Shown here piece by piece: positions 1-64,000 of a stretch of DNA of 64,000 nt. The translations under genes were made by a program, and so were the position numbers. The notes under the pieces are model-generated. The model worked only from the letters and a program-made list of their open reading frames with translations, made no database searches and was not told the origin of the DNA. Numbering within the stretch: position 1 is the stretch's first letter; every line of letters begins with the position of its first letter. Source of the stretch: Gammaproteobacteria bacterium (GTDB taxonomy: Bacteria; Pseudomonadota; Gammaproteobacteria; GCA-002705445; GCA-002716945); NCBI GenBank assembly GCA_038142325.1, contig JAYQJW010000002.1, forward strand, positions 619,328 to 683,327, read 5' to 3'.

Positions 1-21
1 ATCAATTTCTATTCTAGACAT
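1..21 (-). CDS. 5' end of a gene running off the window, possibly lumazine synthase (ribH)
   Basis: ATG TCT AGA ATA GAA ATT GAT begins immediately after the ribB stop; identity inferred only from the usual ribD-ribE-ribB-ribH order. Confidence 0.3.
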
Positions 22-22
22 T

Positions 23-1111
23 TTACTTAGTGATGTGTTTGACAACTTCTAAACCAAAAGCATTGATGCCATGATATTTTTTTGGCGCACTCATTAAATG
101 CATCTTTCTTACCCCTAGGTCATTTAGTATTTGAGCTCCAATACCAACTGTTCGATAATCCTCATACACTCCTTTGTTTGATTTCTTTTGTTGGATAAGT
201 TCAATATTTGAAGTGTCATGCTCAGACATTGTGTTTGTAATATATACAAGAACACCCTGTTTAGATTTAGCAATTTTTTTCAAAGCATCATCAATTGGCC
301 AACTACTAGGTGATAGTAAACCAATAGCGTCCGTGAGTGTATTTTGAACATGTACACGAGTAAGCGTTGGTTTTTCAGGTGAAATTTTATTTTTAACTAG
401 GGCAAAGTGAATATTGGATGTAAGAATATCCTTATAAAAGATTGATGTAAAAGGACCATGTTTAGTCTTAATAGTTTGTTGGCTAATTCTTTGAATTGTT
501 TTTTCATTAGAAATTCGATATTTAATTAGCTCTTCAATTGTCCCAATTTTTAAGTTATGTTTTTTAGCGAATAGTATTAAATCCTTCTTTCTTGCCATCG
601 TCCCATCTTCATTTAATATTTCTACAATGACAGAAGACGGTTCTAAGCCGGCTAACCTTGCAAGATCACAACCTGCTTCGGTATGTCCAGCGCGTGTCAG
701 AACCCCACCATTTTTTGCCATAATAGGAAATATATGTCCTGGGCGAGCAAAATCATTCGCTTTTGCGTTTTTCTTAACTGCCGCGTTAATTGTTTTAGCT
801 CTGTCTGATGCTGAAATACCAGTTGTGACGCCTCTGATAGCATCAATTGAGACAGTAAAGTTTGTCTCTTTTGAGGTTTCACCACCGCTTTGTTTTAACA
901 GTGAGAGATTGAGAGCCTTACATCTTGATTCTGTTAAAGTAAGACAGATTAAACCTCGACCTTTAGATGCCATAAAATTAATATCTGAAGGCTTCACAAA
1001 TTGAGACGCCATAATTAAGTCTCCCTCATTTTCTCTATTCTCATCATCCATAATAATGACCATATCGCCTTTCTTGATCGATTCAATAATTTCATCAATT
1101 TTATTAATCAT
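23..1111 (-). CDS. ribB: 3,4-dihydroxy-2-butanone-4-phosphate synthase fused to a degenerate GTP cyclohydrolase II-like domain (RibBX type)
   Basis: DDENRENEGD, TGISASDRA, RPGHIFP, RAGHTEA motifs; C-terminal domain (RVH..., YRTVGIGAQIL) lacks the Zn-binding cysteines. Confidence 0.93.
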   Translation of the reverse strand: MINKIDEIIESIKKGDMVIIMDDENRENEGDLIMASQFVKPSDINFMASKGRGLICLTLTESRCKALNLSLLKQSGGETSKETNFTVSIDAIRGVTTGISASDRAKTINAAVKKNAKANDFARPGHIFPIMAKNGGVLTRAGHTEAGCDLARLAGLEPSSVIVEILNEDGTMARKKDLILFAKKHNLKIGTIEELIKYRISNEKTIQRISQQTIKTKHGPFTSIFYKDILTSNIHFALVKNKISPEKPTLTRVHVQNTLTDAIGLLSPSSWPIDDALKKIAKSKQGVLVYITNTMSEHDTSNIELIQQKKSNKGVYEDYRTVGIGAQILNDLGVRKMHLMSAPKKYHGINAFGLEVVKHITK

Positions 1112-1691
1112 TATTTTTACCTAATTTTTCAATGTACTTTGCAAGAACATCTATCTCTATATTTAAGACACTTCCAGCTTTACAATATTTAAAAGTAGTA
1201 TTCTCATATGTGTGCGGGATTATCATAACAGTAAACTCGTTTTCCATCACCTCATTTACAGTCAAGCTAACACCATTAATCGAAATAGAGCCTTTTTGAA
1301 TTATATATCTCATATATTTAGATTCTAATTTAAATTTTACATACCATGAGTTTTCAATTTTATATAATTCAGATATTTCAGATGTTGTGTCAACGTGGCC
1401 TTGAACAATATGTCCTGATAATAATTTATTGACTGTGAGAGATTTCTCTAAATTTACAAAATCTCCTTTACTGATGAATTTAAAATTAGAAAGATTATAA
1501 GTTTCAGGGGAAATACTAAATGTGTAAAAAGAATTGTTTATATTTTCAACCGTTAAGCAAACCCCATTAACACAAATACTATCCCCTAATGACGAATTAA
1601 AACCATCAAAACCAATACATAGTTTATGCGATACTTCATCTTTAGTTAACGATTCAACTTTACCTATTTTTTCGATGATACCTGTGAACAT
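1104..1691 (-). CDS. ribE: riboflavin synthase alpha chain
   Basis: MFTGII N-terminus, GDSICVNGVCLT, GHIVQGHVD, KGSISINGVSLT. Confidence 0.96.
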   Translation of the reverse strand: MFTGIIEKIGKVESLTKDEVSHKLCIGFDGFNSSLGDSICVNGVCLTVENINNSFYTFSISPETYNLSNFKFISKGDFVNLEKSLTVNKLLSGHIVQGHVDTTSEISELYKIENSWYVKFKLESKYMRYIIQKGSISINGVSLTVNEVMENEFTVMIIPHTYENTTFKYCKAGSVLNIEIDVLAKYIEKLGKNND

Positions 1692-2802
1692 TATTGTTTT
1701 CTCATATTTATGTATAAATCATTATCAATTGGTATAATAATTTTTAATTTGAAAAAGAAATTTTTTCTTTTAATTTTTTTATTGCATTTATACCTGAAAA
1801 ATTTATTCCATGTTGACCTATTATCTTTAGGTGCAACATAAAGTGTCAGTTCGTCAATAGCATTTTCCTCTAACAGTGACTTTGTTAATGTACCTCCACA
1901 TTCAACTAAAATATCATTTAAATTATATGTATTAGCAATATCATAAACATCTCGTAAAGATATTTTATTATTAACTGTAGGAACATACTTAATGATAACA
2001 TTATCCTTGTATGTCTTTATTGGAGAATTAGTTGTATTTTTTATATCTGTAATTATGATAACTAATCGATTCTTCGTTTTAAAAATATTTGAATTGTAAG
2101 GGACTCTTAACTTTGAATCTAAGATTATCAATGCAGGCTGATTCGCAATAAGCCCTGTAATTTTTTTATCTCTGATATTCATGTATGGATTATCTTCGAT
2201 TATAGTATTTGAGGTGGTAAGTATAGCGTTCACCTCAGCTCTTTGGCTTTGAACAAATTTTCTTGATTTAATTGAAGTGATCCATTTACTCTCTTTTCTT
2301 TGATTTGCAATCTTACCATCTAGTGATACGCCAAACTTAAGTCTAAGATATGGTTTGCTATGAGAAAATTTATAAAAAAAGATTTATTTAATTCAATGGC
2401 CTCATCTTCACAAATACCTGTAGTTACCTCAATCCCATTATCTTTAAGTTTATTGATACTCTTTTCATTTACTAATGGATTAGGGTCTTTTGAGGCAATC
2501 ACTACTCTAGAGATTTTGTTTTTTATAATCAAATCTACGCAAGGAGGTGTGTTTCCATGGTGACAACAGGGCTCAAGAGTAACATACATAGTTGCACCAT
2601 TAAGGCTATGTTTAGTTTTATCAATGGCTTCTCTTTCTGCATGTTTACCTCTGAATCTTCTGTGAAATCCTTTGCTCAGTATTTTGTTGTCTTTTACAAT
2701 AACTGCACCAACAAGTGGGTTAGGATGAGTTCTGTAATTACCCTTTTTAGCTAGCTCAATAGCCATAGTCATAAACTTTATGTCTTCAAGTTTACTCATC
2801 AA
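1691..2802 (-). CDS. ribD: riboflavin biosynthesis deaminase/reductase RibD (split by frameshift)
   Basis: PNPLVGAVIV, HAE, TLEPCCHHGNTPPC deaminase motifs (2320-2802); reductase part ILDSKLR, LVECGGTL (1691-2233). Confidence 0.92.
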
Positions 2803-3292
2803 TTTCTATCTGGTTCTGATTTTTAAGCATACTTGGTGTAGGTTGCTTCTCTAAATTTTCAATAATTGTTTTAAATGAATTAACGTCATTAAAACTTAAA
2901 TACACAGAGGCAAATCTTAAGTAAGCAACTTGATCAACTGAGATTATTTCCCTCATAATTATTTCGCCTATTTCTTTAGAGGGTATTTCTTTGCTAGGGT
3001 ACTGCGAGCATTTAGTTAATACCTTCTGGACTAATTCATCTATTTCATCAATTGATATCTTTCTTTTTTCAAATGCTCTGTTAATACCTCTCCGAATTTT
3101 TGTTTCATTGAAGATCTCGCTTGATTCGTCAGTTTTAATCACTCTTGGATAATTAAGTTCAGATGTTTCAAGAGTGTTAAATCTTGCTTTGCATGACAAA
3201 CACTCTCGCCTTCTTTTGATAGAATAAGAATCCTCATTGAATCTAGAGTCAATGACTTTAGTTTCTGCTGAGCCACAAAACGGGCAGCGCAT
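2792..3292 (-). CDS. nrdR: transcriptional repressor NrdR
   Basis: MRCPFCG...VIDSR...RRRECLSC Zn ribbon; ATP cone; DQVAYLRFASVY. Confidence 0.97.
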   Translation of the reverse strand: MRCPFCGSAETKVIDSRFNEDSYSIKRRRECLSCKARFNTLETSELNYPRVIKTDESSEIFNETKIRRGINRAFEKRKISIDEIDELVQKVLTKCSQYPSKEIPSKEIGEIIMREIISVDQVAYLRFASVYLSFNDVNSFKTIIENLEKQPTPSMLKNQNQIEIDE

Positions 3293-3299
3293 ATTTCTC

Positions 3300-4570
3300 T
3301 TAAGCTACAGCTTGTTTACTAGATGAATAGACAGGAAACTGAGAACAAAGATTAATGACTTTATCTTTAATTTTTTTGATCTCTTCCTCATTGTCTATAT
3401 TTTCTAGAACATCACAGATTAAATTTCCAAGTATTTTAGTCTCGTTTTCTTTAAACCCGCGAGTGGTAATTGCAGGTGTGCCCAAACGAATCCCGCTCGT
3501 CACAAATGGAGATTGCGGATCATTGGGAACAGAGTTTTTGTTTACTGTAATATTAGCACTGTGTAGTGCAGCATCTGCAGCCTTACCTGTAAGTCCCTGC
3601 TTAACTAAACTTACAAGCATTAGATGATTTTTTGTACCGCCAGATACCACCTCATATCCACGTTCCATCATTGTATTAGCAAGAACATTAGCGTTAGTAA
3701 TAACTTGTTGCATATATTCTTTGAACTCTGGCTCAAGCGCCTCTTTAAAGGCAACAGCTTTAGCTGCAATTACATGCATTAATGGACCACCTTGGGTTCC
3801 TGGGAATACTAATGAGTTGAATTTTTTTCAAGTTCTTCATTTGATTTACAAATAATTATTCCACCCCTTGGACCTCTCAAAGTTTTGTGTGTTGTAGATG
3901 TAACGACATCTGCAAAAGGAACTGGATTAGGATATACGCCAGCAGCTACTAAACCTGAAACGTGAGCCATATCAACATGAAAGTATGCCCCAACAGATTT
4001 TGCTATCTCAGACATTCTCTTCCAATCTATTATTTGTGAGTAAGCAGAGAATCCGCCTATTAGCATTTTTGGTTTATGTTCGTTTGCTAGTCTTTCAACT
4101 TCATCATAATCTATCAGACCATCCTCATTAATTCCGTACTGGACAGCATTAAAGATTTTACCGGAAAAGTTTACTTTCGCACCATGTGTGAGATGTCCGC
4201 CAGCATCTAGGGACATGCCTAAAATTGTGTCACCAGGTTTAAGAAGGGCTAGATATACAGCAGCGTTCGCTTGTGATCCTGAATGCGGTTGAACGTTGGC
4301 ATAATCTGCGCCATATAGCTCTTTCAATCTGTCTATAGCAAGCTGCTCAGCAACATCCACGTTTTCACAGCCCCCATAATAACGCTTACCTGGATAACCT
4401 TCTGCATATTTGTTAGTCATGAGTGATCCTTGAGCCTCCAAAACTCTAGGGCTAGCATAGTTTTCAGAAGCAATTAGCTCTACATGCTCCTCTTGTCTTT
4501 TAATCTCATTTTTCATTGCTTCGTTCAATTCACTATCAAAACCAGCAATTTTCATATCCATTGTAAACAT
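3300..4570 (-). CDS. glyA: serine hydroxymethyltransferase (split by frameshift near 3800)
   Basis: [49 protein letters not shown]. Confidence 0.96.
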
Positions 4571-4630
4571 TATTGTCTCCGTTAAATTCTAATTCAGCCT
4601 AAAAATTTTAACACCTACATGAAATTTTGT

Positions 4631-6356
4631 CTAAATATCAATGCCGATATTATCATTTTCCCCGATAACGTTAATTTTTGTAGAATTATCTATTTTATAT
4701 GTCCCAATTGACTTTAAGTAGTCCTCAGCAACTTTCCAAATAGGTTCACCTGACTCAATATTATTAACACTTGCCCATCCACTTACCTTATATTTCTTAT
4801 TATTTTTGATAGGTAAATCATTGTTTAATCTAAGATTTGATATTCTATTATTTATTTTATTTTTTGGATTTATCGTGTACTTTATACCTCTCGTCCGCAC
4901 CATATCACCACCTTGCTGAAGATAAGGATCGATATTGAAAATATTATCGGCAACATCCTCAAGTATGTTTTTAATCGTTAAACCGTCCATTTCCCTGATA
5001 TAAGTGTTTGGATATGTTATAGCTGTATGATTGTATATATCATTTAAGCTAATAGCTTGATTTGGGAGTAAAGTTGCACCCCATCTAAATCCTGGGCTTA
5101 GTGATATTTCAGTGTCTAATACCGCATTCATTGAGTCACATAAAAAATCGTCAAATGTCCCATTAAAATTACTTCTTCTATAAAGCGTATCGCTTGTGTA
5201 ACCAATTTTTTGACTTAGCAATTTATCATATGGTTTCGACACTTTCGTTATAAAACTTTCCATTTGGGAATTTTTAGTTAATGCAGATGATAATATTGGA
5301 ATTAAATTATATCGGTATATATATGAATTATCTTTGAATTCTATGTCCAACATAGAAATAAATTTCCCATTGCAACCTGAATTTATTACTATGGTTTCAC
5401 CGGATTTATTTTTTACTGATATAGGCCTAGGAACAGCATCATGCGTGTGACCGCCAAGTATAAAATCAATTCCCTCTACTCTACTAGCTAATTTTTTATC
5501 TACATCAATTCCATTATGTGACAACAGAACTACTAGGTCAGGTTTATGCTTATTTTTTACCTTATTTATGGTTGATTGTAGCTCCTGTTCTCTAATACCA
5601 AAAGTTAAATTCGAGACAAATCTTGATGGATTGGCTATTGGTGTATAAGGGAAAGCTTGTCCGATTACAGCTATCTTCCTGCCATTTAACTCTCTTATAG
5701 TAAATGGTTTTTGAAAGTGATTATCCTCATTGTATGCCTCAATATCATTAAATATAGCCTCATCATTCAGAAAGACATTATTTGCTATAAATTATCCATT
5801 AAATTTAGATAGATTTTTTTTAAATTGCTCTTCACCGAATGTAAATTCCCAATGACCGGTCATTATATCTACGCCTAAAATATTTGAGGCTTCGACCATA
5901 TCCATTCCGTTTAAAAATAAAGAAATTGCAGAACCTTGCCAAGTATCTCCACCATCAAGAAGAAGAGAATTACCTTCTGCCTCTCCTCTCAATTGCTCTA
6001 CTGCAGTTTTTAAGTATGCATATCCTCCAAACTTGCCATACCTACTTGCAAGTTCATTATAGTTTAGGTAGCTATAAACATATTTATTAAAGTCACCATC
6101 TAAAGAATAAAAGTTTAAAAAATTTTCTCCAACAATGTGTGGAGGAACATTTTTATTAAACCCAGTTCCTAGATTAATATTTGGTTCTCTGAAATAAGAT
6201 GGCATTAATTGTGCATGCGTATCAGTAATGTGTAGTAGCCTAATATCAGAATTAAAGGAGTAATTATAATTAATAGTTATTGCTTGCATTAGCACTTGTC
6301 TTAAAGCCAGCAAGGTAAGCTGCAGCTAATAATTGTAAAAATTCTCTTCTATTCAT
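4631..6356 (-). CDS. soxB: thiosulfohydrolase SoxB with Tat signal peptide (split by frameshifts)
   Basis: ATG at 6356 reads MNRREFLQLLAAA (Tat); LLHITDTHAQL..YFREP, LLDGGDTWQG, MTGHWEFT, SHNG.DVD, GGHTHD, SPGFRWG, EDVADNIFN.DPY.QQGGDMVR. Confidence 0.9.
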
Positions 6357-6883
6357 TTATATATAGCCTTATAACTTTTTAGAATTATGATAGCTAAAAT
6401 TAAAAAGGTAAATATAAATAAGTAAATATAATCTGCTTTAATGATGAAATAGATATGCATCAATATAAAAAAATATATTAAGTAAACTACTTTATGAAGC
6501 TTTCTCCAATTTGTTATTCTATTTTTAAAATAATCAAATGAGGTAATGTACATTGGTATAAAAAAAAGCAATGCAATATATCCAGAAATTATATAGTTAC
6601 GATATAATGCATCCTCAATTAGATAATTAACATCATAATTATTATCAAATATATATAATAAAAGATGAAATATTGCTGAGTAGAAGGATACCAGCCCAAA
6701 AGTTCTGATTTCCATTTTAAGACTATTTAGATTTGTAAGAGGTAAAATTAATACAATTACAAGATAAATTAATGAGAGATATCCAGTTGCTGTTATGAGA
6801 TAACTAAATTTATTAATAATACTCTCATTAATAAAAATATAACTAAGTAATAATATTAGAGGTATTATGAGTAAAGCAAACAC
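6353..6883 (-). CDS. msrQ: heme-binding membrane subunit MsrQ (YedZ)
   Basis: hydrophobic ferric-reductase-like protein with FH, WRKLHKVVYLIY...H motifs, directly downstream of msrP. Confidence 0.85.
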   Translation of the reverse strand: MFALLIIPLILLLSYIFINESIINKFSYLITATGYLSLIYLVIVLILPLTNLNSLKMEIRTFGLVSFYSAIFHLLLYIFDNNYDVNYLIEDALYRNYIISGYIALLFFIPMYITSFDYFKNRITNWRKLHKVVYLIYFFILMHIYFIIKADYIYLFIFTFLILAIIILKSYKAIYK

Positions 6884-6886
6884 GAT

Positions 6887-7810
6887 TTAGAAATCTTTTG
6901 TTAAATCCATTCCCTCATATAAGTGTGCAACGTAGTCGGAATAACCATTGAACATCAAAGTATCTCTCTTTTTAAATTCTCCTATCCTTCTCTCACGCTT
7001 TTGACTCCATCTGGGGTGAGAGACATATGGATTCACATTAGAATAAAACCCATATTCGGAAGGCGCTTCAAGATTCCATGAAGTATCCGGGATATTTTCA
7101 ACAAAACTAATTTTTTTAATTGATTTAATACTTTTAAATCCATATTTCCATGGAACGATCAAACGTATTGGACTTCCATTTTGATTTGGTAAAATTCTAC
7201 CATACAAACCAACTGATAAAATTGTAAGAGGGTTCATTGCTTCATCGAGTCTAAGTCCCTCTCTATATGGCCATGCAAGTATATTTCTTTTTTGACCAGG
7301 TAAATTTTCAGGATCATACACGGATTCAAAAGCCACATACTTAGCTTTATATGTCGGTTTAGCAAGTTTTATGATTTGGTTAAGTTCAAAACCAATCCAT
7401 GGTACAACCATTGACCAAGCTTCTACACAACGAAGTCTATAAATTCTCTCTTCTAATGGAAATTTATTTACAAAGTCATCTTTATTTAGTATGAATTTAT
7501 TTTCTACCTCACCTTCAACAGAGACTGTCCAGTCCTCAGTATTAAGTTTACTGGCATTCATCATAGGGTCTCTTTTCCCGCTACCCAATTCATAAAAATT
7601 ATTATAAGAGCTTATTTGCTTGAAAGTGTTAGTTTGCTCATTAGTGCTATACTTAAGATCTTTAGTAAAAGTTAGCTGATTATTTTTAGAAAACAATAAA
7701 TTAGAAAATGTTAGCAAAGAAAAAGCAAGAGATGATTTGATAATTGCTCTCCTTTGTCTAAAAAGATTTTCATCAGTTACATTACTTTCTTTGAGACAAT
7801 ACTTAGACAT
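6887..7810 (-). CDS. msrP: periplasmic protein-methionine-sulfoxide reductase molybdoenzyme MsrP (YedY)
   Basis: Tat RR motif, [50 protein letters not shown]. Confidence 0.96.
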
Positions 7811-10800
7811 TACCTATCCATTCTCTTGCATTATAAAACATCTTCATCCATGGAGAATTTTTCCATTTTTTTGGTGCCCAAGAAAAATTATCGATACATG
7901 CGAGTCTTTCTGGGTGAGGCATCATAATGTTAATTCTACCATCATTATTACAAAAACCCGTAGCACCATCAGTAGAACCATTGGGATTAAATGGATATTC
8001 TTCTGTATATTGACCAGATGGATTAACAAATCTCAGAGTTGTCTTTTTAATATCTTTTTTATTTTTAACAGATATTCTACCTTCTCCATGAGATACGATT
8101 ATTGGCAATGTAGAATTATGCATATCTTTGAAGAATATAGAATTCGATTTAGGAATTTTTACCAAAACCTGCCTTGCTTCAAATTGATTTGAATTATTAG
8201 AAATGAACTCTAGGCCAATGATTAGCTCCTGGTATTATAGATTTAAGATGAGATAACATTTGACAGCCATTACAAACGCCTAGTGAGAATTTATTTTTAT
8301 TATTGAAAAAAAGTGATAACGCATCATAAGCTTTGCGGTTATATATAATTTTATTTGCCCATCCTCGGCCTGCCCCTAAAACATCTCCGTATGAAAAACC
8401 ACCGCAAGCCACAAGGCCGTTATATTGATTTAAAATATCAGGGTGATTAATAATGTCATTTGTAGTTACATCAAAACACTCAAAGCCAGCAAGCATAAAC
8501 GCATTAGCCATTTCTTTGTGCCCATTAACTCCCTGCTCTCTAAATATTGCTATTTTTGGCTTTTTCTTTGTAGACAAATATCTTTTAGGCTTTAAATTAA
8601 TAGAAAACGTGAGTCTTGTTGTATCAGTCGTATTGACGTGTTTGTGTGATTGAATTTTAGCCTTATATTCTGATAAGGCTGTTTTTTTGTTATCTCGTTG
8701 AGACTGAATTAAATATGATAGCTCACTCCAGTATTTTCTAAGTGTACTTAAAAATTCATTGTAATTCATAGATTGAATGGATAGCTTAGGGTTTAAATCT
8801 TTTTTAGATTACCAATTTTATGCAGACATTGAGTAAGATTATATTTATCAACCAAAGATAAAAATGTTTTTTGATTTTGTTTTGAGATTGCAAAAACACC
8901 ACCAAGTTCCTCATTGAATAAAACTTTGATGATTTCAGAATTGTTTATTTCAAAATTATCTGTAATCACAGACATATTAGATGAAAAAGCCATTTCAATT
9001 AGACATGTAACTAAGCCTCCATCTGATCTATCATGATAAGCATTTAATATCTTTTTACTAAGAAGACTTTGAGTTAAATAAAAATAATTTATTAAATCAT
9101 TAATATCATGAATATTTGGTGTTTCATTTTTTGTAATATTTAGCGTTTGATTTAGTGCAGATCCGCCCATTCTATTTTTACCATGGCCCAGATCAATTAA
9201 ATAAAGATCTGAATTAACTTCAGACTGAGGTGTAACATAATCATTGACATCATCAATAGATGAGAATGCAGATAATATCAAACTTACTGGACTTTTAACT
9301 TCTTTATTGGCTTTATCTTTCCATTTTGTAGACATGGATAATGAATCTTTTCCAACAGGAATTATAATATTACATTTTTGACACAAGGATGAGAGTCGGT
9401 CAACAGATTGATATAAATTATGAAGCTCAGTCTTATCTGATGAATTAGCCATCCAATTAGCTGATAGTTTTATTTTATCCAATTGTTTGATTTGAACAGA
9501 TGCAAGATTTGTAATGATTTCGCCAAATGACATATCTATTGAATCTATTGAGCTAGTTGTAGCAATGCTTGGTCGCTCACCCATAGTCAGTACTTGACCA
9601 GATGATGAATTAATATCTGACTTTGTAATTGAAAAATTAGATACAGGAATTTGATTTGGTCCAATTAATTGATCTCTTGCAACTAAGCCAGTTACAGATC
9701 TATCGCCAATTGTAATAAGAAAGCCTTTGTCTGAAACAGATGGCAACTGAAGAACATTTTTTATACATGATCTTAATGCAGGATATTTATAATTTCCTAT
9801 ATTATTATCTTTGGAAGGTGTTGAAACTTTTATTTTATCAAGCGGGGGTTTACCAAGAAGGTATTTCATTGGTAAATCAATTGCTAAGTTTCCTCCATGA
9901 GAAACTTTCAATGATTTCTTTGTAGTTACGTGACCAATTAGATACTCTGGACAGTTCTCTCTTTCACAAATTTTTTTAAAGTCATAATAATTACTATCTT
10001 TGATAATTACTACGTATCTTTCTTGCGATTCATTACACCATATTTCTAGAGATGACATATTTTTTTCAGCAGTATGAACTTAGTCAATGTCTACAACTGC
10101 CCCCATATCAAAATCATTGACAATCTCTGGAACAGCATTACATAGTCCACCTGCTCCAATATCATGAATACTTATAATTGGATTTGTTTGTAAATAGGTG
10201 CACTTATTGATAACTTCTTGGCATCTCCTTTCTATTTCTGCGTTATCTCGTTGTACAGAAGCATAATCTAACTGTTCAGTGCTTGAACCAGACTGCATAG
10301 ATGATGCAGCGCCTCCACCGATGCCAATACGAAATGAGGGTCCACCTAGAATAACTATTACATCTCCCTGGCTCAGCTTTTTTTTACGTGTATATTTTTG
10401 GTTAATATAACCAATACCGCCAGCAATCATAATGGGTTTATGATATCCATTAATTTGATTCTTTATGCAATTTTCGTTTTGATCTTCATAGGTTCTAAAA
10501 TATCCAAAAATATTTGGTCTTCCAAACTCATTGTTATATCTGGCAGCTCCGATAGGAGCTTCTATTATTATTTCATGTGAAGATTTAATTCTACCTGGAT
10601 AACCAGTAGAATTTTTTTCCCATTGTTTTTCATGGTGAGGAATACTTAAATTAGATAATGTATAGCCACAAAAACCAACTTTAGGAGATGAACCTCTTCC
10701 TGTTGCGCCTTCATCTCTTATCTCTCCACCAGAACCTGTTGCTGCACCTGCATATGGTGATATAGCAGTAGGATGATTATGGGTTTCAGCTTTTATTATA

Positions 10801-11582
10801 TAGTTCTCTGGTGATTTGATTATTTTGTATTTGAATTGTTTATCTATAACTAATTCATTAATTTTTTTTCCTTTTATGATAGAAGAATTATCTTTATAAG
10901 CAGAAATAACATCTTTGTTAGACTTATATGTAGACTTAATCATTGAAAATAAAGTTTTATTTTTCTTCTTCCCATCAATAAAAAAAGTGGAGTTAAAAAT
11001 TTTATGTCTACAATGTTCTGAATTAATTTGTGAAAACATCATCAGCTCAACATCTGTTGGATCTCTTTTAAGTTTCAGGTAAACATTTTCTAAATATTTA
11101 ATTTCAGAGAGATTCATCGCTAAACCCATCTTATTATTTTCAGTTTCAATATTTTTTGTTGATATTTTTCTGAAATAATTTTTCTTAGGAAGAAATGTAT
11201 TATTTAGATATTTTCTAATTATATTTGATGATGATAAATATATTTCTGTCATCTGATCATATGGTGGCGAACATAGTCGAGAATCTTTGGATCTAATATA
11301 TAAATCTAGCTTTTCTATTTCATAATCAGAGAAACCTAAACATGAATCAAGAATATCTTTTGTTTTGCTAGACCATGGTGAATTTGTTCCTGACCTTGAA
11401 GCAATTGCAGAATACTTGTAATTAACACTAAATAGATTTTTAGTATATTTTGCATCAAGTATTCGAGATATTTTATCTATATTATTTGTATTTATTTTAT
11501 TAGTTGAACTTAGTGAAAAAAGGATATGATGCTTAGTTTTCTTATTGATTATTGTGCTATTTTTAATGAAGAAATAGTGCAT
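7803..11582 (-). CDS. purL: phosphoribosylformylglycinamidine synthase, large type (four fragments)
   Basis: [69 protein letters not shown]; start position uncertain. Confidence 0.93.
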
Positions 11583-11609
11583 TATGATGTATAGATATAG
11601 TAATACAAT

Positions 11610-11638
11610 TTGATTGTTTTTTCTAAATTATGTATAAA
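11610..11638 (+). promoter_or_regulatory. candidate sigma70 promoter of ssrA
   Basis: TTGATT-17 nt-TATAAA, 13 nt upstream of the tmRNA 5' end. Confidence 0.45.
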
Positions 11639-11651
11639 TAGTCTATCTCAA

Positions 11652-11995
11652 GGGGGCGACCGGCTTCGACGTGGGTTGCGATACCGGAGGTGCATATCGA
11701 GCTGATAGTAACTCGTTAAACTGCTGTAAAATATATAAACGCTGAAAATAAACCTTTAGCTCTAGCAGCCTAACTGCCGCTAGCCTCTCTCAGAGTAGGC
11801 TTATATGCTCAAACAGAGGTCATAATGATAAGATCGTAGTTCATAAGCTTGTTGGTGAACTATTAAATTTAAACAAGCTAGTTTTTATGTAGGTTGTCTT
11901 TAGCCAGCATAATTGCGAAATTTAATCAAAGACTATGCATGTAGTACCAATGGCTGAGTGCTCTCGGACGGGGGTTCGATTCCCCGCCTCCTCCA
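11652..11995 (+). ncRNA. ssrA: tmRNA
   Basis: 5' GGGGGCGACCGGCTTCGAC; tag frame 11741-11773 encodes AENKPLALAA*; 3' T-arm GGTTCGATTCC followed by acceptor strand and CCA. Confidence 0.95.
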
Positions 11996-13033
11996 TGAAA
12001 TATAAATAAATACAATCTCATTTTCAAAATTAGATATTTAATTATAATTTATAACTCAATTGAATATAATCTTTAGTATTACAATTACAAATAAGTAAAT
12101 ATTAAGCTATTAAATACACGGATTATATTTTTTCATAAACATAATTTTAATTAAGTTATAAATGATTTCTATAATTAGTAATAATTAACAAAGTTTGAAG
12201 AAAAATTATAAAGAAGGTTTGATTAAATCCAAATTATTTTTTTCTGACTATTAGTATAAAATTATTTTTTAATTGTTCTATCCAATAAAATTTAATATTA
12301 TCAATTTTAGGGAGTAATGGAGAGTCTGTAATTAAATTACCAAAAAGAATAACACATGTATAACAAGTTTAGAAATGAGATTTATCTGTTTCCGTGAAAA
12401 TTTCTGATCAACTAAAATGCTTTCCATTATGCAGTCTTACAAACTTGATTTAGTGATTTCACAATATGCAGAAAAAACCAAAGGATCATCGGATCTTCTA
12501 ATTTGATAAATTCATTGCCTGGTATAGATAAATCTGAAAATATTTATGATTAAGTATGAGAAGCAAAAAATAAGATTTTATTTGAAAATACTTGAATAAT
12601 AAACAAACTGTGATGTACTTCTATATTTATTCCAATTCACTAAATCATAAATGATAGTGTCACATTTTTATTAAGTTTACAGGTACAGTTGGATCATTTT
12701 TGTTGCACATGATGTAATTAAAATGCTTTATAAATAATATGATATTATAACTATTATATTTTTGAACATAAAACCCATGTTGTAGTATCATATAAATATG
12801 GATATATTATATCATAAGGTGAAAATAAATATTTATCAAATATTAAAATGTATTTTTTATAAATAAGAAACTATTTTTCAAGGATTGATTGCAGATGAAA
12901 TAAATAAGTTGGTTTATTTGAAAAAAAGCTAACTCTTTAAGTACAAACTGCATTTGAATCTTTGTAACGTTTTTAGAAAAAAAATTAAGGATTTTAAAAT
13001 AATTTTGATTCGTGAAGATCAAATGGCACTTAA

Positions 13034-13288
13034 CTAAGTAAATGAGATAAAAAAATTAATTAGTTCAATCCAAATCAAAATACCAAAATAACTTGAGACA
13101 AAAAATGAAATCAGAAAGATTATATAACCTAATCCTTCAGAATTATATTTTTGATCGTAGTTATGTTCTGTAAATTCACCTGTAGGATTGCCTCTAGCTT
13201 TAAGATAGAAAATTTTACCAATAAACATTGAACCAATAAGTATTGAGATTATTCCTATCCAAGTTATTACAGATAAAACGATTGTCAT
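13034..13288 (-). CDS. small hypothetical membrane protein (two TM helices)
   Basis: 84 aa ORF with two hydrophobic segments. Confidence 0.55.
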   Translation of the reverse strand: MTIVLSVITWIGIISILIGSMFIGKIFYLKARGNPTGEFTEHNYDQKYNSEGLGYIIFLISFFVSSYFGILIWIELINFFISFT

Positions 13289-13389
13289 TTATTTAGAAAT
13301 TCATAGATATTAACAATGCCATGAAAAAATCCACATTTGATTCCAACAATGAAATATATCAATACAAATATAAATACAATTGTATTCAT
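13285..13389 (-). CDS. putative 34 aa hydrophobic peptide
   Basis: MNTIVFIFVLIYFIVGIKCGFFHGIVNIYEFLNK; ATGA overlap with the next ORF. Confidence 0.3.
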   Translation of the reverse strand: MNTIVFIFVLIYFIVGIKCGFFHGIVNIYEFLNK

Positions 13390-13415
13390 TATTTTATAGT
13401 AATTATCCAAAATAG

Positions 13416-14828
13416 TTAGTTGTTTAAGGTAAGAACTTGAGACAATGATTCTTTTGCATCACCAAATAACATGCGCGTATTATCTTTAAAGAATAATGGG
13501 TTCTCTACTCCAGCGTATCCCGGCGACATGCCTCTTTTCATTACAACTGTATATTTGCCTCTCCAACATTCAATTACTGGCATACCAGCAATTGGGCTGT
13601 TAGGATCTTCTAAAGCTGATGGATTCACAATATCATTTGCACCAATAACAATAGATAGATCAATATTATCAAAATCATCATTTACCTCTTCCATCTCAAA
13701 TACAATATCGTATGGTATTTGTGCTTCAGCAAGTAAAACATTCATATGCCCAGGCATTCTTCCTGCAACAGGATGTATAACAAATATAACTTCTATATTC
13801 TTTGTTTTAAGTATATTTATAATTTCATTTACAACAAATTGCGCTTGAGCGACAGCCATCCCATATCCCGGAATAATTGCAATTTTTTTAGATGTTGTAA
13901 TCATATTTTTAAATTCATCAATATCAATAGCTTGAACCTCACCCTGCTCTGCATCAGAAGCGGCTGTTGAAGAAGATTCTGTTCCAAAACCACCTGCTAT
14001 GACAGATATAAAGCTTCTGTTCATAGCTCTACACATTATGTAACTCAAAATTGCTCCACTACTTCCAACTAATGCACCAACAATAATTAATAAATCATTG
14101 CTTAACATAAAACCTGTTGCAGATGCTGCCCAACCAGAATAAGAATTTAACATTGAAACTACTACAGGCATATCTGCTCCACCTATAGATGCAACTAAGT
14201 GTATGCCAAAGAAAAAAGATATAGCCAACATAATTGCTAATGGAAGCATGGCTTCATTTATGCTGTTTGATGATATGAAGCTGTTTCCAAAATAAACGAT
14301 AGCCAATATCATGAATAGATTAAGATAATGCTTAGCAGGAAGCATCAATGGATTTCCTGATAACTTGCCGCTAAGTTTACCAAAGGCAATTATAGAGCCA
14401 GAAAATGTAACCATGCCAATAAAAATACCTATGTAAATTTCTATTGAATGTATGGTTTTCTCAACACCTATGTATTCTTGAGTTGGATTTATAAAATTTA
14501 CAAGACCAACCAATACTGCAGCCATACCCACAAGACTATGTAATATTGCAACAAGTTCTGGCATTTCAGTCATTTGAACTTTTTTAGAGAGGATTAATCC
14601 TATCGAGCCACCTAATAAAATTAAGATAATTAAAAGAACATAGTTACTGGATACTTGTGGTCCAAGAAAAGTAGCAATAATGGCAATGAACATTGCGCTT
14701 ATACCATACATATTACCTTTGCGAGATGTCTCTTGGTTGCTTAAACCGCCAAGTGTCATTATAAATAAAACAGCTGAAACAATATATAATGCCCTTACGA
14801 CTTCTATGCTCAGTATTTCAAGATTCAT
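13416..14828 (-). CDS. pntB: NAD(P) transhydrogenase subunit beta
   Basis: [58 protein letters not shown]. Confidence 0.97.
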
Positions 14829-16342
14829 TTTCTAAACATTCCAAGCATTCTTTTTGTTACTGCAAAACCACCAAATATATTTATGCTTGCAATAAATACT
14901 GCGACTCCAGAAAGTATTAAAGATAAAGTATCAGTTGTTGATATTTGAGTAATTGCTCCAATTATAATAATACTACTGACCGCATTAGTCACAGACATTA
15001 AAGGTGTATGCAGTGAAGCTGTCACATTCCATATCACCATATATCCAACAAAACATGAGAGCACGAAAACTGTGAAATGATTCATAAATGATGCAGGTGC
15101 AAAAGCGCCAACAACAAATAAAGATGATAATGCAATTAATGCAGGTAACACTGTCGTTTTCTTTTTTACCGGTTCTGCAGCAGGTTCAATTTTTTTCTCT
15201 TCTTTTTTTGTTGAAACAGACACTTCAATTTTTGGAGGAGGATATGTTATTGAACCTTCGTTAACGATTGTCATACCCCTAATAACATCGTCGTCCATAT
15301 TTATATTTATATTTCCATCCTTGTTTGGAGTGAGCTCATCAAGAATATGATATAAGTTATTAGAATATAGCTCGCTAGATTGCGATGGAAGACGAGAAGG
15401 AAGATCTGTGAATCCAATAATGTTCACTCCATTATAATTCACAATTTTATCTTTTTCACAAAGTTCGCAATTACCTCCTTGTTGAGAAGCTAAGTCAACT
15501 ATCACAGAACCAGGTTTCATAACTTCTACCATTTCTTTAGTAATTAATTTTGGTGCTTCTTTGCCAGGAATAAGAGCAGTTGTAATAATTACATCTACTT
15601 CTGCAGCTTGTTCTTTAAATAATGCCATCTCTGCAGCAATAAACTCATCGCTCATAATTTTCGCATAACCATCCGAACTTGAACCATCTTCATCCAGATT
15701 AACAGTAAGAAACTCTGCGCCTAGACTTTCAACTTGCTCTTTAACTTCAGGGCGAGTATCAAATGCCCTAACAATAGCACCTAAGCTTGTTGCTGTTCCA
15801 ATTGCAGATAAACCAGCAACTCCTGCTCCAATAATTAATATTTTTGCAGGGTTAATTTTACCAGCAGCAGTAATTTGACCTCCAAAAAATCTTCCAAAAC
15901 AATGTGCAGCCTCAATAACAGCTCTCGATCCAGCAACATTTGCCATTGATGATAATGCATCCATTTTTTGTGCTCTGGATATACGAGGAACGGAATCCAT
16001 AGAGAGAACATTAATCTCATCTTTTTTGCAAAGTTCTAAGGAAGACTGATTTACTGCTGGACTAAAAAAGATATAAAGTTTGTTTGGATGAAAGTTTATT
16101 TATTTCATCTTCAGTTGGTTTATTTATCTTCAAAATAATATCGCAGCTGTAGATATCATCAGTTGAAGATATAGTTAGCTCCAGCTTCTTGATACTGAGA
16201 ATTTTCAAAGTTTGATAATAAACCAGCATCTTCTCGATAAATATATCGTAACCAAGCTTTTTTTATTTTAGAGATGGATGATGGAGTTATAGCAACTCTT
16301 TTCTCATTTTGGTTTATTTTCTTTTAATACACCTATTTTCAT
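14825..16342 (-). CDS. pntA: NAD(P) transhydrogenase subunit alpha (N-terminal part frameshifted)
   Basis: MKIGVLKE start at 16342; [34 protein letters not shown]. Confidence 0.94.
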
Positions 16343-16399
16343 AATGTTTTATTATGTGTTTTATTTTCTATTTTTAGACGTGTTTAAGTTTAATCAAAT

Positions 16400-16897
16400 A
16401 ATTTTAAAATATAACTATATCAGTTCTTTCGCATCCAATCTTCAAGAATTTTATGAGGGTTTTGTTTGAAATATTCTTACTTTGCATTGAAGATCAGTAT
16501 TTTTTAGCAGTAATTCTACCACATATCCATTAGGATCTCTAAAATATATTGAAGATATAAAACCATGATCTGAAATTCCTCTTGTTTCAATATTGCTTTT
16601 TTTTTCCTTTTTCAAACATCTCCATCAAAATACTCATACTTACCTCCAGCGCAATATGTAAATCAAAATCATGTTGATCTATAAAATTGAAGGGTTGTTC
16701 TGGTGCTTCAAAAAAAAGCTAAATGAGAGCCGTCTTCCATTTTAAAATGTATGTAAGACTGATGTCTTTCTACCTGTTTTAGTTTTCTTAATTTCAAAAG
16801 CGTTGACAAGAGGAAGTCCTAAAAAATCTTCATAAAACTTACGTGTAGCTTCAGAATTTTGACAACGGTATGCAGCATGATGTAATTTTTTTATCAT
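16400..16897 (-). CDS. VOC/glyoxalase family protein (multiple frameshifts, not in ORF track)
   Basis: manual reading: MIKKLHHAAYRCQNSEATRKFYEDFLGL...DGSHLAFFE...HDFDLHIALEV...DHGFISSIYFRDPNGYVVE; 3' end approximate. Confidence 0.75.
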
Positions 16898-17105
16898 AGC
16901 TAATATTTTATCACGATAGTAGTTAGGTATTAAATATATAGATAGGAAATATCTAAAAATATATAAATTAAATTTTTTTTAAAAAATCTCTTAAGCTAGC
17001 TGTAATAATAAAAAATAAAATCTAGCCTTTTTAATAATACTTTTATTTGATTGAGCTTTGAGAAAATTATATTTTTCGATACCACATTTTGTTTTTATAT
17101 AATTT

Positions 17106-18120
17106 TTAATTTTCATAATTATCAAAAATCATATCTTTTAATTCAATAAACGTTTCTAGATTACGGTTCCGGTTAGTGATATATTCAACATGTTCGAAAT
17201 AGTTTTTATTCTCATCTAATTTTATACCCCATAAACCTTCTACTTTATTTGGTAGTGGTGAAAATTAACATCATAAATAATATTTCTATTTATTTTATCT
17301 ATGCCTAAATAGTTATTTGAAAACCATCTAAATCTCTCTAAATCTTTTCCTTGTTGTGAATTCATATTGAGCCATTTAAAATCCTTTTTAAGATCTAGTT
17401 TGTTAATAGTCTCACCTGGAATTATTTTAGCATCTAACCCTAGTCTGTCCGCATTTATATGATATTTATCTTTCGTTGTATGAATAACTTTCCAAACAAT
17501 TATATTTCCAAAGCTTGGTTTTGCTAAGACATTTTGGATATCCATGTATTCGCTCTTCGCATAATCAGAGATTATTGTCTCTGCACGATGTTTCTGATGA
17601 AATGCAATAGCTTGATATGACACAATCCAAAGTAATGCTGTATATGTAAAAATAATTTTTCTTAGTTATAAGTGCAACAAAAATAAAAATTGCTATGGGT
17701 ATCGTAAATATTGGATCAATGACAGAAACAGTATTCCAGGCAATTCTCTCATTAGAGAAGGGCCAATACAATAGTGTCCCGTATGAAGTAAAAGCATCAA
17801 TAATGCCATGTGTTGCATATCCTATAAATGAATAAATATAGGTATATTTAAAACTTAGATCATAATACTTGGTGAATATGTGATAGAAAACAAATGCACA
17901 AACTAAGCTTCCAAATGGAATAAAAAATAAAGAATGAGTGAAGTGACGATGATACTCTAAGAACAATAAAGGGTCGTTGTTAGATTTAATAAATATATCT
18001 ATATCAGGAGCAAGACCAGCTAATAATCCAATTATACTTGCTATTATAAAATGTGTTTTTTTTTTGCGAAACTGATTGCGAAGCCGTGACGCCAACAACA
18101 CCTTGTGTAAACGGATCCAT
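17106..18120 (-). CDS. membrane-bound metal-dependent hydrolase (YdjM-like), frameshifted
   Basis: MDPFTQG start at 18120; APDID, HRHFTHSL, THGIIDAFTSYGT, SVIDP. Confidence 0.82.
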
Positions 18121-18195
18121 AATTATTTATTACAAGATTTACCAAGAAAAATATCTAATATAATTAATATTTTAAGATCCTTTTTTTAATTTTCA

Positions 18196-18330
18196 TTATT
18201 GAAGGCTAAAATATAAAATAAAAGTAACTGTAAGCGGAATAATTAGCATGAAAATAATTATTGCAGTTATCCATGTCATTGGTTTATCTCTTTCAATAAA
18301 CCCTAAAAAACTTTTACGTTTTTTATTCAT
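18196..18330 (-). CDS. putative 44 aa single-pass membrane peptide
   Basis: MNKKRKSFLGFIERDKPMTWITAIIIFMLIIPLTVTFILYFSLQ, between two co-directional genes. Confidence 0.4.
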   Translation of the reverse strand: MNKKRKSFLGFIERDKPMTWITAIIIFMLIIPLTVTFILYFSLQ

Positions 18331-18341
18331 ATGAATGTATG

Positions 18342-18782
18342 TTATTGCTCAGCATAGTCTTTCAACATTTTAGACACTTCAATAGCATGCATTTCTTCAG
18401 CTTTAATCATTCCTCTAGCATATTCTTCAATGTATATACTTTCATCTTTTACAATATCAAGTAGAAGCTTATATAAATCTACAGCAATTTTTTCATGTTC
18501 AGAACTTTCATTAAGAAGATCTACTGTTGAATGCTTATTTGACTCTTCTATAATTTGAATTTTTAGAGATGGATGTCCTCCTAATCCTGTTACAATTTCA
18601 CCAGCTTCTTGTGCATGAAGTAATGACTCGCTTGCTTGATCTTTAAAAAATTGAGCTAAACTTAATCTATCTCGTCCAGTTATCATTAAGGCATAATGAG
18701 TATATCTCACAACACCTGATAACTCATATTCCATTATTTTGTTAAGTATTTCTATGACTTCTACTGTTTTATTTTTATCCAT
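18342..18782 (-). CDS. bacterioferritin-like / ferritin-like diiron protein
   Basis: LNKIMEYEL, ESLLHA, EHE, EEMH four-helix-bundle motifs; GGAGG RBS supports the MDKNK start at about 18782. Confidence 0.8.
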   Translation of the reverse strand: MDKNKTVEVIEILNKIMEYELSGVVRYTHYALMITGRDRLSLAQFFKDQASESLLHAQEAGEIVTGLGGHPSLKIQIIEESNKHSTVDLLNESSEHEKIAVDLYKLLLDIVKDESIYIEEYARGMIKAEEMHAIEVSKMLKDYAEQ

Positions 18783-18849
18783 AATTTTCCTCCTTGATAT
18801 TTTATAATATATCAAAACAAATAAAATGTTGTAAATATTTTGAATTAAA

Positions 18850-19376
18850 TAGATATGTAATCAATATTTTTTAATTTTTTTTTAATTTTCTCTGAATTTA
18901 CAACATATGCTTTTCTAGCCTCGAACCATATTGGAATATCTTTAGTACTATCACCAATATAATCAAATGCAGTATTATCAAATTTATTTCTTATATATTT
19001 CACTTTGTTCATGCTAATCATATTATTTGTAAAGTTGTACCTACTCTAAAATCAAAGATTTTAAGATAATCAGCAATATAATCTACATATTCATAATATG
19101 ATCCTGAAATTAGTATAGTGCTTATGTAATGTTTCTTATTTATTTTAATAAAATCAATTACTGATTATTAAATGGAATATTAGTTATTGAAAATTGAGTG
19201 TTATCATGAAGAAATTTTTTTGCATATGTTTTTCCTTTGAAAGTTAATAATAATAAAAGCTTTGGAAATAAGTAAAATTTTTAAAAAAAAGAGATTTCAA
19301 TCCAATAAAAATCATATCAGTTTTGATAAGAGTATTATCAAGATCAACAGCTAATATAGATTTTATCTTTGCTCAT
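18850..19376 (-). pseudogene. fragmented HAD-like domain resembling the N-terminus of HAD/UbiA prenyltransferase fusions
   Basis: manual reading gives LAVDLDNTLIKTD, ISGS, FDYIGDSTKDIPIW...AYVV across many frameshifts; no downstream membrane domain seen. Confidence 0.6.
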
Positions 19377-19410
19377 TAGCGTTTAATGATTATTTTATTC
19401 TTCATCTTTT

Positions 19411-19666
19411 TTAAAGGCTTTGTATTTTACCATCAGATAGGTTTTGAAGAAAATCGATTGCGTCTTTACCAGACAAATATTTTAATTCATCATAATCGCT
19501 TTTAGTACTAACGATTTGAATTTTAAATCCTTCGATTGTATTTTTAATATAGTTTTGATCGATTATTGAGAAAGATGATATATTTTTATCTAGTTCAGAC
19601 TTTAATATATATCCATCTTTCTTTGCCATTTCTGATCAAATTTTTTATTTGATCAGATATGCTCAT
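19411..19666 (-). CDS. small protein resembling sigma70 region 1.1
   Basis: 72 aa ORF 19411-19629; upstream ATG at 19666 (MSISDQIKNLI) is one base out of frame; pattern QIKNLI-MAKKDGYI...DQ.YI..TI.GF.IQIV. Confidence 0.5.
19631..19657. repeat. perfect 11 bp inverted repeat
   Basis: TCTGATCAAAT-TTTTT-ATTTGATCAGA. Confidence 0.85.
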
Positions 19667-19677
19667 ACATAGTGACT

Positions 19678-19872
19678 TTATATAGTTTTGACTTGGGTAG
19701 CTCTAATCCCTTTTGGACCATCTTCTGTTTCAAATTCAACTTTATCATTTTCATTAATTGTTCCATCAATTAAATCTGATTGATGTACAAAAATATCTTT
19801 ATCACCCTCATCTGGTTTAATAAATCCATAAGCTTTAGTTGTATCAAACCATTTTACAGTTCCTGTTTTCAT
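19678..19872 (-). CDS. cold-shock protein (CspA family)
   Basis: GTVKWF, YGFI, DIFVH RNP motifs; AGGAG RBS. Confidence 0.95.
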   Translation of the reverse strand: MKTGTVKWFDTTKAYGFIKPDEGDKDIFVHQSDLIDGTINENDKVEFETEDGPKGIRATQVKTI

Positions 19873-20002
19873 AATAGTCTCCTTAGTTATTTAATAATTA
19901 AGAAGGTCTAAAAATCAATGAATTTACGAACAGCAGCTTAATTACACTGATATTATATATATATGATGAAAAAAGAAAAGGTTTAAAAAATTATAGTTAT
20001 TA

Positions 20003-20861
20003 TTACTTTAGTAATTGTGGCATGATATTTTTTAGTTTATCTATTGTCTTCTTATTTATTTTATTTTTTGGAGTAACTAATGATAAATATGCATCTAAAT
20101 TATTTTCTATTTTAGTTTTAGAATATTTTGATAAAAAATCAATAATTAATTTATTTGCTTTTTTTGTGTTGCTTTTGAGAGTTTCTATTACATTTAGAAC
20201 TTCAACGTTTTCATAATTTGGATGCCAACAATCATAATCAGTAATCATGCCTATAGAAGCGTATCTTATTGAAGCTTCTTTGCATAACTTTGCTTCAGGC
20301 ATATTAGTCATACCAATAACATCACATCCCCAATTTTTATATAGCTTTGATTCGGATAAAGTTGAAAATTGTGGTCCTTCAATACATACATATGAAGCAC
20401 CAAAAGTGTAATCTATTGACAGTGAATCAAGGGACAGTTTAGCAATTTGCATTAATGTATCATCTGTTGGTTTAGCCATTGATACATGCACAACAATATC
20501 ATCTTCAAAAAATGTTGATTCTCTTTTTTTTGTAAGATCAATATACTGATCAATAATTACAAAATTACCAGGAACAAGCTCATTTCTTAATGATCCTACA
20601 GATGAGAGTGACAATATATCTGAGACTCCTAACTGTTTAAGTGCGTCAATATTAGCACGATAATTTATGGCTGAAGGAGACAGCTTGTGATTATTTCCAT
20701 GTCTCTTTAGAAAAAAAAATTTTTAAGTCATTAAATTTGCATTCTAAAATAGAACCAGACGGCTTACCCCAAGGGGTGTCAATTTTATGATTCTTAATGA
20801 AAACTAATTCATCAATTTTATCTATACCGCTCCCCCCTATTACTCCTAATATTTGGGTCAT
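20003..20861 (-). CDS. mtaP: S-methyl-5'-thioadenosine phosphorylase (N-terminus frameshifted)
   Basis: LGVIGG, TPWGKPS, NYRANIDALKQLG, IEGPQFST, IGMTNMPEAKL, TDYDCW. Confidence 0.88.
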
Positions 20862-21695
20862 AGTTTTGATTTAATATAATCTAAGAGATTATTTTCAGCT
20901 TTCCATCCAAGTGCTGTTGTTTTTTCTGTTAAGATAGTTGAGTCCATTCTATTGGCCACAGTACCTTCAACATACTCATAATCATCTGAAATCAATTTAG
21001 CAATATTTTCTATGGAGTACTTATCAGGATGTGCTATGCCATATTCATCACCATTACCTTTTTCGGCAATAAGCATTAATGCATTTATAGTATCATTTAT
21101 GTGTGTAAAATTACGAGTTTGCGTCCCTGGTTTGGTAATTTTGAGCTTGATTCTCATTTTTTTCAAATATAAAAATTTTGGCAATAACTGTTGCAAACTC
21201 TCCCTCTTGATTTTCTCTACCTCCATACACATTATAAAAATAAGTAATCGCATATGGTAAATCATTCATTTCACAATAAAATTTTACTAATTCTGAGTTC
21301 TGCCACTTAGAAAATGCATAAGGGCTTAGAAATTTATTTTGACCATCATCTGCAAATTTTGTACTGCTACCAGCATATACTAACTTAGCATTAGATTGTT
21401 TGGCAAACTGGAGTATATTAAGAATTGGTCTAGAATTATTTTCAAGAACGAAATCTATTTTATTCAAGGATTGCTCAACTCTTGAATATTCTCCTAGATG
21501 GAATATTAAGTCATATTTGGGTTCGATTGATAAGATGTCTTTTGCATCTATATTAAGGTATTGAATTCCTTTAATATGATTATCTTTTTTTCCTGAGATA
21601 TAGTTGTCTAACGAAGTAACGTTGTGATTATTCGAATAAGATTCACATAGATGTGAACCTATAAAGCCAGCTCCTCCAATAATTAAAATATTCAT
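20858..21695 (-). CDS. NAD-dependent epimerase/dehydratase (extended SDR), split by frameshift
   Basis: GGAGFIGSHL, SPYAFSK (YxxxK), YNVYG, QTRNFTHIND. Confidence 0.88.
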
Positions 21696-21715
21696 ATAAA
21701 TACAATATTAAATAT

Positions 21716-22363
21716 CTAATATTGTACAACATCCTCATCTATATCTCTCCATAAAAACCAGGTTGCAACAGTACAGTATGGTTCCCATGATTTTTTATGA
21801 ATACAAATTTCTTTAATAAAATCTTTTTTATCAACCCTATAATTTTTACAAAAACTATTAACTAATCCGATATCTCCTAAAGGTAAAATATTTTTTCTAT
21901 TAAAATGAAATATTAAAAACATTTCTGCTGACCACGGTCCTATGCCATATATAGACGTTAAACTTTCAATTGCTTCGGCATCATTTAAATGACTAATCTT
22001 TTTGAAATAATTCGGATCCTTGTCAACTAACTCAGCAATACCTTTAATGTATTTAATTTTTCTAAAAGATAATCCGCATGTACGAAGTATATCATTATCA
22101 ACTGACAAAATTTTTTTACGAGTAACTTTTCCTACAGCTTTTCTTATTTTGCCTTCTATCGCATTTGCTGCTTCAATGGATATCTGTTGTCCTATGATTA
22201 TTTTGAAAAAAGTTACAAACGGATTATTTGTACTTTTTAGTACCTCGCATGTCTTATGCTGTGTAATGAGATTAGATAGAATAGGATCATGCTTACTTAG
22301 ATGATTTATTGCTTCTGACCAATAATATGGTTTTTTAGTCTTATCAATTTTCATAATAGGCAT
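21716..22363 (-). CDS. alkA: DNA-3-methyladenine glycosylase (AlkA/HhH-GPD family)
   Basis: IIGQQIS, GLSFRK, LTSIYGIGPWSAEMFLIF, LPLGD. Confidence 0.88.
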   Translation of the reverse strand: MPIMKIDKTKKPYYWSEAINHLSKHDPILSNLITQHKTCEVLKSTNNPFVTFFKIIIGQQISIEAANAIEGKIRKAVGKVTRKKILSVDNDILRTCGLSFRKIKYIKGIAELVDKDPNYFKKISHLNDAEAIESLTSIYGIGPWSAEMFLIFHFNRKNILPLGDIGLVNSFCKNYRVDKKDFIKEICIHKKSWEPYCTVATWFLWRDIDEDVVQY

Positions 22364-22380
22364 GAGCTAACTCACGCCTA

Positions 22381-22611
22381 TTATAGTTTTTTATTTATTG
22401 GTTTTTGTATGTACTTATCCCAAAAGGAATATATAAAGGGCACCATCCTGTTGTACCTGTTAGTATAGGAATAATACCAATCAGAGACCACATGCCTAAG
22501 TCCAAGGCCTGGACCCATATAAAGAATAGCTATACCAGCTATTACTCTAAGCATTCTCTCCATACCGCCAATGTTAGTACACATTGTTTTTGGTGTTGTT
22601 GCCATGTTCAT
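22381..22611 (-). CDS. DUF2892 (YgaP-like) small membrane protein, probably frameshifted
   Basis: NIGGMERMLRVIAG; the alternative frame continues IGIIPILTGTTGWCPLY. Confidence 0.7.
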   Translation of the reverse strand: MNMATTPKTMCTNIGGMERMLRVIAGIAILYMGPGLGLRHVVSDWYYSYTNRYNRMVPFIYSFWDKYIQKPINKKL

Positions 22612-22669
22612 TCACTCCATAATAGATTAGTTGTAGACATGTTATTAAATTTATAATCTACAAGCAATA

Positions 22670-23045
22670 TTATTTTTTCTTACTTTTATAGTCTTCTATT
22701 GCAGCGCTTATTGCATCTTCAGCCAACACAGAGCAATGAATTTTAACCGGAGGAAGCAAGTTCCTCAGCAATATCTGTGTTTTTGATCATAGATGCTTCA
22801 GTCAGCGTCTTGCCTTTCACCCATTCGGTTAAAAGTGAACTGGATGCAATAGCAGAGCCACATCCATAAGTTTTGAACTTGGCATCCTCTATGACTCCTT
22901 CATCACTGACTTTGATTTGTAGCTTCATGACATCGCCACACGCAGGCGCACCAACCATGCCTGTACCGACTCGGTCATCGTCTTCAAATGTCCCTACATT
23001 TCTAGGGTTTTCGTAATGATCTAATACTTTATCACTGTAAGCCAT
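22670..23045 (-). CDS. iscU: Fe-S cluster scaffold IscU (frameshift near 22750)
   Basis: MAYSDKVLDHYENPRNVG, APACGDVM, GCGSAIASSS; second frame IHCSVLAEDAI. Confidence 0.95.
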
Positions 23046-23080
23046 GTTTTCTCCCTTAAAAACAACCAGTTAAGCCTGAT

Positions 23081-23516
23081 TTAGTTCTGCTGTTTATAAT
23101 AATCGTTTAGTTCGTCTAAATCAATCTCATCAGTTTTTGGTTTAGCTTCATCAATTAAGCTTCCAAGTGTCACTGTATCTAGATAACCAGTAAGCTTGTC
23201 ACTAAATTTACTCCAGACTGCATCATCTGTCTTTTGATGCTTCATCATCAATAGCATTTTCTGGGTTAATAGCCTTAATTATGCTAGCAATGGTGATATT
23301 GTCTGGACTATCTTTAAGTGTATAGCCTCCACCAGGTCCTCTCACTCCACTCACTAAATTATGCTTTCTTAAAAGTGAAAAGAGTTGTTCTAAATATGAA
23401 AGAGAAATTCCTTGATACTTGGATATTTCTAGCAGTGTTTTAGGTGAGCTAGATTCATTTGTAGCAATATTTACCAATGCCTTGATCGCATATCTTCCTT
23501 TTGCTGATAGTTTCAT
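23081..23516 (-). CDS. Rrf2-family (IscR-like) transcriptional regulator (frameshift near 23225)
   Basis: MKLSAKGRYA, ISLSYLEQLF, VRGPGGGY; second frame W.K.S..L..YL..VTL..L. Confidence 0.88.
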
Positions 23517-23542
23517 TTTACATCCTCCTAAAATGATAAGTA

Positions 23543-23587
23543 ATACTTGACTATTATTGTAAGGTTTAAACTATATAATTCAAGTAT
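23543..23587. promoter_or_regulatory. candidate Rrf2/IscR-type operator upstream of the regulator
   Basis: ATACTTGA...TCAAGTAT inverted repeat; ATACTTGACT matches the IscR type-1 half site (ATASYYGACT). Confidence 0.55.
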
Positions 23588-23643
23588 AAAACTAGAATCG
23601 TTCTAAAATAATATCAATATAAAAATTATACTTATTTCATAAA

Positions 23644-23982
23644 TTATTGATTTATATAAGATTTCAACCAATAAAAAAATCTGAGGTTAATTTTAAATTT
23701 ATTCTTAAACGTAGTTTCAAATAGTCTATTTTCACTCAGAGATTTTACTTCAAGTAGCTTGGCGTCTTTATACATATAAAAAATAGTATGCGGCTTTATT
23801 GAGAACATATTTATTGATTCAGTCTGATTTCCAAATTCAAATTTGTGAAAAAGCTTGAATATTCTCGTGTGTTTATCATGATAAATATCATTAATAATCA
23901 ATTTTCTTTTATCTAATATACAAATGCTCTCTTGATTTGTCCTCGAAAAACAAGCAATTGAAGTTATAAAAATTTGACTCAT
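23644..23982 (-). CDS. hypothetical protein
   Basis: 112 aa ORF filling the intergenic space; no recognisable motif. Confidence 0.45.
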   Translation of the reverse strand: MSQIFITSIACFSRTNQESICILDKRKLIINDIYHDKHTRIFKLFHKFEFGNQTESINMFSIKPHTIFYMYKDAKLLEVKSLSENRLFETTFKNKFKINLRFFYWLKSYINQ

Positions 23983-24103
23983 AGATAGACATTAGATGAT
24001 TGAAGTTTATCAATCTAAACTTTTTAATCTTATCTTGTATATAATTACGATCCATGTTGTTAGGTATTCATTTCTTGTTATAATACACCCCAATATATTA
24101 TAT

Positions 24104-24322
24104 ATGTCGAAGAAAGAACAGATTGAAATGTCAGGGAAGGTTATTGAGACGTTGCCCAATACTATGTTTAGAGTTGAACTTGAGAATGGTCATGTAGTAA
24201 CTGCACATATTTCAGGAAAAATACGAAAACATTACATCAGGATATTGAGAGGCGACACTGTTATGGTTGCATTAACGCCTTATGATCTCACAAAAGGCAG
24301 AATTATATTCAGAGATAAATAA
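24104..24322 (+). CDS. infA: translation initiation factor IF-1
   Basis: [19 protein letters not shown]...AHISGK.R...YDLTKGRI. Confidence 0.97.
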
Positions 24323-24326
24323 ATAG

Positions 24327-25643
24327 TTACATATTATTTATTACTGCATCCCCAAATCCGCTAGTTGAAACAAGCGTTGCTCCTGGAACTAACTTTGTAA
24401 TTTCTTCTTTTATGTCAATAGATGTGTTCTTGTCTTTGTTTTTAACTCTTATCAAACGTTTCCCTGCTCTTGCACGAGCTAAATCATAGGTTAATTGCTT
24501 GTTTCTGATTGCACCTTTGACTCCTTTTAAAACAAGATCAGCAGCCTCTGTCCATCCTAGATATCTAAGCATCATCTCACCGGACAGAATGATAGATCCA
24601 GGATTAACCCTATTTTTACCGGCAAATGGCTCAGCGGAGCCATGAGTAGCTTCAAAAACTGCACATCCATAGCCTATATTTCCTCCAGGTGCCATCCCGA
24701 TTCCTCCAACTTGAGCTGCAAGAGCATCAGATACGTAATCACCATTCAAATTTAATGTTGCAATAACATCATGTTGCTCAGGGGCTAAAATAATTTGCTG
24801 GAGGAAGTTATCTGCAATACAATCTTTAATAATTAATTGATTATTAAATTTATTATTTTCAATAAGATATGTACCATCTGTAAGTATTTTTCCATTATAC
24901 TCTTGCAGTACTACTTCATAAGCCCAATCCCTAAATGCACCTTCAGTGTATTTCATAATATTTCCTTTATGAACAATTGTGATGCTTGATTTGTTAAGCG
25001 CTAAAGAATAATCAATTGCCATTCTAACCAGTCTTTTTGTGCCTTCTTCTGATACTGGTTTGATGCCAATTCCGCAATTAGCCTCAAACCTAAAAGGTGA
25101 TATTCCTAATTCTTTGTTAATAAAATCTATTATTTTTTTTGCACCATCGGAATTAGGCATCCACTCTATTCCTGAATATAGATCTTCCGTGTTCTCTCTG
25201 AATACGACCATGTCAGTTAAACCTGACTCAGCCATTGGCGTACTTGTTCCTGGGAAATATTTAATGGGTCTGACACATGCAAATAAATCAAGAGTTTGGC
25301 GTATCACCACGTTGATAGATTTATGGCCTGTTCCAACTGGTGTTGTGAGAGGTCCTTTTATAGAGATTCGATACTCTTTCATAGCTGATAATGTTTCATC
25401 AGGCAATATTGAACCATATAAATCATTAGAATTAGAACCAGCAAATAATTCTAACCACTTGATTTCTCTCTTATTTTCATACGCTCTATTTACAGCATAA
25501 TCTAGAACTCTTTTCATCACAGGCGTTACATCAATACCTATGCCATCACCGATGATGTATGGGATTATTGGATTATCAGGCACGATGAGCTTTTCCCCAT
25601 CGTAACTAATTTTAGCTCCATCAGCAGGAATATTTAATTTCAA
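24327..25643 (-). CDS. icd: isocitrate dehydrogenase (homodimeric, E. coli type)
   Basis: GDGIG, KGPLTTPVG, FRENTEDLY, VHKGNIMKYTEG, NLNGDYVSDA, FEATHG. Confidence 0.95.
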   Translation of the reverse strand: MKLNIPADGAKISYDGEKLIVPDNPIIPYIIGDGIGIDVTPVMKRVLDYAVNRAYENKREIKWLELFAGSNSNDLYGSILPDETLSAMKEYRISIKGPLTTPVGTGHKSINVVIRQTLDLFACVRPIKYFPGTSTPMAESGLTDMVVFRENTEDLYSGIEWMPNSDGAKKIIDFINKELGISPFRFEANCGIGIKPVSEEGTKRLVRMAIDYSLALNKSSITIVHKGNIMKYTEGAFRDWAYEVVLQEYNGKILTDGTYLIENNKFNNQLIIKDCIADNFLQQIILAPEQHDVIATLNLNGDYVSDALAAQVGGIGMAPGGNIGYGCAVFEATHGSAEPFAGKNRVNPGSIILSGEMMLRYLGWTEAADLVLKGVKGAIRNKQLTYDLARARAGKRLIRVKNKDKNTSIDIKEEITKLVPGATLVSTSGFGDAVINNM

Positions 25644-25658
25644 ACGATAAGTCCTAAG

Positions 25659-26939
25659 CTATTTATCGAACTGCTCTTCTTCAGTACTACCTGTTAATGC
25701 TGTAACTGATGATGAGCCGCCAGTAATTACTTGAGTTACAGAATCAAAGTATCCTGTTCCTACCTCTCTTTGATGTTTAGTAGCGGTATATCCATCTTTC
25801 TCAGCAGCAAACTCTGCTTCTTGCAACTTAACATAGGCTGTCATCTGCTCTGCATTGTAGCCTTTTGATAACTCGAACATGCTATAGTTTAATGCATGGA
25901 ATCCGGCAAGGGTAATAAATTGAAACTTATAACCCATTGCCCCTAGCTCTTTTTGGAATTTAGCAATTTGCGCATCATCAAGATTCTTTTTCCAGTTAAA
26001 AGACGGCGAGCAGTTATATGCAAGCAGTTGTTCTGGATGCTCTTTTTTAAGTGCTTCAGCAAATTTTTTAGCAAAATCTAAATCAGGCACTCCTGTCTCA
26101 CACCACACTAAATCTGCATAAGGGGCATAAGCTAATCCTCTTGAGATTGCTTGATCAATACCATTTTTGACCCTATAAAAGCCCTCGGAGGTTCTCTCTC
26201 CGGTAGTAAATTCTCTATCTCTTTCATCTATATCGCTGGTTAAAAGATTTGCGGCCTCCGCATCAGTTCTGGCTAAAAGTACCGTTGGCGTATTATAAAT
26301 ATCAGCCGCTAATCTAGCTGCTGCTAATTTTTGAACTGCTTCTTGTGTAGGTACAAGCACCTTACCGCCCATGTGTCCACATTTTTTTGCAGAAGCTAGT
26401 TGATCTTCAAAATGCACACCTGCCGCACCTGCTTCAATCATTGCTTTCATTAACTCATGAGCATTAAGAACTCCGCCAAAGCCTGCTTCCGCGTCTGCAA
26501 CTATTGGTAACATATAGTCTACAGGTTCATTTCCTTCTGCTATGTTTAATTGATCTGCTCTTCGTAATGAGTTATTTATACGTTTTACAACCGCTGGAAC
26601 ACTATCTACGGGATACAGAGATTGATCTGGATACATTTGCATGCCTGTATTTGCATCACCCGCCACTTGCCATCCTGATAGATAAACAGCTCTTAGACCA
26701 GCCTTTGCCTGTTGCATTGCTTGGTTTCCTGTAAGTGCGCCAAGTGCATTTACAAAGTCGCTGTTGTTTATCTCGTTCCAGAGCTTTTCAGCACCCTGTT
26801 TGGCTAGACTATATTCAATTTCCACGCTACCGCTTAATTTAGCGACTTCTTCAGCTGTGTAATCACGTTTTACGTTTTTCCATCTTGGGTTCGAGTCCCA
26901 TTCTTTCTGTATATCTTTTGCAGATCTTACTTTGCTCAT
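25659..26939 (-). CDS. aceA: isocitrate lyase
   Basis: [11 protein letters not shown] signature, [18 protein letters not shown]. Confidence 0.98.
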
Positions 26940-27066
26940 TGTTACCTCATGGTCTAAAAAATAATTGGCTAGATGATACTACTTGTGAGATTAATTGACA
27001 AATTAAATAGCCCAATTATCATCATGATTTAAAAAAATATTTAATTAAAGAAATGTATAAGTCGAA

Positions 27067-28154
27067 ATGGTAGGTTCTAAAGGAAAAGTAGCACTGGGTA
27101 TGTCCGGAGGCATAGATTCATCCATATCAGCATATCTTTTATCAGAAGCTGGTTACGAGGTTGAAGGTTTTTTTATGAAGAACTGGGAAGAAGATGATGA
27201 CAATGGTTGTACCTCAAAAAAAGATTATGAAGATGCAATTAAAATATGTAACAAGTTGGGTATAAAACTTAATTTAGTCAATTTCTCAGATAAATATTGG
27301 ACTGATGTTTTTGAAAAATTTTTAGATGAACTAAAAAAAGGTTTCACTCCGAATCCAGATATCTTTTGCAATAAAGAAATTAAGTTCAAGCAGTATTATG
27401 ATTATGCAATGTCATTAGGTTTTGATTATATTGCTACTGGCCACTACGCTAAAAAATTGAATTTATCACAGCCACAGCTGCATATTCCAAAAGATAGAGT
27501 TAAGGATCAAACTTATTTCTTGTATACACTAAATAAAAAAGTATTAAATAATACAATCTTCCCATTAGAGGAAATAGAAAAAAATGAGGTAAAAAAAATT
27601 GAAAAAAAACTTAATTTTGGTTTAGAAAGAAAAAAAGAGAGTATGGGCATATGTTTTATAGGTAATAAAAAATTTACATCATTTATAGATAGATACATCA
27701 AACCAGAAGAAGGAAATATAGTTGACTATAAATCAAAAAAATTTTAGGAACTCATGAGGGGCTGAATAAGTATACTATTGGCCAAAGAAAAGGAATTAGG
27801 ATAGGAGGAATCAAAGATAAAGATGAACTTGCATGGTATGTCATTGATAAAAATATAGATGATAACATATTAATCGTGAGTCAAGACCAGGCTCCCCTTC
27901 TGTATTCTGGAGAGATAGAATTAAATGATTTTAATTTAATTAATAAAGATTATAAAAAGAATAATATTAGAGCAAGATTTAGACATGGAGGGCAACTTAG
28001 AGCATGTGATTTCAAAATTATTGATCAAAAATATATAATTAGACTTAAAGAATCTGAAAGAGCTATAGCTCCAGGTCAATCAGCTGTATTATATAATGAC
28101 ACACATTGCATTGGAGGCGGAATAATTACATCTAAATGTTTAAACAAGATCTAA
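27067..28154 (+). CDS. mnmA: tRNA 2-thiouridylase MnmA (frameshift near 27740)
   Basis: MSGGIDSS, TPNPDIFCN, ATGHYA, KDQTYFL, ESMGICFIG, PGQSAVLY. Confidence 0.95.
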
Positions 28155-28744
28155 AAAATGAAACTATTTCTCTTGGTGCAATATACCAAGCATGTAATGA
28201 AATTAAAAAAGTTGCCTGGCAAGGTGAAATCGATGCAAAATTAATTGAACCGCTTATATTTAGTGTTTATCAAACGACAGTGGATAATATTGAAGATATT
28301 TATATTAACTTAAGAAGAATAAATACTGGATTAGACTATTTAAGAAAACAACTTGTTGGAGATGCGTTTTCAAAAGATGCTGAAGTAATAAGATATTTTG
28401 AAGCTATTAGTATACTAGTTAAAAATTTATATAAAAATGAAAATACACTCTCTAAACTGAGATCTAGTTTGAATAATTTTAATGATACTGTTAATCAAGA
28501 TAACCTCAATGATCATGCTACTTATCTATCTGAACTATATTTAGATACTATTAGTAAAATAGAGCCAAGAATTATTGTCAATGGAGATAATAAATATTTG
28601 AAAGAGCCGCAAAACGCTGCAATGATCAGAGCATTGCTATTATCTGCAATACGATCCTACATACTATGGCAACAATCCGGTGGCTCTAAATTAAGATTAT
28701 TTCTTTTTAGAAAAAAAATAGCGCAATTAGCTGTTTCTATTTAA
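28136..28744 (+). CDS. hflD: high-frequency lysogenization protein HflD
   Basis: LYLDTIS..PRIIVNG, IRALLLSAIRS..LWQQSGG; follows mnmA. Confidence 0.9.
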   Translation: MFKQDLKNETISLGAIYQACNEIKKVAWQGEIDAKLIEPLIFSVYQTTVDNIEDIYINLRRINTGLDYLRKQLVGDAFSKDAEVIRYFEAISILVKNLYKNENTLSKLRSSLNNFNDTVNQDNLNDHATYLSELYLDTISKIEPRIIVNGDNKYLKEPQNAAMIRALLLSAIRSYILWQQSGGSKLRLFLFRKKIAQLAVSI

Positions 28745-31332
28745 TCAATTAGCTAATTTCTTCATTACATAGTTTAATATTCCATCACTCACAAAATATT
28801 CCCATTCTTTTGCAGTATCAATTCTAACTATAACTTCGAATATTTTATTAGAATCATTTTCTTGTATCTGAACAGTTTTAGAATCTTTGCTTATTGAGCT
28901 TATCGTGAATGATGACTTCATTGATAAACCAAGTGAATCAAAACTATCACCTTGAGCAAATTGCAAAGGCATGACGCCCATGCCCACAAGATTAGATCTA
29001 TGTATTCTCTCAAAGCTTTCAGCAATTACTGCTTTTACACCTAAAAGCTTTGTGCCTTTTGCAGCCCAGTCTCGTGAAGAACCGCAGCCATAATCTTTGC
29101 CAGCAAATATAATTAAATTAGTATTTGTTTTTTTATATTCCTCGGCGGCATCATAAATTGTCATCTCTTCATCATCAGGCAATAGTTTTGTAAAACCTCC
29201 TGTTTTTTCTGGGACTAATTTATTAGATAATCTTATATTTGCAAAGGTTCCTCTTTGCATAATTTTGTAATTACCTCTTCTAGAACCGTATGAATTAAAG
29301 TCTTTTACGTTTACTGAATTTTCTATAAGATGCTTGCCTGCTGGAGTGCTGTCTTTAAATGAACCAGCTGGCGATATGTGATCAGTGGTGACACTATCTC
29401 CCAAAATAACAAGAGGATATGCTAAATCTATTGCTGGTAGGGTATCTTGATTATCTTTTTCCTTTCCAAAAAATGGTGATGGCTGAATATAAGTTGATTT
29501 ATCATCCCAATCAAAATAATCTGAATCAGATGTAGGAATAAACTTCCAGTTATTATCACCATCGAACAAACTCGCATAGGAATCATTAAACATGTCTCCA
29601 TCAATTACCTTGTTTATTACATCATTAATTTCATTATTTGATGGCCATATATCCTTCAAATAGATATCTTTGCCATTTTGATCTTGTCCAAGAGGCGTTG
29701 TATTTATATCGACATTGATTTTACCAACTATTGAGTAGGCAACAACTAGCATTGGACTTGCAAGAAAATTCATTTTAATTTCTGGATGTATTCTTCCTTC
29801 GAAATTTCTATTTCCTGATAAAATAGAACTAACTACAAGATCTCTATCATTAATTTCCTTAACATACTTATCCTCTAAAGGTCCAGAGTTACCGATACAG
29901 GTTGTGCAACCATAACCAACTATATTAAACCCAAGTTTATCAAGAGATTCTTGAAGGTCTGCCTTTCTTAAATAGTTTTCAACAACTCTTGATCCTGGAG
30001 CCAAGGAAGTTTTAACCCAATCTTTTGTGGTTAATCCTTTTTCAACTGCATTTTTAGCTAATAACCCTGCACCAATAATTACGCTTGGGTTAGAAGTGTA
30101 TTTGTACAACTTGTAATTGCAGCAATTAAAATACTTCCATCATTAATTGAACCACTAGATACTTCAGATTTTTTAAGTTTTTTTATTTCCTTTTCTGAGA
30201 CAGCTTTTACATCTGATAGTAAAACTCGATCTTGTGGTCTTTTTGGTCCAGAGAGACATGCTTCAACTTTACTCATATCTAATGAGAGAGAATCTGTATA
30301 TTTGATATCATGCTGCTCATCTCTGAAAAAACCACATTTTTTACTGTATTCCTCGACAATCTGTAATTGGTTATCGTTTTTACCTGTCATTTTAAGATAA
30401 TCAATTGTTAGAGAATCTACTGGAAAGAAGCCGCATGTCGCACCATATTCAGGTGCCATATTAGAAATTGTACATCTGTCAGCAATGCTTAAGTTATCTA
30501 AACCGGATCCATAAAATTCAACAAATTTTCCAACAACATTTTTTTCTCTTAACATCTGAACTATGGTTAGAACAAGATCAGTTGCCGTTGTAGTCTGATT
30601 TAGCTTACCCGTTAATTCGAAACCAATAACTTCAGGTAATAGCATTGGAATTGGTTGTCCGAGCATAGCGGCTTCTGCTTCTATTCCACCAACCCCCCAT
30701 CCTAATACACCTAGGCCATTAACCATTGTGGTATGTGAATCGGTTCCAACAACGGTATCAGGATATAGACTTCCATCTTTTTCAAATACAACTTTAGCAA
30801 TATACTCAATATTAATTTGATGAATAATTCCGTTATTTGGTGGCACAATTCTCAAGTTTTTAAATGCCTGTTGGCCCCACTTTAAAAGTTTGTATCTTTC
30901 AGTATTTCTTTCATATTCTAGTTTAGTATTCAAGTCTTTAGAGTCTGATGATCCAAAGTGATCTACCATCACAGAATGATCTATGACCAAATCTGTTTGA
31001 CATTGTGGATTTACAGCATCTGTTTTTGATGCATCTAGAGATTTCATAGCATCTCTCATTGAAGCTAAATCTACTACAGCAGGTACACCTGTGAAGTCCT
31101 GCATGATAACTCTACTAGGATAAAATGTAATTTCAGTATCTTTATCTGCTTCTCCGTTCCAACTTATAAACTTTTCTATAATTGAATTAAAGTTAGAGTT
31201 GTCAGATTCATTTCTTAAATAATTCTCCATTAAAACTCTGAGAGAATAAGGTAAGTGATTGACTTCAAAGTTATTTATGTTGAATGTTTGATAAGTATTA
31301 TTATTTATAGAAAGTTCTGATTTTTCTGACAT
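28745..31332 (-). CDS. acnA: aconitate hydratase AcnA (frameshift near 30100)
   Basis: QDFTGVPAVVDLA, GTDSHT, AAITSCTN, GYGCTTCIGNSG, TTDHISPAG, GSSRDWAAKG. Confidence 0.96.
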
Positions 31333-31389
31333 TTATATTTCCTCTTTGACTAGAATTTGCAGTATTCTATCAAAAAAAAGAGTCTAATT

Positions 31390-31827
31390 CTATGAATTAC
31401 TTGGGAGGTAGTTTTTTTTTTGAACACTCTCGATATACATGCCTAGCGAATCTTTATTATTAGGGTTACTTTTTCTTACAACTACATCTTGTCCATCTTT
31501 TTTAAGACCATTATATTTTCTCAAAAACTTATTTAATTCAATACTTTTTTTAATACGATATAATCTTGGTTCTTGGTTTTGCTCTTTTATCAAAATCAAG
31601 ACACTATCTTGATTTGTATAAGTATTTAACACATAGAATTTATCAGGTAATTTATCTGTTGTCGCATAACCCTCATTATTTCTGATATTTTCATAAACCA
31701 GTATAAAAAGTACAGATATGCTTAGGGCAATGACTATTTTTGTGCCGTAAGGTCTGCCATTAAGAAAATTATGAATTAAAAAAATATAAAGAAATAATGT
31801 AATTATTAATAAAAAATATAACAGCAT
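31390..31827 (-). CDS. hypothetical membrane-anchored protein, third gene of the MotA/ExbB-like module
   Basis: two N-terminal TM helices, then a soluble domain (GYATTDKLP...EPRLYRI). Confidence 0.65.
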   Translation of the reverse strand: MLLYFLLIITLFLYIFLIHNFLNGRPYGTKIVIALSISVLFILVYENIRNNEGYATTDKLPDKFYVLNTYTNQDSVLILIKEQNQEPRLYRIKKSIELNKFLRKYNGLKKDGQDVVVRKSNPNNKDSLGMYIESVQKKNYLPSNS

Positions 31828-31829
31828 AA

Positions 31830-32436
31830 TTAAAATCCTTTGAGATTATATGGCGTTAAAACTTTTTTTGATTTACCTCCTGAGGAATACTCGCCTTTTT
31901 CATCTAAGTAGAATCTTGTGACAGTAACTTCTGTGTCTTTTTTTCTAAAATAATATTATTAGCATAGACTAGTTTTAAAGTTGGATTAACTTTTTCAATA
32001 ATAACTTTCACTTCTACAGGGTTGGTACTTTTATGCTCATAAAGATATAAATTCAGTATATATTCGCCAGGAATGATTCCTCTTAAGTAACGACTTCTCT
32101 ATTAATTGGATAAATAATTTCCTCACCATCAATTGTGACAACATCATTAATTATACCCTGATCGTCTCTATCTAAATGTAACCATCCAGCATCTTTTTTT
32201 AAGTATGAAACTGTTTCACCATTAGGATCCTGAACCCAAATATCAACATCATCGGGTAGACTATCTTTCCAGTCAACCGTCACAATATATTCAGCTTTCA
32301 TATTAACATTGCCTATTTTCGAGATAGGATTGATAAAAAGAATTGTTATAAAAAATAAAAAAGTAAAACCAAGCAGAGTATTAAAAAGTAAATCAGTGAA
32401 AGGTTCTGTTTTAGTTCTAGTTTTTCTTCTCATCAT
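31830..32436 (-). CDS. single-TM protein with MotB/ExbD-like Asp helix and an uncharacterised soluble domain (frameshifted)
   Basis: EPFTDLLFNTLLGF TM segment; VDW...DDVDIWVQDPNG, LDRDD, continuing in another frame RGIIPGEYILNLY. Confidence 0.7.
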
Positions 32437-33049
32437 GGCACGAATTTATTATTTCGCTAATGAAAGCATTAATTTTATTTTCAAAATAGTTATTTTGAAT
32501 GGTCAAAAGGATTGATCCTATTAAACCTGATAACGTTGTATATAAGGCTACTTTCATGCCGCCACTCATGCTCAATAAAAGATTATTCATTTTTGACAAA
32601 TTAATCTCATCTATAGTTGATAGTGAACTTAGCATTAATATGAATCCAATCACTGTACCTACAATACCTAGCTTTAATAAGAGATCAGAAATAAAAAAAC
32701 CATCGTCTACTATTTCATAAAATTTAGATTTAAGTTCATCTTGTTTTGTAATATCTTTACCTGAACTTTGAAGAAAATTATTGGTAATATCAAAAAAGAT
32801 ATTATTTTGTATTTTTGTATTAGGATGGATAAGTTTTCTAAATGCATCTCTAAGTATATATAGAAGTAAACCTCAACGCGCTAGATAAAATATAAAAATG
32901 ATAAGTATATGTGTGGAAATATAACTTATGTCATCACGAAATATACCTGAGATTAATTCATATGATTCAAGTACATAAGCAAAAATAATAATTATAGAAA
33001 CGAAGTAAATCCAGTAGATAAAAATATTATCTATTTTCTGATCATTCAT
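32417..33049 (-). CDS. MotA/TolQ/ExbB proton-channel family protein (5' part broken)
   Basis: LGIVGTVIGFILML and GMKVALYTTLSGLI TM motifs; ATG at 33049 abuts the fumC stop. Confidence 0.78.
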
Positions 33050-34430
33050 TTAAATTAATTTTTTAGGATCTAGAATTTTTAATAGATCACCCTTTGTTAA
33101 ATTAGTCATTTTTTCAGCTATGTCAAAAATAGAACTATTAGTTTTATAAGCCTCTTTAACAATTTTAGATGCTAGATCATACCCAATAACCTGATTAAGT
33201 TTTGTAGCTATGATCGGATTTTTAAACAGATTCTCTTTAACAATATCCTCATTAACAACAAATGAATCTATTAGTTCAATCATACTAAAAGTACTATTGA
33301 TCATAAGATAGAGGGATTCGATGATATTATGAGCAATCACCGGGAGCATAGTATTTAACTGAAAATTACCACTGCTTGTTGCTTGCATTATTGTTACATG
33401 GTTTCCATTTACCTGAGTAGATGCCATCATGACTGATTCAGAGATAACAGGGTTTATCTTACCAGGCATAATGCTACTGCCTGGTTGAAGTGCTTTTAAA
33501 GTTATTTCTGACAAACCGGATATAGGACCACTATTCATCCATCGTATATCATTAGCAATTTTAGATAAAGTAGATGCGTATCTTGTAATAGCAGAACTCA
33601 AAGTAAAATATATGATTTTGTGAACTCATCATTTCGCCTTTAATATGTAATGGTTTGAATTTGAGTTTAAGTTCACTGTAGATTTTATTTAACTCAGAAC
33701 AGACATTCTTGCTAAATTGTTTTGGTGCATTTATTCCTGTTCCAATTGCAGTTCCACCTATCGGAAGATAAGAGATTTCCTCACAAGATAAATCAATTTG
33801 TGACTGTGCTGCTCTTACCTGCTCTTCCCACACATTCAATTCTTGCTCAAAAGATATAGGTACAGCATCCATTAAATGCGTTCTTCCAGATTTAATAATG
33901 TTAGAGAGAGATTTTGATTTTTTATGTAATGAGTCACAAAGAAAATTCATAGATAAAGATAAGCTGTTGCTCATTGTCAAACTAGATATATTAATTGTTG
34001 TTGGAATTACATCATTAGAGCTTTGAGACATATTTACATCGTCATTTGGATGAATTTCCTTTTTATATTTTCTTTTAGCAAGATTTGATACAACCTCATT
34101 CATATTCATATTAGTACTAGTTCCTGACCCAGTTTGGAATATATCAACAGGAAAATGATCCATATAATCCAGAGTATTTTTAGCAATATCTTTTGTAATC
34201 AAGGATATGTTAGATGCTTTATTTTTTGGTATGACACCACATTTTAAATTCGCATTAGCACATGCGCTCTTAAGGTTAGCAAGACTTTGTATGAATGCAG
34301 GATCAAATGAGATACCGCTGATTTTAAAATTGTCTATTGCTCGTTGAGTTTGCGCGCCATATAAAGCATCTTTTGGCACCTTAACTTTACCTAGAGAGTC
34401 TGATTCGATTCTATAATTATTTTTTTTCAT
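33050..34430 (-). CDS. fumC: class II fumarate hydratase (frameshift near 33600)
   Basis: YGAQTQRA, FQTGSGTSTNMN, QSSND, GRTHLMDA, GSSIMPGKINP. Confidence 0.93.
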
Positions 34431-34493
34431 AGACTTGGTAAATATTATTAAGTGTAATGATATGTTATAATAACATTTAAAAACCTGTTTAGT

Positions 34494-35855
34494 ATGAAAA
34501 ATTATAATCTTGATATTAGCGCACCCACCGATGGTAGATACGCCAGTCTTTGTGAAGAAATTAATGCTATATTTTCAGAGCATAATTTAATAAAAATGCG
34601 TGTCAAAGTTGAGGTAGAGTGGTTCATATTTATATCAAGCCAAAAGAGCATAAAGTCTTTACCTGCATTGTCATCAAGTAACCAAAAAAAATTAAGAGAC
34701 ATCTACTTGAGTTTTAATAAAAAAGACTCTCAAAAAGTAAAAAAAATTGAAGAAACTACTAAACATGATGTTAAAGCAGTGGAATATTTTTTAAAAGATA
34801 AAATAAAATCTAATAAATTACTAAATAAATATAGAGAGCATATACATATCTGCTGTACATCTGAAGACATAAATAACATCGCTTATGCTTTCATGATTCA
34901 AGAAGGAAGGAATATTATCATAAAAAAAATTGATGAACTCCAAAAAATTCTAAAAAATATGGGTAAAAAATATAAGAATATATCAATGTTATCTCATACT
35001 CATGGACAACCAGCATCTCCAACAACAATGGGAAAAGAATTTATTAATTATCAAAAAAGAATTATAAATCAACTGGATGATCTCAAAAAAATTAAGATTA
35101 GAGGAAAGTTTAATGGAGCCACTGGAAATTATTCCTCTCACCATATTACCTATTCAAATATTAATTGGCCTATAACTATAAAAAAGTTCATTAAGAGCTT
35201 GAAGCTAGATTTTAATAGTCATACAACACAAATTGAACCACATGACTATATTGCAGATATTTGTTATAAGCAAAGTCATATTAACTCTATCTTAATTGAT
35301 TTTGCTCAAGATATATGGTCTTACATTTCTAAAAATTATTTTAATCAAAAAAATATTGCTGGAGAAATTGGATCTTCTACTATGCCTCATAAAATCAATC
35401 CTATTAATTTTGAAAATGCGGAAGGTAATCTAGGTGTGAGTAATGCGCTCTCACAATTTTTTGCGAGTAAATTAACAGTATCAAGATTACAACGTGATTT
35501 ATCAGATTCAACTGTACTTAGAAATATCGGACTGATGTTTTCTTATTCTATGATTGCATATAAGAACATACTTATTGGTCTTAATAAACTAGAAATAAAT
35601 AAATCTAAAATTAATAATGATATAGACAATAGCTGGGAGATTTTAGCAGAGCCTATACAGATGGTCGCTAGAAAGTACCAGATATCAAATTCTTATGAAT
35701 ATTTAAAAAAGTTCACACGCGGTAAGACTGTCAATAAAGAGATAATTTCCAAGATTATAAATAATTTAGACATCCCGCTTTTTGAGAAAAAAAACCTTCT
35801 CGCATTGACGCCAAGAAAATATATTGGTTTTGCTAGCAAGCTTTGTGATCAATAA
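34494..35855 (+). CDS. purB: adenylosuccinate lyase
   Basis: DGRY, HDVKAVEYF, TSEDINN, THGQPASPTT, GSSTMPHKINP. Confidence 0.97.
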   Translation: MKNYNLDISAPTDGRYASLCEEINAIFSEHNLIKMRVKVEVEWFIFISSQKSIKSLPALSSSNQKKLRDIYLSFNKKDSQKVKKIEETTKHDVKAVEYFLKDKIKSNKLLNKYREHIHICCTSEDINNIAYAFMIQEGRNIIIKKIDELQKILKNMGKKYKNISMLSHTHGQPASPTTMGKEFINYQKRIINQLDDLKKIKIRGKFNGATGNYSSHHITYSNINWPITIKKFIKSLKLDFNSHTTQIEPHDYIADICYKQSHINSILIDFAQDIWSYISKNYFNQKNIAGEIGSSTMPHKINPINFENAEGNLGVSNALSQFFASKLTVSRLQRDLSDSTVLRNIGLMFSYSMIAYKNILIGLNKLEINKSKINNDIDNSWEILAEPIQMVARKYQISNSYEYLKKFTRGKTVNKEIISKIINNLDIPLFEKKNLLALTPRKYIGFASKLCDQ

Positions 35856-36075
35856 AAATCTTAATTTTATAAACCTCTTGGAAAACTTTCTAGATGAGAG
35901 AAATTATGAGTATCAATCATATAATGACATAATTGAAATTTATGATAATGAACATGAAGTTTTAATTATAGAATTTAAAGAAATTAAAATTTTAATGCAT
36001 CATCAAAATGAAAAGCATGAATATTATGCTATTGACAACAAAATATTTAAAAAAATAGACAATATTTTGAATTAA
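35824..36075 (+). CDS. hypothetical protein
   Basis: small acidic ORF overlapping the purB end; start uncertain. Confidence 0.45.
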   Translation: MVLLASFVINKNLNFINLLENFLDERNYEYQSYNDIIEIYDNEHEVLIIEFKEIKILMHHQNEKHEYYAIDNKIFKKIDNILN

Positions 36076-37541
36076 TTTTTTGGTTTCATCAGTGGGAAAA
36101 ATAGTACATCTCTGATTGATGATGAATTCGTAAAGAGCATAACTAAACGATCAATGCCTATTCCAGCACCTGCAGTAGGCGGCATACCATATTCCATCGC
36201 TGTAATAAAATCTTCATCATAATTCATTTTTTCATCATCATTTTCTAATTGCTCATGAAATCTTTGTGATTGATCTGCAGGATCATTTAATTCTGAGAAA
36301 CCATTAGCAATTTCTCTTCCAGCTATAAATAATTCAAACCTTTCAACAACTTCTGGATCATTATCCATTCTTCTTGAAAGTGGTGATACTGCCGTTGGAT
36401 ACTCTGTAACAAAAGTTGGTTGTATTAACTCAGATTCAACATTCTTTTCAAAAATATCAAGCTGAGTTTTATATAGGGATCCTTCGACACTTATATCAAT
36501 ATCATTAGACTTACAGTAATTTTCTAAAAAATCATAATTATTGATATTCTCTTTATTAATATTGTCACAATATTTAATTATTGAGTCGTAAAAACTTATT
36601 CTGCTGAAACCGCTCACAAAATCAATTTCATGATCTTGATAAATGAATTTTTCATTAGAACCAAGAGACTGAAATAACGATTTAAATAAACTCTCAATTA
36701 AATTCATCAAATATTGATAGTCCTCATAAGCAGCATAGAATTCAATCATTGTAAATTCAGGATTATGTTTGACTGATAAACCTTCATTTCTAAAACTTCT
36801 ATTAATCTCAAATACTTTATCAAAGCCTCCAATAATTAATCTCTTTAGATATAACTCAGGAGCAATTCTTAAATACAATTGCATATCAAGAGAATTATGA
36901 TGAGTTACAAAAGGTTTTGCTGCAGCGCCGCCTGCTATTGGATGCATCATGGGTGTCTCAACCTCTAAATAATTAGATTTTTCGAAAAACTTTCGTATTA
37001 GTGAAACTAGATTTATTCTTGTCTTAAAAATATTTTTAGATTCTTCAGATATCATTAAATCCAGATATCTTTGACGATATTTAATTTCTACGTCTGATAA
37101 CCCATGATACTTTTCTGGCAGAGGTCTTAGTGATTTAGATAATATAACAAACTCTGTTACATTTAGTGTTAGTTCACCTGTTTTTGTTTTAAAAATCGTA
37201 CCTTTAGCTCCAATAATATCTCCTAGATCAATAAAATCCAGATTATTATACATCTCCTTTCCAATTGTGTTTTTCGATACAAAAAGTTGAATTTTACATG
37301 AATAATCATGTAGATTCGCAAAAGTAGAGTTGCCCATTTTTCTAATTGTTAACAATCGACCAGCAAGAGAGAAAATCTCTTTCTCGTTTTCTAAATCTTC
37401 CTTAGTACGTTGTCCATATTTTGATATTAACTCTTCAGCGTATGTGTCACGATGAAAATCATTTGGATATAGCTTAGCTTTTTTGGATAGCTCATCTAAT
37501 TTTTTCTTTCTTTCGACTATTAATTTATTATCTTCTGTCAT
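36072..37541 (-). CDS. lysS: lysine--tRNA ligase (class II)
   Basis: RQRYLDL, YLRIAPELYLKRL, FRNEG...HNPEFT, YGMPPTAG.GIGIDRL. Confidence 0.98.
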   Translation of the reverse strand: MTEDNKLIVERKKKLDELSKKAKLYPNDFHRDTYAEELISKYGQRTKEDLENEKEIFSLAGRLLTIRKMGNSTFANLHDYSCKIQLFVSKNTIGKEMYNNLDFIDLGDIIGAKGTIFKTKTGELTLNVTEFVILSKSLRPLPEKYHGLSDVEIKYRQRYLDLMISEESKNIFKTRINLVSLIRKFFEKSNYLEVETPMMHPIAGGAAAKPFVTHHNSLDMQLYLRIAPELYLKRLIIGGFDKVFEINRSFRNEGLSVKHNPEFTMIEFYAAYEDYQYLMNLIESLFKSLFQSLGSNEKFIYQDHEIDFVSGFSRISFYDSIIKYCDNINKENINNYDFLENYCKSNDIDISVEGSLYKTQLDIFEKNVESELIQPTFVTEYPTAVSPLSRRMDNDPEVVERFELFIAGREIANGFSELNDPADQSQRFHEQLENDDEKMNYDEDFITAMEYGMPPTAGAGIGIDRLVMLFTNSSSIRDVLFFPLMKPKN

Positions 37542-38662
37542 TTATATTCCTTTTTTTAAACTTTCCTGAATAAATTCATCTAAATTTCCGTCTAAGACTG
37601 CTTGAGTATTTCCAGTCTCATGACCAGTTCTTAAATCTTTGATTCTTGAGTCATCTAATACATAAGATCTTATTTGGTTACCCCAACTGATATCTGATTT
37701 TTCTGATTCAACCTGGTTTTTAATTTCATTTTTTTTATTGAGTTCGTAAGCATACAGTTTAGCACGTAACTGTTTCATAGCAGATTCTTTATTTTTATGT
37801 TGCGATCTATCATTTTGACACTGAACAACGATTTTAGTTGGCATATGTGTAATTCTTACAGCAGATTCAGTTGTGTTGACATGCTGTCCTCCTGCTCCGC
37901 TTGCTCTATAAACATCTATTCTTAGGTCCGATGGATTTATTTCAACTTCAAATGAATCATCAATTTGTGGGTAAATGAATACAGATGCAAATGATGTATG
38001 CCTACGATTACCTGAATCAAAAGGAGATTTCCTCACAAGTCTATGTACACCGGTTTCTGTCCTTAACCAACCATAAGCGTAATTACCGTCCACTTTTATT
38101 GTAATGCTTTTGTAGCCAGCAACTTCACCCTCACTGGCTTCAGTTATTTCTGATTTAAATGAATGTTTTTCTATCCACTTCAAATACATTCTCATAATCA
38201 TTGCTACCCAATCCTGAGCCTCTGTTCCGCCAGATCCAGATTGAATATCTATGTACGCATCAGCATCATCATTTTCTCCCTTGAAGAGTTGTGTAAATGA
38301 AAGATTATTAAGCTCGTCTGATGTTGATTTATACAGCTCTAGCATTTCACTTAATAACTTCTGATTATCATTATTTGGCTCATCTAGTATAGATTCTAGA
38401 GTATAAGACAAGAGATCTATATCGGATTGGATTGTGTCTACACTTTTTTTAAGCGATGTATAATTCTTAAGTTGTTTATTAAGATTTTTAGTTTGTTTTA
38501 TGTCACTCCAAACATTAGGATCATTAAGTTTATTTGTTACGTCATCAATTTTTGAACTAAGGGCTTTATAGTCAAACTAACCCCCTAAGCTCATCAAGTT
38601 TAAGCTTATCTTCTTTAATCTTTCTCAATTATCTCATTAGATTGTTCGATTAAATTTGTCAT
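37542..38662 (-). CDS. prfB: peptide chain release factor 2 with programmed +1 frameshift
   Basis: SPF motif, GAGGQHVN; ATG at 38662; internal SD AGGGGG and TGA-C at 38571-38586, after which the frame is open into the 289 aa ORF. Confidence 0.95.
38571..38586 (-). promoter_or_regulatory. RF2 programmed ribosomal frameshift cassette
   Basis: AGGGGG TTA GTT TGA C. Confidence 0.85.
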
Positions 38663-39327
38663 ACTGATACATCATTATAGTAATTTAATTTTTCAGTCCA
38701 CATCAATTTATACTTCGATAGTAGCTCTGAGTCAGCCTCAATAATCTCATGATCATATGTGCCCTTGTAAGCAACAAAAATTTTAGCACTTTCTATTTTT
38801 GTATCAAACATCTTATCATGCGCTATTGCATATGCAGCAAGTTGCTGAAAATGTTCATCAATTAAAAATGCACTTTTTTTACGAAATGAAGATTTATAAT
38901 CAATAATTGTTAGCTTGCCGTCGATTTCAGCTAACAAATCTAACCTACCAGCATATTTTAAGCCTTCGTGAATTATTGCTTCAGAAGAAATAAATTTATC
39001 GATAGTTGGGAATATGTTATCTATTATTGTTTTCGAGAGCTTGGCTGCAATTTGTGAATTTCTATTTTCATTTACATTAATAGATTTATTAGTTACATAC
39101 CTATCTAGAATTTCGTGCATAAGATTTCCAATTTCGAACGAATCTGCTTGCGAATTTGAAAACACATCGTTTTGATTTAGCCGTGATAATCTTATGATTG
39201 ATGTAACGCTGGGAACTAGTTTTTCTTTGATTTTATAGTAACGAAAATTATTCTGCTTAATTACATCATATTCATTATATTCAAATGAAGGTGAATATAA
39301 ATAACTATTATTTTTCAAGAACATCAA
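38659..39327 (-). CDS. PD-(D/E)XK nuclease family protein (RecB/MGME1/phage exonuclease-like)
   Basis: PSVTSI, GNLMHE, SE, YAGRLD, IIDYKS, QLAAY motifs. Confidence 0.85.
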   Translation of the reverse strand: MMFLKNNSYLYSPSFEYNEYDVIKQNNFRYYKIKEKLVPSVTSIIRLSRLNQNDVFSNSQADSFEIGNLMHEILDRYVTNKSINVNENRNSQIAAKLSKTIIDNIFPTIDKFISSEAIIHEGLKYAGRLDLLAEIDGKLTIIDYKSSFRKKSAFLIDEHFQQLAAYAIAHDKMFDTKIESAKIFVAYKGTYDHEIIEADSELLSKYKLMWTEKLNYYNDVSV

Positions 39328-39646
39328 TAATTTTTTGTATATCTTTTTTGATTAAAGATAATACTGGATTCTGTTTAGATGAATTACTAGATATATTATC
39401 TAATTTTTGCTTTGCACCCTCAACTGTGAACCCTTGTGTAGAAATCAAATTATGAATTTTTAAGATTGTAAGAATATCATTCTGCGTATAATATCTTCTG
39501 TTGCCTGTTCTTTTTAAAGGAGTCAGCGTATCAAATTCTTTTTCCCAATATCTTAATATATGTGTTTTTATATTAGTGATTTTAGATACTTCCCCAATTG
39601 AAAAATATCTTTTGTTAGGTATCTCTATCGAATTAATCTGATCCAT
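39308..39646 (-). CDS. MerR-family HTH regulator (ihfA-associated)
   Basis: [13 protein letters not shown]...[10 protein letters not shown]...GNRRYY; conserved position after ihfA; start approximate. Confidence 0.9.
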
Positions 39647-39929
39647 CATAAGCTTCAAGTTTAGATTTCAATTTTAGTCCAGATTTGAAAGTGACAACTC
39701 TTCTTGACGATATCGTTACCTCCTCACCAGTTTTAGGATTTCTTCCTGGTCTAGGAGATTTATCTCTTAAAATAAAATTACCAAAACCGGATAACTTTAT
39801 ATCATTTCCCTCTTCGAGAGATTTTTTTATTTGCTCAAAAAAACACTCAATCAGTTCCTTTGCTTCTCTTTTATTGAGGCCAACTTCATTGTGAACCATT
39901 TCTACAAGAGAGTCTTTGGTAATTGTCAT
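39633..39929 (-). CDS. ihfA: integration host factor alpha
   Basis: [22 protein letters not shown]. Confidence 0.96.
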
Positions 39930-41908
39930 TGTGCTTCTTGAATATTCAACTTATATGTTTTTTTGATATCTTCGGTTATATTGTTAATCGCTTTATTAAT
40001 ATCCTCGTCACTTAATGTTTTATCAACTGATTGAAGACAAAGCTCTAAAGTAATATATCTATTTAATTGTAGTTTATCTTTATCTATAAATATATCTTTA
40101 ATTCTTATATTTTTCATATATTTATAGCTTTTATTTTTTATATTTCTAGTCATATATGCAATATCTTCATCTAAATTACATTCTAGTGTTATATCTTTAT
40201 ATACGGCAGGATATTGAGATATTTTAGAGTAAGACATCTTGTGTAATGAGGGTAATAAGCTTTTGTTGACTTCAAAAGCAAATACACTGTTCTTTATATC
40301 AAAATCATGTCTACATTCTTGTTTCACCAGACCACATTCTCCAACTTTTTTGTCATTCAATATGATAGCCAAACAGTTTTTGTTATCAAAATAGAGTGAA
40401 TCTTTACACACAATAAAATCAGATCCCGGGATTAGAGACAGTATATCTGACTTAAGATCTCCCAAACTCACTTCACTTTGATTACTTGCAAGATCAATAG
40501 GAGATGTTAATCCATATAGAACACCAGATAATAGATTTGTCTCTTTGATTTTATTTTTATCCTTTATGTAGATTTTCCCTGACTCAAAAAACCTCATACT
40601 TTTGTGTTTTCGATTATAGTTATAGCTAATATTCTTCAATAGACCTGGAAGAAGAGAATCGCGCATTACAGATTTATCACTTGAGATTGGGTTACGAAGT
40701 ATCATATTGTTTTTTTCATCAGTATAACTCTTGGGGACAAAGCTATAGTTAATGACTTCTTTGTATCCAAGTATAACTAAAATGTCATTATAATTTTTTT
40801 GCTCAACATTAGATGATGATGTTGCCTCAATGGGTAATTCAGGAATATTATCATATCCAATAAGTCTACATACCTCTTCAACTAGGTCATAATTTGAGGA
40901 AACATCAAATCGATAGCTTGGAACATAAACCATATCTGATTTAAATATAAATCCTAGGTTATTTAATATAGATTTAATTTTTTTTTTTTTTTAGTTCAAT
41001 ACCTAAAATTCTATTGAATAAACTATAGTCGCACTTAAAGGACTTAGATTTTGTCAGCGGACTTTTGTGACTTATTTTATTAATTTTGCAATGATCTGTT
41101 GATATTTCTTTACTTAAAAGAAAATGAATTCTTGATAGAGCTATTTCAGGTAAATTATAATCCACCCCCCTTTCAAATCGATATGATGAATCTGTTTGAA
41201 TTCTATACTTTCTTGAAAGAGACCTAACAACATCAGGAATAAAAAATGCGCTTTCAAAAAGAATGTTTTTAGTATCTTTATTAACAGATGATAATTTACT
41301 TCCTATTACTCCTGGTAGCGCATGAACGATATCCATTTCATCAATTATCACGGGTGTTCCCTTTTTTATTTCGTATTCTTTATTGTTTATACCGATAAAT
41401 TTATATTTTTTTTTGCTAACTACAACATTTAATTTTCCATTTATCTTATCTAAGTCAAAAGCATGAGTTGGCTGCCCCAGTTCAATCATTACATAATTTG
41501 AAATATCAACTATAAGGTTGATAGGTGAAATATCACATTTAATGAGTCGATCTTTAATAAACTTTGGCGTTTTAGTTTGAGCGCTCAGATTATCTAACAA
41601 CATATATCTATATTCCAAACAGATTTCTGAAGAAACTTTGTTAACGTAAATATTATCTTTTTTAAATGTGTGTTTGCTAAGAGAGGTAAATTGACTTTTT
41701 TATTTTTAAATGCAGCTATATCTCTAGATGTTCCATAAATTGATAAACAGTCACCCCTATTAGGTGTGAATTCGATATCAATAATATAATCTTTACCAAC
41801 TTTTTTTACGTCATCTACTTCAAGACCTAGCTGTGTAAGTAGATTTTCAATGTTCTCTTTTTTATGGATAGAAACATAATCGTTAATCCAATTCTTGCTA
41901 AACTTCAT
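39926..41908 (-). CDS. pheT: phenylalanine--tRNA ligase beta subunit (three fragments; lacks B2 domain)
   Basis: [39 protein letters not shown]...DLVEEV.RL.GYD, NPIS, C-terminal anticodon-binding domain. Confidence 0.92.
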
Positions 41909-42894
41909 GTCTCTCTCAGATTCTCAAATTGTTCTAGGAAATTAATATCATTATCAAAAAATACACGTAAATCTGGAATTTTATAAGCTAGCATTGCAAA
42001 TCTCTCGATACCTAGCCCAAAAGCAAAACCAGAGAAATGATTTGGGTTAATATTCACATTTTTTAAAACATTAGGGTGAATCATTCCACATCCAAGAACC
42101 TCAAGCCATTTACCATTAAACATTATATCCATCTCGGCTGACGGCTCTGTAAATGGAAAATAGGAAGGTCTAAATCTAGTTTTAATATTATTTGAATCAA
42201 AAAACTTATGAATAAAATCATTCAAAACCCACTTTAAATTTCTGAAATTTATTTCTTTATCAACACAGAGACCCTCAATTTGATGAAACATTGGTGAATG
42301 TGTTGGGTCTGAATCACAACGATACACACGGCCAGGGGCTAACACTCTGAGAGGTGCAGTAGATTTTTCCATTGCATGAATTTGAACAGAAGATGTATGT
42401 GTCCTCAAAAGATGATTACTGTCAAAATAAAAAGTATCATGCATGTCTCTAGCAGGGTGATTATCAGCTATATTAAGATACTCAAAGTTATATCGTTCTG
42501 TTTCTATTTCAGGACCATCATGTGTCTCAAAACCTAAACTTGAAAAAATTTTTTCTATTCTTTTAATTACAAGTGAAATTGGATGATGGGCACCGAAATG
42601 ATGGTGCTTGGCAGGGGTATCTAAATCTAATTGACTGATTATTTCATTTTTTGTTTTAAGCTCGCTGACTTTCTCATTAATTATCTCATTAAGTATATTC
42701 TTTGTCTGATTAAGCTCAGCTCCATATTCTTTTCGCTTATCAGGATCAATATCTTTAAGTGACGAAAATAGATTTGTCAGATAACCTTTTTTTCCAATAA
42801 ACTTTGATTTTATTTGTAGTAAGTCATGCTCTTTATTGCATGTTTGTAGCTCTTTTTTTAATAAGGCCGCTAAATCAGTATGATTTATTTTCAC
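41905..42894 (-). CDS. pheS: phenylalanine--tRNA ligase alpha subunit
   Basis: [40 protein letters not shown]. Confidence 0.98.
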
Positions 42895-42908
42895 GATAAG
42901 AAGGTATT

Positions 42909-43259
42909 TTAGCTGGGCAGAACGCTCTTCACAATATTAGAAAATTTTTCTGGGTTGTTAGCAGCAATGTCTGCAAGAATTTTTCTATCTATCTCAAGAT
43001 CGGATTTATGTAAGTAGTTCATAAATTTGCTGTATGATATATTATTTAGTCTGGCAGCTGCATTAATCTTTGTAATCCAAAGAGATCTGAACTGTCTCTT
43101 TTTTTGTCTTCTGTCACGATAGGCATACTGACCAGCTTTTATTACAGCTTGTTTAGCTACTCTGAACACTCTACTTCTTGCGCCTTTATATCCTTTCGCA
43201 AGTTTGAGTATTTTTTTATGCCTTGCGCCCGCTATAACTCCTCTTTTTACTCTTGCCAT
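42909..43259 (-). CDS. rplT: 50S ribosomal protein L20
   Basis: MARVKRG...[18 protein letters not shown]. Confidence 0.98.
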
Positions 43260-43273
43260 ATCAATGTTCCTCC

Positions 43274-43468
43274 TTAATAGGGCAGCATTCGGTCTATAGC
43301 AGCTTTGTCTGCTGGACTAATTACGACATCATCTCTGAGGTGTCTTTTCCTTTTTGTGCTTTTTTTTGTAAGTATATGACTTCTATGAGATTGTCCTCTT
43401 TTGACATTACCAGAAGGTGTTTTCTTAAACCTTTTAGCAGCTCCACTATGTGATTTCATTTTTGGCAT
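43274..43468 (-). CDS. rpmI: 50S ribosomal protein L35
   Basis: [17 protein letters not shown]. Confidence 0.98.
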
Positions 43469-43508
43469 AATCTTACTCTGTATTTACGATTGGGGTAGTA
43501 TATCCTAT

Positions 43509-44024
43509 TTATTTCTTTGGTGCTATAACCATGACAATTTGTCTGCCTTCAAACGCCGGCTTTTGTTCAATTGCCCCGTAGTCGAATAGATCTTTTTCTA
43601 CCCTCTCAAGAAATTCACGCCCAATAATCTGATGAGCTGCTTCTCTACCTCTAAATCTCATGGTGATTTTTGCCTTATCACCGCCTTGTAAAAATTTGAT
43701 TAAATTTTTTAATTTAACCTGATAATCTGCTTCTTCAGTACCTGGTCTAAATTTAATTTCTTTTACTTGAATTTGTTTTTGTTTTTTCTTAGCAGCATGG
43801 GCTTTTTTAGATTGTTCGAATTTGTATTTACCAAAATCCATAATTCTACAAACTGGCGGCGTTTGGTTTGCAACTATCTCGACTAGATCTAAATCTTCAT
43901 TTTTTGCTAACTCAAGTGCTTTTTCTCTAGAAACTACACCAACTTGATCTCCTGTTGATGAAATGAGGCGAACCTCTGAGGAATTAATGCGATCATTTAT
44001 TCGCATTCTTTTTGTATTCGATAT
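43509..44024 (-). CDS. infC: translation initiation factor IF-3 (probable non-AUG start)
   Basis: RIN..I, DLVEI...[18 protein letters not shown]; AGGAG SD lies 7 nt before an in-frame ATA at 44024. Confidence 0.95.
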
Positions 44025-44042
44025 GACAATTCTCCTATAAAG

Positions 44043-45925
44043 TTAATTAATTTTATCATTAAGTGATTCTATAAAGTCATCAAGTTTAATAGATTTTTGA
44101 TCAGCGCTCTCTCTGTCCCTGACAGTGATAAGCTCTTCATCTAATTCTTTATCACCTATAATAAGCATGTATGGTACCCTAGTCATTGCATGATTTCTAA
44201 TTTTATATCCAATCTTTTCATTACTTAGGTCGCATTCAGATCTAATACCTCTCTCAGTGAGTTTATTAGTAATCATTTCAGCATAATCACTATGTTTATC
44301 AGTTATATTTAAAACCATCACTTGTATTGGAGATAGCCATATAGGTAAATTCCTGAATAATGCTCGAGAAGAATTCCTACAAAACGCTCAAGTGAGCCTA
44401 AAATAGCCCTATGTATCATGACAGGCGTTGTTTTATTGCCATCTTTGTCAATATATGTTGCGTCTAGTCTACCAGGCATAGAAAAGTCTAATTGGATTGT
44501 TCCGAGTTGCCATACTCTTGATAGGGAATCTTTAAGAGAAAAATCTATTTTTGGTCCATAAAATGCCCCATCTCCAGGATTCTCTGAATAATCTATGTCA
44601 TTAGCTTTAAGAGCAAGCTTTAAACTATCTTCTGCAGTGTCCCAAATTTCATCAGATCCAACTCTTTTTTCAGGTCGCGTAGAAAGTTCAATTTTAAGTT
44701 CATTAAATCCAAATTTATTATAAATATTCTTTATATCATTGATTAATAGTGATATTTCGTTTTTTATTTGGTCGGGAGTACAAAATATATGTGCATCATC
44801 TTGTGTAAATGCTCTAATTCTAAGAAGGCCGTGCAAAGTTCCTGATGGTTCATTTCTGTGTACAAAACCAAACTCCGCAAGTTTAAGGGGTAAATCTTTA
44901 TAACTTCTTAGACCATGATTGAAGACCTGGACATGTCCTGGACAGCTCATTGGCTTAATGGCAAATTCTTTTTTTTCAGACCCTACATCAAATATCAGTT
45001 CTCCAAATTTATCAAGATGTCCTGATTTTTTCCAAAGCGATTTATCTAGAATTTGTGGTGTATTAATAATTTTATATTTATTTAATCTTAGATACTTTGT
45101 CATAAAATCTTTAATAATATTAAATATAGTCCATCCTTTATCGTGCCAAAACACCATTCCTGGTGACTCCTCCTGAAAATGAAATAAATCTAGTTTTTTT
45201 CCAAGTAATCTGTGATCACTTTTTTCAGCTTCTTCAATTGATTTAAGATATGAATCTAGAGAATTTTGATCTGGCCATGCGGTTCCATAAATTCTAGTTA
45301 AAGCTTGATTTGATGAATCTCCTTTCCAATAAGAGCCAGAAATTTTCATTAACTTGAAGGCTTTTACATGTTTTGTATTTGTTAGATGAGGTCCTCTACA
45401 CATATCAATGTATTCCTCATGATGATAAATAGCAATAATCTCACCTTCAGGAATTTCTTTAAGTAATTCAACTTTATATGGCTCTTTCCTTTCTTCAAAT
45501 ATGGATATTGCATCTTCTTTAGAAATAACCTCGCGTTTGATTGCATAATTTTTCTTTGCTAATTTTCTCATCCTATTTTCAATTATGGGAAGATCTTTAT
45601 CTGAAAGAGGTTCGTCTGATAGAATTTCGTAATAAAAACCATTTTCTATTACAGGCCCAATTACCATTTTTACATCAGGATAAAGTTGTTTTATTGCATG
45701 GCCAAATATATGAGCGCATGAGTGCCTTAAAATATCTAAACCATCAGCATCAGCAGTTGACAACAACTCTATTGTTGAGCCATCTGTTATCTGTTCAGAA
45801 AGATCAGATAGCCTGTCATTAATCTTTGCAGCTACAATATTTTTTCCGAAGTTTTTAGAGACAATATCTTCTAAAATATCACCTTCGTTGACTTCATATT
45901 CTTTATTGTTAATAGTTGTAATCAT
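44043..45925 (-). CDS. thrS: threonine--tRNA ligase (frameshift near 44340)
   Basis: RHSCAH, DMCRGPH, DHR.LGK, KPMSCPGH, FTQDDAH, HRAILGSLERF. Confidence 0.96.
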
Positions 45926-45939
45926 AATTATTTAAAATA

Positions 45940-46014
45940 TAGGCACGATTGGACTCGAACCAACGACCTCCACCATGTCAAGGTGGCGCTCTAACCAAGC
46001 TGAGCTACGCGCCT
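45940..46014 (-). tRNA. tRNA-Val(GAC)
   Basis: AGGCGCGTAGCTCAGCTTGGTTAGAGC...CCACC TT GAC AT GGTGG...GGTTCGAGTCC; CCA not encoded. Confidence 0.96.
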
Positions 46015-46063
46015 GTAAGATACCGTAAATTAACATGTCATGCATTTATAGACAAGAACGCCA

Positions 46064-48082
46064 TTAGGATTTAGCTTTTGGTAACATTAAATATTTCTCT
46101 TGCAGTTCATTTATTTGATCTCTAAGTTTTGCCGCATCTTCAAATTCTAAATTATTAGCATGATTATACATTTCTTTTTCAAGTTCGATAATAATCGATG
46201 TAACGTTATTACTATTAACTTTAGTAAATTTCTTTTTAGAATTACTTACTATTTGGAGTTTGTCTAGGGAATCATTATCAATATAAGTATCCTCATCTAA
46301 GGCTTCCCTTATATCTTTTTTAATACCTTTTGGCTTTATATTATTTTCATCATTGTATGCGATTTGCAGCTCTCTTCTTCTATTTGTCTCGTCTATAGCT
46401 CGTCTCATCGAGCCAGTAACATCGTCGCCATAAAGTATGCATCGGCCTTTAATATTTCTAGCTGCTCTTCCAATCGTTTGAATTAAAGATCTATCTGATC
46501 TTAAGAAGCCCTCTTTATCTGCATCAAATATTGCAACCAGCTCTACCTCAGGGATATCTAGCCCCTCGCGTAAAAGATTTATACCAACAAGAACGTCAAA
46601 TTCACCTTTTCTTAGGTCTCTAATAATTTCAACACGCTCCACAGTATCAATATCTGAATGTAAATATTTTACTTTAATATTATGTTCTTGCAGATACTCG
46701 GATAAGTTTTCAGACATTTTCTTTGTTAACGTAGTTATTAGGACGCGGTTGCCGTTTTTAATTACCTTGTTAATCTCTGATAATACATCCTCAACTTGAC
46801 TCGATGATGGTCTGATGTCGATCATTGGATCAGTGAGACCTGTTGGACGTATCAGTTGTTCAATTACAGATGTGGATTTTTCAATTTCATACGGTCCTGG
46901 TGTTGCAGATACGTAAATTGTTTGAAAATTATATGCTTCAAATTCATCAAATTTTAGTGGTCTGTTGTCCATGGCAGATGGAAGCCTAAAACCATAATCA
47001 ACAAGAGTTTGTTTCCTTGATTGATCACCTCTATACATACCTCCCATTTGTGGAACACCTACATGACTCTCATCAACAATAACTAGTCCATCTTTTGGCA
47101 TGTAATCGAGTAAGCATGGAGGTGGTTCTCCTGGTTTTCTTCCTGATAAATATCGAGAGTAGTTCTCAATGCCCGAACAATATCCCATTTCTTTCATCAT
47201 TTCTAAATCATAATTAGTTCTTTCTCTAATACGTTGCTCTTCTATCAGTTTAGAATTATCAGAAAAATATTTAATTCTTGTTTTAAGTTCTTTTTTAATG
47301 TTAATCATTGCATTCTCAATAATATTCTGAGGAGTGACATAATGTGTTTTTGGATAAATAGTAACCCTATTGAGTTGTTTGAAGATATCGCCAGTTAAAG
47401 GGTCAAATAGAAAAATATTTTCAATTTCATCTCCAAATAAATCTACTCTAACAGCATGTTTTTCAGAGTCTCCAGGAAATATATCTATTACCTGACGTTT
47501 TACTTGATACGTTCCTCGACGAAGTTCTAAGTCATTTCTAACATATTGTAACTCTGTTAGTTTCCTTAAAATATCTCTTTGATTAATGATATCTCCTTTG
47601 ACTAAATGCAAAATCATTTTGAAATATGTTTTTGGATCACCTAGACCATAGATTGCAGATACTGTCCCTACAACAATTGCATCTTTTCTTTCAGTAAGTG
47701 ATTTGGTTGCCGATAATCTCATCTGTTCGATGTGTTCGTTCAACGATGCATCTTTTTCAATAAAAGTATCAGAGACTGGAACATATGCTTCAGGCTGATA
47801 ATAATCATAATAAGAAACAAAATATTCTACGGAATTCTTTGGAAAAAATTCTCTCATTTCTGCATATAATTGAGCTGCTAAAGTTTTGTTAGGCGCCAAT
47901 ATTAATGTTGTTTTATTTGTTTGTTCAATAATATTTGCCATTGTGTAGGTCTTACCAGAACCTGTGACACCAAGGAGGGTTTGATGCATCTGTTTGTCAT
48001 TTACGCCATTAACTAGAGCTTTGATAGCTCTAGGTTGATCACCACTCGGACGCATTTTTGATTCTAAGGTTAATCTTTTCAA
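46064..48082 (-). CDS. uvrB: excinuclease ABC subunit B
   Basis: [33 protein letters not shown]-terminal UVR domain. Confidence 0.98.
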
Positions 48083-48141
48083 AACAATTTTTTTCCCTGT
48101 TTATTCTTTCATGATATCATATTCATTTTGAAGGAACTCTA

Positions 48142-49323
48142 TTGAAACTATCAAACCGTATTAAATTAATAAAGCCATCATCGACAATGGCTCTTACTTC
48201 CAAAGCAAATGAACTTAAGGCTAATGGTGAAGATATTATAGTTTTAACAGTAGGTGAACCAGATTTTGATACACCTAATTATATAAAAGATGGAGCAAAA
48301 AAAGCTATTGATGGAGGGATGACAAAATACACATCAGTTGATGGAACTCTTGAGCTAAAGAATGCTATCATCAAAAAATTTAAAAATGAAAATAATCTTA
48401 ATTACAACCTAGACCAAATTATCGTTTCTGCAGGATGCAAGCAATCTATATTCAATCTCCTTCAAGTAATTATAGATGAAGGTGATGAGGTGATTATTCC
48501 ACAACCCTATTGGGTATCATACTCAGATATGGTTATTTATTCAGGAGGTAAGCCAATATTACTTGAGACTAATTATGAAAATAATTTTTCTATTGATATT
48601 AATCTTTTTGAATCATTAATCTCAGATCGAACTAAACTCTTTATGATCAATAGCCCTAATAATCCTAGCGGGAAATATTATGATTCTGCTTTATTAAAAA
48701 AATTATCTGAGGTGCTTAAAAAATATGAAGATATATTTATATCCTCTGATGATATTTATGAACACATTCATTGGGGAGATGAAAAATTTCATAATATTTT
48801 AAATGTCTGTCCAGAACTAAATGATAGAGTAATAATTCTTAATGGAGTATCTAAAGCATATTCTATGACTGGTTGGAGGATAGGTTATGCTGCTGGTAAT
48901 AAAGAAATAATTAAAAAAATGAAGACTCTTCAATCGCAAAGTACATCATGTGCTTCTTCTGTATCTCAAGCTGCAGCAACAACTGCATTAAATAGTGTTT
49001 GTACTGAATTACCAATGATGAATAAAGAATATAAAGAAAGACATGATTTTGTTATCTCTGAATTAAACCAGATTAATGATGTTGAATGTAAACCGACTGA
49101 TGGTACGTTTTATGTATTTCCATCATTTAAAAAATATATTGAAAAAAATAATCATATCTCAAATGATACAGAGTTAGCATTGTATTTACTGGAAAAAGCA
49201 AAAGTTGCTGTTGTGCCCGGGAGTGCATTTGGCATTGAAGGCCATTTAAGAATTTCTATTGCAATTGACATGAAGTCGCTCGAAGAAGCTATGAAACGTC
49301 TGAAAAGTATTCTTAATTCATAA
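48142..49323 (+). CDS. PLP-dependent aminotransferase class I/II (aspartate aminotransferase-like)
   Basis: GEPDFDTP, NSPNNPSG, SDDIYE, NGVSKAYSMTGWRIG. Confidence 0.92.
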   Translation: MKLSNRIKLIKPSSTMALTSKANELKANGEDIIVLTVGEPDFDTPNYIKDGAKKAIDGGMTKYTSVDGTLELKNAIIKKFKNENNLNYNLDQIIVSAGCKQSIFNLLQVIIDEGDEVIIPQPYWVSYSDMVIYSGGKPILLETNYENNFSIDINLFESLISDRTKLFMINSPNNPSGKYYDSALLKKLSEVLKKYEDIFISSDDIYEHIHWGDEKFHNILNVCPELNDRVIILNGVSKAYSMTGWRIGYAAGNKEIIKKMKTLQSQSTSCASSVSQAAATTALNSVCTELPMMNKEYKERHDFVISELNQINDVECKPTDGTFYVFPSFKKYIEKNNHISNDTELALYLLEKAKVAVVPGSAFGIEGHLRISIAIDMKSLEEAMKRLKSILNS

Positions 49324-51127
49324 CTTAGCAGCTCTTTTTCTTTCATGTGGATCTAGATATTTTTTTCTTAACCTCAAGTTCATAGGTGTGACTTCTAATA
49401 CTTCATCGTCTTCAATATATGACATCATTTGCTCCAGAGACATTTTGCGCGGCGGTACCAGTTTTACTGCTTCATCAGATCCCGAAGCACGAATATTTGT
49501 TAATTGTTTACCTTTGAGTATATTGATTTCAAGATCATTCGGTCTGTTATGTTCACCAACAATCATTCCTTGATATACTCTAGTCTGTGGCTCAATAAAC
49601 ATTGTTCCTCGATCTTGTAGGTTGAATATTGCATAAGCTACAGAATTTCCAGCTGAATTTGATATTAGAACGCCATTTCTTCTAGATTCAACATCCCCAT
49701 TATATCTCTCATATGAATCAAAAAGTCTATTAATCACTCCAGTACCTCTAGTTTCAGTTAAAAATTGACTTTGGTAACCTATCAAAGATCTTGATGGACA
49801 TTTAAAAATTAAACGTGTTTTTCCTGATACATTAGACATGTCTATCATAATGGCTCTTCTTTTATTCATACTATCAATGACTGAACTAGTGTAATTATCA
49901 TCTACATCAATTATTACTTCTTCAATAGGTTCTAATTTCTGACCATCCTTATCTATTTTAAATACAACTTTAGGTCTTGAAACTGTCAGTTCGAATCCCT
50001 CTCTTCTCATTGTTTCTACAAGAACTCCCAACTGAAGCTCACTCTCTACCGCCGATTTCAAATGAATCTTTTTTATCATTCTCATTAAAGGAAATTGCTA
50101 CATTTGATTCTGATTCTGCTAACAATCTATCTCTTATTATTGTAGATGTAACTTTCTTACCTTCTAATCCAGAAATAGGTGAATCGTTAACAGTTATGTT
50201 AATAGACATTGTCGGAGGATCAATTGGAGTTGATTTAATGGGTATATCATTAAGCTCGTCACAAATTGTGTCAGATACAGATGTTTTTGCTAGACCAGCA
50301 ACACAAATGATATCTCCTGCATTGACATTGTCTACAGGCACTCTATTTGTACCATGATATTTGAATAGCTTGGTTAATCTTCCAGTCTCTATGGTTTCAG
50401 ATGAGAGATTTATTGCTTTTACACTATCATTAACTTTTGCTGAACCCTGCTCTACTTTTCCGATAAGGCATCGACCTAAATATTTATCTGAATCAAGTAG
50501 AGTTGCTAGCATTGCAAAAGGTTTATCAATATCAGTATTTGGAGATTCTACATGATCAATAATCATATCTAACATCTCATGAAGATTATTTTTTTTATTA
50601 TCTAAGTTAGATGTACACCATCCATCTCTACCCGAGGCGTACAAGATAGGAAAATCTAATTGTTCATCACTTGCATTAAGTGAAACGAATAAGTCAAAAA
50701 CTTCATCGATCACGCTATCTACTCGGCTGTCAGCTTTATCAACTTTATTAACCACAACTATTGGTTTCAAGCCTTGAGATAATGCTTTTGATAGTACAAA
50801 TTTTGTTTGAGGCATAGCGCCCTCAGAAGCATCAACTAATAGTATTACTCCATTTGTCATACTGAGAATTCTCTCTACTTCCCCTCCAAAATCAGCATGA
50901 CCAGGAGTATCTATGATATTAATTCTTGTATTATTCCATATGATAGATGCTGGCTTGGCTAGAATTGTAATGCCACGTTCTTTTTCCAAAACGCCAGAAT
51001 CCATTACACGTTCACTTGATAGCTTGTTATCCCTAAAAATTCCTGATTGAACCATAATAGAATCTATAAGTGTAGTTTTCCCATGATCGACGTGGGCTAT
51101 AATTGCGATATTTCTAACTTGTTCCAT
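49318..51127 (-). CDS. typA: ribosome-associated GTPase TypA/BipA (frameshift near 50045)
   Basis: RNIAIIAHVDHGKTTL, ERGITIL, DTPGHADFGGEVER, MRREGFEL, KQLTNIRASG. Confidence 0.95.
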
Positions 51128-51211
51128 TATTGTGTTCTGACAAAATATTTTGTGAACTATACTACACAAAAATTATTAAATCCTGAAAATTTTGACAATG
51201 AAATGAAGTTA

Positions 51212-51284
51212 CTCCTCGGGACGGACTCGAACCGCCGACCTGGTGATTAACAGTCACTCGCTCTACCGACTGAGCTACCGAGGA
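51212..51284 (-). tRNA. tRNA-Asn(GTT)
   Basis: TCCTCGGTAGCTCAGTCGGTAGAGC...GTGA CT GTT AA TCAC...GGTTCGAGTCC; CCA not encoded. Confidence 0.95.
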
Positions 51285-51431
51285 ATAATTAGAAGATATT
51301 AATAAAAATACATTAAATCTTCAATCTTTAATTAAGAAACATTAAATTGAAATTAAATTTGTAACTGTCTTAATAATAACATTAAAAATTAATAAGTAGT
51401 TATTATTCAATATGTTAAAATGTAACTAATA

Positions 51432-51755
51432 ATGACGTACGTTATAACTGAAAATTGCATTAAATGTAAATATACAGATTGTGTTGAGGTTTGTCCTGTA
51501 GATTGCTTTCACGAAGGTCCTAATTTTTTAGTGATAAATCCCGAAGAGTGCATTGATTGTAGTTTATGTGAACCAGAATGTCCTATTGATGCTATAGTTT
51601 CTGAAGATGATCTCAAAGAAGAAGAAAAAAAATTTCTTGAAATTAATACAAGATTATCAAAAACATGGCCGCTTATAACAGAAGCTAAAGCAGCTCCTGA
51701 TGATGCTAAAGAATGGGAGAATAAACCCGATAAATTAGCATTACTTGAAGAGTAA
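51432..51755 (+). CDS. fdxA: 7Fe ferredoxin (FdxA / Azotobacter FdI type)
   Basis: [18 protein letters not shown] and [13 protein letters not shown]. Confidence 0.95.
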
Positions 51756-53111
51756 CTACAGGTTTTCAGTATTTTCAAAAATTTGTGGATGGTAATCCTC
51801 AAATCTAGTGCAATGAGAGAGAAATGTTAATTTAGCTGTACCGGTTGGCCCATTTCTATGTTTAGCAATATTTATCTCAGCAACATTTTTATCTTCAGAG
51901 TTAGGATTATATACATCGTCACGATAAATAAACATAACAACATCAGCATCCTGCTCTATAGATCCAGATTCTCTTAAATCAGAAAGAAACGGTCTTTTAT
52001 CATTTCTCTGCTCAAGACTACGATTGAGCTGTGATAGCGCAATAATAGGAATATCAAGCTCTTTGGCAAGGCTTTTTAATTGCCTAGTAATTGATGCAAT
52101 CTCATTAACCCTGTTCTCGCTTTTTTCAGGCAAAGTCATGAGCTGTAGATAATCTAATATAATCATATCAATTCCAGTCTCTCTTTTCATTCTACGAGCT
52201 CTTGATCTTAGTGTCATTGGTGTAATGCTGCCTGTATCATCAATATACAATGAGCAGTCTTGCATCATATCTATTGCTTGTGTGACAGCTCTTGTATCGT
52301 CATTAGATGTCTCATAGTCCCCAGTTCTAATTTTTGAAAACTCAACGGTACTAAGAGATGATAACATTCTAAGGGCTATTGATTGAGAAGACATCTCAAG
52401 ACTAAAAAAACCAACTTTCTTCTTTTGTTTGAATACAATATCTTGAGCAATATTCATAGCAAGTGCAGTTTTGCCCATAGATGGTCGAGCAGCTATTACT
52501 ATAAGATCAGAATTTTGAAGGCCACCCATCAATTCATCAAGCTTAGAATATCCGGTTAATAAAAAATCTGAAATATTACTATTTCTTTTATTATAAATTG
52601 TATCGACCATATCGTTAACGATTGGGCCAATCTTGACTAATCCTTCATTGTTTTTTGTATCAGATGCTATGGCAAATATATCTGCCTCTGCTTTATCTAA
52701 AATTGTATGTATGTCATCCGAGCTTTCATCATGAACACTTTCAATTGTTCGCGTACTGGCTTGAATAAGTTTTCTCATTACAGATTTCTCTCTAACCATT
52801 TCTGCATACTTAACAATATGAGCAGAAGTTGGGACTGTTTTAGCTAAATCTTTCAAATATTCTAAACCACCAACTTTAGATAACTTGTCATGCGATTTAA
52901 GAGTTTCCTCTAAAATAAGAATATCTAATGGTTGGTCATTAATTTGAAGATTATATATCTCTGAGAAAATATCTTTATTTCTTAAGTCATAAAAATCATT
53001 AGGTGTAATAATATTAGAAATTTTCTCCCATGATTGAAAATCTATAATAAGTGAACCTAACAAAGCTTTCTCAGATTCTATGGATACAGGTGTTTGGGGA
53101 ATACTAGCCAT
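51756..53111 (-). CDS. dnaB: replicative DNA helicase
   Basis: AARPSMGKT, FFSLEM, DYLQLM, LSQLNR, SDLRESGSIEQDAD; no intein. Confidence 0.97.
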   Translation of the reverse strand: MASIPQTPVSIESEKALLGSLIIDFQSWEKISNIITPNDFYDLRNKDIFSEIYNLQINDQPLDILILEETLKSHDKLSKVGGLEYLKDLAKTVPTSAHIVKYAEMVREKSVMRKLIQASTRTIESVHDESSDDIHTILDKAEADIFAIASDTKNNEGLVKIGPIVNDMVDTIYNKRNSNISDFLLTGYSKLDELMGGLQNSDLIVIAARPSMGKTALAMNIAQDIVFKQKKKVGFFSLEMSSQSIALRMLSSLSTVEFSKIRTGDYETSNDDTRAVTQAIDMMQDCSLYIDDTGSITPMTLRSRARRMKRETGIDMIILDYLQLMTLPEKSENRVNEIASITRQLKSLAKELDIPIIALSQLNRSLEQRNDKRPFLSDLRESGSIEQDADVVMFIYRDDVYNPNSEDKNVAEINIAKHRNGPTGTAKLTFLSHCTRFEDYHPQIFENTENL

Positions 53112-53155
53112 TACAAGCATAGTAACTTATAAATAATTCAATAAAGAATATTGAC

Positions 53156-53626
53156 TTAAACAGAATCTTTAGTTTCTTCTGCTTTTTCGACGATTATTTC
53201 TATATCACAAGAAACTTCAGAATGAAGAGATATGTTTGCGCGGAAAGATCCTAACTCTTTAATTGAGCCCATTGGTAGATTAATCTGCCTCTTTTCAATA
53301 TCAAAGCCATCACTTTTAATTTGATCAGCAACATTCTGCAAGGATACAGAACCAAAAAGTTCATCTGAATCTTCTTTTACTTCTAATTTGAAATTCTGTG
53401 TATAACCAGCTAATTTTTCTTTAATAGCTAATGCAGCATCTTTTACTTCCTGCTCTTTTTTCATTAGCTCATCTTTCATTTCACTAATAACTTTTAAGTT
53501 CTCCTCAGTTGGAGTAAGTGCTGATTTAGTCGGAAGGAGATAATTTCTAGCAAAACCTGCTTTAACTTCAACTTCTTGGCCAACTTTACCAAGATGTTTA
53601 ACGTCTTTTAATAGTACAAGCTTCAT
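53156..53626 (-). CDS. rplI: 50S ribosomal protein L9
   Basis: [23 protein letters not shown]. Confidence 0.96.
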
Positions 53627-53817
53627 TGTCTTTTATGATTATCGCAATAAGGTAATAAAGCTAAGTATCTAGCAATTTTTACAGCTTTATTCATTTTCCT
53701 TTGCTCGCTAGCACTAAGTCCGGATACTCTTGAAGGTATTAGTTTGCCGGCTTCAGAAATATAATTTTTTAGATAACCTAAGTTTTTGTAATCAATAATT
53801 TTTTGATGTGTTTCCAT
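53623..53817 (-). CDS. rpsR: 30S ribosomal protein S18
   Basis: IDYKN...[10 protein letters not shown]...QR...ARYLALLPY. Confidence 0.95.
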
Positions 53818-53821
53818 ATAT

Positions 53822-54154
53822 TTAAGCTGATTTAAGTTGTTCTTTATTCATGAAAGATGGTTCAGTTTGAGGATTTTTTGTATTTAATACTAAATGCCTA
53901 ATAATATGATCATTAAATTTAATCATTTCATTAAGAGTGTCTATAGCCTTATTATCAGCGGTAAAATTAATTAAGATATACCTAGCTTTATTTTGATTAT
54001 TAATATCATATGCCATTTTAAGTGGGCCCCAATCCTCGTATCTATCAATCGTGCCGCCATTTTCACTGACCACGGATTTGTATTTTTCAATAGTTTGATC
54101 TGTCAGTGAATCCTCACCAACTGTAAACATCAATACTAATTCATAATTTTTCAT
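53822..54154 (-). CDS. rpsF: 30S ribosomal protein S6
   Basis: YE, EDWG...AY.I, IIRHL; canonical order with rpsR-rplI. Confidence 0.93.
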
Positions 54155-54207
54155 AATTTAGGGAATACTACAGCAGTAATAATCATTTTTCAATATTGTG
54201 GGTCTTA

Positions 54208-57166
<2,959 letters not shown>

Positions 57167-57170
<4 letters not shown>

Positions 57171-57355
57171 ATACTGTACACTAAATAATATATTATCAAC
57201 CCAGAGATAATACATGTTAGTCCAAACATTCTCAATGTCTTATCATTTAATTGAAGTATATATGATAGTGTTTCTTTAAATTTACTAGGATATAGTAAAG
57301 GTATTATTCCTTCTATGATTAATATGAAAGCAATAACAAGTGAAAGTATTTCTAA
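57167..57355 (-). CDS. DUF2065 (YjeT-like) small membrane protein
   Basis: manual reading ILIIEGIIPLLYP...LRMFGL; conserved position after hflC; start codon unclear. Confidence 0.7.
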
Positions 57356-57356
57356 G

Positions 57357-58229
57357 CTACTTATTTTTTACACCGTCAGTATCATTAAAGTATTTAAAAA
57401 AATCTGAGTCTGGTTCTAACAATATCATATTACTTTTATCATTAAATGTTGTTTTATAAGCCTCAAGACTTCTGTAGAATGAATAAAATTCTGGACTAGC
57501 GGAAAATGCATCAGCATATATTTGTGTTGACTGAGCATCGCCCTCACCTTTAATTTCTTGAGATTTCTTATAGGCCTCAGCAATAATCGTCTCAGATTCA
57601 CGTTCAGCCAACGATGTTATCCCTTTGGCCTCTTCTTTACCTTTAGATCTGAATGATTTTGCAACAGTTGCTCTTTCTTTAACCATACGAGCATATACAG
57701 AGTTACTAACCTCATCTGGCAAATCAACCTTTTTAAGTCTTACATCAACAACAGTTATACCTAAAGCTTGGGATAATTGATTAGCTTCCTTTGTTACCAA
57801 ATCCATTATTTCGTTTCTATCACCGGATACAACATCATTAACAGTTCTTTTACTGAATTCACTTTTGGTAAGGTCATTTACGATTTGTGAAAGTCGATTT
57901 ACGCCTATCCTTTCATCACCTTTTGTTGAACGATAAAAGTTTCGAGGATCTGAAATCTTCCATTTCACGAAGGAGTCTACAATAACATTTTTCTTTTCAC
58001 TAGTTAAAAATTGTTCTGGCTTAGAATCCATAGTAAGAATTCTTGAGTCATATTTTTTTACATTATTTATAAACGGAATCATAAAATAGAGTCCAGGTTC
58101 ATCATATGAAGAAACAATTTCTCCTAATCTAAATTTAATTACCACTTCCCTTTCGTCCACAATAAATGTTGAAGAAACAGCTAATAGTATTAGTGCTAAA
58201 ATTGCAGTGAGTAAGTTTCTGTTATTCAT
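57357..58229 (-). CDS. hflC: FtsH modulator HflC
   Basis: SPFH domain, VDVRLKKVDLP, FYSFYRSLEAY. Confidence 0.95.
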   Translation of the reverse strand: MNNRNLLTAILALILLAVSSTFIVDEREVVIKFRLGEIVSSYDEPGLYFMIPFINNVKKYDSRILTMDSKPEQFLTSEKKNVIVDSFVKWKISDPRNFYRSTKGDERIGVNRLSQIVNDLTKSEFSKRTVNDVVSGDRNEIMDLVTKEANQLSQALGITVVDVRLKKVDLPDEVSNSVYARMVKERATVAKSFRSKGKEEAKGITSLAERESETIIAEAYKKSQEIKGEGDAQSTQIYADAFSASPEFYSFYRSLEAYKTTFNDKSNMILLEPDSDFFKYFNDTDGVKNK

Positions 58230-59349
58230 TGTATAAATCTCTTTTTCTAAGGTTAAAATTATTTTTATTATCGTTTATTCGATCAAGAATTGATGGAACA
58301 GAGTTAGGAGTTGAAGACTGGATATCTTGATTTGGATTCGAGCGATTTTGATTTCTGTTAATAAGCTGATCAAGTGGGAGATACATCATATTATTTCCAC
58401 CTTCTATATCAACCATGACTTTACTACTATTCGACAAGACTGACTCCACAGCCTCCAGATAAAGTCTCTCTTTTGTAACACTTGGTGCTTTTTTATACTC
58501 ATTGTAAAGTTGAGTAAACCTTGAGGCTTCACCCTCTGCAGCATTTATTAATTTTACTTTGTATGCAATCGCTTGTTCAAGCATTTGTTTTGCCTTACCG
58601 CGTGCTAAAGGTATAATTTCATTACGATAGGCCTCAGCTTCATTGATGTATCTTTGCTCATCTTCACGCGCTTTAATAGCATCCGAAAATGCATCTTGTA
58701 CTTGCTCAGGTGGTTGTGCTTCAAGAATATTTAAGGAAAGAATATTCACTCCAGCTCCATATGTATCTAAAACTATTTGAAGTAACTCTTTTGTATCTTC
58801 AGCTACTTTTGTTCTACCTTCAGTAATTATGAAATCCATGGTATTTTGTCCCATAACTTCTCTGATAGCACTTTCTCCAGACTGTGATACTGTTACCTCT
58901 GGATCTCTTAGATTAAAAATATAATCACTAGCATCCTTAATATCATATTGTATAGCAAAGCTGATACTGACTATGTTTTCGTCCTCTGTTAACATTACTG
59001 CTTTTTGTTGAACTGATCTTATATTACTTACATCAACAATCTCAACGGATTGAATAAATCTTGGAATCCAGTGAGGACCAGGCATAGTAATTTCTTTGAA
59101 ACTTCCGAATTGAAGAACTACACCTCTTTCACCATCATTTACAATGTATATTCCGGATAGGAAGTAAATAGCAAATATGATAGCTGCAAGAAAACCTGCA
59201 CTTTTTTTTGGTGATGGAGGAGTGGCTGATCCTGATGAGCCTAAAAGATCATCAAAAGTTTTTTTAAAATCCTTAAATACCCCATCTAAATTAGAGTTGT
59301 TTTTGTTTCTTCCCCACGGGTCTTTGTTTCCTGGTTCATTCCATGCCAT
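58222..59349 (-). CDS. hflK: FtsH modulator HflK
   Basis: MAWNEPGNKDPWG, MLTEDEN, PPEQVQDAF, RLYLE. Confidence 0.95.
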   Translation of the reverse strand: MAWNEPGNKDPWGRNKNNSNLDGVFKDFKKTFDDLLGSSGSATPPSPKKSAGFLAAIIFAIYFLSGIYIVNDGERGVVLQFGSFKEITMPGPHWIPRFIQSVEIVDVSNIRSVQQKAVMLTEDENIVSISFAIQYDIKDASDYIFNLRDPEVTVSQSGESAIREVMGQNTMDFIITEGRTKVAEDTKELLQIVLDTYGAGVNILSLNILEAQPPEQVQDAFSDAIKAREDEQRYINEAEAYRNEIIPLARGKAKQMLEQAIAYKVKLINAAEGEASRFTQLYNEYKKAPSVTKERLYLEAVESVLSNSSKVMVDIEGGNNMMYLPLDQLINRNQNRSNPNQDIQSSTPNSVPSILDRINDNKNNFNLRKRDLYNE

Positions 59350-59421
59350 AAAAATTCTCCTGTGTAGATGATATACCATAGAATTATGTGCATCAATTCT
59401 ATATTTGTTAAATTTTGGAGA

Positions 59422-60341
59422 TTAAGCTAGTGATTTACTTATAAAGTCATGGAGGGCTTTATAATCTAATTCAGGATAATTATGATAATAGTCAACTTTG
59501 AATTTGTTGCGCCATGTGAGTTGTCGTTTAGCAAGTTGTTGAGTAGCAAGAGAAATTGAATTAACAAGATTATCAAGTTCAGTATTATTATCAAGGTAAG
59601 ACAGCACTTGCTTATATCCAATAGCTTTCATAGATTGATTTTCAAGTGTTAAATTATATTTTTGTTTAAGATTTTCGACTTCATCAATTAATCCAGATTT
59701 CAACATATGACTTGTTCGTTTGAATATATTTTTCTAAGCAGTTCTCTATCGCATATATTAATAAAAATTATCTTAATTGAAATATTTTTGTTTAAATAAA
59801 GTCCTTTATATTTTTTCTTATCATTATTTGGTGAAATTAATCTCTCTAATAATTTTTCAATACGATATTTATCATTTGGATTAATTTTATCATTGGATAT
59901 CTCTCTTCCATTAATTAATGATTCGTATATCTCAGGATACGTATATTTTTCTAGTATGTATGAGATAATTTTCTTGTCAGAATCAAGAATATTATAATCA
60001 TGTGAAAGTCCATTTAATAATTGATAAATATACATCATTGATCCGCCTGTTATTAATGGATACTTATCATTTGCAAAAACTTTATCAATAGAATCGACAG
60101 CATCAAAACAGTATTCAGATACGTTATAGTTCATATCTGGGTCTAACTTATTGAAAAGATAATGACGTGTGGATGAAAATTCATCAAGATTAGGTTTAGC
60201 TGTACCTATGTTCATTCCCTTGTATATCGAATACAAATCTGCATTTACTACCTCAAATGGAAAATCTTTTGTTAACTGTAAAGATATATTTGATTTTCCA
60301 GAGGCAGTTGGACCAATCAATAAAAAAATATTTTTAGTCAT
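59422..60341 (-). CDS. miaA: tRNA dimethylallyltransferase (frameshift near 59720)
   Basis: GPTASGKS, IGTAKP, AIGYKQ, TQQLAKRQLTW. Confidence 0.92.
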
Positions 60342-60760
60342 CAATATCGACTGAAATTAATCTTTGCTCCGTTGATAACTTCGAGATAAATATCTATGTT
60401 AGATTTTATAATTTTACGTGGAATTATCTCAGGCCATTCTATAAAATGAAGAGTATTAATTTCAAGATTATTATAAAAACCTATCTCATCTAGTTCTGAA
60501 CTATTATTTATTCTATATAAATCATAATGATATATATGTTTATCTTCAACTAAGTACGAATTAATAATCCCAAATGTAGGACTACTTGTATTATTAAAAT
60601 TATACAAATATTTTAGTAGCTCTTTAACTAAAAATGTTTTACCAGAGCCTAAGTTTCCTTTTAGGAATATAATTTTTTTAGAGTCAAAATTCATATTTAA
60701 GAATTCAAATAGGTGATGATAATCACAAGCTTGAGTTATTAAATAATTCTTTATTGTCAT
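60341..60760 (-). CDS. tsaE: t6A biosynthesis ATPase TsaE
   Basis: GNLGSGKT, SPTF, HYDLYR, IEWPE. Confidence 0.93.
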   Translation of the reverse strand: MTIKNYLITQACDYHHLFEFLNMNFDSKKIIFLKGNLGSGKTFLVKELLKYLYNFNNTSSPTFGIINSYLVEDKHIYHYDLYRINNSSELDEIGFYNNLEINTLHFIEWPEIIPRKIIKSNIDIYLEVINGAKINFSRY

Positions 60761-62208
60761 TAGTTAGTAATCTTATTATACAAATCAGGAATCATAGAGG
60801 GTAGATAATTCTTTATCCTTGATTGGTATAATAAGCAATCAGCGGCGTATGAGTGAAATGTTGTGGCCTTAAGACATGCTCTATAACTATCTTGATTTGA
60901 AGACATTTCGTATAAAAGCAGACCTGACAATGTATCTCCCATACCTGCAACACTCATCCTGTGATTACCATCCATGCAAGTGATATATTGTTCGCCATCA
61001 TAAATTATAGTCCCAGAACCTTTTAAGATTACTATACAGTTATAGTAGTCATGTAATAATTTAGCTGCCTCATATCTATTGTCTTGAATATCCTTAGTGT
61101 CAACATTTAATAGGTATGCAGCTTCACCAGGATGTGGTGTGATGATAACTTGATTTTTCAAATATATGTTTTTTTTAAGCGCCTTTAAAGCTCCTGCATC
61201 AACAATGACAGAATCTATTTTATTAAGATTATTCATAATCACATCTAGATAGTCATTATTTAATTCTTTCATTCCTGGTCCTATAAGTATATTTTTATAA
61301 TTACTTATATTTTTTTCGAAATCATTTAGTGAAAATTGTTTAGCAATTACTTCAGGCATAATCATAGGTAATGAATGAGCATACTCATCCTCTGTATAGA
61401 CTTCAAGATACTTGCATCCAGCTTTCATTGCAGCGGCAACAGACAACAACATTGCTCCATGATATGGTTGTTGTCCTGATATAATACAACTTATTCCATT
61501 TGATTTTTTGTGTATAGATTCAGCTTTAGTTGATTTAAATTCTTTTGCGTATGAGTAACCATTGAATTTTGGATTTGCAGAAACAAGAATATTTTCAGAT
61601 TTTATTGTATGGACATTTAAATCAGAGTAGTAAATATCTTTCCAAGTGTCTCTTCCAAAATTAGTAAACACTCCTCTTTTATATGACAATAGAGATATAA
61701 GTAAGTTACATTTAATGCTTACTGGAGATAGACTGCCGGTTTCTGGATTCAATCCACTAGGAACATCAATAGATAATATAAATGAATTAGATGAATTGAT
61801 CTTATTGATAAGTTGTATGATATCTTGGTTTAGTAATCTATTTAAGCCGTACCCAAACATACAATCAATGATGCAATCATATCTGTCACAATCAAAATCT
61901 TTAATAAGATGCTCGCCTAGACCAAGCTCATGGATTAATTGATGGTGTTTATCATTTATTAGATGTAGTTCAACATTAAATTTATGCTTTAATAATTTGT
62001 ATGCTGAATAAATACCATCAAGTCCGTTAGAACCAGGCCCACATACAAATATTATTTTATCTTTAACTGAAAACTTGGTTGTAATAATTTTACATATATA
62101 ATCGGATGCTTTATCAATCAGCTGATTGTCGTTTCTTAATGTATTCTCATTCTCTATGTCTTTAATTTCTTGACAAGAAATATCAGAGTGAAAATATATT
62201 TTAGACAT
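60760..62208 (-). CDS. nnr: bifunctional NAD(P)H-hydrate epimerase/dehydratase (YjeF)
   Basis: CGPGSNGLDG, DVPSG, HK, IGPG, VDAGAL, TPHPGEA, LKG, GMGDTLSG. Confidence 0.9.
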   Translation of the reverse strand: MSKIYFHSDISCQEIKDIENENTLRNDNQLIDKASDYICKIITTKFSVKDKIIFVCGPGSNGLDGIYSAYKLLKHKFNVELHLINDKHHQLIHELGLGEHLIKDFDCDRYDCIIDCMFGYGLNRLLNQDIIQLINKINSSNSFILSIDVPSGLNPETGSLSPVSIKCNLLISLLSYKRGVFTNFGRDTWKDIYYSDLNVHTIKSENILVSANPKFNGYSYAKEFKSTKAESIHKKSNGISCIISGQQPYHGAMLLSVAAAMKAGCKYLEVYTEDEYAHSLPMIMPEVIAKQFSLNDFEKNISNYKNILIGPGMKELNNDYLDVIMNNLNKIDSVIVDAGALKALKKNIYLKNQVIITPHPGEAAYLLNVDTKDIQDNRYEAAKLLHDYYNCIVILKGSGTIIYDGEQYITCMDGNHRMSVAGMGDTLSGLLLYEMSSNQDSYRACLKATTFHSYAADCLLYQSRIKNYLPSMIPDLYNKITN

Positions 62209-62210
62209 TA

Positions 62211-63101
62211 CTAAAATATATTAGCGCGAGAGAAGTATTCTATAGATGATTTGATAATATTATTTAATATATCATTATCCCTATTATACTTTTGAAGTGG
62301 AATATTATCGTATCTCTCAGTTTTAAGATCATAAATTGAGGATATTCCATCAATTAATCCTAGATTTTTAGCTTCAACACCAGTATAAAATAATCCTGAA
62401 TATATAGATTCATCTTTTGCCAATCTATTTTTTCGTGACTGTTTGAGATCATTAATAAATTGTAAGTGTATCTGATCAGTTAATTTTTTAACATGTTTGT
62501 ACTGATTTGAAGTCAACTCATGAAACGGATCTAAAATAAGCTTGTTATCTCCAGAATAAATTGTTCTAGATTTAATACCAAGTTTATTAAAAAAACTTCT
62601 TACATCGTAACTGTCAAGTCTTACCCCTATTGATCCTACAATACTCGTTTCTGACGCAAATACCTCATCAGCTGCCATAGCTATGTAATATCCACCAGAT
62701 GCACCAACATCTTCAATGATAGAAATAATATCTTTGTTTATATCTTTTTTTAATTTCTTTATCTCATCGAAAATTATTTTTGATTGTGTAGCGCTACCTC
62801 CTCCACTATTAACTTTTATTACTATAGCTTTAGAATTTTCATTAGAACTTGCTTTCTTCAATAGTGGAACAATTATATCTGCACTCGATGATGTTTCAGA
62901 GGCAATCAGGCCATTAATTTCAATTACCGCAATATGTGGTTGGCTAAAATTTATATTTTTAGAAATTGGTAAAATCAAAATTGCAAAAACAAAAAACAAA
63001 ATAAAGATTATTCTAAATATAATTTTATTTCTATAATCGCGTTTTCGCTCTGATATTAAAGTATTAACAATATCATTTAATGTTTTATTATCGTCAGACA
63101 T
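62211..63101 (-). CDS. sppA: S49 family signal peptide peptidase (short SppA)
   Basis: N-terminal TM, NSGGG, ASGGYYIA, VGSIGV. Confidence 0.88.
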   Translation of the reverse strand: MSDDNKTLNDIVNTLISERKRDYRNKIIFRIIFILFFVFAILILPISKNINFSQPHIAVIEINGLIASETSSSADIIVPLLKKASSNENSKAIVIKVNSGGGSATQSKIIFDEIKKLKKDINKDIISIIEDVGASGGYYIAMAADEVFASETSIVGSIGVRLDSYDVRSFFNKLGIKSRTIYSGDNKLILDPFHELTSNQYKHVKKLTDQIHLQFINDLKQSRKNRLAKDESIYSGLFYTGVEAKNLGLIDGISSIYDLKTERYDNIPLQKYNRDNDILNNIIKSSIEYFSRANIF

Positions 63102-64000
63102 AATTCTCTAATGTAGATAGTACTTCTTTTAAATCATCAGGTAAATCAATAGTAAAATTATATTGCTCATTGAAATAAAATGAAAGATTAAAAGAATGAA
63201 GAAATAACCTATTAAGGCCTATCAATTTATTCTTAGCGTTATATTCTTGCGTAATATATTTTTTATCACCTGCTACAGGGTGTCCTATAGATGCTGCATG
63301 AGCTCTGATTTGATGAGTTCTTCCGGTTTCTATCTCAATTTCAACTAAACTATAATCTCTAAATTTTTTGATCAATGTGATTTTACTATAAGCATCTTTC
63401 CCATTATCAACACTAATCACCATTTTTCTCAAATGAGAGTCTTTTGTTATTTTAGATTCTATTTCAATGATATCTTTCTTTGGATGCCCGCATAACAGAG
63501 CATAATATTTTTTTCTTAATTTCCCTTTCTCCAAATATTTTCCCAGATGTGATGCGGTGTGATAGTTTTTTGCAACAAGTAGACAACCAGAGGTATTTTT
63601 GTCTAATCTATGTACAAGCGTGAGATTGTTATTTTCTAGACTTAATTTGAGTGATGAGAGAAAATCAGTTTTTTGATTAGTACCGCCATGAACTGCAATC
63701 CCGCTTGGTTTATTTACCAATATAAAATTCTCATTTTCATATTCTATGTATGATTCACTATCAGATATAATTTTCTTTGAAATAAATTGATTTTTATGGA
63801 TATTTGGTGGAATTCTTACAATATCATTTGACTTTATCCTATAGGACACCTTACTGCGTTTTTTATTAACCCTCACTTGCCCACTTCTAACAAATTTGTA
63901 GATTAGACTTTTTGGGATACCTTTAAGTTTTTTGATCAGAAAATTATCTAGTCTTTGACCGCTTGAATCCTCATTTATATTAAAAATATTAGAATTTTTT
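63094..64000 (-). CDS. rluC: RluA-family pseudouridine synthase, probably RluC (5' end beyond the window)
   Basis: S4 domain GQRLDNFL...RVNKKR, NKPSGIAVHGG, VHRLDKNTSG, TGRTHQIR, RLFLH. Confidence 0.88.
   Translation of the reverse strand, partial: KNSNIFNINEDSSGQRLDNFLIKKLKGIPKSLIYKFVRSGQVRVNKKRSKVSYRIKSNDIVRIPPNIHKNQFISKKIISDSESYIEYENENFILVNKPSGIAVHGGTNQKTDFLSSLKLSLENNNLTLVHRLDKNTSGCLLVAKNYHTASHLGKYLEKGKLRKKYYALLCGHPKKDIIEIESKITKDSHLRKMVISVDNGKDAYSKITLIKKFRDYSLVEIEIETGRTHQIRAHAASIGHPVAGDKKYITQEYNAKNKLIGLNRLFLHSFNLSFYFNEQYNFTIDLPDDLKEVLSTLENYV

Follow-up and report, generated by a model that had tools for sequence, protein, structure and literature searches.

A three-gene MotA/TolQ/ExbB-family module with a predicted TerD-like partner domain, shared by proteobacteria and rhizobial phages

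Introduction

Motors of the MotA/ExbB superfamily drive flagella, gliding, outer-membrane import, envelope integrity and phage defence. They are ion-driven rotary machines of 5:2 stoichiometry, in which a pentamer of A subunits surrounds a dimer of B subunits. To our knowledge, ion flow is coupled to mechanical work in every member characterised so far, and whenever a further member has come to be understood, another route for carrying energy past the cytoplasmic membrane has come to light.

The DNA analysed here, called the window, is a stretch of 64,000 nucleotides from a Gammaproteobacteria bacterium. An earlier note, made from its letters, had pointed to three small genes (here G1, G2 and G3) as a distinct and poorly described motor system of this superfamily. 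The locus thereby raises the question of what the three proteins are, whether they belong together in other genomes, and what kind of machine they might form.

Gene layout and flanking genes

The earlier note had described three tightly packed genes lying between fumC and acnA, and both the arrangement and its flanks were recovered when the genes of the window were identified (Table 1). All three genes lie on the same strand, and every motif that had been quoted was located within the module, namely LGIVGTVIGF, GMKVALYTTLSGL, FTDLLFNTLLGF, DDVDIWVQDPNG, LDRDD and PGEY. The numbers of relatives retrieved for G1, G2 and G3, given below, are far larger than chance would produce. The ATG of G1 is immediately abutted by the TAA of fumC, while acnA starts 57 bases past the G3 stop as read. 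Both flanking genes are broken by a frameshift in the window. The absence of adjacent tonB, tolA, flagellar and Zorya genes was likewise confirmed, none being present among the 81 window ORFs scanned. A promoter/terminator scan of the locus returned no terminator-like sites and 20 promoter-like sites against 25.1 expected, which is at or below chance and makes the scan uninformative on operon structure.

Table 1. Features of the module, its flanks and its lesions, in window coordinates. Lesions are given by DNA alignment to the reference locus L011, which is 92% identical.
Feature	Position	Strand	Remark
Three-gene module G1-G2-G3	31390-33049	minus	tightly packed genes
G1, MotA/TolQ/ExbB-family membrane protein	32417-33049	minus	210 codons, single frame
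G2, B-subunit-like protein	31830-32436	minus	spread over three frames here
G2 reading frames	32086-32436, 31907-32098, 31833-31955	minus	
G3, protein with two hydrophobic helices	31390-31827	minus	C-terminus shifted in window
fumC, class II fumarate hydratase/aspartase family	33050-34430	minus	flank outside module, two pieces
acnA	28745-31332	minus	flank outside module, two pieces
In-frame TGA in G1	32873-32875	minus	Gly in relatives
G2 frameshift 1	32085-32086	minus	one base fewer than L011, outside homopolymer
G2 frameshift 2	31938-31944	minus	A-run, A7 here vs A8 in L011
G3 A-run moving last codons out of frame	31412-31421	minus	A10 here vs A8 in L011

Conservation and spread of the triad

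A survey of genomes and phages bore out the conservation of the triad on which the earlier reading depended. Every one of the 71 genome loci whose flanks could both be read has the order G1-G2-G3. When an automatic rule was applied to 80 loci, G1 adjoined G2 in 75 of the 78 that could be tested and G3 adjoined G2 in 73 of 73; in the other three loci G1 is visibly there, and the ORF caller had over-extended G2. The commonest spacing at both junctions is −4, a 4-base overlap (28/76 for G1-G2 and 30/77 for G2-G3).

The flanking gene families vary among lineages, and the fumC/acnA pair is restricted to one of them; as the earlier note suggested, the module may be co-transcribed with fumC, which it abuts with no terminator-like site found. 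Across 33 loci of low-GC marine gammaproteobacteria, the triad occupies one fixed site between housekeeping genes. It is also carried by an Azospirillum brasilense replicon (89.9, 117.6 and 32.2 bits) and by four groups of Rhizobium/Sinorhizobium phages. The phages with the triad are RHph_I1_9, RHph_I1_18, RHph_N3_19 and, more weakly, the temperate phage 16-3, where the G1-like and G3-like matches score low (13.8 and 17.4 bits, 17 proteins searched). Linkage of the three genes is strict, and the triad has spread to phages.

The MotA/ExbB-type channel protein G1

The assignment of G1 to the MotA/TolQ/ExbB family was upheld by a Pfam match above the curated cut-off: the 151-residue part beyond the in-frame TGA matches PF01618 (MotA_ExbB) with an E of 1.6e-10 and 41.2 bits, the cut-off being 22.9. 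Searches found 822 related proteins, PF01618 is present on 120 of the 120 relatives listed, and G1 is 94% identical to the intact 210-aa relative P0390. At the level of sequence, G1 is a member of this family. Hydropathy of the L011 orthologue places four hydrophobic segments at about residues 9-27, 43-61, 123-141 and 167-185. Family invariants include D40, G131, T132, T171 and T172, the last four of which, together with G175, do not vary across 39 sequences. Polar residues of the GTxxG and TT motifs in the last two helices have a role in the ion path of such proteins.

The best solved match of the G1 family profile is 8vvn_C, a 696-aa MotA/TolQ/ExbB-domain protein (E 0.0017, 21.6 bits, profile positions 45-218), followed by MotA 8gqy_A (E 0.014, 18.6 bits). 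The GTxIG and ALxTTLxG motifs of G1 align with both chains, and no ExbB or TolQ chain was found at E<=1 among the solved matches. These alignments point to a weak likeness to solved motors. The cytoplasmic loop of G1 comprises about 60 residues, of which almost none are left in the phage versions, which are just 113-148 aa long.

The Asp-bearing partner G2

G2 is composed of a basic N-terminus with 5 K/R among the first 15 residues, one Asp-bearing helix (FTDLLFN) that forms the single hydrophobic segment by hydropathy (residues 16-34), a short linker of about 14 residues in the structure model, and a predicted TerD-like beta-sandwich. Its relatives number 690 proteins at E<=1e-3, the full-length ones being 200-202 aa, and 1754 representatives of 50%-identity clusters were obtained at the same threshold. 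The earlier note had drawn attention to an Asp in the transmembrane helix of this gene, and its conservation is plain: 103 of the 106 diverse relatives have this residue (Asp14), and W55, D62, D64, D90, G93 and E113 occur in all 106.

To describe the soluble part, a structure model was built from the 106-sequence alignment, with a pLDDT of 92.7, superseding a model from 21 close relatives with a pLDDT of 56. Foldseek searches of this model against the PDB gave 2qng (E 8.2e-5), 2qz7 (3.1e-4), 3ibz (3.3e-3) and 2kxt (1.6e-2) as top matches, all of the TerD family and with TM by target of 0.47-0.52, and TerD-like proteins also occur among the viral structure matches. No ExbD or TolR chain appears among the PDB fold matches listed. 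As modelled, the soluble domain of G2 is a TerD-type beta-sandwich, a likeness at the level of fold with a TM of about 0.5.

Sequence profiles gave little for this domain. No Pfam family was found at E<=10 for four full-length relatives, nor any for the window pieces, and among the 70 families with signals across the 106 members TerD is not one of the 25 most frequent. A faint ExbD signal was seen in just 2/106 relatives (best E 0.005). OmpA-like PF00691 had no match in the window pieces or the four full-length relatives, and it too is missing from the 25 most frequent of the 70 families. The view that the soluble part is neither ExbD/TolR- nor OmpA-like therefore stands, since the fold matches TerD, the ExbD signal is faint and OmpA is absent from these searches.

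The likeness to YfaP/DUF2135 that had been proposed for the same domain fared less well. At the sequence level a weak signal exists, with DUF2135 (PF09906) detected in 4/106 members at a best E of 6.2e-4, below the curated cut-off, and with one Atlas cluster of the family carrying the automatic name YfaP/DUF2135; the structure, however, fits TerD better, which in the model is the better structural description of the domain. A PPC signal was seen in 8/106 relatives, again below the curated cut-off. Window G2 and P0003 have no DUF2135 match, and neither a DUF2135 nor a PPC signal was found in window G2 and its close relatives. One G2 stretch (DvDlwv.dP.G-like) aligns with protease C-terminal domains at E 0.6-0.9, and PDB sequence searches with the G2 and G3 profiles returned nothing usable.

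Among 16 longer G2-family proteins scanned for fusions, a MotA_ExbB region joined to G2 was seen in P0172 (411 aa) only. It was not counted as a fusion, because the N-terminal part has the look of high-GC read-through in a wrong frame.

The two-helix third protein G3

By hydropathy, G3 has two hydrophobic helices followed by about 95 residues. It has 215 relatives, mostly of 142 aa, and no Pfam domain was found in the window protein or in any of them; Pfam, NCBIfam and PDB sequence searches gave no relative of known function. The earlier description of a protein with two transmembrane segments and no assigned family was thus accurate. The conserved motifs after the helices are GYP/GWP...LP..F.L, PR.Y.L.Y and a C-terminal LPxK, and the invariant residues in the alignment are G53, P61, R88 and G112, with no His. 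Atlas clusters of G3 look-alikes are largely viral. A complex prediction for residues 34-201 of G2 with residues 46-142 of G3 scored 0.10, a value short of the threshold that carries no weight for or against binding; it is from the linkage of the genes that we infer G3 to be a subunit.

Lesions in the window copy

Four lesions, an in-frame TGA and three frameshifts, lie in the 1.66 kb of the module in the window. Where G1 has the TGA, L011 has GGA and P0390 has Gly, and Gly occupies this position in 4/5 of the closest loci aligned. Recoding of TGA as Trp or Gly was ruled out because TGA is an ordinary stop in the window, terminating 4/30 well-supported genes at the expected C-terminus, and because relatives have GGA or Gly at the site. 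The G2 frameshift near 32085/32086 was also detected by tblastn, and P0001, which is 100% identical upstream, continues in frame across it; at the A-run of the other G2 frameshift, P0001, from a near-identical genome, likewise loses frame. Relatives of G3 end in ...KLPPK. The earlier note had called for repair of indels, which applies to the lesions of G2 and G3 relative to L011; the lesion of G1 is a nonsense codon.

Could the triad in this organism be a decaying pseudogene cluster without function, whatever its role elsewhere? Its four lesions compare with 0.37 expected from the rest of the window (Poisson P about 6e-4), the nonsense change and one indel lie outside homopolymers, and one A-run frameshift is common to P0001. 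The expectation, however, derives from at least 14 lesions in the remaining 62 kb, which is a lower bound, and A/T runs of 7 or more are 2.3x denser in the triad. Essential genes of the same window are likewise split, which points to sequence errors: at least 12 housekeeping genes are affected, including thrS, pheT (3 pieces), purL (3 pieces), glyA, typA, ribD, miaA, mnmA, pntA, soxB, fumC and acnA. Close relatives carry unbroken copies of the module genes, and the rest of the module coding sequence retains 92-100% protein identity to intact relatives. Decay is for these reasons judged unlikely, although the lesion excess means that the module may be inactive in this organism.

Comparison with known systems

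That the system is poorly described was confirmed, as no characterised system matching the triad was found in Pfam, NCBIfam, PADLOC, PHROGs, PDB sequences or the literature searched; the sole PHROGs match (E 0.0095) is to a family of unknown function. The passages searched in PMC12505986 and PMC12204202, on motor and transducer diversity, mention no TerD- or DUF2135-type motor partner.

With MotAB/PomAB the triad has in common the PF01618 core, in which the GTxIG and ALxTTLxG motifs align, an A subunit with four hydrophobic segments and a B-subunit helix that bears an Asp. It differs in that G1 has no large cytoplasmic torque-generating loop, G2 has neither a plug nor an OmpA-like peptidoglycan-binding domain, and no flagellar genes lie near the triad. 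Likeness to DUF2135/YfaP and PPC consists of faint sequence signals in a few G2 relatives, and YfaP occurs in another gene context, where it is not known to have a MotA-like partner. TerD proteins, for their part, are soluble and cytoplasmic. G2 resembles this tellurium-resistance-associated family in the predicted fold of its domain and in the conserved acidic residues on the beta-sandwich, and calcium binding by TerD is stated in the title of PDB entry 2kxt; unlike known TerD proteins, G2 is anchored by a helix and linked to a MotA-like gene, and its close relatives have no sequence-level Pfam match.

Proposed mechanism

The reading that we favour, and hold to be rather probable, is that the triad is a self-contained ion-driven complex of the MotAB/ExbBD type that works at the inner membrane and in the periplasm and has a B subunit of a new kind and a third subunit of its own. 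G1 would be the A subunit that forms the ion channel, resembling MotA and ZorA, with four helices and hardly any cytoplasmic domain. G2 would be the B subunit, its basic N-terminus kept in the cytoplasm and the Asp of its helix taking up and releasing the coupling ion within the G1 ring. The periplasmic TerD-like sandwich of G2, rich in invariant acidic residues and probably binding divalent cations, would stand where other B subunits have the ExbD/TolR fold or an OmpA-like anchor for peptidoglycan. G3, as the dedicated third subunit, would place two helices in the membrane beside G1 and, by its predicted topology, hold its domain of about 95 residues in the periplasm, where the G2 sandwich would also lie. 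On this model the complex would assemble with a 5:2 stoichiometry, conduct ions and use the pmf. Since G1 appears to have no cytoplasmic output surface, and its phage forms measure only 113-148 aa, its work would fall to G2 and/or G3, within the membrane or in the periplasm close to it; the earlier note had named G3 as the candidate output subunit.

The triad would in this way retain the channel core and the coupling Asp of the superfamily, while the B-subunit domain and the third partner are replaced by new ones. As for its role, our guess is an envelope-level task that is useful to free-living proteobacteria and to infecting phages alike. The size of the family (1754 G2 clusters), its retention in small streamlined marine genomes and its sharing with phages suggest a general, unexplored envelope function.

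A bolder proposal, put forward tentatively and with the odds somewhat against it, is that the triad represents an unrecognised class of compact rotary motor, with a cation-binding TerD-like axle subunit, a third subunit of no known family and a job at the inner membrane and periplasm, present in core genomes and in rhizobial phages. If this were true, unrelated rhizobial phages would supply the infected cell with a motor of their own, and the job would be general enough to merit a fixed core-genome site in an abundant low-GC marine gammaproteobacterial lineage.

Alternative explanations

The same parts could also make a gated ion channel or sensor and not a force-generating motor. The TerD-like domain would then sense periplasmic divalent cations and gate a proton/sodium path through G1 and G2, for ion homeostasis in cells and for a change of membrane potential by phages. 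A TerD-family fold with D62, D64, D90 and E113 in 106/106 relatives would suit such a sensor, as would a very small G1 without a cytoplasmic interface, smaller still in phages, and a compact complex with so few linker residues between the G2 helix and the sandwich. Set against this, coupling of ion flow to mechanical work is established for the characterised superfamily without exception, and the presence of a conserved third subunit that brings a periplasmic domain of its own would better suit a transducer; we therefore consider a pure channel or sensor improbable. Another reading is a divergent Ton/Tol system, in which G3 would be a short TonB/TolA analogue pulling on an outer-membrane partner. 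The A-B-transducer order, the topology and the tight coupling do resemble exbB-exbD-tonB and tolQ-tolR-tolA: three adjacent, translationally coupled inner-membrane genes encode a PF01618 A subunit, a B subunit with a basic cytoplasmic N-terminus and one conserved-Asp helix, and a third membrane-anchored protein directed towards the periplasm. New non-TonB transducer families beside such motors have also been proposed recently (PMC12204202). In contrast to Ton/Tol, however, G1 looks four-helix and MotA/ZorA-like instead of three-helix, its nearest solved matches being ZorA-like and MotA with no ExbB/TolQ chain at E<=1, and where Ton/Tol B subunits have the ExbD/TolR fold, G2 is predicted to carry a TerD-like beta-sandwich in the periplasm. 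G3, with its two hydrophobic segments, lacks an invariant His and any spacer, be it proline-rich or a long helix, and has neither a TonB/TolA C-terminal domain nor a match to either family; its roughly 95 periplasmic residues are too short to span the periplasm. With no outer-membrane receptor, Pal or TolB gene linked at the loci, a Ton/Tol identity appears very unlikely.

The triad might instead serve anti-phage defence or superinfection exclusion, as a minimal Zorya-like sensor used in cells and by phages against competitors. ZorA provides the best named models for G1, at 22-25 bits in NCBIfam (best 25.1) and about 25 bits in PADLOC (hits overall about 13-27), and the best solved chain is 8vvn_C; the occurrence on mobile elements, temperate phage 16-3 included, and the largely viral Atlas clusters of G3 look-alikes point the same way. 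Yet these scores lie far under the cut-offs (100-700 for the NCBIfam models; 25 vs 500 bits) and cover the channel core only. G1, at 210 aa, is without the long tail of ZorA, G2 is without the peptidoglycan-binding domain of ZorB, and neither G2 nor G3 matches a PADLOC model. No ZorC/D/E-type or other effector gene is linked at the triad loci, where the neighbours are housekeeping or lineage-specific genes, and the 33 low-GC marine gammaproteobacterial loci present a fixed housekeeping site, not a variable island. A defence role is accordingly regarded as highly unlikely, and the self-contained ion-driven complex described above remains the preferred reading.

Some carriers of the triad are cultured and tractable, these being Azospirillum brasilense, Salinisphaera species, and phage 16-3 with its rhizobial host.

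Gene layout and sequence quality

Three adjacent minus-strand genes, G1 (encoding a MotA/ExbB-type protein), G2 (an Asp-bearing helix with a soluble domain) and G3 (a two-helix protein), lie in AT-rich surroundings with a G+C of about 25-33%. The fumC stop codon (33050-33052) immediately adjoins the G1 start, the G2 start is 20 bases ahead of the G1 stop, 3 bases separate the G2 stop from the G3 start, and acnA begins 57 bases past G3. Every sequence motif quoted in an earlier note, which had proposed a MotA/ExbB-like ion-motor module here, was found in the three genes.

Positions of the triad genes, examples of split genes in the window, and phage triads
Feature	Position or gene number	Strand	Remarks
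G1	32417-33049	minus	210 codons, single frame, interrupted by in-frame TGA
In-frame TGA in G1	32873-32875	minus	GGA in L011
G2	31830-32436	minus	readable only via three frames: 32086-32436, 31907-32098, 31833-31955
G3	31390-31827	minus
Split-gene examples	1694-2805, 3303-4588, 4634-6325, 8200-11627, 39929-41923, 44046-45931, 49321-51172, 59425-60356		family-model matches
Phage RHph_I1_9 triad	gp146/147/148		same gene order
Phage RHph_I1_18 triad	122/123/124		same gene order
Phage RHph_N3_19 triad	065/066/067		same gene order
Temperate phage 16-3 triad	p038, p040, p042		two small genes interposed

Lesions were called by DNA alignment of the window against L011, the closest locus fetched (92% DNA identity). 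P0390, an intact protein 94% identical to G1, agrees with L011 in having Gly where G1 has the TGA; in the window TGA serves as a normal stop codon, terminating 4 of 30 well-supported genes. Compared with L011, G2 lacks one base near 32085/32086, outside any homopolymer, and another within the A-run 31938-31944; the A-run frameshift is shared by P0001, a near-identical database protein in which the other is absent. In G3, A10 at 31412-31421 stands against A8 in L011, and the family's C-terminal ...KLPPK is replaced. Since many housekeeping genes are also split across the window (ribD, glyA, soxB, pntA, mnmA, acnA, fumC, thrS, typA and miaA, with purL and pheT each in three pieces), sequence error is the simplest explanation of the triad lesions. 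In each of these genes the pieces are adjacent and cover successive stretches of a single family model, and the splits point to indel errors across the window, genome decay being less likely. Even so, the 1.66-kb triad carries 4 lesions, versus at least 14, a lower bound, over the remaining 62 kb (Poisson P about 6e-4), and the module may be inactive in this organism; the triad is also 2.3 times richer in long A/T runs. Intact orthologues of the triad genes are plentiful.

Properties of the three proteins

The portion of G1 downstream of the TGA matches Pfam MotA_ExbB (PF01618; E 1.6e-10; 41.2 bits, cut-off 22.9), which bears out the MotA/TolQ/ExbB family assignment made in the earlier note. 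Among 1327 candidates, 822 proteins were relatives at E<=1e-3; in the matches listed, PF01618 was present on 120 of 120, and the few source names were all generic ('MotA/TolQ/ExbB proton channel family protein', 'flagellar motor component MotA', 'hypothetical protein'). An intact orthologue has four hydrophobic segments by hydropathy, with a loop of ~60 residues between segments 2 and 3, and the invariants in 39 diverse members include D40, G128, G131, T132, G135, G164, A168, L169, T171, T172 and G175. Against solved structures, the family profile gave only two matches at E<=1, 8vvn_C, a 696-aa MotA/TolQ/ExbB-domain protein (E 0.0017, profile positions 45-218), and MotA 8gqy_A (E 0.014), with no ExbB or TolQ chain at this threshold. 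The named NCBIfam/PADLOC matches were ZorA models at ~25 bits. On these sequence grounds, G1 is a minimal MotA/ZorA-like channel subunit.

The first piece of G2 (117 aa) used as query returned 690 proteins. Those of full length measure 200-202 aa, carry no Pfam domain and are either unnamed or labelled 'hypothetical', and a Pfam scan of four of them gave no family even at E<=10; in an exhaustive profile search, 1754 cluster representatives (50% identity) were found at E<=1e-3, of which 1104 also passed 1e-10. The helix Asp to which the earlier note drew attention is kept in 103 of 106 diverse members, and W55, D62, D64, D90, G93 and E113 in all 106. Five of residues 1-15 are Lys/Arg and a single hydrophobic segment comes next, which by the positive-inside rule would place the N-terminus in the cytoplasm and the remainder outside. 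The AlphaFold2 model built from a diverse alignment (pLDDT 92.7) comprises a helix at 10-33 and an all-beta domain at 49-185, the best PDB fold matches being four TerD-family entries, 2qng, 2qz7, 3ibz and 2kxt (E 8e-5 to 1.6e-2, TM 0.47-0.52 by target); TerD-like proteins recur among the viral fold matches. Sequence signals within the family are faint: DUF2135 in 4/106, PPC in 8/106 and ExbD in 2/106. The soluble part had been described as other than ExbD, and this agrees with the model. The suggested likeness to YfaP/DUF2135 stands only in part, in the faint DUF2135 signal and in one Atlas cluster automatically named YfaP/DUF2135, whereas the top folds are TerD. By its helix, Asp and modelled fold, G2 combines a B-subunit-like anchor with a periplasmic domain of another fold.

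G3 has 215 relatives at E<=1e-3, nearly all 142 aa, unnamed and without a Pfam domain. It was correctly read as a two-TM protein of no known family: two N-terminal hydrophobic segments enclose a short basic loop, and no family match was obtained in Pfam or NCBIfam, nor any match among PDB sequences. Past these segments lie a conserved GYP/GWP...LP..F.L, PR.Y.L.Y, an invariant Gly and a terminal LPxK, and G53, P61, R88 and G112 are invariant in 42 sequences. By the positive-inside rule, the C-terminal domain of ~95 residues would be periplasmic, like the G2 sandwich.

Conservation in bacterial genomes and phages

A genome scan matched 220 stretches, 97 of which encode a relative; the best 80 of the 97 were made into loci, and each was searched with profiles of the G1, G2 and G3 families. 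The loci derive from MAGs and single-cell genomes of low-GC marine Gammaproteobacteria, which we would call putative SAR86-like (our own label), from further Gammaproteobacteria, from Alpha- and Betaproteobacteria, and from three cultured Salinisphaera strains. Of the 78 loci with enough sequence upstream, an automatic rule placed G1 adjacent in 75, and inspection found it in the other three, L036, L038 and L068, where the ORF caller had set the G2 start too far out. All 73 loci with enough sequence downstream have an adjacent G3. The triad proved to be conserved, being complete in 68 of 71 loci automatically and in 71 of 71 after inspection, and the commonest spacing is a 4-base overlap (G1-G2 28/76, G2-G3 30/77). 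The fumarase/purB family flanks 33 loci and acnA 28, in the low-GC marine group only; outside that group, the trio lies next to thioredoxin-like proteins, HlyD/OEP efflux parts, Usp, IspA, BolA, glycine-cleavage genes and others. Because its flanks vary between lineages, the trio is an autonomous module; that it sits between fumC and acnA is an accident of gene order in one lineage, with no functional link to the TCA cycle.

In eight alpha-/betaproteobacterial and Salinisphaera-type loci (L067:7185-7979, L068:5106-5906, L072, L074, L079 and others), a gene of ~270 aa, cluster 17, follows G3 on the same strand, as its immediate neighbour in four. It has only a weak DUF3108-like Pfam match (E 2.3e-4) and may be a lineage-specific fourth component of the module. 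P0172, a 411-aa database protein, joins a MotA_ExbB region (160-230) to a G2-family region (267-406); this may reflect a natural fusion of G1 with G2, or frames merged by artefact in a high-GC contig.

G2 relatives were found by tblastn on seven Azospirillum replicons, one of which carries the G1, G2 and G3 families in order (89.9, 117.6 and 32.2 bits). They also occur in 29 phage records, all of Rhizobium/Sinorhizobium phages, and a phage protein used as query instead gave 28. A search covering 17 proteins, its weakest matches tentative, scored the G1-like proteins of RHph_I1_9, RHph_I1_18, RHph_N3_19 and 16-3 at 36.4, 31.1, 15.6 and 13.8 bits and the G3-like proteins at 34.4, 27.5, 26.8 and 17.4 bits; the G2-like proteins of the four phages reached 95-203 bits. 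The phage G1 forms are 113-148 aa, little beyond the helices, and gp146 of RHph_I1_9 matches PF01618 at 22.6 bits, slightly below the cut-off. All of these are annotated as hypothetical in their records, and most of the Atlas clusters resembling G3 are viral. The three genes move together as one module between bacteria and phages. In RHph_I1_9, gp144 (L081:2471-3034), two genes ahead of the triad, encodes a DUF7338 membrane protein (E 8e-46), a gene not seen beside the bacterial triads.

Relation to known systems and proposed mechanism

The predicted topology of G2 is that of ExbD, TolR and MotB, whereas its modelled fold resembles TerD. The ZorA matches of G1 are limited to the channel core and fall far under the model cut-offs. 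The G3 family alignment contains neither the conserved His nor the extended spacer and is therefore not TonB- or TolA-like, and a divergent Ton/Tol system is a less likely reading of the trio. Since the tested defining features of each were not found, the module is none of the Ton, Tol, flagellar-stator and Zorya systems, G1 itself belonging to PF01618. In the literature searched, no MotA/ExbB-type protein with a TerD, DUF2135 or YfaP-type partner was found, nor any characterised system matching the trio, consistent with the earlier note's view of it as poorly described. Excerpts of two recent surveys of motor/transducer diversity cover a 'generic ion transporter' class, heterogeneous and bearing many DUF appendages (PMC12505986), and vWA-type transducers (PMC12204202), and the trio was not found described in these excerpts. 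It is widespread, conserved, phage-borne and uncharacterised.

G1 is a PF01618 channel subunit, G2 matches a B subunit in position, topology and conserved Asp and has a TerD-like extracytoplasmic domain, and G3 is a third conserved membrane protein in strict linkage with both, the frames overlapping. MotAB, ExbBD, TolQR, GldLM and ZorAB are solved 5:2 motors. By analogy, G1 would form a ring and G2 a central dimer, and ion passage through the helix Asp would drive relative movement. G1 is without a cytoplasmic output surface, so the work would be delivered on the periplasmic side, via the G2 sandwich and/or G3. With a short G2 linker and a small G3 domain, the target would probably lie in or close to the inner membrane, not the outer membrane. 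We lean moderately towards the three genes encoding a three-subunit ion-driven complex of this kind. Divalent-cation binding by G2 is likely, given its fully conserved acidic residues and the analogy with TerD, and a cation-gated channel instead of a motor is a rival reading; a defence or exclusion device is a less likely rival.

Other features of the window

The isocitrate lyase gene (25662-26978, minus) has a G+C of 0.40-0.44 against 0.26-0.33 around it, and its protein is 96% identical to the L009 orthologue against 60-87% for its neighbours, reflecting either unusually strong constraint or recent transfer. The prfB frame (37545-38576, minus) aligns with the release factor 2 model from its position 16 onward and not before, which would be consistent with the programmed +1 frameshift well known from the beginning of prfB. 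An ORF at 38662-39351 (minus) weakly matches a Cas4-type nuclease model (TIGR00372; E 6.1e-8; 32.7 bits, cut-off 65) and adjoins a MerR/HspR-like regulator fragment and ihfA. A full-length tmRNA gene was found at 11652-11995 (plus; Rfam RF00023, 169.8 bits).
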